Part shown: positions 1 through 64,000 of the stretch, in pieces
How the letters are laid out: each line of letters opens with the position of its first letter
How positions within the stretch are numbered: the stretch's first letter is position 1
DNA from: Eledone cirrhosa
Taxonomy: Eukaryota
Reading direction: 5' to 3'
NCBI GenBank assembly: GCA_964016885.1
Contig: OZ024740.1
Location: 375,596,001-375,660,000, forward strand
Length of the DNA stretch: 64,000 bases
Program-made: the position numbers and the translations under genes
The notes under the pieces: generated by a model
The model's database searches: none
Told to the model about the DNA's origin: nothing
What the model saw: only the letters and a program-made list of their open reading frames with translations

Positions 1-1216
1 CCCTGGAAATACTCTACGCCACAGACCATATCTTAAACAAAAAATCTGAGGCAATTTCGGCTTGTAAACATAAATTGCACAAAACTTTCCTGTATTACAG
101 CCCCACGTCATACCCTAACGGATAGTACGATCTATACGTGGATATTTTACGTCTTGATGTGGGAGCTAAGTATATGTTTGTTTATTCCTTTACTTATTTG
201 CATAGGTAAGTATATTTTACCCGTATGTTTTGTGAAAGTACGTATACTTTCTCGTACGTATATTTGATTGTTATGGCGTATAATTTTATATATTCTGGTA
301 CATATGGTTTGGCTATGTGTATACGGGAGTTTTGCGTCTGTGTGAGTATGCAGTTCGTACGTATGGTGCGTGTGTGTATATGCGTACTTCATGTTTTAGT
401 TGACTTACGTCTCAGAACATTCGTGTATTTATATATAGGTATGTGTGTGCGCTTGTTATATACGTATTTATTTATTTATATACGTTTATATAATTATTTA
501 TTTATTTGTATACACGCATACACACACACACATATTTATATGTGCGTGGTTTTGTATACCTATGGTAAGTTTTTGCGTATGCTTGTGTATGTACGTATTT
601 GTTTGCGTGTATGTATTTATTTATTTCTATTACTTCTGTATTGTATTTATTTACTTTGTTCTTAACTCTGTAGCGGAGATTCATTTGGTCTCCTAGTTAG
701 AATTTTAGTCTACGACTTCTGCTATACCATTTACGTGGTTGTGTTTTTGCGTGCTATTGTTCTCCACGCTTCACATATGACGTATTATCTTCGTTTTTTC
801 GTTCATTGCCAGAGAACGTCACTATGCACCACCTAAGGGAACAATAGTCTATGGTCTCTTTCATACCATATGACGTGGTTCTGTCTTTGCGCGTAATTGT
901 TTTTCACCGCTCCTATTAAAGACGTATTATTCGTTCTTTCCCGTTCTTTGCAGGCGAACGTTTCCACGAACCAAAGTATCGTCTTCCTGTCTTCCTCCGG
1001 TTGCAACGTTTTTTGAAATATCCAGTTCTGCGTTTACAGATTGACTTTGTTAGTTTCAGAAGATCCCGTTAAGGGTGAAAGCAGCGATTCTTTGCTTAAA
1101 CTTTAATCTGTTATTTTAATAAATATTTGCTCTACGGTTCTTATATATTTGATATATATTTATCCTTATCGAGCCCTCTTTGGATTTTAGTCTTCAAATT
1201 TATTATGATTACTATC
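1..1216 (+). mobile_element. Penelope-like element, 3' part (end of GIY-YIG ORF, 3' UTR, pLTR); runs off the window start
   Basis: Frame 3..125 reads LEILYATDHILNKKSEAISACKHKLHKTF...*, the PLE endonuclease C-terminus. Homologous to 1397-2540 (minus) and 16158-17020. Ends at a (TA)n tract. Confidence 0.85.
1052..1102 (+). ncRNA. Type I hammerhead ribozyme variant (core CAGAAGA) in PLE pLTR
   Basis: AGTTT-CAGAAGA-TCCC gttaa GGGT-GAA-AGCA gcgattctt TGCT-T-AAACT. Stems I, II and III pair; predicted triplet CUU. Confidence 0.6.
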
Positions 1217-1396
1217 TATAAATATATATATATATTTATATTTATTAATATATATTTATATTTATTAATATATATATCTATATATATATATATATATCTA
1301 TATCTATATATATATATATCTATATATATATATCTATATATATATATATCTATATATCTATATCTATATATATATATCTATATATATATATTTATA
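1217..1396. repeat. Degenerate (TA)n/(TATC)n microsatellite
   Basis: Directly visible; separates two tail-to-tail PLE copies. Confidence 0.95.
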
Positions 1397-1417
1397 TTTA
1401 TTAAAATAACAGATTAA

Positions 1418-1468
1418 AGTTTAAGCAAAGAATCACTGCTTTCACCCTTAACGGGATCTTCTTAAACT
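1418..1468 (-). ncRNA. Hammerhead copy in 3' pLTR with C3A change (probably inactive)
   Basis: Reverse complement of the 1052-1102 motif with core AAGAAGA. Confidence 0.5.
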
Positions 1469-2411
1469 AACAAAGTCAATCTGTAAACGCAGAAGTGGAT
1501 ATTTCAAAAAACGTTGCAACCGGAGGAAGATAGGAAGACGATTCTTTGGTTCGTGGAAACGTTCCCTGGCAAAGAACGGGAAAAAAACGAATATAATACG
1601 TCATTAATAGGAGCGGTGAAAAACAATTACGCACAAAGACAGAACCACGTTTATGGTATAAAAGAAGTCGTAGACTAATGTTCTGTTAGGTGGTTCATAG
1701 AGACGTTCTCTGGCATTGAACGGATAAACCGAAGATTATACGTCATATGTGGAGCGTGGAGAACAATGACACGCAAAGACAAAACCACGTAAATGGCATA
1801 GCTGACGTCGTAGACTAAATTTTAACTAGGAAACCGAATGAATCTCCGCTTCAGAGTTAAGAATAAAGTAAATAAATACAATACAGAGGAAATAGAAATT
1901 AAATAAATGCATACGCACATGCAAATACGTATATACACAAGCATATGCAAAACACTTTCCATAGATATACAAAACCACGCACATATAAATATATGTCTGT
2001 GTGTGTGTGTGCGTGTATACAAATAAATAAATAATTAAATAAACGTATATAAATAAATACATACGTATATAACAAGCGCACACACATACCAACATGTAAA
2101 TACACATATGTTCGGAAACGTAAGTCAACAAAACATGAATACACAAATACACACACCCTACATACGTTCGAACCTGCATACTCACGCAGACGCAAATATC
2201 CCGTATACACATAACGAAACCATATGTACCAGAATATATAAAAAATGTATACGCCATAACATAAACAATCAAATATACGTATGAGAAAGTATACGTACCT
2301 TCACAAAACATACAGGTAATATATACTTACCTATGCAAATAAGTAATGGTATAAACAAAACATATACTTAGCTACCACATCAAGACGTAACATATCCACG
2401 TATAGATCGTA

Positions 2412-4489
2412 CTATCCGTTAGGGTATACTGTGGGGCTGTAATACAGGAAATGTTTGTGCAATTTATGTTACAAGCCGAAATAGCCTCAGATCTTTTGTT
2501 TAAGATGTTGTCTGTGGCGTAGAGTATTTCCAGGGCCTCAGCGGCGCAGAGGTCATACGGTCTTTTATTTCCGCTATACGATCTAGCACTAGCTAGGATC
2601 TCCAAGTGTAACTTAAATTGGGTGTGGTTGTCTTTTAGACTTCAGATATAAGCTGAACGTGACGTCATATTCCTTCTTAGAAGGTAACGAAAAGAATGGG
2701 TATGCATGTAAAGACGCTACTTGAATCTATTGGCGGTTAACCCTATGTAGGCCCTACGGGTGTGGGTGTTTCAACCTTACATTTGTAGACAATGTTACTA
2801 CAGAGATATTTCCCGGATAGGGAGCAATCAACCCGATTCCTACAATTACAGTTAGTACTAACTACAGGGTTGCATGTGTTCCTACGGCTAGGTAGTTTAG
2901 CTAAATGTTAAGCTGTGATGTTATGTGCAAGGTTAGGAGTCGTAGCTTAAGAAATTGTAATAGTATTTCTATTAAACATTTTACTATATTTATGTGTAGA
3001 GGGAAAATGCTTCGGAATAAGGGAAAGAAAGATCTTAGCTAATGGTGTGGCCACCTCCATATTATATGGTGGGTTATACCAACAAATGCGATGGGATCTA
3101 TTTCTTCTAGGTCTATTTTCGTACTCTGCATATGCAACCTTATCGACAAATCCACTCCGAGCAAGAGCTTCATTGTAATATGTGGAATGGTCGTTGAAAA
3201 TATGCTCGTTAGTAGATAGACGGGAAAGCCTCAACGAAACGTTTCTTACCAGGTTCTTGGTTACGCTGGCAGGATGGTTGGAATGCTTACTTATGTAATT
3301 CAGCGTATCATTCGGCTTTCTATACGGGTAATACAACCCATTCGATAAATTGAGGGTAACGTCGAGGTAATTAACGACCGAGAGATTGGGCTCACCCATA
3401 TAGAGAGGTTGAAGCCTTTTAAATAAGGCTGTGAGTTCTTTTCTGAACCTGTCACAAGCACGAGGTCCGCACTTAGTCATGGTCAAAAGACGATCATCAC
3501 GGTACAAACCACCGCCCGCGTTGGGGAATTCGTCCTTGATAGAGAAAAGAAGGAAAAGGCAGATAAGATCAGTAACCTCCGCAAATCCAAATAGAGTTGT
3601 CGAAATTAATCACCGACTTACGGGCATTGAGGATGACATCAACTTCGAAATCCTTAACCACCGTGAGTGTTTGAGCGAAATTGATAGCTCTAAGGAGAAG
3701 TGGTAAAGTGATGGAGGAGTAGTAATTGTTGATGTCAAATTGGATAAAACGGCAATGTTCCTTGTTGCATATGCCGTTGAACCAATCAATCACTGCGAAA
3801 GAATTGTTCCACAGTGCAAGAGGGGCCAAACCTCTAATTTCAGGTATAATTCTATCAAGAATCCTTTTACTAAGTCTACCTAAATCGGACTTCGTAGTGT
3901 TAATAATCCGAATAGAGGGGTTGTTAGGAAAATTGGATTTGTGATCCTTCAGAGTAAAGTGGGGAGAAATAGGGTCCAGAGGTACGGTCCGGTCCAGGAT
4001 GTTGAGATCAGAGGTGATTTTAAACCCAGCATCGTTGATTTCATTGATGACGCACCGATTAGTTTTACGGTAATCCTTAGTTACATCATTATGTAGTAGT
4101 TGATGGTAAGTACTGCGCTCCACTTGATATAGGTTGCCAGTTTTGTCGGAATGGACGTGCAGGGCATTAGAATCCTTAATAGAACGAATTCTATTCTTCA
4201 GGTCCTGCTGGGAGGAATTGCTCCTATTCCGAAATGTGATACTCTGTATGAGTTCCAAGACATCATTTTTGAAGGGAAGCAATGCTGGGTTACACGGGGG
4301 GTTATTATAGGTTTTAAACCCAAATTTATACTATATGTTGTCTGCTTTTCGCTGATTATCGAAATAAAAGGCACGCCAACGCAACCTTTTAATGAACGCG
4401 TCTGTTCTCTGTATCAGGAGTTTTAGGTATATTTTCCCGCTTGGTACGGGTATGTTCTTTGTAGAAATATTCAGGTGTTGTTTCTGCAT
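2412..4489 (-). pseudogene. PLE reverse transcriptase / GIY-YIG endonuclease ORF with stops, frameshifts and a deletion
   Basis: Motifs in order: MQKQHLNISTKNIP..FIKRLRWRAFYF; HSDKTGNLY; FDINNYYSSI; GGLYRDD; NYLDVTLNL; YISKHSNHP; CWYNPPY; CNCRNRVDC..IVYKC; YIGLTANRFK; LC..E..LNKRSE. Part of RT motif B is missing near 3580. Confidence 0.92.
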
Positions 4490-4643
4490 GATGAATATAA
4501 GTCAATAGAGTGCTCAACCGAGCGAGCCAAGTAGTAATAATAATAAATTTGAAGACTAAAATCCAAAGAGGGCTCGATAAGGATAAATATATATCAAATA
4601 TATAATAACCGTAGAGCAAATATTTATTAAAATAACAGATTAA

Positions 4644-4694
4644 AGTTTAAGCAAAGAATCGCTGCTTTCACCCTTAACGGGATCTTCTGAAACT
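4644..4694 (-). ncRNA. Hammerhead variant (CAGAAGA) in 5' pLTR
   Basis: Identical to 1052-1102 on the minus strand, ~155 nt upstream of the ORF ATG at 4489. Confidence 0.6.
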
Positions 4695-4734
4695 AACAAA
4701 GTCAATCTGTAATCTTCAAATTTATTATTATTAC

Positions 4735-4803
<69 letters not shown>

Positions 4804-5000
4804 GAATATATGAGAGGGATAAACACTGATACAAGTATACATGTGTTCCCATTACAAACGATCAAGTTAGCTGGGTTGAGAAATACTAATTTAAAATAAT
4901 ACGGTTTGCCTCTCTCGATTTTGAGTTTATAACTCTCTATATATAATATATATATATATATTTCGTTTATGAATTTGTTTAGCAAGATTCTTTATCTGAA

Positions 5001-5285
5001 AATGTGTGTTGAAACTGATATTGTTATGCTTTGGGAGCGTCATGATGCCAATAAGAAACACATGCACCAGGTGCTTTCACTTCAATGTATTAAAGAGGTC
5101 ACAGAATGAAGGACGAAAGAACTTTGACAATATAAACAATCGTCTGGTTGTGGAACCAAGCAACCAACCGGAAATTTATAAATTCATTAATTTATGAATT
5201 TAATTTATATTAAATTATTAAAGTGAAAGCAACTGGTGCGAGTGTTTCTTAGTGGCAACATGACCCTCCCAAAGCATAACAGTAT
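5001..5285. mobile_element. Fold-back PLE terminal fragment
   Basis: Inverted arms ~5019-5082 / 5221-5284. The minus strand 5284-5093 matches 62759-62945, which heads a PLE RT ORF. Confidence 0.7.
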
Positions 5286-5340
5286 ATATATATGTATATA
5301 TATATATATAGTTATGTAATAAACAACGTAATATAATTAC

Positions 5341-5398
5341 TTCATTTACCAGTCGTTTCTGGAAAGCAAACAAATCTGCTTTCAGTCATCAGAATGAA
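5341..5398 (-). ncRNA. Type I hammerhead motif
   Basis: TTCATT-CTGATGA-ctGAAAGCA..TGCTTTCca-GAAAC gactg GTA-AATGAA. Same family as 10156 and 10574. Confidence 0.7.
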
Positions 5399-5506
5399 AA
5401 AATCCTGGTGTTTTTATTGAATGTGGATTGAAAACAAAAATATAAGGAATATGAGAGAGAGGCTGAAGGAAGAAGGGAAAAAGATAATAAATATATGAAT
5501 ATATAA

Positions 5507-5537
<31 letters not shown>

Positions 5538-5613
5538 CATATATGTTTATATGTATATATACACATAAATATACATACACATACACACACATATATAAAT
5601 ATACACACATATA

Positions 5614-5685
<72 letters not shown>

Positions 5686-5713
5686 AAAGAATAGAGGTGT
5701 AACACACAAGTTA

Positions 5714-6035
5714 TTATATATTGGTAAACGGAATAGAAAATGCTGACAAATTGTTCACAGTTGAAAAATGGTTTAATTAAGAATAAAAGAGTATTAGTGA
5801 TTGTATGGGTTAGTATTCAGTTGTGGTTTTAAGATCAGAGCAAACAGCACGGACACTCTATCTCAAAATTATTTTTGAAAAGCATTTAGAAATGCGCAAC
5901 CGGTAAAAACTCAAAAACTTAAAACCACAACTGAATACTAACCCATACAATCACTAATACTCTTTTATTCCTAATTAAACCATTTTTCAACAGTGAACAA
6001 TTTGTCACCATTTTCTATTCCGTTTACCAATATAT
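5714..6035. repeat. ~120 bp inverted repeat enclosing a degenerate hammerhead
   Basis: Arms 5714-5833 / 5918-6035. Spacer 5872-5908 reads TTT-TTGAAAA-GCATTT ag AAATGC-GCAA-CCGG-TA-AAA. Confidence 0.8.
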
Positions 6036-6046
6036 ATATATATATA

Positions 6047-6559
6047 TATATTTATATAAAATTATATAAATACATATATAAAAATAAATAAACGACCATG
6101 ATTCAGTCACATCACCATACAAAAGCAAAATACATATACAAGAATTCAATAAATAAAAGTCAAGTTTAAAAAATAAAAAAATAAAGAGAGAAAAATAAAA
6201 AAATAAAAAATTAGCAAGTTGACAGCTATACGAAAGAGATAAAAAACACAAATAAAGATAAATAAACGAACACAGGTGGTAAGGAAAAGCATAAAATAAA
6301 TATATATATATATATACGTATATATTTATATATATGTATATATATATATACGAATATATACACACACACACATAAATACATATATACACACACATACATA
6401 AACAAATACACATACACATATATACACATAGACATACATAGAAATATATACATACAATATATATACAATACAAATATATACACAGATAAGAATATACATA
6501 CAAATGCATACACACAGACACATATATATGTATATATATATATATACATATATATGTAT

Positions 6560-6650
<91 letters not shown>

Positions 6651-6943
6651 TAAACATATATGTACATACTCACATGCACACACACTCGTACACGCGCATA
6701 TACTCTCAACCACATTTATAGGTACATATATACGAATGTAGGTGTATATATATCTATTAAATAATATATAAATAAATACATTCACACACGCATATACAAT
6801 TTTTTTAATTTTGAATTGTTATTTCTTTATTTTTTTATTTTTTAGACCTGACTGTTATTTATTGATTTCTTCTATATGTATTTGGTTCTTGCATGGTGAT
6901 GTGACTTCACATGGTCATTTATTTATTTTTATATATTTATTTA

Positions 6944-6955
<12 letters not shown>
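6047..6955. repeat. Diverged inverted repeat around microsatellite-rich core (probable PLE end)
   Basis: Arms ~6047-6215 and ~6800-6955 (e.g. gtcacatcaccat / atggtgatgtgac). Confidence 0.65.
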
Positions 6956-6989
<34 letters not shown>

Positions 6990-6995
<6 letters not shown>

Positions 6996-7231
6996 AAAAA
7001 CGAAAAATCAGTGATGCATCTGGATTCAATTTATTGCGTGTTACAATTGTTTCGCCGGCAGGTAGCGTTCGGAGCAAATTCGCTCCGAACGAACTACCCT
7101 TGTCTGAAGGAACCTGCAGCCGTAGAATCAGCCAGATCCATACAGGGTCCATGTCTCGAGCTACCTGCCTGCGAAACAATTGCGCAATAAACTGAATCCC
7201 GATGCATTACTGATTGTTTCGTTTGTTTATA
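6990..7231. repeat. Fold-back element with internal hairpin
   Basis: Arms ~6990-7066 / 7157-7231; internal hairpin CGTTCGGAGC aaattc GCTCCGAACG at 7066-7091. Confidence 0.75.
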
Positions 7232-7622
7232 CTATCCATACTCTACTCAGTTGAATATTGAGCGCTAACTTTGGCATACCGCCTATGGAAGCACCATAGC
7301 TACCATTATACACAAGTATATATATATATATATCATAAATTATGTCCACTGAATCATTTGATAAAATATATACACTGTTTCCTCTCCCAGTTAGCATAAT
7401 TAACCACATAAAAAAATCAATTAGACAAGGCTATAAGAATAAAGGCTCCTACGGAGAAATATTTGATAAATAAACGAAAGAAGCCTCTTCGCGGCCGACC
7501 GCAATAGAATATTCAACCAACATTTCAACAGCATGTAGAAATCGACTGAATATACCGTCAACCATACACAATTAGGTATAAATTTAAAGTTAGAAGAAAT
7601 GCGTACACTCTTACCGTGATTA

Positions 7623-7702
7623 TGTCCCTACCCTGGGTTTCGTTCCGGTTTTGAGATATCCTATTAAGGATAAATCTGGAGTATCGAAGTCATCAGGAGA
7701 CA
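7623..7702 (-). ncRNA. Type I hammerhead with extended stem II
   Basis: TGTCTC-CTGATGA-...-GAAACCCAGGGTA-GGGACA. Confidence 0.7.
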
Positions 7703-8286
7703 AACTCATAGGACAGTTAATTTTCCAAAGCGATCCCCGCCAGAAACAGATTCAAAAATGGCTAATAATCGTGACGTGGCAGTGGTCAAGTTAGAAAGAA
7801 TGTGATTAGTTGCTTACGGCGAGTGGGCTTGTTGCTAGAAAGCGCAGCCCAATATTGCCCAAATTGCATCTCAACCAGATGGGAGATTATTAAATACAAA
7901 GATTTCCATATACACAAATTCACAGATATATATGTGGCAACCGTTCACGATGTGGCTCAATGAAGAATTAATAAATTAAATAATCAGAACAAGATATCAT
8001 AAATTATGTCCATAGAATCATTTGATAAAATATATACACTATTCCCTCTCCCAATTAGCTTAATTAACCACATAAAAAAATCAATTAGACAAGCCTATAA
8101 GAATAAAGGCTCCTATGAAGAAATATTTGATAAATAAACGAAAGCAGACTCTTCGCGGCCGACCGCAATAGAATATTCAACCAACATTTCAACAGCATGT
8201 AGAAATCGACTGAATATACCGTCAACCATACACAATTAAGTATAAATTTAAAGTTAAAAGAAATGCGTACAGTCTTACCGTGATTA

Positions 8287-8366
8287 TGCCCCTACCACGG
8301 GTTTCGTTCGCGTTTTGAGATATCCTATTAAGGATAAATCTCGAGTATCGAACTCATCAGGAGACA
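8287..8366 (-). ncRNA. Type I hammerhead, canonical core, extended stem II
   Basis: TGTCTC-CTGATGA-GTTCG..GAGAtt TATCCT taat AGGATA TCTC..CGAAC-GAA-ACC cgt GGT-A-GGGGCA; GUA triplet. Confidence 0.82.
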
Positions 8367-8697
8367 AACTCATAGGACAGTTAATTTTCCAAAGCGATCC
8401 CCGCCAGAAATAGATTCAAAAATGGCTAAGAATTGTGACGTGGCAGTGGTCAAGTTAGAAAGAATGTGATTAGTTGCTTACGGCGAGTGGGCTGGTTGCT
8501 AGAAAGCGCAGCCCAATATTGCACAAATTGCATCTCAACCTAATGGGAGATTATTAAATATAAAGATCGCTTTGGGAAATTAACCGTCCTATGAGTTTGT
8601 CCCCGGATGAGTTCGATTATTTAATTTATTAATTCTTTATTGAGCATCGTGAATGGTTGCCACATATATATCTGTGACTTTGTGTATATGTAAATCT

Positions 8698-8770
<73 letters not shown>

Positions 8771-8777
<7 letters not shown>

Positions 8778-9861
8778 CATTATGAAGAGAGAAGAAACAT
8801 TAGATATAATTAGTAATAAGATATACCATACCTAAACTGCTACTAAATTCCTCGACTACGTAGTTTCGTGGCATATGCAAAAACACTACATCACAGAGAT
8901 ATAGAATTATATCTCGGCAGGGATGCCGACTTATCAAGAGCGTACCTCATTAAGGGTTTCAAAACACGTCCGTAAGATGCGAGATAGAATCCCGAAAGGC
9001 GGAGGGGGAGTCAATCACGTGATACAGCGGTCAAGAACCAGAGCTGAGCCTCTTATAACCCTGAAAAAATGCCACGGAGGCGGAGGCGTTATTTATATCG
9101 AGGCCGTAGAAGATGTGGTCAAGGAGGCAAGAAGTATGAATAATGATAGCTTTCCAGCAGTCACTACACTTCAAAGGTTACTCGACCAAAGGGAGTTATA
9201 AACAATATATAGAGAAACACACAGACACATGCAGACACATACATATACATGAATATATCCACATATATCCTTGAGTTAGTGGTGCCAACCTCAACCGATG
9301 TTGCTCTATGAATAACTGGGACAAACCAATCCGAATGGATTAGACTGATTCAGTATCAGAGCTATATAATACATTATGAAGAGAGGAGAAACATAAGATA
9401 TAATTAGTAATAAGATATATCATACCTAAACTGCTGTTTCTTGACCGCTGTATCACGTGATTGAATCCCCCTCCGCGCTTTCGGGATTCTATCTCGCATC
9501 TTACGGGCGTGTTTTGTAACCCGTAATGAGGTATCCTCTTGATAAGTCGGCAGACCTCACAAAAATTCTATATCTCTGTCATGTAGTGTTTTTGCATATG
9601 CCACGAAACTACATAGTCGAGGAATTTAGAAGCAATTTAGGTATGATATATATTATTACTAATTATATCTAATGTTTCTTCTCTCTTCATAATGTATTAT
9701 ATAGCTCTGATACTGAATCAGTCTAATCCATTAAGATTGGTTTGTCCCAGTTATCCATAGAGCAGCATCGGTTGAGGTTGGGACCACTAACTCAAGGATA
9801 TATGTGGATATATTCATGTATATGTATGTGTCCGCATGTGCCTATGTGTTTCTCTATATAT

Positions 9862-9865
<4 letters not shown>
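8771..9865. mobile_element. ~594 bp unit with partial tandem copy and inverted segments; hammerhead-like motif at 8850-8899 (-) and 9573-9622 (+)
   Basis: 8771 and 9365 begin the same sequence; 9436-9865 is inverted. Same family as 61742-62675. Flanked by (TA)n. Confidence 0.78.
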
Positions 9866-9909
<44 letters not shown>

Positions 9910-9916
9910 TATATAT

Positions 9917-10302
9917 ATGTGTGTGTTTGTGTTATTATGTGTATGTGTATGTATATTCATGTGTATATATACATATAAACATATGTATATATGTGTGTGT
10001 GTGTGTGTCTCTGTGTGTGTGTGTGTATATGTGTGTATGCATGTGTTTATATACTTATATATTTATTATCTTTGTCTCTTCTGCCTTCACCCTCTCTTTC
10101 ATATTCCTTATATTTTTGTTTTGAAATCCACATTCGATAAAAACACCAGGATATTTTCATTCTGATGACTGAAAGCAGATTTGTTTGCTTTCAAGAAAGG
10201 ACTGGTAAATGAAATAATTATCTCGTGTTCTTTATTACTATTAATCTCTGTAACCTACATAGAGCACTCTTTTTTCCTGGACCTTTCCGACGGAATTACT
10301 TC

Positions 10303-10350
<48 letters not shown>

Positions 10351-10720
10351 TTGTGTTATTATGTTTATGTGTATGTATATTTATGTGTATATATACATAT
10401 AAACATATGTATATATGTGTGTGTGTGTGTGTCTCTGTGTGTGTATGTGTGTGTATGCATGTGTTTATATACTTATATATTTATTATCTTTGTCTCTTCT
10501 GCCTTCAGCCTCTCTTTCATATTCCTTATATTTTTGTTTTGAAATCCACATTCGATAAAAACACCAGGATATTTTCATTCTGATGACTGAAAGCAGATTT
10601 GTTTGCTTTCAAGAAAGGACTGGTAAATGAAATAATTATCTCGTGTTCTTTATTACTATTAATCTCTGTAACCTACATAGAGCACTCTTTTTTCCTGGAC
10701 CTTTCCGACGGAATTACTTC

Positions 10721-10725
<5 letters not shown>
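9917..10725 (+). repeat. Two tandem ~418 bp units, each with a hammerhead motif (10156-10213, 10574-10631)
   Basis: Near-identical units with TTTCATT-CTGATGA...GAAA..GTA-AATGAAA, separated and flanked by (TA)n. Confidence 0.85.
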
Positions 10726-10751
<26 letters not shown>

Positions 10752-10792
10752 GCGAAGTAGTTTCAGATGTTCAAGTCCTTTAATAATAATGG

Positions 10793-10862
10793 TGTGATAT
10801 ATATTTCAGTGACGACACTGGCCACACTGTTCTGTGTGCGAGTGTCGTGTCATCATCAGACA
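10793..10862 (-). ncRNA. Type I hammerhead motif with long stem II
   Basis: TGT-CTGATGA-tgac ACGACACT..CACAC..GTGTG..AGTGTCGT cact-GAA-ATATATAT-C-ACA; AUC triplet, palindromic stem III. Confidence 0.6.
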
Positions 10863-11029
10863 ACTTCTTACATAATAAGGTTATGTTTCCGAGGCAATCC
10901 AAATTGGATCGACATGGGAACGGATGAATTGCGTGTTTTGGGTTTTTTTCCTTATTCGATATTTACTCCGTCACTCCTATGTGGAAAAAGTACGTTGAGT
11001 GCTTGAATTGAATTGCATCAATGTTTACC

Positions 11030-11165
<136 letters not shown>

Positions 11166-11194
11166 CATATAGAAACACACTCATACATACACAA

Positions 11195-11244
<50 letters not shown>

Positions 11245-13576
11245 CTGTGTCCCAGTTTTAAGTCAGCAATATTTTGGCACAGGATGTACGAATTCGGGAC
11301 GGTTTTATCGGTGTGCACATTTCGGAGAGACCTGGCTCACGGTACGGAACTGACTAAAGAGGTTGAATCACACCATGAATGGCACCCATCAAGAATATTC
11401 TGGAAAATATTCATAAACCCTGCACTAAAACCTCCAGAAATACGTAGCCTGTCAATGTTGGCCATGACCCAGTTTCACCTTTTACGTACGATCAATTTTA
11501 CTATAGCACCTCGAACCGGAGTTTATATCGACCTCATTGCCCGACTGACATGACTGAGCGCTTGATATTATTTTTGTTGCAAACATCTTTCTCGGTCTTT
11601 ACATGACCGCAGACAACATAATCTCTGTATATGAGACGTAAAAATGCGTTTAACAACGAACTCACCCAATTAATATAACGGGAAGTTCGACAGCAGAATA
11701 ATTATCTTCAATAAAACCGAAAGAGCAGTTGCTTCAGTGCGTTCAGACGTGAACTGGCATAAATCACGATGGTCATGTGATAATAGATAACAAAAGCTAT
11801 GTAGGCATTAGCCACCTCTATCCGACGTCTTCGGAATAATTTCTAGCCAGTCTGCTCCACATAGAGATCTATAGCAAACCTGAGCCCGAGCCATTTAACT
11901 GGTCCATCCACCCAATAATCCACTATGCTGTTAGATGTTACGGACATCCCTCTCCAGGTCCGGCTGAGCTTCAGGCCCATTGACCGTTGCTGGTTGGTGT
12001 TTGTATCTGTTACCGCATCGTAGCTATTAAAGTAAAACCGAACTCCACAAAGTTTTCCGGTTCGAAACTGCTAGTGTGCCGTCAACAAAATATGCTGAGA
12101 CAAATCGTCCCCATATTAGTTCGTGCTGAACGTAGCTCAACGCCTCCAATATCTGAAGTATTGTTTCTAGCCTTAATAAATATAGATAATGTGAGAGGCC
12201 ACGGTCTTGACAATCAATGTCTATGAAACTGAACGATTCCTATAGGTAACCTATTACACTAACCACCGATTAAACGTCAACTCAACATATATTTCAACGA
12301 TCTATACCCCGAAACCGAAACCGAAACAGACTTCCTTGAATATAGTTGCCATATATTGGTTTAAATTAATCAGAGACTTACCCACGACGTGTTCTTTCAC
12401 CAATATCTCCGTTATTTATGACATTGGGCGATAATTGATCTCTACAGAACAGTGCATATCTGCCTCAGGAAACAAGCATCACCGATAAAACTTGCTCTCT
12501 TTCTAACGCCATAACCACAATCCTGAAGCATGTGTTTAGCAGAGGTATGGGTCATTTTACAGCATTTCTACTGGTTTTCGGTTCACAAACCACTTGTGTT
12601 CCAACTTCTGATATCAGGTGTGGAAAACATCTGCCACGAACCAGCCGAAACAAGCTGACATATAATCAAAATTTGTCCACAGTTTACTTCAGGCTAGTGA
12701 CCCCCCCATGCGCCCTTCCTAGCTTTACCCTAATCCTAGAATATTCCTAATTCGCACGCTTCAAATGTTATTGTCTTTTCATCAAACCGATCAAAGATAT
12801 TAATCTCCCGCGAGAAAATATCAGTAATAAACCTTTTGAATTCTCATTTCATTTTATGTATATACCGTGCTCCAGGTTAGTGTGTTAATTATTGCTATTC
12901 TCCAATCATTACCATCTCAAATGTTATCGATAATTAGAATGCCCAAATGCACCCAGTGATGTAGAGATTTACCTCTAATGCTCCATTGCAACGTGCGTTG
13001 GACATGACGATAAATGGTTCAAATTCTACTCGTGAAAATAACGTGCAAGATGCTGAAGGGAAGAAATATCACGTGGTGGGCAGTCGGTATAAAGTGAGTA
13101 TAGATGAACAACTTTTATATGTCTATCTCTATTTATATAAATATATTTGATATTTTTTTTATATGATCCCTTTTGTTCGACTAAAGCTAGGCAGAAACAT
13201 GAGCTATTTCATGGGTTCCTTCTTACTTGCCGCATGTCCATAGATTACTACATTTCATACCAACTGCCTACCAAATGATACTTCCCACCTTTGAAAAAAT
13301 TATATCTAGCTGTCATTTGAAGATATCTCTTGTAAGAAATGTCCACTGAGAAGCCGCCATACTCTCGATTTTCGATAAAATATAGGATGTCAATCTATTA
13401 CATATAGGTACAATATAGGATGTCAATCTTTTACGGCGAACAGAGGTCACAATATTTCAATTGAGTAGGTAAGCATTTTGCATTGCTTGCTCTGCCCACT
13501 CATGAATTTATAATATTCTGATTTAAACATTTAACCAAGCCGGTAACTGGAGGACAACTTGTGTATGTATATCTCT

Positions 13577-13612
<36 letters not shown>

Positions 13613-13718
13613 GTAGCCTAGCGGGTAACTGGGGAAACCCACACCGAAATGACACTCACACTACACCCCAAAATACCAACCTAAAACTTAATTTTTCTAC
13701 CTCTTCTCACATAAAATA

Positions 13719-13907
13719 TAATTGTTTCTACTTTAGGCACAAGGCCAGCAAATACCCAGTTAATTACTGGTACTTTATTTTATCGACCCCGTAAGGATGA
13801 AAGGCAAAGTCAACCTCGGCGGGATTTGAACTCAGATCGTAAAGGGACGTAACTATGCTGGAAAGCATGGCGTCCGACCCTCTACCGATACTGCCAATCC
13901 ACCCCCC
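13719..13907 (-). mobile_element. tRNA-derived SINE inserted in the PLE
   Basis: A box TGGCAGTATCGG, B box GTTCAAATCC. 21 bp TSD tcttctcacataaaatataat at 13702-13722 and 13909-13929. Confidence 0.9.
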
Positions 13908-15601
13908 GTCTTCTCACATAAAATATAATGACTTTCAAAAAACCATTCATCCTAATACTCCAATATATGTTAACAACATTACTAACAAAATCCCTAATAA
14001 TCAGACTAAAACACCCAAATTAGTTAATCTAACGAAACCTATATATGATAAATTCACTAATAGTAACTCTCTTAGTAATCCTGATACATCGTACAAATAT
14101 AAATAACAATATCAAAACCGTAATAGACGGGTTACTTGGTATAATGCTCCATTAATCTACAAATTAAAGATAATATCCCTAAAATGTGTTTACTATCCTA
14201 GAGAAAAACTTCCCGCCAAACCATAAATACCATCAAATTTTAAATGGATCAACTATCAAATTTTCCTACTCCACTGCCAAAAATATACAACAAAATATAA
14301 GTGCGTACAACGCATATAAATGTAAAAAAAACGACGAATATACCACCTACACATCAAACCAACCATAATACTAAAATAAACCGCAACAAACCACCATCTG
14401 CTGCACATATATCAAGTCAAATACATTCCACGCCAAATTTGACTAACTCCCCCGATATAATATTCACGAATGGTTGTAACTGTAGAAACAAATGAAATTG
14501 CCCATTAAAGGGAAATTGTCTTATTAAGTACATAGTCTATAAATGTAAAATTAGCACTAAGGACTCCACTTATTCATATATAGGAGCTACGTCTAACCAA
14601 TTTAAAGTAAGATTTAATACCCACAAACATAGTTTTTAAAATGGCGCATTAGCTAATACAACATCCTTGGCTGAAACAATTAATAATTATAGAAAAAAGA
14701 ATATCGATTACAACCTGACCTGGAGTGTGCTCAAAAGGGCCACCCCATATCAAAATAACAGATACGAGTGTAGATTATGTTCCCAGGAACATTTTGAAAT
14801 AATGAAACCTAGGGATATTCTATTAATAAGCGACAAGAATTAATTATATCTTGCAATCATAGAATTAGAAGAACTTTCAAATATTATAAACCTAATTAAT
14901 ATACACCTTACACTTATATTTTACATATTATTATAATTAGTTTTTTTTAATTTAGTTAATCTATAATTAGTACTTTACTACAGAGAACTTCTTAATTTTA
15001 TTTCCCTCTTACAGCTCTATTTTCCTAAAATTAATACCTAAAAGTATACATATAAATTAATTTAATTTCCTGTTACGAATCTAGATTCCTTGTAGTTTAT
15101 ATAAGATTGGTATTTCTAACTACTACCCTTATCCCAAAATTTTATTTTCCTTCGTTTTTAACAACATTCTTTAATAACATCTAATTCTTATTTATCACAT
15201 CCATATCAAGTAATATAAATGTATCCCTATAAGTATACCTATCAATTAATTGAATTTCTTGTTATAGATCTAGATTCCTTGTGGTTTAAATAAGATTGGT
15301 ATTTCTCACTTACCCCAAAATTTTACTTTCCTTCGTTTTTAACACTATTCTTTAATAACATCAAATGTTCCTGTACCCTTCACCGGCTTGACCTCTTTTC
15401 ATCCCCAAAGTATTCTTTTCATTCAAAGTATTATTTCTATTCAAAACATACGTCTGCACCCCTCTACCCCTAAATTACATTTCTACTACTACTATTCTAT
15501 CAACTTGACCTCTTACTACTTTTCTATTGGTCAATTCAAAACCTGTTCCCAAACAGACCTATTATATTAAATCTTTGTTGGTTTTTTTCAATAAACAAAT
15601 C

Positions 15602-15740
15602 TCATCATTTCTGAAGACAGCATATATATGTGAAGGTATGTATATTTCCTCTGATAGTTTGTAATATTTTTACATAGATCTATATGATATACATACCAAC
15701 ACATATATATATATCCTAGAAACGATCGTAAAATTGATGA
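15602..15740 (+). ncRNA. Type I hammerhead with 101 nt stem II domain
   Basis: TCATCATTT-CTGAAGA-[15618-15718]-GAA-ACGATCGT-A-AAAtTGATGA. The insert pairs ATATATATGTG/CACATATATAT and GGTATGTATAT/ATATACATACC. Confidence 0.72.
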
Positions 15741-15920
15741 TCTTTTTAAATATAAGGAACTTGTTCTTTGTTTTTATTCATTGTTTTTATTCATTTATCT
15801 TAACTCTATTTTCCAGTGATTTTCATCGAAAATGTTTGAATGCATCTTCTCTTTTCATGATATTTGGACTACATTATTGAGTTCTTCATACGGATTGGAC
15901 ACTACCGTATATTTTGGTAG

Positions 15921-15964
<44 letters not shown>

Positions 15965-15968
<4 letters not shown>

Positions 15969-17015
15969 GAAGATAAGTCAAATTAAATTTGTTTGTGCGA
16001 ATCAGGTGGCCTAACGAAATATAATATGGAAGATTGCTTCGCAAATGTTTTTCTCGGTGTGTTCTTTGCAAGGCATACGGTATTAATCCAGTTAAATATA
16101 TTTGTTCCTCTGACCAAACATACCAGCCTTCCTGGTAACATACTGATTATACTGGTTCGTACGTATGTTGGGTGTGTGTATATGTGTACTTCATGTTTTG
16201 GTTGACGTACGTCTCCGAACATTTGTGTATTTACATGTAGGTATCAGTGTGCCCTTGTTATATACGTATTTATTTATTTATTTACGTTTATATAATTACT
16301 TATTTATTTGTATACACGCACACACACACATATTTATATGTGCGTGGTTTTGTATACCTATGGCGAGTGTTTTCGCGTATGCTTGTGTATGTACGTATTT
16401 GGATGCGTGTATTTATTTATTTAATATCAATTACCTCTGTATTGTATTTTATTTACTTTATTCTTAACTCTGAAGCGGAGAATCATTCGGTTTCCTAGTT
16501 AGAATTTTAGTCTACGACTTCAGCTATAACTTTTACGTGGTTTTGTTTTTGCGTGCAATCGTTCTCCACGGTCCACATATGACGTATTATCTTCGTTTTG
16601 TACTTTCATTGCCAGAGAACGTCTCTATGAACCACTTAAGAGAACATTAGTCTACGACTTCTTTTATACCATAAACTTGGTTCTATCTTTGCGTGTAATT
16701 GTTTTTCACTGTTCCAAATAATGACGTATTATATTCGTTTTTTTCCGTTCTTTGCCAGGGAACATTTCCCCGAACCAAAGTATCGTCTTCCTGTCTTCCT
16801 CCGGTTGCAGCGTATTTTGAAATATCCACTTCTGCGTTTACAGATAGACTTTGTTAGGTTCAGAAGATCCCGTTAAGGGTGAAAGCAGCGACTCTTTGCT
16901 TAAACTTTAATCTGTTATTTTAATAAATATTTTCTCTACGGTTCTTATATATTTGATATATATTTATCCTCCTTATCGAGCCCTGTTTGGATTTAATCTT
17001 CACATTTATTATTAT

Positions 17016-17020
<5 letters not shown>
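15965..17020 (+). mobile_element. PLE 3' UTR/pLTR fragment, same family as 1-1216; hammerhead at 16856-16906
   Basis: 16158-17020 aligns by eye with ~355-1216; flanked by (TA)n. Confidence 0.85.
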
Positions 17021-17054
<34 letters not shown>

Positions 17055-17104
17055 AAAGTTCTATTTAAAATTGTTGGGATACAATATAGTATATATATAT
17101 ATAT

Positions 17105-17250
17105 AACGAAGGAAGTTTTTTAAGGAAGCAGATGGACGACAACGCACCAGAGTACTCAATACTTAGGGTAGCAGAGTGGGTAATGGGAAAATGTTTAGTA
17201 CAGAAATAGCCGTCGAAACGGCTTGAGCTCTGCCGTCGGGTTTAAATATG
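17105..17250. repeat. Short fold-back dispersed repeat (family of 54771-55070 and 55538-55713)
   Basis: Shares aacgcaccagagtactca..gtgggtaat.ggaaaa and gagctc.gccgtcggg segments in opposite orientations. Confidence 0.7.
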
Positions 17251-17325
17251 TTCATCTCTCTGTCTCTGTCTCTCTCGCTCTCGCTCTCTCTCTCGCTCTC
17301 GCTCTCTCTCTCGCTCTCTCTCTCG

Positions 17326-17429
<104 letters not shown>

Positions 17430-17594
17430 CGGGTAAAATTCCCGAGATCCATGGACGAGTTCTCTCCAGCGGTCTCTGTCCCTCATTATCGCTGCCATAT
17501 CCTGCATCTCCAACAGACCAGTGTCTATCCTTAGGGCATCAACATATGTTAACCTTGGTCTTCCTCTTCTAGTGTGTCCATGTAGGGGCTCCCA
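17430..17594 (-). mobile_element. RTE-type LINE 3' fragment
   Basis: WEPLHGHTRRGRPRLTYVDALRIDTG..MRDRDRWRELV, a typical RTE ORF C-terminus. Confidence 0.8.
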
Positions 17595-18544
17595 ATATAT
17601 ATATATATATATATTTAGAAGAAAATTATTTAGAAGTGGTAATGTTGCTACGAGGAACCACCATTTGGTAGAAAGATATGATATTTATATCGACAACGAC
17701 TTTAGCTTGTTTTTACATAATTTATTAACAAAGGTTAAGAAGTGAATTAAGCTGGCATGCCAAGAGAAATGAAATAATTCAATTAAGATTACAAGAGAAC
17801 ATACGGTCGACTGGCTGAAGCGTTTGGCCAGGTCCGTAGTAATGTTTTGTCTTTACATATTGTTTGTGCTTGTGGAGCAAAAGAACAAGTGGTGTTTACC
17901 TTAGCATTGTCAAGCTGCAAGAGAGAGATTCTTCAAATCTTCACGGGTAATCTCTCCCCTCAGGACGCGTAGGGATACATCCTCTTCTACTGGCGCTGAT
18001 TGGCTGAGCTGAGCCATATCACGCACAGAGAATGTATGTGAGCCCGCGGAATGTAGGTCACTACATATATAAATCAGGATAGAACCAGTTGAAAACAAGT
18101 TAGGCCAGTACTTAGCAGAATACTTGATACTTGGTATAGAGAGAGTATGGTTATATTATAAAGTTTCGGGACTTCAGTGCTGATCTCTTGCCGTTTCAAC
18201 AGCTAGTTTTGTTCTAGACGGCTATGGAAAATACTATGCCAGTGCATATTACTGTAGAAAATCTGACTAAATGCGTTACATCATTTATATTTGATGTTCT
18301 TAGACAGCAATCTTGTATCCAGCTTTCAAACATGAATTGACAGTCTTAAGAAGCGAAATCACAAATGGAAAATGTATGTACTTTTAGATGTATAAACATG
18401 CGACATATCTCAGTAGAAATACAGCTAGACATATGCTTGTTTACTATACTTAAATATATTCTATATGTCTATATTTTGAATCACGCTGAGGTAGTGCTCC
18501 TCATGATATACTTGGGTCAACCTAGGGCAGCTATTCCAGAGGCG

Positions 18545-18810
18545 TCATCGTCTGTAATACATACACGGTCCTCCAGTACCTTACATCATTGGCGGACCCT
18601 TGTTAGTCCATCTGCGTCCTCCAAGGTAACTTCGAGCCTCTGAAGATCTTCCTTAATCTCATCCAACCATCTGATACGGGGCCTGCCGCGACGCCTAATC
18701 CAGCCTGTAGATGCTGCGTTGAACGAGAGGAATACAAAGTTAGGATGATCTGGTGGAAGGCGGTGAACATATCTGTATCCGTACCAGAGTATGCGGTAAT
18801 GGTTATGAGG
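18545..18810 (-). mobile_element. RTE-type LINE 3' fragment, decayed
   Basis: VHRLPPDHP..GWIRRRGRPRIRWLDEIKEDL. Confidence 0.7.
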
Positions 18811-19126
18811 CGGGAAATAATCTTACTTAATTATATTATCATAGTGAACTAAATACACCTGTACAATGCATCCGTATTGAAAAATATATCAATAAAATGT
18901 TACGTTCATTAGCGATAATAATCTGTTATTTGAAGTAGCCTACCGTAATTAATTAGTCTAATCAGCTCATTGCAACCAGTGCAACAACAATGTAAATACT
19001 GTTATGGCATCATTTTAAATACCTGCCTTCCAATTTCGAAGTTACAGTATACATATATAGAAATATAATATATTGCTTCTCGCCAACTCGATTCCAGATA
19101 ATGTCTTGCTAAATATATATAAATAG

Positions 19127-19240
<114 letters not shown>

Positions 19241-19255
19241 GTGTGTGTGTGTGTG

Positions 19256-21085
19256 TGTGTAAATATGAGAATAAACGTGCTGCGTGGTTGCTAATGGGTT
19301 ACATATGAATTAAGTTAGTTCTTCATCAGTGATCTTCCAACCATCATTGGTATTTCATCGCTTTAAAGACAAACAAAGATGGTGAGGCAACGAAAAGTGA
19401 GGAAGTAGGAGTCAAGTCCCAAATTTCCATGAATATAAGTTCGGTGAAATCGTGAACGAGAGAGAAAGATTCCTTCTTCCTCCCGTTAGACCTGTATGGA
19501 ATTCCTTCCTTGCTCACATTCCAACCAGGTTTGATGGTCTTTATTCTATCTCGTTCACGATTTCACCGAACTTATATTCATGGAAATTTGGGACTTGACC
19601 CCTACTTCCTCACTTTTCGTTGCTTCACCATCTTTGTTTGTTTACACTCTCGTGTCCCCTTTATTTACGTGTCCCAACGACTTCTTTTAGCCATTGCTCG
19701 CACCAACCGGAGGTATATGGTCTTTAAAGCGATGAAATACCAATGATGGTTGGAAGATCACTGATGAAGGACTAACTTTATTCATATGTAACCCATTAGC
19801 AACCACGCAGAACGTTTATTCTCATATTTATACATATTTTTCCCCCGAGTGACCCGTCTATTTCGTTCTTACTGCTTCCTCTTTCTCTGTATCTTTACCC
19901 TCTCTAACAGTCACTCTCTCTGGTAGCCTCTTCCTCATCCTTCACTCACTCACTCTCTGTTACTACCTCTCCTCCTCCTCCTTCTTCCCGTTTGACCTGT
20001 GCGTAATTCTTTTCTTTTGCACCCTTGGTCAGGCATGTTCGCTTTTTTTTCTCTCTCTCGTCTACGATTTCACAGAACTTATGTTCACCGAATTTACAGA
20101 CTAGATTCCTTCTTCCTCCCGTTAGACCTGTACGGAATGTCTTCCTTGCTCACATTCCAACCAGGTTTGATGGTCTTTATTCTCTCTCGTTCACGATTTC
20201 ACCGAATTTATATTCATGGAAATTTGGGACTTGACTCCTTCCTCCTCACTTTTCGTTGCTTCACCATCTTTGTTTGTTTACACTCTCGTGTCCCCTTTAT
20301 TTACGTGTCCCAACGACTTTTTTTAGCCGTTGCTCGCACCAACCGGAGGTATATGGTCTTTAAAGCGATTAAATACCAATGATGGTTGGAAGATCACTGA
20401 TGAAGAACTAACTTTATTCATATGTAATCCATTAGCAACCACGCAGCACGTTTATTCTCATATTTACACATATTTTTCCCCCGCTGAGACCCTCTATTTC
20501 GTTCTTACTGCTTCCTCTTTCTCTGTATCTTTACTCGCTCTAACAGTCACTCTCTCTGTTAGGCTCTTCCTCACCCTTCACTCACTCACTCTCTGTTACT
20601 ACCTCTCCTCCTCCTCCTTCTACCCGTTTGACCTGTGCGTAATTCTTTTCTTTCGCACCCTTGGTCAGGCAGGTTCGCTTTTTTTTCTCTCTCTCGTCTA
20701 CGATTTCACAGAACTTATGTTCACCGAATTCACAGACTAGATTCCTTCTTCCTCCCGTTAGACTTGTACGGAATTCCTTCCTTGCTCACATTCCAACCAG
20801 GTTTGATGGTCTTTATTCTCTCTCGTTCACGCTTTCACCGAACTTATATTCATGGAAATTTGGGACTTGACTCCTTCCTCCTCGTTTTTCGTTGCTTCAC
20901 TATCTTTGTTTGTTTACACTCTCGTGTCCCCCTTATTTACGTGTCCCCCTTATTTACGTGTCCCCCTTATTTACGTGTCCCAACGACTTTTTTTAGCCGT
21001 TGCTCGCACCAACCGGAGGTATATGGTCTTTAAAGCGATGAAATACAAATGATGGTTGGAAGATCACTGATGAAGGACTAATTTA
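19256..21085 (+). repeat. ~2.5 tandem copies of a 636 bp pyrimidine-rich unit with inverted pieces at the left end
   Basis: CTGATGA marker at 19761, 20397 and 21067 (last interval +34 from two extra 17 bp ttatttacgtgtccccc repeats). 19256-19467 is inverted. Confidence 0.88.
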
Positions 21086-21228
21086 TTAATATATATATAT
21101 ATATATATATATAAGTTTCAGGTTATGAATAATGTAGTGATAATATATCGTCACGTTAGAGATGAACAGCGTACGTGTAGGTTTGCTCAACGAGTATAAA
21201 TTATAATCCGGAGAAAATGTAGAAAAGA

Positions 21229-22217
21229 TGAATATAAAATGAAAGTGCTTTTTTAAAAAGGAATTTATTAGGTATTGACATATTTTTCTGTAACAGACGG
21301 ATTACCTATGTATCGCTGCTTGCGTAATCATATAATGTTAGCAAGTATTCGATAGCAAATGTATAATCAGTTGTCACTTCTTCAGAGATATTGGATAATT
21401 TGGAAAAAATCAGAAAAATTGAAGTATTTATATTAGTTGTAAGAAAGGAAGAGAGGGGATAGTATATGACAGATGGCAATTCAATTTACTGGTAAACAAG
21501 TATATAAAGGGTTTCTAATGAGAGTACAATGAGTATATGGTTTATTTTATCTAAATAAGAATGTGTGGGAGTGCCTATTTTAATCTATACTTGACCAATT
21601 GAACAATGGAGAGGGCTGGTCGTTTGGTGTAGTAGTATTAATAGATATAAAGTGTCAATTAAGGAAGAGGGAGATTTACACTGCTACTGAATAACAACAA
21701 TGCTGGTAGTCTGCTGGTATATGCATTAGGGAATTGAATTAAGAAATCTCATTTTATCTATAGCAGTTTATATTAAATGGTAAATAATAGAAGAGTTGAT
21801 AGAATTAAGACTGATAGAAAATGTTAATATGTATTTTGACAATCAAACGGAGATGGAGACAGGCGTTCAATCCTGGTTGTGTTTGTAATATGAAAATGTA
21901 GATTTCAAGCGATGGTTACAGTATAACGATCGCTCTATTCTGTTATTTAATAAAATATTTTTAGATTTCATAATACAAAATAATTCCATATTACACAATT
22001 TACAAAATTCCTGTCCGTGGGTTTGGAGGGGCAGGGGTTATTATATCCCATTTATCTCTGAAGAAGTGACAACTGATTATACATTTGCTATCGAATACTT
22101 GCTAACATTATATGATTACGCAAGCAGCGATACATAGGTATTCCGTCTGTTACAGAAACATATGTCAATACCTAATAAATTCCTTTTTATAAAAGCACTT
22201 TCATTTTATATTCATCA
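21229..22217 (-). mobile_element. 5'-truncated Naiad-like PLE with 5' inverted pLTR
   Basis: Minus frame ~22038-21867 reads FCKLCNMELFCIMKSKNILLNNRIERSLYCNHRLK..*. pLTR at 21229-21400 is inverted at 22040-22217. Confidence 0.85.
22053..22170 (+). ncRNA. Type I hammerhead with 90 nt stem II domain (second copy 21273-21390 on minus)
   Basis: CTGAAGA-aGTGACA...TGTTACa-GAA-ACATATGT-C; GUC triplet, palindromic stem III, weak stem I. Confidence 0.62.
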
Positions 22218-22314
22218 TATATATATATATATATATATATAAAGAAAAAAAAGATGAAATTGAAAATGCAACTGGAGTCTTATTTTTTTAAATATATATA
22301 TATTTATTTGGTTC

Positions 22315-22350
22315 CTTTACCGGTTTCGCAGTTCTTCTGCTTTTCAAAAG
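22315..22350 (-). ncRNA. 36 nt minimal hammerhead, U3-A8 covariant core
   Basis: CTT-TTGAAAA-GCAG aagaa CTGC-GAA-ACCGGT-A-AAG. Confidence 0.7.
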
Positions 22351-22384
22351 TAGATTGAGATGTAGTGTCTGTGGTTTTTCTCAC

Positions 22385-23700
22385 ATCTGGTTTGTCTCTG
22401 AATGTTTTTTTATATGGAAAAAAAGTGGCTCGAAATGCCAGGTTTTAGAGAAGTAATTTGATTGGTTGGTCAATAACTGTAATAAATTTCGCGCCAGTTC
22501 GCGTTACAAAGTTCTTCAAACAAAGGGGTGAGGCACATTTCCAGGTATCATCCCCCCCCCACACACACACACGATATATATATATATTCTCTTCATCTTA
22601 ACATGCTAACCATACTCCCACACACATAACACCCATACACACACACATATCAACCCCCACCCCCCACACACGCAACTCCCTCCCCCATTTCTACTAATAG
22701 AATCACTTTCCTACACACATATATACACACTCACAAAATATATATATTCTCTCCATCTTAACATATTCGCACGAACACACACACACACACACAACACCCA
22801 TATACACACACAGCTCCCTCACCCATTTCTACTAATAGAGTTATTTCCAATACACACACACACACACACACACACAAGCACACAAGCACACAAATAAACA
22901 TACACATCTTTGCTTTCTTTACGTCAATAGAAAATCTGAATTCTGACACCCCAGCGAACTAACCATATTCACTGAACCAGAACAATTCTCCCATCCAATT
23001 TCTCTTGACCATTATCTTTTGCTTGTCATAAAACGCTCTAAAAAGGCTACAGAATAGATTTCCAAATAAGGGCGCGAAAACTTGTTCACGTGACAGCCAT
23101 AATTTCATTTATAACCAATCAAATTACGTTTATTAAAAAAAAGCCTTTGTGAGCCCCTTTTTTAAGTAAAAAGAAATTGAAATACACAGACACACACACA
23201 AGCACACAAATAAACATACATATCTTTACTTTCAATAGAAAATCTGATAGAAAATCTGAATTCTGACACCCCAGCGAACTAACCATATTCACTGAACCAG
23301 AACAATTCTCCCATCCCATTTCTTTTGACCATTATCTTTTACTTATCATAAAATTCTCTAAAAAGGCTACAGAATGGATTTCCAAATAAGGGTGCGAACA
23401 TTTAATGAAAACTTGTTCACGTGACAGCCATAATTTCATTTATAACCAATCAAATTACGTTTATTAAAAAAAAAGCCTTCGTGAGCCTCTTTTTTCAAGT
23501 AAAAAGAAATTCAAACACTCATATATGAAAAAACAACCTGTGACAGCCCCCACCCCTTGTTTGAAGAACTTTGTAACGCGAACTGGCGCGAAATTTATTA
23601 TAATTATTGACCAACCAATCAAATTACTTCTCGAAAAACCTGGCATTTCGAGCCACTTTTTCCATATAAAACAAGTAACATTCAGAGACCAACCAGATCT
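22385..23700. mobile_element. Fold-back element with ~150 bp inverted ends and internal ~320 bp tandem duplication (probable PLE end)
   Basis: 22385-22530 is inverted at 23550-23700; ~22860-23180 is repeated at ~23180-23510. Confidence 0.7.
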
Positions 23701-24200
23701 TTAGAGAGGAATTTCCATTGACCAAATTGCCTGATTGGAAGATGACAATGTGGGCAAACTAACATTCCAGATCCCAAGCGACCAGTTTTGGTCATCGCTT
23801 GAACCAGGACCACAGCTAGGTCAAAGATAGGAGCTAAAGAAAGAGATGTCTGACAAATGACGGCCACACCTGTTCACCGTTTAAGGATAGCTTTCAATAC
23901 TGTAACCTCAACGGATCTTTGAGCATCGTCAGCCACGGTATGTCCACTCTTCCACGTTGGCAATCACTGTTGTTATGCACCTGGAAACATTCACCAGTCC
24001 ATCCATCGAGCGTCCGACGACGTTGTTTAACAGCATGGATATGCCTCACCAGCTGCCACGCAGCAAACTGGATTGATCTTTTCCCCTGTCAATCTTTCAT
24101 ATTCCTCTAAGAAGTTGCCGACCATATTGACTTCCAAGATGTTCGATACCATCACCAGTCGAAGATCTCACAGGCGACCGAAATATGAGCTAGTGAACGT
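23700..24200 (-). mobile_element. Tx1/L1-clade LINE RT remnant, highly decayed
   Basis: Pieces read LEEYERLTGEKINP, IPWLTML..LRL and GEQVWPSFVRH; similar to 60380-60985. Confidence 0.55.
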
Positions 24201-25941
24201 GTGTCAAATGTCTGGTCTCGTTGATGGTAGTCATATCTATATCTAATGAATTAAGGTGATTGAGCATGTGACCGTGCTTCCAGGTCGATCCCAAGCAACG
24301 AAAAGTAATACATCATAATCTTATAAAAGAAAGAAAGGGGGCTACTTACCCTCCGGGTGCTTTGGGATGTTGGGTGGGTTGATCTCCATATTTGATGGGG
24401 TTTCATTTGGTAATACCTTTAAAATAATCTACTCGTGGCTTTTATGTAAGGGGTTCCCACTTCGTTGGGGAAGCCCTCCCTAATACGTTTGTAGACACAC
24501 AGCTATAATCGTACAATCTTATGTGGTTCAAGCAGTGTAAATGTGTTTGTCCCGAAAACTTCCACCTCTTTCTCAATCAATTTACTTCGTGCTATGAAGA
24601 CCATCAGTTCTACGTTGCCCTATCTTACTAGCAGGAGGTTTGGTGTATATGTTATTGTTACTGTCGATTCTGTGTGACCCTGTGTTTCATTTTAGATGTT
24701 GTGACTTTGGTTGTAGTAGGGTTGATGGTTGTATTGAGTGTGGTTGTGTTGTCCGTTGGGTTGCTGGTGACGATAGTGTTGTACTATATTTGTTTGTGTT
24801 TGGTGTATATTTTCTGTTTTCTGGACCGGGTGTTCGAGTCTGGTATTGAGTGCTTGAATCTTTTTTTTTTGTGTTAGAGGGGGGTTATTATTTTTATTTT
24901 TTGTCTCCTACACTCGTAGACGAGGAGGTAAATATTATTTAAATGGAGAGGGGTGTAAGTACGTTTGCATTTTGTGAGAGAGAGCGAGTGCAAATGGGAG
25001 TGTCTTCTTGACAGACCCTCTCGGTGACTTTCTCGGAGTCTGCTGTTATAGTTGTTGTTTTTATTTGTGGTGGTGGCAGTTCAGCTACTACGGGTAGTGG
25101 TTTTGCAGTTGTAGGAGGTGGTAGTTTAGTTGCTGCTGTTGGTGTTGTTTTTGGTCTTGTGTGTGCTGTAGATGCTGATACAGTTGGTGGTGTTGTTTAT
25201 GTTGTTCCGTTTACTGGTGACCTTGCTGTTAAATTTATGTTAAATTTGCGGAGCAAGAGTTCAAAAGACATGGTAATATTATCATATATATCCATTAGAG
25301 GATATCCGAGAAATGTGGGTTTATCAGTGCAATTAAATGGTATGAGCAGAGATGAGAAGTGGTGTAGGAGAATGACGAATTCACGGTTTTGTGGCATTTT
25401 ACCATTCAATGCTTTAGACATTTAATTGTGAACAAGAAGAAAAAAGCGACACATTCTTTTTATATCTCTCTCCCGAGAGGTAGCAGAGTTGACGTATTAA
25501 AGTCATAAAAATATAAGTAACTATGTGCCACTGTAGTAGGAGGTTGGAATGTTGAAGAAGCTTTTAGGGATTCCGGTGGTGATCATTGCGTTTGGGTGCA
25601 TATTAAACAGTGTTGAGCACTGTTTATTCAGAATTGATGCAAAATTATAAGTCATGCAGAAGTCAGCACGTACAGCAAATATTTTAAGAACAGTCTTGTC
25701 TATTTTAGGCACAGTAGACGATGCAGTGAGGGACCTTTGTCAACTTTTTTTCAACTGCTCTGTAACTGAAATGTTACACTTGTAATGACATATAACATAG
25801 ATAAATATGTAAGTTTGTCATATAAATAACGCAAACATTCATTACAAGAGGAGATATCGTTACAAAAGAAATGCAGGATATTACGAAGCGCATTGATGTG
25901 ACATAATTGCAACCACACAGCTCACCATTATATATATATAT

Positions 25942-26823
25942 ATCATCATCATCATCATCTTCACCGTTTTACGTCCGTTCTTCCACGCTAGCATGGGTTA
26001 GACGGGTTGTCCTGTTGTGGGCAGTGTCTGGTCGGCTTACCATGCCTTGCTCATACAGGAACTGATTTGGCTTGATTTCTACAGCTGGATGCCCTTCCTA
26101 ACACCAACCTCATTTACAGTGAGTGCTGGGTGCTTTTTCGTGACGCCTACACGTCCACTTTACAGTGTGGGCTGGGTGTTTTCTTGCCGTGGCACCTCCA
26201 CGACCACCTTGCGGTGGGGGGGCATATCGTCTATATGCTTCAGCTTGTACCCATGGGAGGTCGGGTACTCTGTATTACTGCGTGACGCCAGAGGTCACGG
26301 TCGTGTGTCATCACCTTTGAGAGGTGTAATTGGGTAAGGTCGGCTTTTATCACCTCATCCCAGGTCATCTTAGGTCTCCCCACTCCGCGGTTTCCATCAA
26401 CTTCTAGTGCTCTGCACCTTTTTATGCAGCTGTCATCCTTCATACGCATCATATGTCCATACCAGCGCAACCGGCTCTCCTGCACACAGCATTTGATTCC
26501 TTTTATGCTCAGTCTCTCTCTCAATTCATTTATGCTTTGTCGTTCACGTATAATACTGTTACACATCCATCGAAGCATGCAGGCTTCGTTTCTCTCTAAT
26601 GTACGTAAGTCTTCCACCTTCAGCGCCCAGGTCTCACTACCATGCAACATTGCTGTTCGGATACACGCATCATACAGTCTGCCTTTCATTCTGAGGGAGA
26701 AGCTTTTTGCAGCTAGCAGTGGTAGTAGTTCCCTAAACTACTTCCATCCCGTTGATACCCTAGTTATTGTAGTTTTTGAACACCCACCTCCGCTGGTAAT
26801 TCGGTCACCTAGGTAGCAGAAGC

Positions 26824-26825
<2 letters not shown>
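25942..26825 (-). mobile_element. RTE LINE 3' end with (TGA)n tail
   Basis: SFCYLGD..KGRLYDACIRTAMLHGSETW..RLRWYGHMMRM..GRPKMTW; 3' UTR and (CAT)n on the plus strand at 25942. Confidence 0.9.
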
Positions 26826-26882
<57 letters not shown>

Positions 26883-26930
26883 GACGTAAAATAAGAAAAT
26901 CATAAAAATTAACTTACTTACTAAAATTTC

Positions 26931-27013
26931 ACTCCAACTAATTAGTTTCTGAAAGGGAATAAACATGGTTTCCAAATGGAAAGCATGGAGAGGCCGTTTC
27001 GTCATCAGGAAGT
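26931..27013 (-). ncRNA. Type I hammerhead with extended stem II and 10 nt palindromic stem III
   Basis: ACTTC-CTGATGA-cGAAA..CATG c TTTCCA tt TGGAAA c CATG..TTTCa-GAA-ACTAATTAGT-T-GGAGT. Confidence 0.75.
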
Positions 27014-27282
27014 CTGTTCTCAGCTAAGATACCTGGAAATGCGTGGACACAGGGATCCTATACAAAAATAATACAGTGGATGGTAAAAAGCAAGCGTGGA
27101 CTAATTTCCAAGACATTGAAAAAATTACTGCCTCCTTGGTCGGTGATAAATTCAAAAGAATCAATCACGTGACATCGAGGTTAATCAGTGAGGAGTGGGG
27201 TGTTAAAAAGACAGTAGCCAAACCCTTACTAGCAGTTTTTGCAAATTTGTGCTCAACAAAATAATTTGGAGATAATTATAAT

Positions 27283-27461
27283 GAATTAGTATATCTACCA
27301 ACATATATATACAGATGCATACCTATGCGAGCAAATATATAGGTTTTGTCTTAGTAACTTTGTGGTTCAATGCATTGAACCACAAAGTTACTAAGACAAA
27401 ACCTATATATTTGCTAGCATAGGTATTATCTGTATATATATGTTGGTAGATATACTAATTC
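27283..27461. repeat. Near-perfect 179 bp spacerless palindrome
   Basis: Centre ..GTGGTTCAATG|CATTGAACCAC.. at 27372/27373; arms ~90 bp. Confidence 0.92.
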
Positions 27462-27680
27462 TTTATATATATAAATAAATAAATAGCTTAGAGTTTAGAC
27501 TCAAAGAGGTCATTTACAATCATTTCAGCTCTAGGAATCGCTTCTGAGCAGTATAAATTAATATTTGATGAACATTTACATGTTTTAGTTGCAATTGACT
27601 ACTAAGATCGTACAGGCAGAACTTATGTTGTTGAATTAAGATTTTTCACTCTAGCGATCTTATTAGTCAATTGCAACTAA

Positions 27681-27782
<102 letters not shown>

Positions 27783-27947
27783 CGGTTGTTCTTCCTGTTT
27801 CGTATAACCATGAGCAGTACGAGCTGAAGATCTGTTGTTTTACTATTTCTACCAAATTCATCCCATGGATAGATGGCTCTACCACTACAGATATTATCTT
27901 CCAGTGTTCTACCTCTCACTCTCTCTCTCTCTCTTTATATATATATA

Positions 27948-28009
<62 letters not shown>

Positions 28010-28012
28010 ATG

Positions 28013-28044
<32 letters not shown>

Positions 28045-28184
28045 CGTTATTCCGGGTTGAATCGGAGGTAACCACAGTAAGTAAGGTACTCAATACATAG
28101 CAGAGTATAACAGTTTTAATATAGATGAGATTCTACAGAAATGAATGAAACAGTTCTAGTCCTGTAGAATCTCATCTATATTAA

Positions 28185-28190
<6 letters not shown>
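28045..28190. repeat. Short dispersed repeat with 25 bp terminal hairpin; related inverted copy at 28655-28745
   Basis: ttttaatatagatgagattctacag / ctgtagaatctcatctatattaaaa; gttgaatcggaggtaaccacag is inverted at ~28713-28735. Confidence 0.7.
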
Positions 28191-28221
<31 letters not shown>

Positions 28222-30132
28222 TAAATTCAGCGAGAATCGCATTTCGGCGAGTCATGCTGACAAGCGCACCATGGGCTAAAAAAGACCAGAGCAATAAACA
28301 TAGGTTATAAACGCCTACAAACTGAGAAGCCCATCCCTCCCCACGTCTGCGTACATCAAATCTCTTTCAGAGAGAGGAAGAATCGAGCACTATACGAGAC
28401 TGGTACTTTTTTATTATAGAGCTTGGCCTATTCGCACCACAATGTGCCATATAACGCGTATCGATTCGTCTCCTTACTCCATGTGCGTTATTTTAGTTAT
28501 CTGATATATTTTTAGAAGTGAGGAGTATATTGTTGTCCACCTTTTGGTAAGCCCTCTGCAATATGGAATCGTCACACTGGTAGTAGTCTATCCCCTATAA
28601 TTGAACACATGCCTCGTTGTGTATTTTTTCTCTATATACTGTCTTATATATATATATAAGAGCTCCTACAGGACTAGAGCTGTTACATTCGTGAGAAATC
28701 ACCAGGAAGCTCTGTGGTTACCTCCGATTCAACTCGGAATAACTTATATACATTGATCAGCTGAGTTTAGAGGTCACTATTCGCTCGAAGTTGCGTCATT
28801 CGATCTCCATTACATTATATACCTCTGACCAACTCCTCAGAATACAAAAATAATTCACTCAAGGCAAGATATATATAGAGAAAACCGTATAATCAAAACA
28901 ATAACATCAATAAGATAGAGAAGTTACAGATATAAAAAGTAATTAGTAAAAAATAAGAAAAAAGATTCAGTAAAAAAGTTTAAAAAATGGAAAAATAATA
29001 CAAATATAAAGAAATAGGGATAAGTGAGAGCATGTAAGTACAGAATATGATAGTGATGGTGGTGAGTAAGTTTTCGTATAAGGATTCTGTTGTAGGTTTA
29101 ATGCTAACATGAAAAGTCATATTCAAAACATACATAGATACGTGCAGAGAGTCTGGGGTAGTGACAGATAAATGACACAGTAATAAATTAGAGTTTAATT
29201 GGGAGAGACTAGTATGAGATTTAAGGGTTAAGGATGGATGGTGAAGGAAGGTTTGACAAATGCGTGTGGTAAATGTTTTGCTGATTCTCTTGTCTTAATG
29301 GGGTTGATACTTTTTCATATTCTGTACTTACATGCTCTCACTTATCCTTATTTCTTTATACATGTATTATTTATCCATTTTCTTACTTTTTTACTGTATC
29401 TTTTTTATTATCTTTTACTAAACATAGATCGCTGAAACTTCTTCCTTGTTGAAAATCCGAGTATCGGCATCCGTGGTTTACCATTCGATTAATTGGTGAA
29501 ATATATTTCTTTCATGGAATATATACAGGGAAGATTAATCATATTATAAGGTATCTATTTTTGAAGTTCTGGTTAACTTTATTTAGTTACCTACCTAGCT
29601 ATGTGTGCTTACACACTTGTAAAAATTATCTCCTGTGAATATTCATGTTTATTTATATGTTAATCAATTTCTAATTATTATATATATACATATACATATA
29701 TATTTCACCACCCTCTTAACAAACCGTTTCACCAGTTAATGCCTATTTTGCCATTCCCAAGGCAATTATATATGTATGTGTGTGTACCCATGTGCCAGAG
29801 TATGTGAGTGGGTGGTTTGTTGGAAGTTGATGGTGCGGGTGGTAGGGTCTGTATAATTTGTTGGTATAGTCGTACTGCAGACAACTAAAAAATGGTTAAT
29901 CTTTAAATACAAAATCAAGGGAAATTACTTTTATATGTTATTCTTGAATCACTACCTCCTTACGGTCATCTCACTCTGCACACCAGGTCCGAACACAGAA
30001 AAGCCGAACCCCTACTGTCATAGCCTCTATCTCTCTCGCACGCTCCATCTCTATTTGCAAGAAACGATTTACCTGTTTCAGTATATAATTGGTTAATGCA
30101 ACTGTAATTAGACTTTATTATCTGCTTTATAA

Positions 30133-30322
30133 GGGGCGGTGGATTGGCAGTATCGGTAGAGGGTCGGACGCCATGCTTTCCAGCATAGTTACGTCCCTTT
30201 ACGATCTGAGTTCAAATCCCGCCGAGGTTGACTTTGCCTTTCATCCTTACGGGGTCGATAAAATAAAGTACCAGTAATGCACTGGGTAATTTCTGGCCTT
30301 GTGCCTAAAGTAGAAACAATTA
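30133..30322 (+). mobile_element. tRNA-derived SINE
   Basis: Same family as 13719; TSD attatctgctttata at 30117-30131 / 30319-30333. Confidence 0.9.
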
Positions 30323-32061
30323 TCTGCTTTATACGTATATTTTAGATAAATACATTCGTAGAAATTGTATGCTCGTCCTCGTGTTGCGATCGAAGTATTT
30401 TTCATTGGGCGATGTTTGGCAGATCTAACCCGGTACTCTCTTACTCCTGTACATTTATCAATATGCTGCATATTGCCTATTCCTTGGTTTTAGCCAAGGT
30501 AGGACCTCACTGCGTTTAACTATTTTTTAGGGCTTCTAAGACTTGTGCGTTAAAGGAGTAGTATAACTGCTGCCGGATATACAATAAATTGAGTTGCAAT
30601 GGCGTTCAAATATCATGTAGTGGGGATAAACTTGCTACATAATTGTTTATCATTCAAGAGTGAGTGCCTATACAGTTTGCGCTAGCAAATATCATTCATA
30701 TGGTTTTGTACTTACCTCACACCCTGGCAAGACAGGTAGCTTGCAGCTCGCCGGAGATAATGCCTACTTTCCGAAAGTATTTTGGTACGATACGTTTGAT
30801 GGATGAGAGTATTAAAGATGGTTTTGAGACCAGTACCGGTACTACTAATACATGGAACACGACTCCACGAGCAAAACCTTCCAGGCTTAGTGGATCTACT
30901 AGAAGTAGCACTTCAATTTCTTCAAATTACAGCATGCATATTGCCTTACAAAATAAAAGAGCGTATTGTACAATGTATTCCTAGGTGCCTTTAATATATA
31001 AAATTGCTTAACTGATCATAAGCCTGCTCAATAAGCAGTGTTGTGGCTGAGCAATAGCATCAATGAATGATTTTCGAAACATAACCTTGCATTGTTGAGA
31101 CCAACATTAGAGGAATTCTTTTAATAATACAAATGATCAGCAGCACTAGTATTGTTACTGGGAAGATAAGCCACAGCTACGAGAAAAGTGATACTGAAAA
31201 AATATAACAGCAGAATACGATGACACACAAAATATTCAGCAACTCAAGGTAAAAATTTACATCTTAATAATCACAAGAATAAAATCAATATCAACTGTAC
31301 AACCAATAGGAAAAATAAATACATTTATAACAACCATACCAGTTACAGTAGTAAGTTTTGTTCCATAAAAGAAAGGAAAGAATACATTGTAAATCTGCAG
31401 GCTCGTATCGTTCCCATCGAGAATAGCTGATAGTTAATTCATTGAGAAAGATTAACAAACCTAAATAATTACATAAATGTCGAGATATAACAGATAAATA
31501 TTTGCATAAAATATAAGCAGTCGTGTATATATTTTGCTATGAATAAACGCATATCATTTATCATTGTTTTCATACACATGCACATACACATATATGCATA
31601 CATTGTATGTGCATGTATATGCTTATAATTTAAATGTGCGTCTATTTCTATTTTATAACTACGACTAATCTAAATCTAGTTCCACTGTGGTTCTTTATTT
31701 ATGGTATCATTTTATGATTATTAAACTTCATAAAATAAAACAAATAACATTTCGTTGAAATGTATCATCTATTTTCATGATATGCTATTATAATTGTAAT
31801 AACTACAAATGCCTCATATATATATATCCGTATATAAACTTTGTTCTATTAATCAAATATGTGTTGTATTAAATAGTCAGATATTATGAAGAAGAATGTG
31901 TTCTGGTGTCTTAAATTTAGTAATATTCTTCATCTTAAAGATAAAAGAATATGATATTCCACAAATGCTCAAACATGATAAATTCGCTGCAGTAGTCAAT
32001 ATAAGGTGTCGGTGATACGTAGCTATATTAAACAGGCTACGTTTCTTGATTATGATAATTA

Positions 32062-32252
32062 GGGCGGTGGATTGGCAGTATCGGTAGAGGGTCGGACGCC
32101 ACGCGTTGACGCATAGAGTTACGGCCCTTGTCATTCTGTGTTCAAATCCCGCCGAGGTTAACTTTGCCTTTCATCCTTACGGGGTCGATAAAATAAAGTA
32201 CCAGTAATACACTGGGCAATTGCTGGCCTTGTGCCAAAAGTAGAAACAATTA
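32062..32252 (+). mobile_element. tRNA-derived SINE
   Basis: TSD attatgataatta(gggc) starting at 32049 / 32249. Confidence 0.9.
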
Positions 32253-32888
32253 TGATAATTAGGGCCGGTGATTTTGCTTCATGCCTATTAATGGCTGTAA
32301 ATATTATCGATAATATTTACTGTCAAGGATGGGGTATTTTTTATTCATACTAGGATACGGGACCCGATACAGAAATTTGCTATTCCATTTTGTAGTATAT
32401 ACCAATGTTATTGCGCCTTGCAGTAAGGGATTTGCCAATAATACAACCAGTAAAGGTGCATCCTTTTTTCACAGTAAGAAGCCATTTACATTTTCGTGAT
32501 AGTTTAAATTATATCACCCGATATATAACTTCTAATGTGGTTGCTAGAAGAAGTATCATGTATTGGATCACAAACTTCGAATGCTTCAACAATGTAAGTT
32601 TCTGTATTCTTCAACAGTGTAATAAATTAATATGATCAATATATGAATCATGAATGAAATAAAAGTTTCAAATAAGTGTGCTAGCATATATTTTAGCTTC
32701 ACCACAAATATTTCACACACTGAGTAATCTAGAGTTTGATAAATAGCGACAGTGCTGATATATGGGTGTATAAATATTTTAGTGATATAATTTCTGATAA
32801 TTAATAAGACGTTTGCATTTGGTATTTATTCAAATTTCCGTCTTTATAAACACATATATTAAATGCCTTCATTAACCTTCTTGGTTAA

Positions 32889-33078
32889 GGGCGGTGGATT
32901 GGCAGTATCGGTAGAGGGTCGGACGCCATGCTTTCCAGCATAGTTACGTCCCTTTGCGGTCTGAGTTCAACTCCCGCCGAGATTAACTTTGCCTTTCATC
33001 CTTACGGGTTCGATAAAATAAAGTACCAGTAATAAACTGGGTAATTTGCTGGCCTTGTGCCAAAAGTAGTAACAATTA
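32889..33078 (+). mobile_element. tRNA-derived SINE
   Basis: TSD attaaccttcttggt at 32871-32885 / 33075-33089. Confidence 0.9.
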
Positions 33079-36000
33079 ACCTTCTTGGTAAAGCTTAGTC
33101 TCATAAAATATTGAAATGCATATCTACAGGCAATCTATATTTTGCTTGCATTCGAGTTTGTGTGTTCTGTCTTCTATGCTGTTTATGTCCATAGAAAGAA
33201 TTCAGTTTTGGGTATTTCTAAAGACATAAACATGAAATATAGAATACAAGCAAAATATCTCAAGAATTTCCAATACGTAGAAACGAACGGTGGTGTCACC
33301 AGTGCGCATTGCCTTTCCCTTGGACAATATCGTTCCCGTTGAGAGAAAAGACAGGTATCGATGGACGACTGCTGCTCTTCAAAGTATCTGAAGAATTCTC
33401 AGTAAAAGTATTGCGACGCAACCCACAAAACACTGTCGGTAATGGCGCATAATCTATTAAGACTTTAAACAATATCGAAAATACATTAGCCTGACAATAT
33501 TTCATGGTTGTCATTAATAAATATAGAACTAACACAGTCCCAGCAAAGATGACCACATTAGCAAAAACAAATATTAGATGAATGCACATAGAGAACATCA
33601 TTAAAAAATATAGATATTTTGGCAGTTACAAGTGTATTTTGGTTTAATAAACTGAAGCCAAGATTAATAAAGATTTTTACAGTATCATATTCTCTCCGAG
33701 TTTGTATAATTTATAAAATCTATAATGTATTAAACTTTCTAACTTTTATTTATAATGACCTGTTTTTGAAGCATCGAGAAAATGGTTGAAACAAAAAAAA
33801 TATGAATGATATTTAATTTAATAACATTATTACTACTATCATTAATTCGATTATGTTCGAAGAACAAATTAAATTACGCTATACTCATATATAACAAGTT
33901 ATTTGCAAATTTCATTCCAAGGAAATACTTTTAGCAACTTTAGACGGACGCCTTTATTTATGAATGTATTAATATCCGTACTTTGATGATTTATATAATA
34001 AATTTGTTGAGCGAATTTTCAACGGCTACAACAATAGAACATCTAATTTATTTTTCTTAATAAGATACTGTCTATAACTTCGGCTTCAACATAATTACAA
34101 ATAGTACGTATCATTGTTCACACGGAGTTTTTAGTTTTGTTTAAATGAAGATTTATTGTCAATTTCCTCCACAGGCTACTGGCTCTTTTGAATTGTAGAT
34201 TTATATTATTGACGTAAGTTATGCCGAGAATACTGAGTCGTATTTGAATATATTTGTCGGAGAAAAGGTTTTTGCGTCTTACAAGTAGAATGGGTGCCAC
34301 ACTATTAATCCAAATTCACTCTTCTATATATGTCTATAGAAAATATGTCAATACTTTATTCTAAGTTCCTTTTGCCCACTAAGTATACTTTTCTACTGAA
34401 TTTAACCATGTTAACTACAACAACATTTATTTCTCTCTCATGAAGTGAAATTGATGCCATAGGTTACATAGGAAGTTAGAATTTCTTTTTTATATTGGAA
34501 ATTAAAGTTGTATTAATTATTATTATCCTGAAGTTATCATTTAAAAGCAATCTTTCTTCAAACTGAGACCGGTAATTTGATAAGATTCGCGGAGTTGGTG
34601 TACCCTTTGAAATGAAATCCTTTATGTTCAGCAAACGTCGAAACAGGCTATCTCGTTATAATAATGATAATTATTAGAACTAGCTAAACTAAATCGTCTT
34701 ATATTTTTAATGAGTACATCAAATCTCGCGTTTCTAATGTGAATATTATTCATGCACCGCCCATATCGACAGATGAAAATATAAAGATGAAAGATTTTTA
34801 ACAGGACAATCCTTGAATATGTAACGTAAATTTATTAGCGTAAATCAAATCACTGGCATGCCCAATTGACTATAAGTAATTCAGGCACATTCAATTGCAT
34901 AAACACAGTATCAACAACATTTGAACTGTTAATAGGAATCCCATTTCGTTTCATGAATATTCAAATATTAATATAAGCAGGTGTTGATCCAAATCCTGTT
35001 TCTTAGCTACCCTATAGCAATATACTTCTATATTATCAGATTTAAATAATTGACTTTAGTACGCACATTTATCAGTGGAAGGAGAGAAGGTGCCATGCAA
35101 GCTGATGAACATATAAGGAATCATGTCAACAAATATAGTACGCATATAATCAAAGTGCGTCCATCCAGGAATTTCTATCTTGAGAGATGTCATCAGTTTT
35201 ACTTATGGAAACTGATTTCCCGAATTAATATATTTGATTTGTTGTAACAGCGTGAGCAAAAATACATTACGCTTTCCTATGGATGCCATCATCTCTTGTA
35301 TGACACCCTATCTATAAATCAAATATTATAAGTATACGAAATATGTCCATATGAACATCATGTTATGAATTGAAAAGTTTTACCTATTAGTTTACCTTAA
35401 ACATATTACATCTGGATTTCAATTTTGCGATATGAATAATAATATGTCATATACTCTACAAATGACGTTCGTTGTGATTTTAAATGAACGTTCCCTGTAA
35501 AAGGTCTCACGAATCTAGGAACAATGGGTAACACACAAATGATTGTCCGCCTTCAACTTCGCGCCTTGTTGCTTGAGTCGACAAAATGTTATTTTGTATT
35601 CCGAGTTGATAAATAATAGTAATTAATTACTGCTGCTACATATTGGATGTATACTGCCTATACCGCATAAGATATGCTATTAAGGACATATAAAGGAATT
35701 GGTTATTCATATACAGAATGTATTGTTACTAGGTTTTCTGTATTTAACCAAGTCATTATGTATTGCAGGAATACGATAAAAACTTTTTTGGTTAAACATA
35801 TGTTTGTGCAAACAGGACGTTGTGATTCCAACAAATATAGTTAACATCCTGCAAGCCTGTTTCAGATTTATTAGACCTCCTGTGTAAATCATGGACAATA
35901 GCGTGCTAACCAAAGTAGAAATGAAGGAATCATAAAGTATATGCGCAATATTTTATATGTATAGTAGGCTTGAAAAATCGATATTAACAAATGTCTAATC

Positions 36001-37079
36001 GCAAGAAATATAATTTTTATTGTAATGTTAGCAGATTTAGTTTGTTGTTCTGAGGATTCTACAACTTTGCTTCCCACATTCTATATATAATATTGATTTA
36101 TTTTCTACTCCGACAAATGGACAATACATAGTTTATGAGTAAGGTGAGACGATATTAGTTAATCTAATATACATTTGATATGTATTTCATGCATTTTGGA
36201 GAAATTAATTATAACATCTCCAATAGGAATGTATTTCGAAACTTTATATTTTTATTCTAATTCGCCTACCACCAATTTTTAAATAGTAATCGTTAATCGA
36301 TTAGTTGATATATTCCAATACATTTTTTATCAACATTTTGCAGAATATGATTATATTTACTCTCTACGGGTTTACTACTCGAGTAAAACATTTTCTGTCT
36401 TAACAAAATATTTAAACGAAGTTGATAGGAAATATTAAAATGGAATCAGGACTCCTCGGAAATCTTGCTGAATAATGTATTATTGATAAAATGAAACATT
36501 GAAAATGCAAAGAAAACTTGCCGACTTATTGTTCAATAATTCTATTCACACTGTGTTCGTCACACAGAGTCTGTTATTGTCCTTTATATGTATGTGAAAT
36601 CATAATCACTTGCGAATTTACTTCGATGCTGAATTTGAAATTAGTACAATAAGTATCCAGGCATGAATTACTGACTTCAGGATATAATTTCCTTAAGATT
36701 TGCATATTTCCTTACTGAGATATATCTGTATATTTCAAAACCGTTGACTGACATTTTCACAAAAGATATATCATATAAGTAATTTTATCCTGAAGGGAAT
36801 ATGTAAAAAACACCTACAAACAACATGCATACGTACATATACACACATACATGCGAACAAATACGCAAACACACATTAGTATATATGTATTTGTAATTTA
36901 CATATATGCTTAAGAATAATTTAGGTATCAGTTTCAGTCACAATGTTTTTACCTAGTTCATGTATATATTCTTGCTTATCTATCAATCTTAATTTATTAC
37001 TTTCACTAGACCCCTCTTCCTCTCTTGGTGTGTTAGTATATTGAATATATATATATATATATATATGGGGGGGGGGGGT

Positions 37080-37133
37080 ATGTGTGCGTGTGGGTGCGTG
37101 CGTATGTGTATGCGTGTGTGTGTATGCGTGTGT

Positions 37134-37215
<82 letters not shown>
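37080..37215. repeat. (GT)n microsatellite
   Basis: Directly visible. Confidence 0.95.
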
Positions 37216-37218
<3 letters not shown>

Positions 37219-38241
37219 ATTACTGGCAATTGCTATCTTTCCGAGAAATAGACATCACTACCTATGTAAAGAACGTATTTTCATTTAAGTTATGAATAAA
37301 ATGTACAACGTTCATATCAGTGAAGAATAAACTCGGCTCAGAACGTGTAAAAAGCAATGTCATGTTTCTTTCTGTATATGAACGTTAGAGTGTTTATGTG
37401 AGTTGTCACTTTTCCTCCTGATAATACTCTTGCACAAACTTGAAAGTAATCTACACAGAATAAAAGAAATTGCTCTAAATGTTTCATTTTGGTTCATTGA
37501 CGGAGATAAGAATTATGAAACATATTCCGGACGGTAGCATATTAATTAATGAATGAAATGTACAAATGGGAATGAGATATTAGGGAATTCAGGAACGATT
37601 ACTTAATAACATATATACATATATTTGGCTGCACCGTAACATATTTCATAATTACCGAATAGTTATAAAATGTTATAACGTATGCTACTGTAACATGATC
37701 TACCACCATTTACTTTGATATGCATATAGCAGCAATTCCATTTTCAAAATTAACTATATAATACGCTATACATTTCATATTTTCGTAGACTTAATATGAG
37801 AGGGGGTCAGTCACTTTCATTTCAACATGGTGTTATGATTTATGATTTAATACAGATATTTGATTATTCATAGTTTATTATAGATATGAGGGGATTATAT
37901 ATGTGATACTTCTATGCTCATCATTGCTTTATTCTCTATGACAAAATATTTGCATAACAACTGCCCATGGTATAATTCATTTTAGTATGTAAATAAAATA
38001 ATCCCACATCACTGGCATTTGAGAGACTACGAAGTTATCAGTTGTTTAGTATAATACAACGTGGAATAGCATTCAGTATTGACTAATGTATGGTTTACAC
38101 CAGTAATGATGTTGTATAAACTGTTCAGTTCGTGTGTATATACATTTCAGTTCAGATTATTGCTCCCCTAAGCCTGAATAAAAATTGAAACAAATAAAAT
38201 AAAGATACGTATTCCACATGAGAATTATAATCATAACTATG

Positions 38242-38387
38242 TTTCCAGCATAGTTACGTCCCTTTACGGTCTGAGTTCAAATCCCGTTGAGGTTAACTTT
38301 GCCTTTCATCCTTACGGGGTCGATAAAATAAAGTACCAGTAATGTACTGGGTAATTGCTGGCCTTGTGCCAAAAGAAGAAACAATTA
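38242..38387 (+). mobile_element. 5'-truncated SINE of the same family
   Basis: Retains B box and body to ..gaaacaatta; lacks A box; no clear TSD. Confidence 0.85.
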
Positions 38388-38739
38388 GATTTTCTTTCAA
38401 ATAGAAAACAAGATGATATTTTCAAAACGACTTGTTGTAAAAGTCTCACAGACATATAGCATATAAAGTCTCAAGAAATTCCACAGTTAAAACTACATTG
38501 CATGTATGGTTTAAGGAACCTAAGCCTACGAATTGAAAGATTCCGGTGAATAAGATATTAGTGTAGATTACATAATAATAACGTTACAGGTGAATTGTAC
38601 ATTTTAAGATATTGAGTTTTATCTTAAAACTGCTGAATCAAATCAATCAGATACAAGCCATGAATGCAGACAAAAACCATATATTGCAATGCTCTTGTGA
38701 TCAGCAGAACATACCGCAAACAATGGAAATGAAATGAAG

Positions 38740-38775
<36 letters not shown>

Positions 38776-38783
<8 letters not shown>

Positions 38784-41700
38784 CAAATAACGAAACGAAA
38801 TTAAATTTCGTTTCGTTTGTAACTCACTTTTGTATGACTGACGCTTAAACAATTAAGTTAAAAATGTACATCCACATATGTATACTGAAATACTAGTATG
38901 CATATGAATACACACACGTATACATATGTAGATGTACCAAGTCTTTCACTGGTTACTTTACTGTGAGTATCCAGCTATTCTGTATGTAAACACACAGACA
39001 AACCGGTTTTTAGAGTCATACTGGTTTTTGAGGAAACACCTTTCCTCTATTCTCCAGAAAGCCAGACATATGCATACTAGTATTTCAGTATACTTATGTG
39101 GATGTACATTTTTAACTTAATTGTTTAAGCGTCAGTCATACAAAAGTGAGTTACAAACGAAACGAAATTAAATTTCGTTTCGTTATTTGTTTTTATCGTC
39201 TCCGTTGAACCGGTACGTACTCACACTCTATGCAAATTAGTCTGCCCACTACTAATTTTCATAGAAAAAGCATATAACGATATGTGCTTTTACGATTCTC
39301 CAGAAAGGCCGGTAGATAGGTAAATATTGCTGATAAGTTGTAACAACAACGAAACTAGTTCAATATTCTTTGTCTGGCTTTCAGAAGAATAGAGGAAAGG
39401 TGTTTCCTCAAAAAACCAGTATGACTCTAAAAACCGGTTTGTCTGTGTGTTTACATACAGAATAGCTGGATACTCACAGTAAAGTAACCAGTGAAAGACT
39501 TGGTACATCTACATATGTATACGTGTGTGTATTCATATGCATACTAGTATTTCAGTATACATATGTGGATGTACATTTTTAACTTAATTGTTTAAGCGTC
39601 AGTCATACAAAAGTGAGTTACATACGAAACGAAATTTAATTTCGTTTCGTTATTTGTTTTTATCGTCTCCGTTGAACCGGTACGTACTCACACTCTCTGC
39701 AAATTAGTCTGCCCACTACTAATTTTAATAGAAAAAGCATATAACGATATGTGCTTTTCCGATTCTCCAGAAAGGCCGATAGATTGGTAAATATTGCTGA
39801 TGAGTTGTAACAACAACGAAACTAGTTCAATATTCCTTGTCTGGCTTTCTGGAGAATAGAGGAAAGGTGTTTCCTCAAAAAACCAGTATGACTCTAAAAA
39901 CCGGTTTGTCTGTGTGTTTACATACAGAATAGCTGGATACTCACAGTAAAGTAACCAGTGAAAGACTTGGTACATCTACATATGTATACGTGTGTGTATT
40001 CATATGCATACTAGTATTTCAGTATACTTATGTGGATGTACATTTTTAACTTAATTGTTTAAGCGTCAGTCATACAAAAGTGAGTTACAAACGAAACGAA
40101 ATTTAATTTCGTTTCGTTATTCGTTTTTATCGTCTCCGTTGAACCGGTACGTACTCACACTCTCTGCAAATTAGTCTGCCCACTACTAATTTTCATAGAA
40201 AAAGCATATAACGATATGTGCTTTTACGATTCTCCAGAAAAGCCGATAGATAGGTAAATATTGCTGATGAGTTGTAACAACAACGAAACTAGTTCAATAT
40301 TCCTTGTCTGGCTTTCTGGAGAATAGAGGAAAGGTGTTTCCTCAAAAACCAGTATGACTCTAAAAACCGGTTTGTCTGTGTTTACATACAGAATAGCTGG
40401 ATACTCACAGTAAAGTAACCAGTGAAAGACTTGGTACATCTACATATGTATACGTGTGTGTATTCATATGCATACTAGTATTTCAGTATACTTATGTGGA
40501 TGTACATTTTTAACTTAATTGTTTAAGCGTCAGTCATACAAAAGTGAGTTACAAACGAAACGAAATTAAATTTCGTTTCGTTATTTGTTTTTATCGTCTC
40601 CGTTGAACCGGTACGTACTCACACTCTATGCAAATTAGTCTGCCCACTACTAATTTTCATAGAAAAAGCATATAACGATATGTGCTTTTACGATTCTCCA
40701 GAAAGGCCGGTAGATAGGTAAATATTGCTGATAAGTTGTAACAACAACGAAACTAGTTCAATATTCTTTGTCTGGCTTTCAGAAGAATAGAGGAAAGGTG
40801 TTTCCTCAAAAAACCAGTATGACTCTAAAAACCGGTTTGTCTGTGTGTTTACATACAGAATAGCTGGATACTCACAGTAAAGTAACCAGTGAAAGACTTG
40901 GTACATCTACATATGTATACGTGTGTGTATTCATATGCATACTAGTATTTCAGTATACATATGTGGATGTACATTTTTAACTTAATTGTTTAAGCGTCAG
41001 TCATACAAAAGTGAGTTACATACGAAACGAAATTTAATTTCGTTTCGTTATTTGTTTTTATCGTCTCCGTTGAACCGGTACGTACTCACACTCTCTGCAA
41101 ATTAGTCTGCCCACTACTAATTTTCATAGAAAAAGCATATAACGATATGTGCTTTTCCGATTCTCCAGAAAGGCCGATAGATTGGTAAATATTGCTGATG
41201 AGTTGTAACAACAACGAAACTAGTTCAATATTCCTTGTCTGGCTTTCTGGAGAATAGAGGAAAGGTGTTTCCTCAAAAAACCAGTATGACTCTAAAAACC
41301 GGTTTGTCTGTGTGTTTACATACAGAATAGCTGGATACTCACAGTAAAGTAACCAGTGAAAGACTTGGTACATCTACATATGTATACGTGTGTGTATTCA
41401 TATGCATACTAGTATTTCAGTATACTTATGTGGATGTACATTTTTAACTTAATTGTTTAAGCGTCAGTCATACAAAAGTGAGTTACAAACGAAACGAAAT
41501 TTAATTTCGTTTCGTTATTCGTTTTTATCGTCTCCGTTGAACCGGTACGTACTCACACTCTCTGCAAATTAGTCTGCCCACTACTAATTTTCATAGAAAA
41601 AGCATATAACGATATGTGCTTTTACGATTCTCCAGAAAAGCCGATAGATAGGTAAATATTGCTGATGAGTTGTAACAACAACGAAACTAGTTCAATATTC

Positions 41701-44700
41701 CTTGTCTGGCTTTCTGGAGAATAGAGGAAAGGTGTTTCCTCAAAAACCAGTATGACTCTAAAAACCGGTTTGTCTGTGTTTACATACAGAATAGCTGGAT
41801 ACTCACAGTAAAGTAACCAGTGAAAGACTTGGTACATCTACATATGTATACGTGTGTGTATTCATATGCATACTAGTATTTCAGTATACTTATGTGGATG
41901 TACATTTTTAACTTAATTGTTTAAGCGTCAGTCATACAAAAGTGAGTTACAAACGAAACGAAATTAAATTTCGTTTCGTTATTTGTTTTTATCGTCTCCG
42001 TTGAACCGGTACGTACTCACACTCTATGCAAATTAGTCTGCCCACTACTAATTTTCATAGAAAAAGCATATAACGATATGTGCTTTTACGATTCTCCAGA
42101 AAGGCCGGTAGATAGGTAAATATTGCTGATAAGTTGTAACAACAACGAAACTAGTTCAATATTCTTTGTCTGGCTTTCAGGAGAATAGAGGAAAGGTGTT
42201 TCCTCAAAAAACCAGTATGACTCTAAAAACCGGTTTGTCTGTGTGTTTACATACAGAATAGCTGGATACTCACAGTAAAGTAACCAGTGAAAGACTTGGT
42301 ACATCTACATATGTATACGTGTGTGTATTCATATGCATACTAGTATTTCAGTATACTTATGTGGATGTACATTTTTAACTTAATTGTTTAAGCGTCAGTC
42401 ATACAGAAGTGAGTTACAAACGAAACGAATTTAATTTCGTTTCGTTATTTGTTTTTATGGTCTCCGTTGAACCGGTACGTACTCACACTCTATGCAAATT
42501 AGTCTGCCCACTACTAATTTTCATAGAAAAAGCATATAACGATATGTGCTTTTACGATTCTCCAGAAAGGCCGGTAGATAGGTAAATATTGCTGATGAGT
42601 TGTAACAACAACGAAACTAGTTCAATATTCCTTGTCTGGCTTTCTGGAGAATAGAGGAAAGGTGTTTCCTCAAAAACCAGTATGACTCTAAAAACCGGTT
42701 TGTCTGTGTGTTTACATACAGAATAGCTGGATACTCACAGTAAAGTAACCAGTGAAAGACTTGGTACATCTACATATGTATACGTGTGTGTATTCATATG
42801 CATACTAGTATTTCAGTATACATATGTGGATGTACATTTTTAACTTAATTGTTTAAGCGTCAGTCATACAAAAGTGAGTTACAAACGAAACGAAATTTAA
42901 TTTCGTTTCGTTATTTGTTTTTATCGTCTCCGTTGAACCGGTACGTACTCACACTCTCTGCAAATTAGTCTGCCCACTACTAATTTTCATAGAAAAAGCA
43001 TATAACGATATGTGCTTTTCCGATTCTCCAGAAAGGCCGATAGATAGGTAAATATTGCTGATGAGTTGTAACAACAACGAAACTAGTTCAATATTCCTTG
43101 TCTGGCTTTCTGGAGAATAGAGGAAAGGTGTTTCCTCAAAAAACCAGTATGACTCTAAAAACCGGTTTGTCTGTGTATTTACATACAGAATAGCTGGATA
43201 CTCACAGTAAAGTAACCAGTGAAAGACTTGGTACATCTACATATGTATACGTGTGTGTATTCATATGCATACTAGTATTTCAGTATACTTATGTGGATGT
43301 ACATTTTTAACTTAATTGTTTAAGCGTCAGTCATACAAAAGTGAGTTACAAACGAAACGAAATTTAATTTCGTTTCGTTATTCGTTTTTATCGTCTCCGT
43401 TGAACCGGTACGTACTCACACTCTCTGCAAATTAGTCTGCCCACTACTAATTTTCATAGAAAAAGCATATAACGATATGTGCTTTTACGATTCTCCAGAA
43501 AGGCCGATAGATAGGTAAATATTGCTGATGAGTTGTAACAACAACGAAACTAGTTCAATATTCCTTGTCTGGCTTTCTGGAGAATAGAGGAAAGGTGTTT
43601 CCTCAAAAACCAGTATGACTCTAAAAACCGGTTTGTCTGTGTTTACATACAGAATAGCTGGATACTCACAGTAAAGTAACCAGTGAAAGACTTGGTACAT
43701 CTACATATGTATACGTGTGTGTATTCATATGCATACTAGTATTTCAGTATACTTATGTGGATGTACATTTTTAACTTAATTGTTTAAGCGTCAGTCATAC
43801 AAAAGTGAGTTACAAACGAAACGAAATTAAATTTCGTTTCGTTATTTGTTTTTATCGTCTCCGTTGAACCGGTACGTACTCACACTCTATGCAAATTAGT
43901 CTGCCCACTACTAATTTTCATAGAAAAAGCATATAACGATATGTGCTTTTACGATTCTCCAGAAAGGCCGGTAGATAGGTAAATATTGCTGATAAGTTGT
44001 AACAACAACGAAACTAGTTCAATATTCTTTGTCTGGCTTTCAGGAGAATAGAGGAAAGGTGTTTCCTCAAAAAACCAGTATGACTCTAAAAACCGGTTTG
44101 TCTGTGTGTTTACATACAGAATAGCTGGATACTCACAGTAAAGTAACCAGTGAAAGACTTGGTACATCTACATATGTATACGTGTGTGTATTCATATGCA
44201 TACTAGTATTTCAGTATACTTATGTGGATGTACATTTTTAACTTAATTGTTTAAGCGTCAGTCATACAGAAGTGAGTTACAAACGAAACGAAATTAAATT
44301 TCGTTTCGTTATTTGTTTTTATGGTCTCCGTTGAACCGGTACGTACTCACACTCTATGCAAATTAGTCTGCCCACTACTAATTTTCATAGAAAAAGCATA
44401 TAACGATATGTGCTTTTACGATTCTCCAGAAAGGCCGGTAGATCGGTAAATATTGCTGATGAGTTGTAACAACAACGAAACTAGTTCAATATTCCTTGTC
44501 TGGCTTTCTGGAGAATAGAGGAAAGGTGTTTCCTCAAAAACCAGTATGACTCTAAAAACCGGTTTGTCTGTGTGTTTACATACAGAATAGCTGGATACTC
44601 ACAGTAAAGTAACCAGTGAAAGACTTGGTACATCTACATATGTATACGTGTGTGTATTCATATGCATACTAGTATTTCAGTATACATATGTGGATGTACA

Positions 44701-47700
44701 TTTTTAACTTAATTGTTTAAGCGTCAGTCATACAAAAGTGAGTTACAAACGAAACGAAATTTAATTTCGTTTCGTTATTTGTTTTTATCGTCTCCGTTGA
44801 ACCGGTACGTACTCACACTCTCTGCAAATTAGTCTGCCCACTACTAATTTTCATAGAAAAAGCATATAACGATATGTGCTTTTCCGATTCTCCAGAAAGG
44901 CCGATAGATAGGTAAATATTGCTGATGAGTTGTAACAACAACGAAACTAGTTCAATATTCCTTGTCTGGCTTTCTGGAGAATAGAGGAAAGGTGTTTCCT
45001 CAAAAAACCAGTATGACTCTAAAAACCGGTTTGTCTGTGTGTTTACATACAGAATAGCTGGATACTCACAGTAAAGTAACCAGTGAAAGACTTGGTACAT
45101 CTACATATGTATACGTGTGTGTATTCATATGCATACTAGTATTTCAGTATACTTATGTGGATGTACATTTTTAACTTAATTGTTTAAGCGTCAGTCATAC
45201 AAAAGTGAGTTACAAACGAAACGAAATTTAATTTCGTTTCGTTATTCGTTTTTATCGTCTCCGTTGAACCGGTACGTACTCACACTCTCTGCAAATTAGT
45301 CTGCCCACTACTAATTTTCATAGAAAAAGCATATAACGATATGTGCTTTTACGATTCTCCAGAAAAGCCGATAGATAGGTAAATATTGCTGATGAGTTGT
45401 AACAACAACGAAACTAGTTCAATATTCCTTGTCTGGCTTTCTGGAGAATAGAGGAAAGGTGTTTCCTCAAAAACCAGTATGACTCTAAAAACCGGTTTGT
45501 CTGTGTTTACATACAGAATAGCTGGATACTCACAGTAAAGTAACCAGTGAAAGACTTGGTACATCTACATATGTATACGTGTGTGTATTCATATGCATAC
45601 TAGTATTTCAGTATACTTATGTGGATGTACATTTTTAACTTAATTGTTTAAGCGTCAGTCATACAAAAGTGAGTTACAAACGAAACGAAATTAAATTTCG
45701 TTTCGTTATTTGTTTTTATCGTCTCCGTTGAACCGGTACGTACTCACACTCTATGCAAATTAGTCTGCCCACTACTAATTTTCATAGAAAAAGCATATAA
45801 CGATATGTGCTTTTACGATTCTCCAGAAAGGCCGGTAGATAGGTAAATATTGCTGATAAGTTGTAACAACAACGAAACTAGTTCAATATTCTTTGTCTGG
45901 ATTTCAGGAGAATAGAGGAAAGGTGTTTCCTCAAAAAACCAGTATGACTCTAAAAACCGGTTTGTCTGTGTGTTTACATACAGAATAGCTGGATACTCAC
46001 AGTAAAGTAACCAGTGAAAGACTTGGTACATCTACATATGTATACGTGTGTGTATTCATATGCATACTAGTATTTCAGTATACTTATGTGGATGTACATT
46101 TTTAACTTAATTGTTTAAGCGTCAGTCATACAGAAGTGAGTTACAAACGAAACGAAATTTAATTTCGTTTCGTTATTTGTTTTTATGGTCTCCGTTGAAC
46201 CGGTACGTACTCACACTCTATGCAAATTAGTCTGCCCACTACTAATTTTCATAGAAAAAGCATATAACGATATGTGCTTTTACGATTCTCCAGAAAGGCC
46301 GGTAGATAGGTAAATATTGCTGATGAGTTGTAACAACAACGAAACTAGTTCAATATTCCTTGTCTGGCTTTCTGGAGAATAGAGGAAAGGTGTTTCCTCA
46401 AAAACCAGTATGACTCTAAAAACCGGTTTGTCTGTGTGTTTACATACAGAATAGCTGGATACTCACAGTAAAGTAACCAGTGAAAGACTTGGTACATCTA
46501 CATATGTATACGTGTGTGTATTCATATGCATACTAGTATTTCAGTATACATATGTGGATGTACATTTTTAACTTAATTGTTTAAGCGTCAGTCATACAAA
46601 AGTGAGTTACAAACGAAACGAAATTTAATTTCGTTTCGTTATTTGTTTTTATCGTCTTCGTTGAACCGGTACGTACTCACACTCTCTGCAAATTAGTCTG
46701 CCCACTACTAATTTTCATAGAAAAAGCATATAACGATATGTGCTTTTCCGATTCTCCAGAAAGGCCGATAGATAGGTAAATATTGCTGATGAGTTGTAAC
46801 AACAACGAAACTAGTTCAATATTCCTTGTCTGGCTTTCTGGAGAATAGAGGAAAGGTGTTTCCTCAAAAAACCAGTATGACTCTAAAAACCGGTTTGTCT
46901 GTGTGTTTACATACAGAATAGCTGGATACTCACAGTAAAGTAACCAGTGAAAGACTTGGTACATCTACATATGTATACGTGTGTGTATTCATATGCATAC
47001 TAGTATTTCAGTATACTTATGTGGATGTACATTTTTAACTTAATTGTTTAAGCGTCAGTCATACAAAAGTGAGTTACAAACGAAACGAAATTTAATTTCG
47101 TTTCGTTATTCGTTTTTATCGTCTCCGTTGAACCGGTACGTACTCACACTCTCTGCAAATTAGTCTGCCCACTACTAATTTTCATAGAAAAAGCATATAA
47201 CGATATGTGCTTTTACGATTCTCCAGAAAGGCCGATAGATAGGTAAATATTGCTGATGAGTTGTAACAACAACGAAACTAGTTCAATATTCCTTGTCTGG
47301 CTTTCTGGAGAATAGAGGAAAGGTGTTTCCTCAAAAACCAGTATGACTCTAAAAACCGGTTTGTCTGTGTTTACATACAGAATAGCTGGATACTCACAGT
47401 AAAGTAACCAGTGAAAGACTTGGTACATCTACATATGTATACGTGTGTGTATTCATATGCATACTAGTATTTCAGTATACTTATGTGGATGTACATTTTT
47501 AACTTAATTGTTTAAGCGTCAGTCATACAAAAGTGAGTTACAAACGAAACGAAATTAAATTTCGTTTCGTTATTTGTTTTTATCGTCTCCGTTGAACCGG
47601 TACGTACTCACACTCTATGCAAATTAGTCTGCCCACTACTAATTTTCATAGAAAAAGCATATAACGATATGTGCTTTTACGATTCTCCAGAAAGGCCTGT

Positions 47701-47970
47701 AGATAGGTAAATATTGCTGATAAGTTGTAACAACAACGAAACTAGTTCAATATTCTTTGTCTGGCTTTCAGGAGAATAGAGGAAAGGTGTTTCCTCAAAA
47801 AACCAGTATGACTCTAAAAACCGGTTTGTCTGTGTGTTTACATACAGAATAGCTGGATACTCACAGTAAAGTAACCAGTGAAAGACTTGGTACATCTACA
47901 TATGTATACGTGTGTGTACTCATATGCATACTAGTATTTCAGTATACATATGTGGATGTACATTTTTAAC

Positions 47971-47976
<6 letters not shown>
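38776..47976 (+). repeat. Tandem array of 19 ~466 bp hammerhead-containing units (retrozyme-like satellite) with inverted partial unit at the left end
   Basis: HHR cores at 39330, 39797, 40264, 40728, 41195, 41662, 42126, 42592, 43058, 43525, 43989, 44456, 44922, 45389, 45853, 46320, 46786, 47253, 47717 (spacing 464-467). 38776-39068 is inverted. (TA)n on both flanks. Confidence 0.97.
39790..39834 (+). ncRNA. Minimal type I hammerhead ribozyme (representative intact copy; 13 intact and 6 G8A copies in the array)
   Basis: AATATTG-CTGATGA-GTTGT aaca ACAAC-GAA-ACTAGT-T-CAATATT: 7 bp stem I, canonical core, G10.1-C11.1, palindromic stem III, GUU triplet. Confidence 0.92.
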
Positions 47977-48023
<47 letters not shown>

Positions 48024-50029
48024 TATATACATATTCACAATAGATTATTAGAACCGTGGATCGGTCTACGAATTTGGAATATTTATGTTCACAGCTTCAA
48101 TATATATGTTTTACTATAAACTGTAATCAAAGAAATTGGACATAGGGGCAATTGGAATGTGAAAAATGAGCAGTGACCCCAGTTTCACACGAACTTGTTC
48201 TTGTTGTATTCCATGCGCCTATTTTATCATTTCTGCAAACGATGATGACGTATACTTTCCGCTTTTGTAAGCTTTGCCAATGGGCCGGTTATTTAGTGTA
48301 ATGGTAGCACATGAAATGTATCACACATCCACATGATTTTATATATATATATATATATATATACTCTCAGTTTTATTTTTGTAAGAACAAACATAAAAGT
48401 AAATTATAATCACTTAAAAGTATTTCTATTCAATGAGCTTATTCTGAATTCGAAATCACCTGACATAAAAACACACAACTTTATGATCTAGAGTATATGA
48501 TATATGAAGTACGAAACATTATTTGCGATTCGTTGTTTCACTAGTCATTTTTCTTGCATGAAAAGTAAATTTGTGGTATCATTGCAGAATGATTTTTGTC
48601 ATATCAACATCTCATTAGTGTGTTGAAATCTATCCTGTTCATGGAAATTGTTTCTTCGAACAAGGAAATACCTCATGCACAATGTATTTTATGAGATAGC
48701 TATAAGAAGCATTTGCAACATTCGTCTCTGCTTGCTACTGAGGAAGGTAGGTTTTACTGCTATTATGCTGATACGTCCAACATGAAATATTAACGCGAAT
48801 TTTCACAATAAGAAACATAATAATCAATAATGCTTCCATTTTCCTTTAGTGTGCATTTAATATTGGAATTCGTATCCCATGAGAAATTCTTAACTATTTT
48901 AAGCTCGGCAGTTTAAACAGTTTTGAGTAGCACATTCAACGTTAATGTTTTGAAAATATGTTCAGGTTGTGAAAACATCTCCTATCATTTCATCTTCAAT
49001 GTGAGAAAAATGAGGCTTCAATCTCCTTATCCAAAGGATGTTTGCTCATATTTTGAAATATTGTTGTATATTTGCGCTTCTGATCGACAATTACGGCCCG
49101 TTTAAGTAGCACAAATATGGAGGTTTCATTGTATTGCATACTTTATACGACTTTGCTTTTGCACATTCAGCCTTAGCCTATAATAAAACCATTTTGGGTT
49201 TTTTCCATGTCTTTAATTTATGAATGTTATGAATTAATATATCCATAAGCTGATAGGAATATGCGTCGAATATTTATTCCGTGACGAATAGGGAATAATT
49301 ATGAGCATTTCATATTAAGCTTGACGTAATCATCATCTTCAATGAAGAATATATTGAGACAACTTTGGTATGAAGAATAATTAATGTATAGAAAGCTGAA
49401 CAAGCACCGAATACTAAAGTCATATTTTTATTTATATAGATATATGACATAAAATACATTCTTGGATGAGAAAATCAATACACACAATAAGAATGTATAT
49501 GAAACTGAAAAGGCAATAATGTTAAAAAGTTCAATGAATAACATCAAAGTTTATGTCATAATAGTATATATTTGTTATCATGGAAAACAAGATCATATAT
49601 TAAATATATAAAAGTTACTCAGGAGAATAATAAATAAACGGCTTTGGGGTAACGGAAATTAAAATCCATTTGTTAAATATTTCATTATACTTAAATCCAT
49701 TACTTAGCTATAGGTTAGAATATTTGATGTATATGGAAGATCCAAAATTCAAGATGAAATAGGTGAAATGATAATTATACCCCTCGAAAAGAATTTTATG
49801 CCTTCTTTTCCGTGCTTGGAATAATGTATCGTTCGATATTTATAGTGAGCGAAGCAAAATATAAAATACATCACGTAATAATAAGCATCTTTGATTTATA
49901 TACAAAAAATATTTCTTCAAAGTGCATTTCAATTAATATACGCTTACAGATAATTTAGTATAATGTTAAGATAAACGTCAACTGCATGCTTCTATGTATA
50001 CAAATATCATGCACATGTGTATTTACTTA

Positions 50030-50044
50030 TCTATGAATATATGC

Positions 50045-50078
<34 letters not shown>

Positions 50079-50206
50079 ATGTGTGTGTGTGTATGTGTGC
50101 GTGTGTGTGTATGTGTTCGTGTATCTACATATATATACACACACAAACACACATATATATATATATGTATATATATGTATATATATGTATATCTATATAT
50201 ATATAC

Positions 50207-50254
<48 letters not shown>

Positions 50255-50335
50255 TTTATATACACATAAGTATGTATGCATATGCATATATATATATGTG
50301 TGTGCGTGTTTGTGTGTTTGTGTGTGTACACACAC
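50030..50335. repeat. Compound (TA)n/(TG)n/(CA)n microsatellite
   Basis: Directly visible. Confidence 0.9.
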
Positions 50336-51064
50336 GAGGGATATAGATAGACAAGGATAGCCAACAGATGAGTAAATTAATGAATCGTTAAGTGGCTGAA
50401 TGTGCATACACTTATAGTTAATTTATTTACAGAACTTTTGGTTAGGAACATTGCGATGCACGATTATGCTTGAATACTTCCAGGAAGTCATCCAGTATGA
50501 AATAATGCCTCTCTAACGATACCAGTTTTTAGGCTTAATCATAAATATATTCACGTTGCAAAATATCGCTTAAGCCTGATCTGTGATGCACAGCTGTATC
50601 TGAAGCCAGATACTTCCTATTTTAATCGATCTATATATCAATTAATTTCTTTATATTCTCATTTGAATAAGCAGAGTATAAGCTGGTGTCGTTTTAGTAT
50701 TAGTTTATCTCGATATGTATTGATTTTATCAGGATATTTGAGGTCCAACAAATAATGATTTGGGATAGTGATTAATCATAGGTTACGACTTTAAGTTTCT
50801 TGCATATGCTCTAACCGACCCATAGACTCGATATTTTACTCTACATTCATATGGAACGTTGTTTTTCCAATTTATTTAACCACAGAGGTATTGTCAACTA
50901 ACTGCTATCATTATGAATATCAATGATGCATAAAATCTTCTGAAACACTTTTTTTTCCAATTTGTTTACCGGGTCACCGAATTCTATTCCACATACGTTG
51001 ACGTAGATTGTAAGATATTCACTTGGTACTATTGAAATTTTTAATTGAGGATTAATCGCTATAG

Positions 51065-51190
51065 TGAAGGTTTGTGGCTGATTGGTTAGAGAACTGGATT
51101 CGCAATCGGGAGGTTGTCAATTCGTTTCCTGCACCGGGCGATTCGTTATGTCCTTGAGCAAGACACTTTATTTAAGGTTGCTCCTTCTAT
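51065..51190 (+). mobile_element. Old tRNA-derived SINE of a second family (CORE-like box)
   Basis: GTGGCTGATTGGTTAGAG head, decayed B box, then TGTCCTTGAGCAAGACACTTTA. Confidence 0.6.
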
Positions 51191-52751
51191 CTGGAGTCGC
51201 GACCGACTGATAGATATTATTAGCAATTGGAAATACCAACGGAAACATTGTTTCTTCGGTCCGATTTGACGAAAGTCAATAATTCTTTTTTTTTAATCGA
51301 CATTTTTCTAAAAAATACACAGTATACACAATATATGAAAAACATAACTGTGTTTTGCTTCTCATTTTATTATATATCTTTTTTACTCATTACATATCCC
51401 ATTGTTTTTAGGTAGAAAATAACTTAGATTTTTTTTGTTGAATGTTTGAAAATTACGCTTCGCGAATATAATGTTCTGAACTTCATCTTTTACTATATGT
51501 AGTGTGCAACATTGCCATGTGAGATAATTTCTGTGGAGAGCTGGAAAGAATATGTATGGAAGTCTGTTGGATTGATTATACTTGTTATTCAAATGCCCTC
51601 GCTTATACTCGTACACTAATTTCCTTTGGGAATTATGTTAACGAGAATTCGTATCTGTGAAACACTCAACCACTAATCAGTTACTTGGTGAGAAGGACGT
51701 TTATGTGATTAAACAATTGAATGTGCACGATTGAAACCGAAGAATGATTGATCACCACCATTTTGTATATAATTTTTTTATAATTCCGCTTGAATAAGCA
51801 TATTAAGTATCGAAGAATTGCAAGAACCGCTTATATATCATATGAAAATACAACTAAGACATTTCTTTATCTTGTATAGAATTGAAATTATATTAAAATA
51901 GGAGGTGGTTATATCTTGCCAAAATATGATCAACACTACCTATTTGTATTATTCATATGATACTAAGCAAAGAATTTATGGATGGTTGTGCCATTTGGAA
52001 CATCACCTGTTCCTTCATATTCCTCTAGAACAGAAAAGATTACTCAATTTCTACAAGTATGAATATCTTTAAATTTACTGCTGCCAGAAAATCTGCAGGA
52101 AAACGATACTCCTTTAAATATTCCACATACTTACATATTAACAAGGGTGGTATAACTGGATTCAAAGAACGATTTGCAAGGCAGGTTAAGGGTGTTGAAA
52201 ATAAATGAAAAGTTTGGAAGAGAGAAATACAACTAATACTTTCTTGATGCATCTAAATGTCTCAATCATTACATTTTGATTTCAGTTGTACAGAGGTTAG
52301 GAAAATACAAAGTTTAGGCAAGATAAATATATTCTTTCCTTCACCCTCTTCATCATACAGAGGAAAGAAGGGAATTATTAACGAAACACATATGTATCAC
52401 ATTACCGAAAATGATCGGACACAATCATATGAAGCAATAGATATTCATACTTAAAATTGAATACGTGGTATACATATTCATACTCGAAATCCCATAATAA
52501 ATGAAGATGAATAGTAGATAGATTTTGCAAATGCATGGGATTTGCTATCAGAGTTGTATGTATAATTTTGCATATGATGTATTGAAAGCCTAACTGACAC
52601 AACAAGAATGCATATAAACAGAAAGCGTGTGCTTATATATATATTTTTTTTTCTGTGTCTGTGTGAATTGCAGAATCGTTAGGTCGTCGGATAGAATGTA
52701 TTGCCGTATATGTTCCAGTTTCTTGTGCAATAAACTCAGATGATATCGAGT

Positions 52752-54135
52752 CACACACACACGAGTCGAGATTCCTCGATCCAATGAACAGTACTTTTTC
52801 CATTTGTCTCGATCTAGCATTATCACTCTAAGATCCGTTAAATTTCCTCCCGTGTCAGTACACATCATATCCAGATACGTTGTTGCAGGAGGATCTCTAC
52901 TGCTAAGACCGTGTATAGGAATACATAAAAGAACGCGGCGGCGCACTCCTTTTTTGATTTGCAACAATGTCCTGCAAAATGCATCGTTCTTAAACGAATA
53001 ATATCCGAACCAGAAAGATAATCCTGATAGATTTCTACATTTGTGACTCTCCGTGGCCAAATTATGTTGAAAGCGTGTCTGAGGAGACTTGTGTAACATC
53101 CATCTGGTCTTTTTTCGAATGTTTTATTAAGTGTCCATGGTTTTGACGTGTAGAGTAACATACTTTCAGCTGTGGTGTTGAAGAACATATGCTTTAGTCT
53201 CGTTAAGAGAGATGATTGCCATATTCCAATAAGTTTGTTTATGGGCGACCATGTTAAGTCTATTCTGATGTTGATTTCGTTTTCCGTTTCCGAGACATGT
53301 GAAATCAGAAACTTCTTTAAAAGTTTCGCTATTTGAAGCGCTCAGCTGCCCATATGAATTAAATATCATCAATTTGGTCTTGGTCTCATTTATTTCCAAC
53401 ACTGCTTTTATCGCTGCCTGTTCCAGCTAGTGAAATGTGTGTGAACATCTGCTATATTGTATGATATTAGACATATGTCATTCGCATAATTAGTGTCCAT
53501 AAATTAGGAATCCATAAATTTGAAGAATTTTCAGCATTTTCTGTTCATTCATTGAATCGAAGGCTTTTTTAAAGTCTATAAATGTTAAGACTGCTGGAAG
53601 GTTAGTCGACTTGTCGCCCTAAATAATTCGTCTAAGAGTCAACATTTGAGAGATGGTAGAACGACCTTGTCTGAACCTGTTTTGATTAATTATCAATTGA
53701 GGTTCAACATGAGGTCGCATCCTAATCAGCAATATCTTGTTATACACCTTTACTGCGATTGAAGTGAGACTTATTCTTCGATAGCTTTCTGGAAGACTAA
53801 GATTACCCTTCTTGGGAATAGGAATAATGCCAATCTTTGACCATATTTTTGGTTAATTTCCAATGAAAGTCATATTCCAGAAACCGAACGGCTCGTACCT
53901 GAGTGAGCCAACCTTGCACACTCCACCTGGAATTACATCGATTCCAGTAGCCTTGCCATTCGGCAGCTCCCTCGAGTATTCTTTGATCTATTTTACAGTA
54001 AATTCACCGGTATGTATAGAAGGGAACGTTCCGCTGCAAACGCCGAGGTTTAAGAATTCATTGTAATCATCTCCATGGGCTGCTGGAGAGAGGAGCTCCT
54101 CGAAATGCCTTCTCCAGTGAGGAGGACGAGCTTCA
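52752..54135 (-). mobile_element. RTE-type LINE, RT domain to 3' end, decayed
   Basis: GKATGID; IIPIPKKGNLSLPESYRRISLTSIAVKVYNKILL; NQNRFRQGRST; FIDFKKAFDS; ESMLLYTSKPW; FAGHC; MLDRDKWK. Confidence 0.88.
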
Positions 54136-54770
54136 ATCAATCAGTCCCTAGTATGTTACGACATTTGTACTTTCTGCCAGTCACTTCTTAGCAAGAGATT
54201 AACGGTGCAGTCTCTGGGTCTCTGGATTCGTGTTTGGGTGATGAGAAAGCTGGGTAGCCGTTAATATCTAATACCTTGTGTAATCGTCTGATATCGGTGG
54301 CTCTACTAGCAGCGTGGCTGCATCGGTTGCGTATGCGAGCCGTTTCTAGACGCACACACACATACATATATCACACACATATTTTACCTTTTTATTATAT
54401 ACATATTCGTACACGCCTTTCAATACTTAAATTTTCATAGAAACATCCCACCAAGCAGACTTACATTCACGCACACCCATGCATATATCAAACACTTTTC
54501 TGCAGACCTTTCACAATGCGCAATTTCGAAATTTTAACGTCTTTTCATTTCATTTAACTTAAATCTACCTGCCAAACAAGTCAACTGCGAACGATTCTTT
54601 ACGTCCTTCCTATGGATACTCCCTTCATAATGCGTTTTTAAACCGGAAACTATTTGGGATCATTAAATTTGCTAAGGTAAGATATTTTTGTTATCTTAGC
54701 GATTTAATTTTCGTTCTAATGCATTATTTGACTTTCAAAATTATGTAAATTTGTGTTTTATATATATATA

Positions 54771-55070
54771 TAGGAAAATATATGACCCCGACGGCAGAGC
54801 TCAAGCTATTTCAAAGGCTATTGCTGGACTAAATTAGAATTTTTAGCCTGGTAAATAAATAGCCGAACTTTTCAAGGAAGTAGCACTTGAAAAGTTCGGC
54901 TCTTTATTTACCCGTCTAAACATTCTAATTTAGTCCAGAAATTGCCGTCGTAATGCTTGAGATCTGTCGTCGGGGTCATACATTTTCCTATTACCCACTA
55001 TAATATCCTAAGTATTGAGTACTCTGGTGCGTTATGGTTCATCAGTTTCCTTACCACAACTCCTTCGTTA
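54771..55070. repeat. Fold-back element: ~105 bp arm hairpin (54771-54990) plus tail
   Basis: taggaaaat..cttttcaag gaagtagca cttgaaaag..attttccta; flanked by (TA)n. Confidence 0.88.
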
Positions 55071-55164
55071 TATATATATATATATATATTTTTTTTGTGT
55101 GTGTGTTTGTGTGTGTGTGTGGCAAAGCCGGCCATTTATCGCTCGTATACAGGAAACTGACTGG

Positions 55165-55262
55165 CCAGTCTGATGATATGCAAATCTGACTGATCAGTGG
55201 ATCTTCTGATATGCAGATCTGACTGATCAGCTGGTCTGCTAATATGCAAATCAGGCCGATCA
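55165..55262 (+). repeat. ~33 bp minisatellite, about 3 copies
   Basis: Repeated ..gatatgcaRatctgactgatcag.. units. Confidence 0.7.
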
Positions 55263-55507
55263 TTCACTGTATATTTTAGAAAATAGCTTATATTTTCACT
55301 AGCTCTGACAGATTGCAGGTGAACAGTGAGCTGTCCTGATGAAGGGTGATACCTAGAAGCATTAGTGTCTGCAGTTCTGTTTACATACCAACACAAGAGC
55401 AAGAATGAAGTGTTCATTCTACTGACATGGCTTTAAAAATGAGGTTTGTTTGCAAAACTGCAAACGAATCGAATGAGTTATTATTAATATTCGAAAAAAT
55501 CACATTA

Positions 55508-55835
<328 letters not shown>

Positions 55836-56894
55836 GAGAGATGTATATATTCATCGGTGTCGTAGTATATGTATAACGACTACATTAGGTTGTTTCTCCT
55901 AGTGTCACACATTTTAACTGTTCTATTTAAATGCAATGTATTAATATGCCGCTATATTGCCTCAAACAACTCAATTAGTACCTGCTACAAGGCAGCTACC
56001 ACTACGATCCGTACCTAGTATCATATTATACATATATATAAGGAAAGGGTGTGAGAGAGTTGGAAATGAGAATACGGACTGTTTATTTTAGTATATTCTA
56101 TGAAGCAGGCCACAGCTAGCCGGGCTTTCAGGTAATGCACTTATTAATTATGTATGCGGTGAATACTGATAAACGAGTGTATAGATAGAGCAGGTACACA
56201 TTTTTGTTTACCGCCCATTGTTAAATGTCAGGTATGTATCCCCAGTGCTTTGCATGCTTGGTTTCGTTTACCACCTTCCCCTTTAGACCACATTTCCAAA
56301 CCACAATTTACTTTCACCTTTGAAACTAATTCTAAATGATATATAGATATTGCTAATTTAGGGCCAGTTAAGGCTCGAATGAGTAGAGTTGTCCCCTTTG
56401 TGGTGGTCTCGAGAAATTACATGTTTATTGTGTACGATATTCCCGAATGTGACATTTCCTTAATCGAGAGAGTCTTTTTTTAATATATTTTCAGAAAAGA
56501 TTGACTACTATTTCTAGAGGTTCTTACAACTACTTTCAGTTTCCATTTAGCCCGAATATTATATATCTCCCCTGTGGGTGTGTGAGCTTAAGCAAATTTA
56601 AATTCTTCCATATATGATTAGAACAGGGATCTTTCTTCGTAAGAAAATTATTGAGTTAAAACCTGAAAATATACTTAAAGAATTCTATTTAAGCAATCAA
56701 TAACTGCTGAATTGTTTAAATCGGACAGCTTTAGAATTTACATGTTTTTTTTCTAATAAGTTATTTACGTAGATAGATGTTAATGAATAAATGACAATCA
56801 TAATGGATATATTCCTAGGTAGGTGGGACTTTTCGAGATGTATGTTTATTTTTATTGTTTTTTTATGAGCTAAAATGTAAGATTAATTGATAAA

Positions 56895-57010
56895 AATCTG
56901 AAACCAATTTAAGAAACATGTTGAAACAAATTTTAATGTCAATGTTTAAGAAAAACAATCTGAAAACAATTTAGGAAACATGTTGAAACAAATTTTAATG
57001 TCAATGTTTT
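56895..57010 (+). repeat. ~62 bp tandem duplication
   Basis: aatctgaaa.caattta.gaaacatgttgaaacaaattttaatgtcaatgttt occurs twice. Confidence 0.8.
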
Positions 57011-60000
57011 GAAAAAAAGAGGAATAGCAATGTCTATATAGTATTGTAGATTACAAGTAACATAATAATTAAATCAATGTTTTTAAAGAAGACAATGGAA
57101 GATAATATCATTTATAAAATATGTGAACATTAAAGAATGGAAATGATATATTTTTGTCTCAGTACGAAATGTATTACTTCGGCATCGATGGCAAATAGTT
57201 CATATCAGGATGGTGTTCCCACAGTAGAGCTACTCCTTTAAATAGACTTGAAATAGTTTAACATGATGATGTTGATGAATTCATTGAGAATATTGTCACT
57301 GTAAGATACTTATGGAATGTGTTTACCAATTTTCAGAATATCATTTTCTACATACTTTTCCATGTTGTTCCTGTCACTAACTGGTCTTAGTTTCCAAATT
57401 CAAATCTGAAGTACGACAAATCTTGACCTCCAAAATTGGGCTGTTGTATAGATGAATTATTTCTATTTAAAAGATAGTCAAACCAATCTACTGCAGAATT
57501 TGAAAATTCATGTTGCCTAGACTTAGACTGTTAGCATGCGTTATACAATCTGAAGTTTTTGATACGAAAAGACAATTGTTCAATGTTTGATATAACGATG
57601 CCCAGGAATGATCATTTATTTTGAATGATTTTTTAATGAGGATTAGTCACAATGTTCATTTAAGATTCGGAGAATATTCAAAATATTCAAAACCACAATG
57701 TTTGATATATCAAAAAGAACCATTCAGCTTGATTTCAAAGGCGTTTATGTTATCGATCTGCGTAGGGCAGATACGTGTAAATTAATATTCCTAATATCTA
57801 AATCCACCCAATGTCGGATACATCTTGACATGAGAATGTTTCATTCATAAAACATGTAGGAATTTCCTCGTCAAACTCAACACATCCTTTAAGGACAGAA
57901 CGTCAACCATGACAGCTAACACTAAAATTTCAAGATTTGCATCAAATAATAAATGTCTATTATTTGAAATATTTTACTCTGTGTCTTTGTTGCTGATTTG
58001 GGCAGACAACTCTCATTTTCGTTTTAGCTCACTTTCAATGTATACGCAATTATGAAAGGTTTTGCTATACCTGTTTATGTAGGGTGACGTGCGCAGCATT
58101 CTTTCAGAGAACATTTCTGCATAAGGCTATATCAGCAGTTTTCAAAGTTGAATATCTACATAATTTCTGAAATTACTTTTGTTGAACGTTTTTGTTTCTT
58201 TATTAGTTGCTCTGACACTGAAGAAGCTGTACAAGTAAATACAGTTTCAACATGCTTCACCGATAAAATTCGGTCTGGTAAAAGAACACTCCCTGGTGTA
58301 TTAACCTAGATTCTTCACAGAGAGCTACTGAATCATTAACGCACAACAAATTACAAAGTTCCATAATAACATGTTACAAAAGGTAATTAACGAAGGAATC
58401 ATGGTAGACTTGAACCAACGAGGTCATTATTTTATTGCCTGTGTAGACGTTAATAAATACAGAGTAGATGTAATTTCTAGACATTATAATAATAGAGAAT
58501 GCGATGTGCTAGTATTTTGACAGTAATTGAGGCACATACTACAAGACGGCTCCGTAATTTACATACAAAATCTTTTATAATACTTTTTATTACTATATTC
58601 CATTGCGCATCAATCTGATCTATCAGCAGCTGAGGTCATGTACAACAATAAACAGCGGACCTTTGGAAGTAAATTAAATTGTATTGAAAATTATGTCAAA
58701 ATCTTCGTATAACGATTATGGTTGTGACGTTATGCAAATATAAATATTAATTAGAAACATGTATGATGATTAATTATGATTATTATGCCGTTCTAGCAGT
58801 ATCGATTACTAAACAGAAAAACAGTGTATTAAAAATGAACGTGCATGGGGGAAATATGATAGGCATAAATATAAAGCAAGAGTGCCTTCAGCCCAAATAT
58901 TTGAACATTACTTTTTCTTTTCTCCCATACACAAGCGTGTGGAGGAGATGGAGGAAATTCGCCCCATCCTTTTTAGCCAGCGGTCATGTGACGAGTGTCA
59001 CCGTCCCCACCACTACAAATGTTACCAGTGTTACCACTACAGTTGAGAGGCTTACCGTGAAGAGCAGCAGCCACAACATCAATAATAAAACAACAGTTAA
59101 CATCATCGGCAGTGTCAGGAAAACAACTGCAACCAAGACCACAACAATTAAAACAACAAAAACTATTGCTACTACAAAACAACATCAACAATAATAGAGA
59201 AAATGGCAAAGAGAATAACAGCAGCAGCTAGAGCAGAAACAACGGCAACAGTGACACCAGCAACAAAATCAACGGCAACGAAATTAAAAGCAGCACCAGC
59301 AGCAGAGGCAACGTTAATAACAATAACAACAAAATCCGCTTCGCCGCTACGACTGCGAAAACTACTGAAATATTTAGTTTGAATTTATCTTTTATCTAGG
59401 AAAGAGGAATAATTTGCTCAAGTAAACAAACCAATAAGAATGGATAAAACGTTGGTTAAAATAAGGATTCCACCAGAGATATGTGTAGCAGCGGAGAGAA
59501 AAGCTTTAAATTATAGATGCATGCATTGGTATTAAATCCAGGTGGAAGCAACGCTAAAGGCCATGATATCAGTTATACAATCCGTGTCAAGAACCAAGCA
59601 GTTTGGAAGCACGTCAGTGCACTTCAATAGCGTTGCTTTTCCAAAATGTAACCTGCAAATGGAACTGATTATATTTTTTCCCTCTCGCATATAACGATGA
59701 ACATTTAAAATCTACATTACTGAGATTCCTAAAGAAATAGACATCTGGTGGTTCCTGTGATAGAATGTGGTGAAACTCTTGGGGGAGTAAAGATGACTCG
59801 TAGTGAGAACTGATCTGGGAGCAGTCAGCAGTTACTTCTCCAGATCAAACCAGAAATGATTGAGACGATTACAAATCTCATTCATCTCTCATTCAGCTTC
59901 TGTGCGGCGAGGTCAGAGTCTTAGTTGATGTCAAATTGCCTCGCCTCATTTTTAGGGGTAACTGGACCCCCAACAAAAGACAATAACACAGGTTACCGTT

Positions 60001-60379
60001 GCTGCCGACACCAGTATAACAACAATTAACAGCAGCATCTGCGGCACTAATAATACCGGCAGCAGTTGTAGCTACCTTAACAAAAACAACAGCAATTGAA
60101 CTACCACCATACCCATCAATAACAGACCCCAACAACATTAGCTATGGGGTCTGCCAGAAAAGCTCTCCATATCCACTAAACACGTAAAGAAATACGCTCC
60201 CAAAAACATCTGAAGCAGTAACAGGGACATCCACTTCTTTTAGTAATGATGGGAGGAGCCCCAAAACGAGCACGAACAAAGAAAAAACTCGCCTGGGATC
60301 ACCCACACAACAATAGAAATATCAACCCCCTGGAGAACTCTAGAGTGGAATTTCCACTGATCGCATTACGCGACAACGT

Positions 60380-60985
60380 TCCAGATTCCAGGCGCCCAGT
60401 CTCAGTCTCTTCTTGAAGATGCCTTAGCCTCAGTACACGTTGGCGCATCCTCAGCTACGGCTTACCTAGTCCTCCGCGTAGAGGAAGAACGCAACAGACA
60501 TATTACATCGCCAATGGAACCTGTCCCTTGCATAACGTAGAAAACAGAACGTTCTAAATTAGCGAAGTACATGTGGGGGCAAGGCACGAGGGTCAGGCGG
60601 TAGTATATAACGGAAGCGATATACACGTTCACCACCTCCTCCAGATCTTTCAGGGATAGCTTCCTCTTTGTCTATTTCTGGATGAGAGAGGCCACACAGC
60701 TCGTTACCTCGAGGACAGCTCCGAAATAAACCCTGAGCAATTTCCCCAGTCCGTTCGTCTAGGCTTCGACGAATCTGTTGAACGGCTTGCATTTGCTCCT
60801 CCAGATGGTGTGCTGCAAATCCACCGATTGTTCTGGGTTCAGTTTGGCTCCCGTCAATCTTTCCTATTCTTCTAGGTGTTCGACAGCTTCACGGGGATTA
60901 CATTCGCATATGCTGACACAGCCTTTCCACGATCCGGTTAGAGCAGGATGCCCTGCAACAGCCCAAGCTTCAATACGTAAAGGCT
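60380..60985 (-). mobile_element. Tx1/L1-clade LINE RT remnant
   Basis: VSAYAN (decayed YADD); ERLTGAKLNP; KLLRVYFG; KRKLSLK..VNVYIASVIYYRLTLVPCP; LPLRGGLGKP*LRMRQRVLRLRHL. Confidence 0.7.
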
Positions 60986-61049
60986 CAGAGTCAATGCGTA
61001 CAGATGAGAGAATTGAGTGGATAGGTGGTCATATTGGGAATGACTATAG

Positions 61050-61715
61050 GATAATGGGTGCTGAGTTAAGATCATTCTCAATTCAAGTCATGAGAGAAAA
61101 ATAATCTTCAGTTCTGCTCTCAGTCGTGAATCAGGAACCCCTAAGTAATCAAAGATACCGAAAAGGTTGAAGTGGTGGGAAGAGTGTACGGTGGAGCAGC
61201 AGTATCGGGTGACCGGAGACTGCTTGCCGGGCAAGATGTCCAGGAGATGTTCGGCAAACCTCTCCCCTAGACGATGACAGGTTTGTCCAATTGTGACAGC
61301 CTCGCATACATTCAACGGAGACCCCAGACAAAGTTGGAGGACTTGCAGCCGAAGGAGTCCATTACTCAGAAATGTTGGTGGTTACGCTCATTGAGGGTGG
61401 TGGTCCTAGAGCAAGTGTTGGGTCCAGGGAAGGGTGCTTGAATGGAGCTATGGGCGAGGTAATATCGAAGGTGGAGTGTGCAATTAACGGAGGGGAAGAT
61501 GTTGGAGATGAATGTGTCCGTCTGGAGCTGTTGAGAAAGCCAGATGTTAGCCATCTGGAGAGGCAATATTTAGATGTGTTTTATAAGGGAAAATGGGTGT
61601 CTATTGTTGGGTGGCCAAGGGCCTGGAATGAGAGTGCGAGTGATTGCAACTTAGATCAGGCAGGGGGATAAATGAACATCAGGCCGAATGATGTGTGTAG
61701 CCAAGATATGTGCCT
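61050..61715 (-). mobile_element. PLE GIY-YIG fragment (Neptune/Poseidon-type), decayed
   Basis: IGQTCHRLGERFAEHLLDI..SPV..HS..RLRAELKIIF; upstream LQTD..IFP..LRYYLAHS. Confidence 0.72.
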
Positions 61716-61741
61716 AGTCCATGTATATATATATATATATA

Positions 61742-62669
61742 TACAATATAAAGAAATACACAGATACATGCGGACACATACATATACATGAATATATCCA
61801 CATATATCCCTGAATTTGTGGTACCAACCTCAGCCGTTGTTGCTCTATGAATAACTGGGACAAAATAATCAGAATGGATTAGATTGATTCAGTATCAGAG
61901 CTATATAATACATTATAAAGAAACAAGAAACATTAGATATAAATAATACGATATACCATACCCAAATTCCCTAATTAGTCCTCGACTACGTAGTTTCGTG
62001 GCATATTATGCAAAAACACATCACAGAGATACAGTAGTTGTGTGAGGTTTGCGACTTATCAAGAGGATACCTCATTTAGAGTTTCAAAACACATCCGTAG
62101 GACGTGAGATAGAATCCTGAAAGGCGGAGGGGGAGTCAATCACGTGATACAGCTGTCAAGAAACAGAGCTAAGCCTCTTACAACCAAGAAAAAAATACCA
62201 CAAAGGCGGCGGGGGTACTTATATCAAAGCCGTATAAGAGATGGCTAGGATAGCGAGAAGTATGAGTAATGATAGTTTTCTAGCAGTCACTACACTTCAA
62301 TGGTTACTCTACCATAGGGAGTTATAAACAATATAAAGAAATACACAGATACATGCGGACACATACATATACATGCATATATCCACATATATCCCTGAAT
62401 TTGTGGTGCCAACCTCAACCGTTGTTGCTCTATGAATAACTGGGACACAATAATCCGAATGCATTAGATTGATTCAGTATCAGAGCTATATAATGCATTA
62501 TAAAGAAAGAAGAAACATTACATATAATTAATGCAAACCTCAGTGTATCCCAGTGATGTAGTGTTTCTGCATAATATGCCACGAAACTACGTAGTCGAGG
62601 ACTAATAAAGGAATTTGGATATGGTATATCTTATTAATTATATCTAATGATTCTTCTTTCTTTATAATG

Positions 62670-62675
<6 letters not shown>
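61742..62675. mobile_element. ~585 bp unit, partial tandem copy and inverted end; hammerhead-like motif at 61980-62029 (-) and 62548-62600 (+)
   Basis: 61744 and 62329 begin the same sequence. Family of 8771-9865. (TA)n flanks. Confidence 0.78.
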
Positions 62676-62758
<83 letters not shown>

Positions 62759-62763
<5 letters not shown>

Positions 62764-64000
62764 ATGCTTTCGGAGGGTCATGTTGCTAATAAGAAACATA
62801 CGCACTAGTTGCTTTCACTTCCCTTTATTACAAATTAAATTTATAAATTTAGGAATTTATAAATTTCCTGTTGGCTGGTTGGTTCCACAACCAGACGATT
62901 GTTCATATATTGTCAACGTTCTTTCGTCACACATTATGTGACCTATTCAGTGACTGGGGATTATTTTCTTGGTTTTTGTGCCTCTCCATTCTTCTGTCCT
63001 ACGCCATCTTGTTTTTGTGTGTGTTGTGTGCTTAGTTTGCGCATGTGTTACATCTAGGTGTCTGTGTGTGTTTATAATTGTTTATTTATTTGTTTATTTA
63101 CATGTTACTGGTTGGTTATTTGTTCTATGTGTGTGTGTGTTTTTATTTTGTCCTTAATTGTAAGTTGTGATGTTCCTGTTCCATTCATGTTTTCTATTTA
63201 ATTTGTTGGACTTCATTTATTTGTATTGCCTCTGTGATTTGTAGAGTAGATATTAACAATGAGCCAGAGGAAAGAGACAGGAGTAATAATGAGAGACATA
63301 GAAACAACCCTGAGGCTGTTGGTGGAAATAGAAATAGAAAAAACACAACTAACAATGACACTAGCAATAGTACACATAAAGCAGCAGCCTGGAACTCTAT
63401 TTTTTATAATCCTTCCGATATGTACTTCGACCTACGAGGAGTCCACGCCACGACTTTAGCTTTTAACAAACGCACGCAATTGCCGTCGCAGGTCGATGAA
63501 CAAACAAAAGCACAATTTAGTATAGCTAGATCTAAACTTAGAAATATTATAGAACAGTATAGCAAGAAGCAAAATAGAATGGATGCCCAGCAACTGGGCG
63601 AAAAATCTGCAAATGTCTTGCGTATGCTCATGTAGCGCTCGCGTAATGGAGAGTATGCATGCTTTCCAAAAGACAATCTGGCAGAATGTCGCTTGACAGT
63701 CTGTCAAACTACATCCAGGCAATGCAACCCACATCACTAACACAAGAGAAGTAACACCACAAGAGCATGAGAATAGGGAAAAACCCTCAATGCCCATATG
63801 ATGATGTGGACAAATATAATGCAGCCCAACAAGAGGACTGCCAACAAATTCCAGGCCTGGAACAATGTCATGCCAGCGTTGTAAGGGCTTCGAAAAGACC
63901 ATAAAACGAGCAGTGACCCTGTCACAGGACCAACAACACGGCCAGTCTGTGGAGCTAACATTGCTAGTAACTACAGACTTTCCTACTTCCTCTCCCTGAT
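62759..64000 (+). mobile_element. 5' part of a PLE (terminal repeat, then decayed N-terminus and start of RT); runs off the window
   Basis: Ends in MPAL*GLRKDHK..GPTTRPVCGANIASNYRLSYFLS, the PLE RT LYGL.K.HK..RP motif. 62759-62945 matches 5093-5284. Confidence 0.75.

Follow-up and report, generated by a model that had tools for sequence, protein, structure and literature searches.

The array of hammerhead repeats in the window (the whole 64,000-nucleotide stretch of contig OZ024740.1 from Eledone cirrhosa analyzed here) appears from its sequence to belong, as a single locus, to a family of non-coding animal retrozymes, and we consider it fairly probable that it arose as a retrozyme insertion in which the enzyme of a Penelope-like retrotransposon (PLE) copied RNA of unit length, probably circular, from two fixed starts. 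The family is a further example of metazoan retrozymes that adds useful mechanistic evidence; the window array itself is an ordinary, ageing member, and it is the family that holds the interest.

All 19 hammerhead motifs of the array lie on the forward strand between 39323 and 47754 and none on the reverse, spaced by 464-467 bp, with each unit carrying AATATTG-CTGAT(G/A)A-GTTGT-AACA-ACAAC-GAAACTAGTT-CAATATT (Table 1). TRF placed the repeat at 39067-47976 (period 467, 19.1 copies, 97%), which together with the motif count upholds the 19 tandem units of the first-pass annotation. Its further claims of a unit without a conserved ORF and of two flanking (TA)n tracts also hold, as the longest ATG ORFs in a two-unit stretch measure 19 aa (forward) and 71 aa (reverse) and both tracts were located. 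The span it gave, 38776..47976, is right for the tandem part from 39067 onward, but 38779-39068 is an inverted partial unit outside the tandem, overlapping the forward arm by 2 nt. No ORF with RT and GIY-YIG domains was found in the unit, so the element is non-autonomous, and a bacterial promoter scan gave matches at chance level under a bacterial model that is not applicable here. The outer ends of the array stop at two fixed unit positions, and the stretch between these positions in unit 2, which we term the tail, contains a 29-nt hairpin at 40090-40118 and putatively marks a pair of RT start sites.

Table 1. Features of the hammerhead array in window coordinates; unit positions are numbered from the hammerhead cut site
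Feature	Position	Strand	Details
Left (TA)n target tract	38741..38778	.	
Inverted arm	38779..39068	-	unit positions 11-301; long end (3') at 38779, next to TA
Forward arm	39067..47976	+	19.1 units, from unit position 174 to the short end at 229, which abuts TA
19 type I hammerhead motifs	39318..47757	+	
Predicted hammerhead cuts, copies 1-10		+	after 39360, 39827, 40294, 40758, 41225, 41692, 42156, 42622, 43088, 43555
Predicted hammerhead cuts, copies 11-19		+	after 44019, 44486, 44952, 45419, 45883, 46350, 46816, 47283, 47747
One cut-to-cut unit	39828..40294	+	467 nt, 35% GC
Tail of unit 2	40057..40130	+	stretch flanked by the short end (229/234) and the long end (303)
Example intact hammerhead	40252..40304	+	distal stem, loop 1, 6-bp helix I, CUGAUGA, 4-bp helix II with UAACAA loop, GAAA, palindromic ACUAGU helix III, GUU site
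Right (TA)n target tract	47976..48034	.	

The predicted fold is that of a canonical type I hammerhead with a short palindromic helix III, and the earlier label of a minimal ribozyme had to be dropped: helix I comprises 6 bp, an internal loop and a distal stem, helix II comprises 4 bp and a conserved 6-nt loop, and the palindromic helix III comprises 2 bp. Cleavage would follow GUU, which is cut more slowly than GUC or GUA. The architecture is that of canonical metazoan type I hammerheads and differs from the minimal hammerheads of PLEs, in which helix III is absent or rudimentary, helix II spans 7-8 bp, helix I spans 4-5 bp and loop 1 is poorly defined, as opposed to the conserved loop found here (PMC4209133). 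The covariance-model search that the first-pass annotation had suggested gave a divided answer, with Rfam Hammerhead_HH9 matching all 19 copies in the window (33.8-39.3 bits, E 1.9e-6 to 1e-4) but every score under the gathering score of 52, at which the window yielded no Rfam hits; HH9 also reached an E value of 3.5e-8, again below the gathering score. The exact 39-nt hammerhead motif had 4,933 matches genome-wide and its reversed control had 0, so the motif is not a product of chance. Helices I and II covary between the main family and a sister family B (about 62% identical, within a pattern of 31,952 matches, and with circles that would measure 420-540 nt), with double-sided changes in 7 of 15 hammerhead pairs (0/500 shuffles as high) and pairing of 93% in the covariation test against 24-46% in slid controls. 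These double-sided changes across families, along with the scarcity of a G8A substitution at the catalytic G8, indicate that the hammerhead is under selection. An intact core is present in 13/19 window units, with 2-3 intact hammerheads in a row, and the unit RNA is predicted to be highly self-paired (-152.6 kcal/mol, z -10.2, 0/100 shuffles as stable).

Loci of the family, by a rough estimate about 1,300, are dispersed over many contigs and many chromosomes, which, with the exact motif count and the covarying helices, bears out the proposal of a retrozyme-like non-coding hammerhead repeat. We mapped 81 loci as a non-random sample (38 best matches to the full unit, 27 position-ordered loci with an exact hammerhead, one of them shared, and 16 chosen by variant, partly for length), leaving out of the locus counts L166, whose array exceeds its stretch at both ends, and stray pieces in L036, L046, L103 and L161. 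No LTR-type structure was found among them. Across these loci 130/134 outer 3' ends fall at unit positions 220-236 (57 ends, short) or 294-304 (73 ends, long), and 108 of the 130 typed ends run into alternating TA, against a background of 4%, with TA microhomology of 1-3 nt, confirming the dispersed copies in (TA)n that had been anticipated. A long end is paired with a short end in 55 of the 57 loci with both ends typed (p 2e-14 against 50:50; 48 typed via BLAST-sized arms and 7 via an 8-11-nt motif), the exceptions being L103 (short and short) and L151 (long and a doubtful, tiny long); one end is untyped in 24/81 loci. Loose ends into TA in the contigs of sequencing run X1, which may be the assembly's own sample, fall at 40056, 40061 and 40130, equal to unit positions 229, 234 and 303, and family B ends at homologous positions, with a long and a short end in 7/7 inverted loci read by eye.

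At the 53 inversion junctions measured across the 81 loci, an inverted 5'-truncated copy stands beside a partial tandem, and the arms join head to head, mostly with an overlap of 0-7 nt. Neither arm is systematically longer (20 versus 19 of 39 loci), which is at odds with a simple fold-back in which one fixed end is always made first. Insertions of PLEs are known to combine an inverted 5' copy, a one-ended tail and (TA)n targets (PMC8557442), and two internal RT starts define the tail, with both DNA strands cut and extended by a predicted dimer (PMC11167929). The combination of one long and one short end is the PLE inverted-copy-plus-tail signature, and the PLE-type mobilization first proposed gains backing from the end pairs, inverted copies and (TA)n targets alike.

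We tentatively propose that a PLE dimer primes both (TA)n ends on one ribozyme-made circle, giving a long and a short end, for up to ~30 rounds. Arrays would be transcribed, neighboring hammerheads would pair through the palindromic ACUAGU and cut the RNA to 467-nt monomers, and these would be ligated to circles. A PLE RT/GIY-YIG protein, the presumed enzyme, would nick both strands of (TA)n, after which one DNA end would prime at ~303 and the other at ~229/234, each through its TA microhomology. Each cDNA may then roll round the template for a random length. A head-to-head joint between them, mostly at the short overlap, would leave inverted arms of one haplotype. In L1 twin priming, a single RNA is likewise primed from two target ends and microhomology joins the cDNAs head to head, with a variable second site and non-overlapping arms; here, in contrast, neither site varies and the overlap between the arms can reach many units. 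Haplotypes are consistent with a single template per insertion: unit-unit differences have a median of 2 within a locus (24 loci) versus 14 between loci, opposite arms of one locus differ by 0-5.7 (8 loci), and one haplotype is nearly always common to both arms, with mosaics of two haplotypes at L155 and L161. Identical full units make up 18/18, 23/24 and 32/36 of three two-armed arrays, the longest arm has 29.4 units and arms reach 29 near-identical units with no scar at the hammerhead cut sites they run through, although the perfect homogeneity of long arrays could be aided by assembly polishing.

A possible but rather unlikely alternative keeps the PLE double priming and has a homogeneous source array transcribed into a long, uncut tandem RNA that acts as the template, with no circle. 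Scarless junctions fit it equally well (364/368 cut-site junctions outside the window lack an indel or break), and it is favored by anole PLE in vitro work, in which hammerhead cleavage was unnecessary and the main substrate was uncleaved RNA (PMC11167929), and by 8/9 Xenopus retrozyme dimers staying uncut in vitro (bioRxiv 10.64898/2026.07.22.740005). Long homogeneous candidate sources exist as well: the argument from haplotypes lacking any source array did not hold for 337G/341G/342G, whose 69 matches are spread over 7 loci with potential sources in arms of up to 17.6 units, and a second variant had 288 matches, variants being common to small clades. Against this stand the need for RNAs with up to 29 uncut ribozymes, the repeated fixation of new haplotypes in all units of both arms, which implies a single-unit bottleneck each time, and the hammerhead core kept across families 62% alike. 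A dead hammerhead should moreover spread freely, yet G8A does not (17 genome-wide matches, 6 in the window array and 11 elsewhere, the latter close to the ~14 expected from the post-insertion rate).

It is less probable still that only short insertions of 1-2 units per arm were made, copied with template jumps from linear RNA (cleaved, or lightly so), and that all long arrays grew later as DNA. Most arms are indeed shorter than 2 units (medians 531 and 774 nt), DNA-level duplication is apparent in the higher-order repeats of the window and, outside it, in variants that recur periodically in L102 and one arm of J86_87, and positions 11-30 hold a mild excess of 5' ends (12 versus 5.7, p 0.013 uncorrected, range picked post hoc), as run-off plus trimming might give. 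The longest arrays, however, carry the haplotypes with the least divergence and have two long arms, and the junctions are almost free of indels, unlike those of template jumps. At the cut site itself (positions 1-3) lies 1/134 of the 5' ends, with 0.9 expected (KS p 0.85); this lack of a pile-up indicates no run-off there. A plain satellite that carries a fossil hammerhead and spreads by DNA mechanisms is very improbable and, for the family, largely refuted: the window array has decayed and expanded in satellite fashion, but the family's loci are scattered over many chromosomes, target TA, have two fixed 3' ends and random 5' ends, and show covarying hammerhead helices and, in many cases, near-zero divergence.

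The forward arm of the window array has the unit order ABC ABC DEBC DEBC DEBC, in 3- and 4-unit higher-order repeats whose copies differ at 1/1398 (3-mer) and 5-6/1864 (4-mer) positions, which excludes direct origin by nineteen RT rounds. The sequence shows that the arm was later rebuilt by DNA-level duplication of these 4- and 3-unit blocks, which spread the G8A ribozyme to 6/19 copies (1, 4, 7, 11, 15 and 19). The G8A copies are predicted to be inactive and would leave 930-931-nt dimers, in conflict with the uniform ~466-nt products expected in the first-pass annotation, nor is the array young as was supposed: adjacent units differ on average at 9 positions, and 18 units fall into 12 classes, against 1-5 classes per 18-36 units in the youngest arrays elsewhere. 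All 10 genome matches of variant 337C lie inside the window array, so this tested variant has no offspring, and the array is likely a dead end and not a source.

For the helper, the PLEs of the window show no sequence similarity to the unit, and BLAST and an nhmmer profile found neither a PLE terminal repeat homologous to families A/B nor an autonomous PLE carrying one among the window and fetched loci. A 713-aa PLE protein has no Pfam or PDB match and its window fragment matches only unnamed Atlas clusters, so its clade rests on motifs; Naiad is ruled out by a C-terminal endonuclease. The family nonetheless shares with EN+ Neptune/Hydra/Naiad (PMC8557442) and Poseidon PAc (PMC11167929) the partial tandems, inverted 5'-truncated copy, one-ended tail, (TA)n targets and two internal RT starts, with a tail longer than the published 30-40 bp. 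Like the non-autonomous Chlamys elements such as MRC1, it would be a non-coding PLE passenger with multicopy head-to-tail insertions, but those mostly lack hammerheads and their 3' end resembles an autonomous partner of a kind not found here (PMC8557442). The metazoan non-LTR retrozymes of coral, mussel, axolotl and newt satellite 2 (PMC7229834; bioRxiv 10.64898/2026.07.22.740005) are likewise tandem non-coding repeats with one canonical type I hammerhead per unit, GC below 50%, self-paired RNA, thousands of copies, up to tens of units and PLEs in the genome, and amphibian dimer-cleaving hammerheads have the same short palindromic helix III. The 467-nt unit exceeds the 150-450 bp of the former source and lies inside the 51-972 bp of the latter; the GUU site of the main subfamily sets it apart, and the parts of both sources considered here do not analyze insertion ends, inverted arms or tails of retrozymes as done here for a family known from DNA sequence.

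PMC7229834 and bioRxiv 10.64898/2026.07.22.740005 put forward the step from circle to new genomic copy as a proposal, and the origin of tandem and inverted PLE insertions is stated as open (PMC8557442). If circle double priming is true, one mechanism would explain the PLE tail, inverted copy and tandems, and would provide direct genomic evidence for retrozyme circles as transposition templates in a still-active family. The family's non-coding insertions are numerous and in part very recent, and their ends, arm lengths and haplotypes can be counted. For in vitro work, the 467-nt unit is a defined template on which two RT start sites are predicted.

Predicted pairs are broken by 12/61 locus-fixed variants versus 79/158 singletons, a difference that loses significance without all A<->G changes (11/33 versus 56/111, p 0.11); sister arrays have too little heterogeneity to compare non-fixed variants. 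A>G changes make up 21/61 fixed variants and 13/158 singletons. A-to-I editing of the template was set aside as the cause, as G-U tolerance gives the same bias, and is kept as a lead; at unpaired sites there are 8 A>G and 5 T>C changes.

The array in the window is real, and is a further member of an already known class. As the first-pass annotation had proposed, it is retrozyme-like: the family has the sequence-level features of animal non-LTR retrozymes as set out in the available portions of PMC7229834 and of preprint 10.64898/2026.07.22.740005, the latter of which argues there for an origin of retrozymes from Penelope-like elements (PLEs) on the basis of homology and co-occurrence. All 19 motif copies claimed were recovered on the forward strand (39323-47754, spacing 464-467 bp), in a tandem of 19.1 copies with a 467-bp period and (TA)n on both sides. 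The unit (35% GC) holds no ORF of note, again as claimed, and its RNA is predicted to fold far more stably than shuffled sequences (z -10.2).

The hammerhead ribozyme (HHR) claimed for each unit was matched by Rfam HH9 in 19 of 19 copies, all under the gathering score. The label "minimal" did not survive: under the definitions separating canonical metazoan type I from minimal HHRs in the available text of PMC4209133, the motif reads by its sequence as belonging to the canonical metazoan type I and would be expected to cleave as a dimer. Its helix I has 6 bp, an internal loop and, beyond it, a distal stem; helix II has 4 bp (3 bp beneath a U-U pair in the sister family, family B) and is closed by a conserved 6-nt loop; a palindromic ACUAGU completes the motif. 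Across 22 aligned sequences (16 distinct) from the main family, its GUC-site subfamily and family B, the core and the palindrome are invariant, both sides have changed in 7 of 15 base pairs (reached by 0 of 500 shuffles), and pairing is 93% in the true register versus 24-46% in slid controls; because the sequences come from few lineages, these paired changes represent few independent events. Two copies co-folded via the palindrome are predicted to be 3.4 kcal/mol better than apart. Residue G8, which pairs with C3, is changed to A in 6 of the 19 window copies; G8C abolishes cleavage according to the accessible part of PMC11167929, and we infer that the G8A copies are inactive.

Dispersed copies, as predicted, exist: across 3.0 Gb in 1,796 contigs, the 39-nt HHR has 4,933 exact matches against 0 for a control, and the 27 loci among the first 100 listed extrapolate, roughly, to ~1,300. 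A looser pattern for GUA- and GUC-site relatives gave 31,952 matches against 6 for controls, the first 100 listed comprising 89 of family B and 11 of the GUC subfamily. Family B (~62% identity to the main family over aligned columns, 253/408; loci L113:2950-3814, L148, L149 and L116-L145) has units of 422-538 bp with a GUA site and is several times commoner. The GUC subfamily (89% identity, 411/463), at L146-L147 (contig G000:C1, 14.04 Mb), has 469-bp units, one arm with 15 HHRs, a compensatory helix II change and likewise one long and one short end. Sequencing-run contigs from three other organisms carry unit pieces at 90-99%. The stretch CACTC..TATGCAAATT (unit ~326-345, e.g., window 40153-40172) is kept between the main family and family B; it contains ATGCAAAT, which we take to be an octamer promoter element, and is altered by window variant 337C and by the 337G/341G/342G clade.

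We mapped the window array and 81 other loci, one of which was dropped. Counted from the predicted cut, 57 of 134 outer 3' ends lie at unit positions 220-236 (short) and 73 at 294-304 (long), with alternating TA adjoining 108 of these 130, and a long end is paired with a short one in 55 of the 57 loci with both ends typed (24 further loci have one end untyped). Inner 5' ends are evenly spread over the unit (n=134, KS p 0.85), with one at the HHR cut site and a mild excess at positions 11-30, a post hoc range. Inversion junctions (n=53) overlap by 1-7 nt in 27 cases and by at least 13 nt in 5, are blunt in 8 and gapped in 13. In family B, all 7 inverted loci read by eye carry the long and the short end at sites homologous to those of the main family; at one further locus, L120, an end lies at neither site. 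The accessible text of PMC8557442 describes PLEs with partial tandems, an inverted 5' copy, (TA)n targets and a 30-40 bp tail at one end only, and that of PMC11167929 a PLE protein that cuts and extends both strands, and two internal start sites that delimit the tail. Since the anatomy of our loci closely matches these insertions, the PLE mobilisation suggested earlier is well supported, and the family was very probably mobilised by a PLE-type enzyme. At L036:1911-2007, a (TA)n tract abuts the HHR palindrome exactly on both sides, the result either of priming from a cleaved 3' end or of a subsequent rearrangement.

The HHR junction is crossed by 115 of 130 arms, a figure biased by the choice of loci, and 364 of 368 junctions lack any indel or break; with neither run-off at the cut nor scars, the template was a circle or an uncut multimer. 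We favor an RNA circle as the likelier of the two, as new variants have been fixed again and again within loci, the HHR is conserved, and G8A occurs only 11 times outside the window array, near the background rate. An uncut multimer, without any circle, is the less probable reading; it is favored by an in vitro result in the available text of PMC11167929 and by the failure of a test for a lack of source arrays. Units of a locus share one haplotype across both arms (median 2 differences within versus 14 between loci), and in the youngest arrays, which show almost no variation, both arms are long (6.9+12.9, 17.6+8.0 and 8.7+29.4 units). Two mosaic loci (L155:965-6006 and L161:873-3289), where haplotypes switch in register within one arm, call for either template switching or recombination at a later stage. 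A>G on the RNA strand makes up 21 of 61 locus-fixed variants (L031-L169), versus 13 of 158 singletons; the excess, which includes three within 6 nt, possibly reflects A-to-I editing of the template and is confounded by G-U tolerance. Our literature survey, mostly of listings and of the main text of open papers, found no account of the main family, nor of any rule by which a long end is paired with a short one in loci of a single haplotype; supplements of PMC8557442 and PMC7229834 could list the main family or the 713-aa PLE, a protein-coding family with a broken copy in the window. With the family-wide insertion evidence, the questions of the circle template and of the tail can be put to a direct test.

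The window array itself is not the single tandem first described, as only its forward arm, which ends at unit position 229, is so arranged; the first 290 bp are an inverted partial unit overlapping that arm by 2 nt. Nor is it young: its 18 units fall into 12 sequence classes, unlike the near-invariant young arrays elsewhere, and run in the order ABC ABC DEBC DEBC DEBC, where A is a recombinant of D and E. Block copies differ at 1/1,398 and 5-6/1,864 positions, and because these higher-order blocks are near-identical, the array was enlarged by DNA-level amplification of about four diverged units. All 10 genomic occurrences of 337C lie within it, as do 6 of the genome's 17 G8A copies, and the array is probably a dead end. 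Transcription followed by cutting at intact HHRs alone would yield RNAs of 466-467 and 930-931 nt.

Features of the window, with positions and strands
Feature	Position	Strand	Remark
Inverted partial unit	38779-39068	-	unit positions 11-301
Broken copy of 713-aa PLE	1213-4530	-	many open copies elsewhere in genome
Further 713-aa-type PLE pieces	1-1401, 16144-17105		
More distant PLE family	14189-14902		37% aa identity to 713-aa PLE
Neptune-like PLE 3' end	62673-63730	-	decayed minimal HHR; ends in (TA)n
N-terminal PLE-like ORF fragment	63171-63635	+	adjoins Neptune-like piece
Two-copy 418-bp tandem	9882-10751		97% identical; related piece near 5392
ORF fragments, presumably LINE reverse transcriptase ends (by look)	17163-17684, 26240-26737, 52590-53341	-	
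ORF fragment, presumably as above (by look)	60559-61671		

Those LINE-like fragments that were scanned had no Pfam match, and a CTGATGA in the 418-bp tandem was ruled out as a hammerhead by Rfam.

The PLEs in the window, put forward earlier as candidate helpers, are not singled out by their position: neither the 713-aa PLE nor the Neptune-like pieces show sequence likeness to the unit, and shared TA targets make co-location in TA-rich DNA expected, so that it names no helper. The 713-aa PLE (24,704 first-look genomic candidates; many open ORFs) has reverse transcriptase motifs, DKT, CxCx5C and, C-terminally, a GIY-YIG lacking CCHH, as the accessible text of PMC8557442 reports for the Hydra clade, to which it is assigned by motifs. 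Like the retrozyme, it targets TA, and its long and short ends lie ~85 nt apart. Near its 3' end is a hammerhead-like motif with CAGAAGA replacing CUGANGA. A second Hydra-like PLE family (L095:4886-7099), whose 738-aa frame shares 40% identity with the 713-aa PLE, carries an HHR-like motif of its own.

Follow-up and report, generated by a model that had tools for sequence, protein, structure and literature searches.

The window, i.e. the whole analysed stretch of 64,000 nt, contains a tandem array with a period of approximately 466 nt, which repeat analysis places at positions 39067–47976, with its length as assembled. The units of 464–467 bp have a GC content of about 0.35, and no open reading frame of at least 110 aa was found across the array. 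A hammerhead ribozyme motif with stems I–III is present in each unit, giving 19 cores, 13 of them intact (CTGATGA) and six with the G8A change (CTGATAA). Together with an inverted arm, the array makes up a two-armed insertion, of which it is the long arm; a (TA)n run, the inverted arm, the long arm and another (TA)n run follow each other. The following features were delineated:

38741–38778: (TA)n run to the left of the insertion, belonging to the target microsatellite
38779–39068, minus strand: inverted short arm, unit positions 54–343, 3′ end outward, equal to the family base haplotype
39067–39317, plus strand: inner partial unit, positions 216–466, with a C-type tail
39318–42113, plus strand: two 1398-bp 3-mers (A/D hybrid, B, C)
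42114–47704, plus strand: three 1863–1864-bp 4-mers (A′, D, B, C)
47705–47976, plus strand: terminal partial unit, positions 1–271, an A head followed by an ancestral-type stretch
47976–48034: (TA)n run to the right of the insertion, belonging to the target microsatellite
39330, 40728, 42126, 43989, 45853 and 47717, plus strand: CTGATAA cores of units 1, 4, 7, 11, 15 and 19
39335 (unit 1), also 40733, 42131, 43994, 45858 and 47722, plus strand: the G8A base
39786–39837, plus strand, core at 39797: example of an intact type I hammerhead (unit 2), delineated from sequence and folds

All 19 cores, and the G8A change in units 1, 4, 7, 11, 15 and 19, were found where the initial annotation had put them. 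The distances between successive G8A cores (1398, 1398, 1863, 1864 and 1864) and the order of units were also borne out, and none of 300 shuffles of unit order equalled the observed periodicity when lags and split were freely chosen. On average, units of the same phase differ in 1.1 alignment columns versus approximately 9 at other lags. The two 3-mers differ from each other by a single base and copies of the three 4-mers by 4–6 substitutions, which sets every block apart. Blocks are 99.7–99.9% alike versus 4–15 differing columns between monomer types, which makes the array a higher-order repeat. The span initially given for it (39323–47754) was too narrow, as it overlooked the partial unit starting at 39067, the end at 47976, the inverted arm and both (TA)n flanks. 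The proposed formula ABC ABC ADBC ADBC ADBC A is right in its order, but its “A” stands for more than one kind of unit: in the 3-mers (units 1 and 4) it is a hybrid with an A head and a D tail, in the 4-mers it is A′. Both 3-mer blocks have in common three private changes that are absent from the 4-mers. Terminal unit 19, with its A head and ancestral continuation, matches neither the A of the 3-mers nor A′. The mosaics are nested, since A′ and B have two changes in common, while D and B share two others. Wherever G8A occurs in the array, the extended stem I carries two further changes, which in unit 1 lie at 39369 and 39383.

The hammerhead of unit 2 has a 7-bp stem I with a bulge and a long extension, a 5-bp stem II and a stem III of only 1 bp closed by a palindromic loop, with a predicted cut between 39827 and 39828, following a GUU triplet. 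An Rfam scan of the window returned no match at gathering scores. The predicted fold of the monomer (−152.6 kcal/mol, z −10.2) was not equalled by any of 100 shuffles, and co-folding of two minimal motifs gave a crosswise dimer of −21.4 kcal/mol versus −9.0 for one copy. According to passages in PMC4209133 and PMC7229834, hammerheads with a weak palindromic stem III cleave poorly alone and well as dimers. Since stem III is here a single palindromic base pair, the ribozyme of the array likely acts as a dimer, and by the geometry of the modelled crosswise dimer each core would cut the site of its partner. The two changes linked to G8A weaken the predicted stem I (local folds of −32.5 and −25.6 versus −39.9 and −45.2 kcal/mol). 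No relevant paper on G8A in hammerheads came up in literature searches. By analogy, G8A is nevertheless likely to damage cleavage in these units, because G8 is the proposed general acid (in the part of PMC6155905 that deals with it) and the G8C and C3G changes abolish cleavage (in the experiments described in PMC11167929). The ladder of 466- and 930-nt products predicted initially from the G8A pattern is uncertain, because the ribozyme is of a likely dimeric type and such a ladder presupposes transcription and cutting of a unit's own site. In transcripts of the array, if there are any, one core per three or four would be weakened by G8A, and the unit's own site would not necessarily be spared. 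Comparison of four sequencing runs with positions 39100–39900 revealed family variants only; one run gave a 496-letter contig closing on itself with a period of 466, as both tandem DNA and a circle would. Gaps in the cover of some private markers in these runs carry no weight as evidence.

The repeat is dispersed. Genome-wide (3.0 Gb), 5,179 exact intact cores were counted versus 17 G8A cores, 6 of the latter in the array, and a second family motif gave 6,817 matches. Among the fetched loci, which were taken from search lists and are not a random sample, the outer ends cluster at unit positions 342–346 (67 of 132) and 270–276 (58 of 132), 125 in all, far from the ribozyme cut at unit position 43; TA-rich runs adjoin 120 of the 132, and in 52 of 59 two-armed insertions the two ends belong to different clusters. 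In our array both flanks are (TA)n, which masks any target-site duplication. Several insertions (L031, L055, C2:123.83 Mb and L037), each with a haplotype of its own, have 16–20 full units that are distributed over the two arms and almost identical in sequence. Such arrays are likely the trace of a single copying event, in which one monomer template was copied repeatedly. One arm at L054 changes between two family-wide haplotypes, and the terminal units of both arms have changes in common at L048 and L050. RNA-level mixing does seem to occur in this family, and multimeric or switched templates may have a part in it.

Judged by its sequence, the 466-bp repeat is a non-LTR retrozyme, a new family of a known class. 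As in the metazoan non-LTR retrozymes described in the consulted parts of PMC7229834 and of preprint 10.64898/2026.07.22.740005, the units are non-coding, low in GC and a few hundred bases long, with one type I hammerhead each; copies are dispersed in thousands, arrays range from dimers to more than 100 units and the monomer is strongly self-paired. The unit is slightly above the 150–450 bp given by Cervera and de la Pena 2020 (PMC7229834) and within the 51–972 bp given in the preprint. The main text of both, in the parts consulted, contains no higher-order structure, two-armed insertions with one tail or arms of identical haplotype, while local amplification by unequal crossover is already invoked in the preprint (Li, Clavereau and Pollet 2026). 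A literature search for higher-order repeats with hammerheads retrieved PMC5909420 and PMC2808323, the latter of which mentions them in a reference only. The single-pair stem III and palindromic loop are also found in axolotl HHR_Amex1, the newt satellite and dimeric type I hammerheads, the monomers of which are poor while the dimers are active (passages of PMC7229834, PMC4209133 and PMC6155905). Unlike the axolotl and newt hammerheads treated there, the motif considered here is a predicted one, has a different sequence and uses a GUU triplet.

The insertions have one inverted copy, a single terminal tail and two internal start sites, an anatomy which matches the Penelope signature as far as sequence can tell. 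Penelope-like insertions, in the portions of PMC8557442 and PMC11167929 that describe them, have an inverted 5′-truncated copy and a one-end tail, two internal starts of reverse transcription, AT-rich or (TA)n targets and extension of both strands. The differences from these elements are that the 466-bp repeat has no open reading frame and that its tail is about 70 bp versus 30–40.

A family which we take to be Penelope-like from its reverse transcriptase and GIY-YIG-like motifs lies in the window at 1390–4735; it is abundant in the genome and has open frames of 713 aa. Pfam assigned no family to its fragments or to the full frame. At the seven loci compared, no real sequence in common with the 466-bp repeat was found, which gives no support to this family as an autonomous partner; the matches were confined to low-complexity sequence and a single diverged repeat nearby.

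Core changes are rare in the family. Genome-wide, 53 were counted at four core positions and 22 at four others, versus 5,179 intact cores, and 340 changes at four context-matched non-core positions versus 6,817 matches (the first 100 of the 340 are among the matches listed); the units are not independent, so the comparison of core with non-core counts is indicative. Variants outside the core often occupy whole insertions, i.e. both arms, while none of 90 distinct both-arm variants lies in the core, which by itself is not significant (P 0.12). There are counter-cases: at L050 each arm has C3G in its terminal units, and at L051 G12A is found in both of the units covered. From the distribution of changes, it is likely that copying mostly requires cleavage and that damage to the core, like the G8A of the array, follows later. 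For comparison, in the in vitro assays of PMC11167929 ribozyme activity was dispensable for the anole Penelope-like element, whereas in the 466-bp family core changes look depleted among copied templates.

The diagnostic changes of the array are almost entirely confined to it. Genome-wide searches placed inside the array 10 of 10 matches for one marker, 6 of 6 for the two G8A-linked stem I changes and 14 of 15 for a third marker. The other 11 G8A cores belong to 10 loci with other haplotypes and do not carry the linked changes; in two long arrays among these loci, G8A is confined to a single unit. The inverted short arm has none of the seven array markers testable in it, and its sequence over unit positions 54–343 is also present at L017 and L090 as the base haplotype. 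Being only 290 bp long and equal to the D-type head, the short arm alone does not rule out a 4-mer template.

To what extent the G8A rhythm is special can be judged from other long arrays of the family. Twelve were compared: four have no repeated non-fixed marker, one has a single such marker, and seven are mosaic, their local period ranging between 2 and 8; these seven comprise two arrays chosen for core changes, four found via control patterns and the G8A array itself. The second arm of all seven contains 0–1 full units, and across the 12 arrays only 4 of 183 testable repeated markers also occur in the short arm. In five arrays with repeated markers, none of them picked for core changes, the 11 core positions were matched by 3 of 165 repeated markers (1.8%, with 2.4% expected by chance). 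The probability that one of 13–17 markers lands in the core is 27–33%. At the fetched loci the core was changed in 10 of 412 single-unit changes and in 8 of 210 repeated ones, 4 of these 8 coming from loci chosen for that reason. An array of more than 115 units (C1:95.63–95.69 Mb) carries C3A and G8U periodically, as passengers; the array at C1:95.94–95.97 Mb has a period of 8 and then 7, while none of its 36 markers lies in the core; rhythms with no repeated core change were also registered at C1:5.74 Mb, L134 and L037. A connection of rhythms with dead cores, suggested by L035, L048 and C5:39.87 Mb, was discarded, as control-picked arrays have core changes at the chance rate. Since long arrays of the family often have such rhythms and the core is changed at the chance rate, the G8A rhythm is most likely devoid of special meaning and serves as a neutral marker of array turnover.

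Based on these data, the rhythm most probably arose by DNA-level duplication after insertion, with G8A as a passenger. A Penelope-like reverse transcriptase/endonuclease would have copied a monomeric RNA, probably circular, into DNA from both strands of the target, and the start of reverse transcription at two fixed internal sites would have given two arms of one haplotype. Point changes would then have arisen in single units and unequal exchange yielded hybrids, B possibly being composed of an A′-like 5′ part and a D-like 3′ part. G8A and the two linked stem I changes may have arisen on one unit head, after which a 4-unit block would have been amplified. Finally, loss of one unit from a 4-mer could have produced the 3-mer, which would have gained three changes before its duplication. 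By parsimony, the simplest scheme, though not a unique reconstruction, has rounds of unequal exchange alternating with point mutation and takes the 3-mer as a product of the 4-mer; G8A is likely a single passenger mutation. The initial annotation had offered two origins. DNA-level amplification is the favoured one, although its order, a 3-mer followed by a 4-mer, is probably reversed, the 3-mer being a 4-mer minus one unit with three later changes. Rolling-circle copying of a multimeric template is disfavoured, because the markers are private and absent from the other arm and the period shifts inside the array. The nested mosaic units cannot be the product of a single enzyme pass round one circle.

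According to the disfavoured alternative, the 4-unit rhythm dates from the insertion itself, when a 4-unit circular RNA made from a diverged source array would have been reverse-transcribed in rolling-circle fashion, with G8A helping this multimer to escape cleavage. We consider this unlikely. It is improbable, too, that the 4-mer is the footprint of a 1.86-kb circle round which a Penelope-like reverse transcriptase ran repeatedly, its source array being lost or residing on an unassembled haplotype, and there is little likelihood that the G8A unit impaired dimeric cleavage in such a circle. The near-perfect periodicity would agree with this origin, as would the compatibility of the short arm with a D-type head; the relevant part of PMC7229834 describes multimeric retrozyme RNAs in axolotl and a circular dimer in vitro, and C3G at L050 and G12A at L051 point to occasional copying of templates with a damaged core. 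However, the assembly contains no source or daughter locus with the markers of the array, three of the four cores in the block are intact, and the markers of other mosaic arrays are almost absent from the second arm. Moreover, the period passes from 4 to 3 via a hybrid with its own changes, and unit 19, which would be the first copied, matches neither template, so that DNA events are needed even if an RNA circle was copied. A copied multimeric circle would be expected to leave a constant period, a source locus and markers common to both arms; instead, a change of period via a hybrid, private markers and 0 of 7 markers in the short arm were found. If the circle did exist, higher-order repeats could arise in one retrotransposition event.

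That the periodicity or the copy number is an assembly artefact is very unlikely. Nearly identical blocks of 1.4–1.9 kb are difficult to assemble and the copy number is that of the assembly, but each block has private differences (1 between the 3-mers, 4–6 between the 4-mers), both ends lie in (TA)n and are of the kind usual for the family, and the nested 4–15-column differences between unit types do not resemble read errors. Switching of the reverse transcriptase among co-existing monomer RNAs in one insertion, with later duplication of the mix, finds a parallel in the haplotype change within one arm at L054; the haplotypes there, however, are family-wide, while the tested markers of our array occur nowhere else, bar 1 of 15 matches, which leaves this route with a very low probability. 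Equally hard to credit is a selected pattern, in which dead ribozymes at regular intervals would adjust the proportion of monomer to dimer RNAs from the locus: G8A is indeed linked to two more changes weakening stem I, but core changes occur among repeated markers at the chance rate and vary between arrays or are absent.

The array can be compared with higher-order repeats of satellite DNA. In primate alpha satellite diverged monomers are arranged in blocks, the identity between blocks exceeds that between monomers, and shorter variant blocks arise by deletion of whole units. Unlike alpha satellite, the array described here is only 9 kb long, its monomers diverge by 1–3%, and it was born from a recent retroelement insertion. 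The G8A rhythm itself is of little importance; the family is a useful natural record, and the anatomy of its insertions is more telling. Fresh insertions having two arms of one haplotype with a Penelope-type tail at one end support the proposed, yet unproven, Penelope-driven copying of retrozyme RNA. Core changes are depleted among copied templates and free to spread later, which suggests that cleavage is needed for mobilisation. The stages seen in the family, from a fresh insertion to arrays of more than 100 units with higher-order structure, represent the birth of a satellite from a retrozyme.

Within the array at 39067-47976, which is built of the dispersed 466-bp hammerhead unit, the marker at unit position 319 (window 39151-39180 and equivalents) corresponds to an inversion of the middle part of a perfect hairpin. 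For this reason, and since it was found in the C units and also in one A' unit (unit 11), this marker may be recurrent or converted.

Besides this array the window contains the following elements:

1-1200, plus strand: stretch related to the Penelope-like element of 1390-4735
1390-4735, minus strand: frameshifted, presumably Penelope-like element with (TA)n runs on either side
5356-5392, minus strand: further copy of the motif of the period-418 repeat
9882-10751: second repeat, period 418; every unit carries a CTGATGA...GAAA motif, at 10162 and 10580

The period-418 repeat is unrelated to the 466-bp one and probably represents another ribozyme-bearing family. The element at 1390-4735 was named from RT and GIY-YIG-like motifs; genome-wide its family gave 50,135 first-look candidates, several of which have open 713-aa frames, and its terminal repeat carries a hammerhead-like motif with U4 replaced by A. 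Elsewhere in the genome, at locus L140, a diverged relative of the 466-bp repeat (66% over 218 bases) adjoins the retroelement frame; it has a hammerhead-like motif, which ends in the same palindromic stem III.

At each of the loci L048 and L050, the two arms have changes in common in their outermost units (C3G among them at L050) that are missing from the inner units, perhaps because one arm converted the other or because the template was mixed. In one arm of locus L054 (872-3288) one family haplotype changes to another via a hybrid unit, which suggests template switching during reverse transcription.

A 50-unit array at 39.860-39.885 Mb of contig C5 of the same genome, G000 (loci L144, L065, L049, L066), has few markers, one of them a family-wide polymorphism, and its periods shift among 2, 3 and 5; for a mixed RNA template it is a better candidate than the window array. 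The array at 95.63-95.69 Mb of contig C1 (G000; L064, L063, L041-L044) belongs to an older subfamily and combines several nested periods with more than 115 units, a lower bound as the covered sequence stops short of its left end; it is a retrozyme turned satellite.
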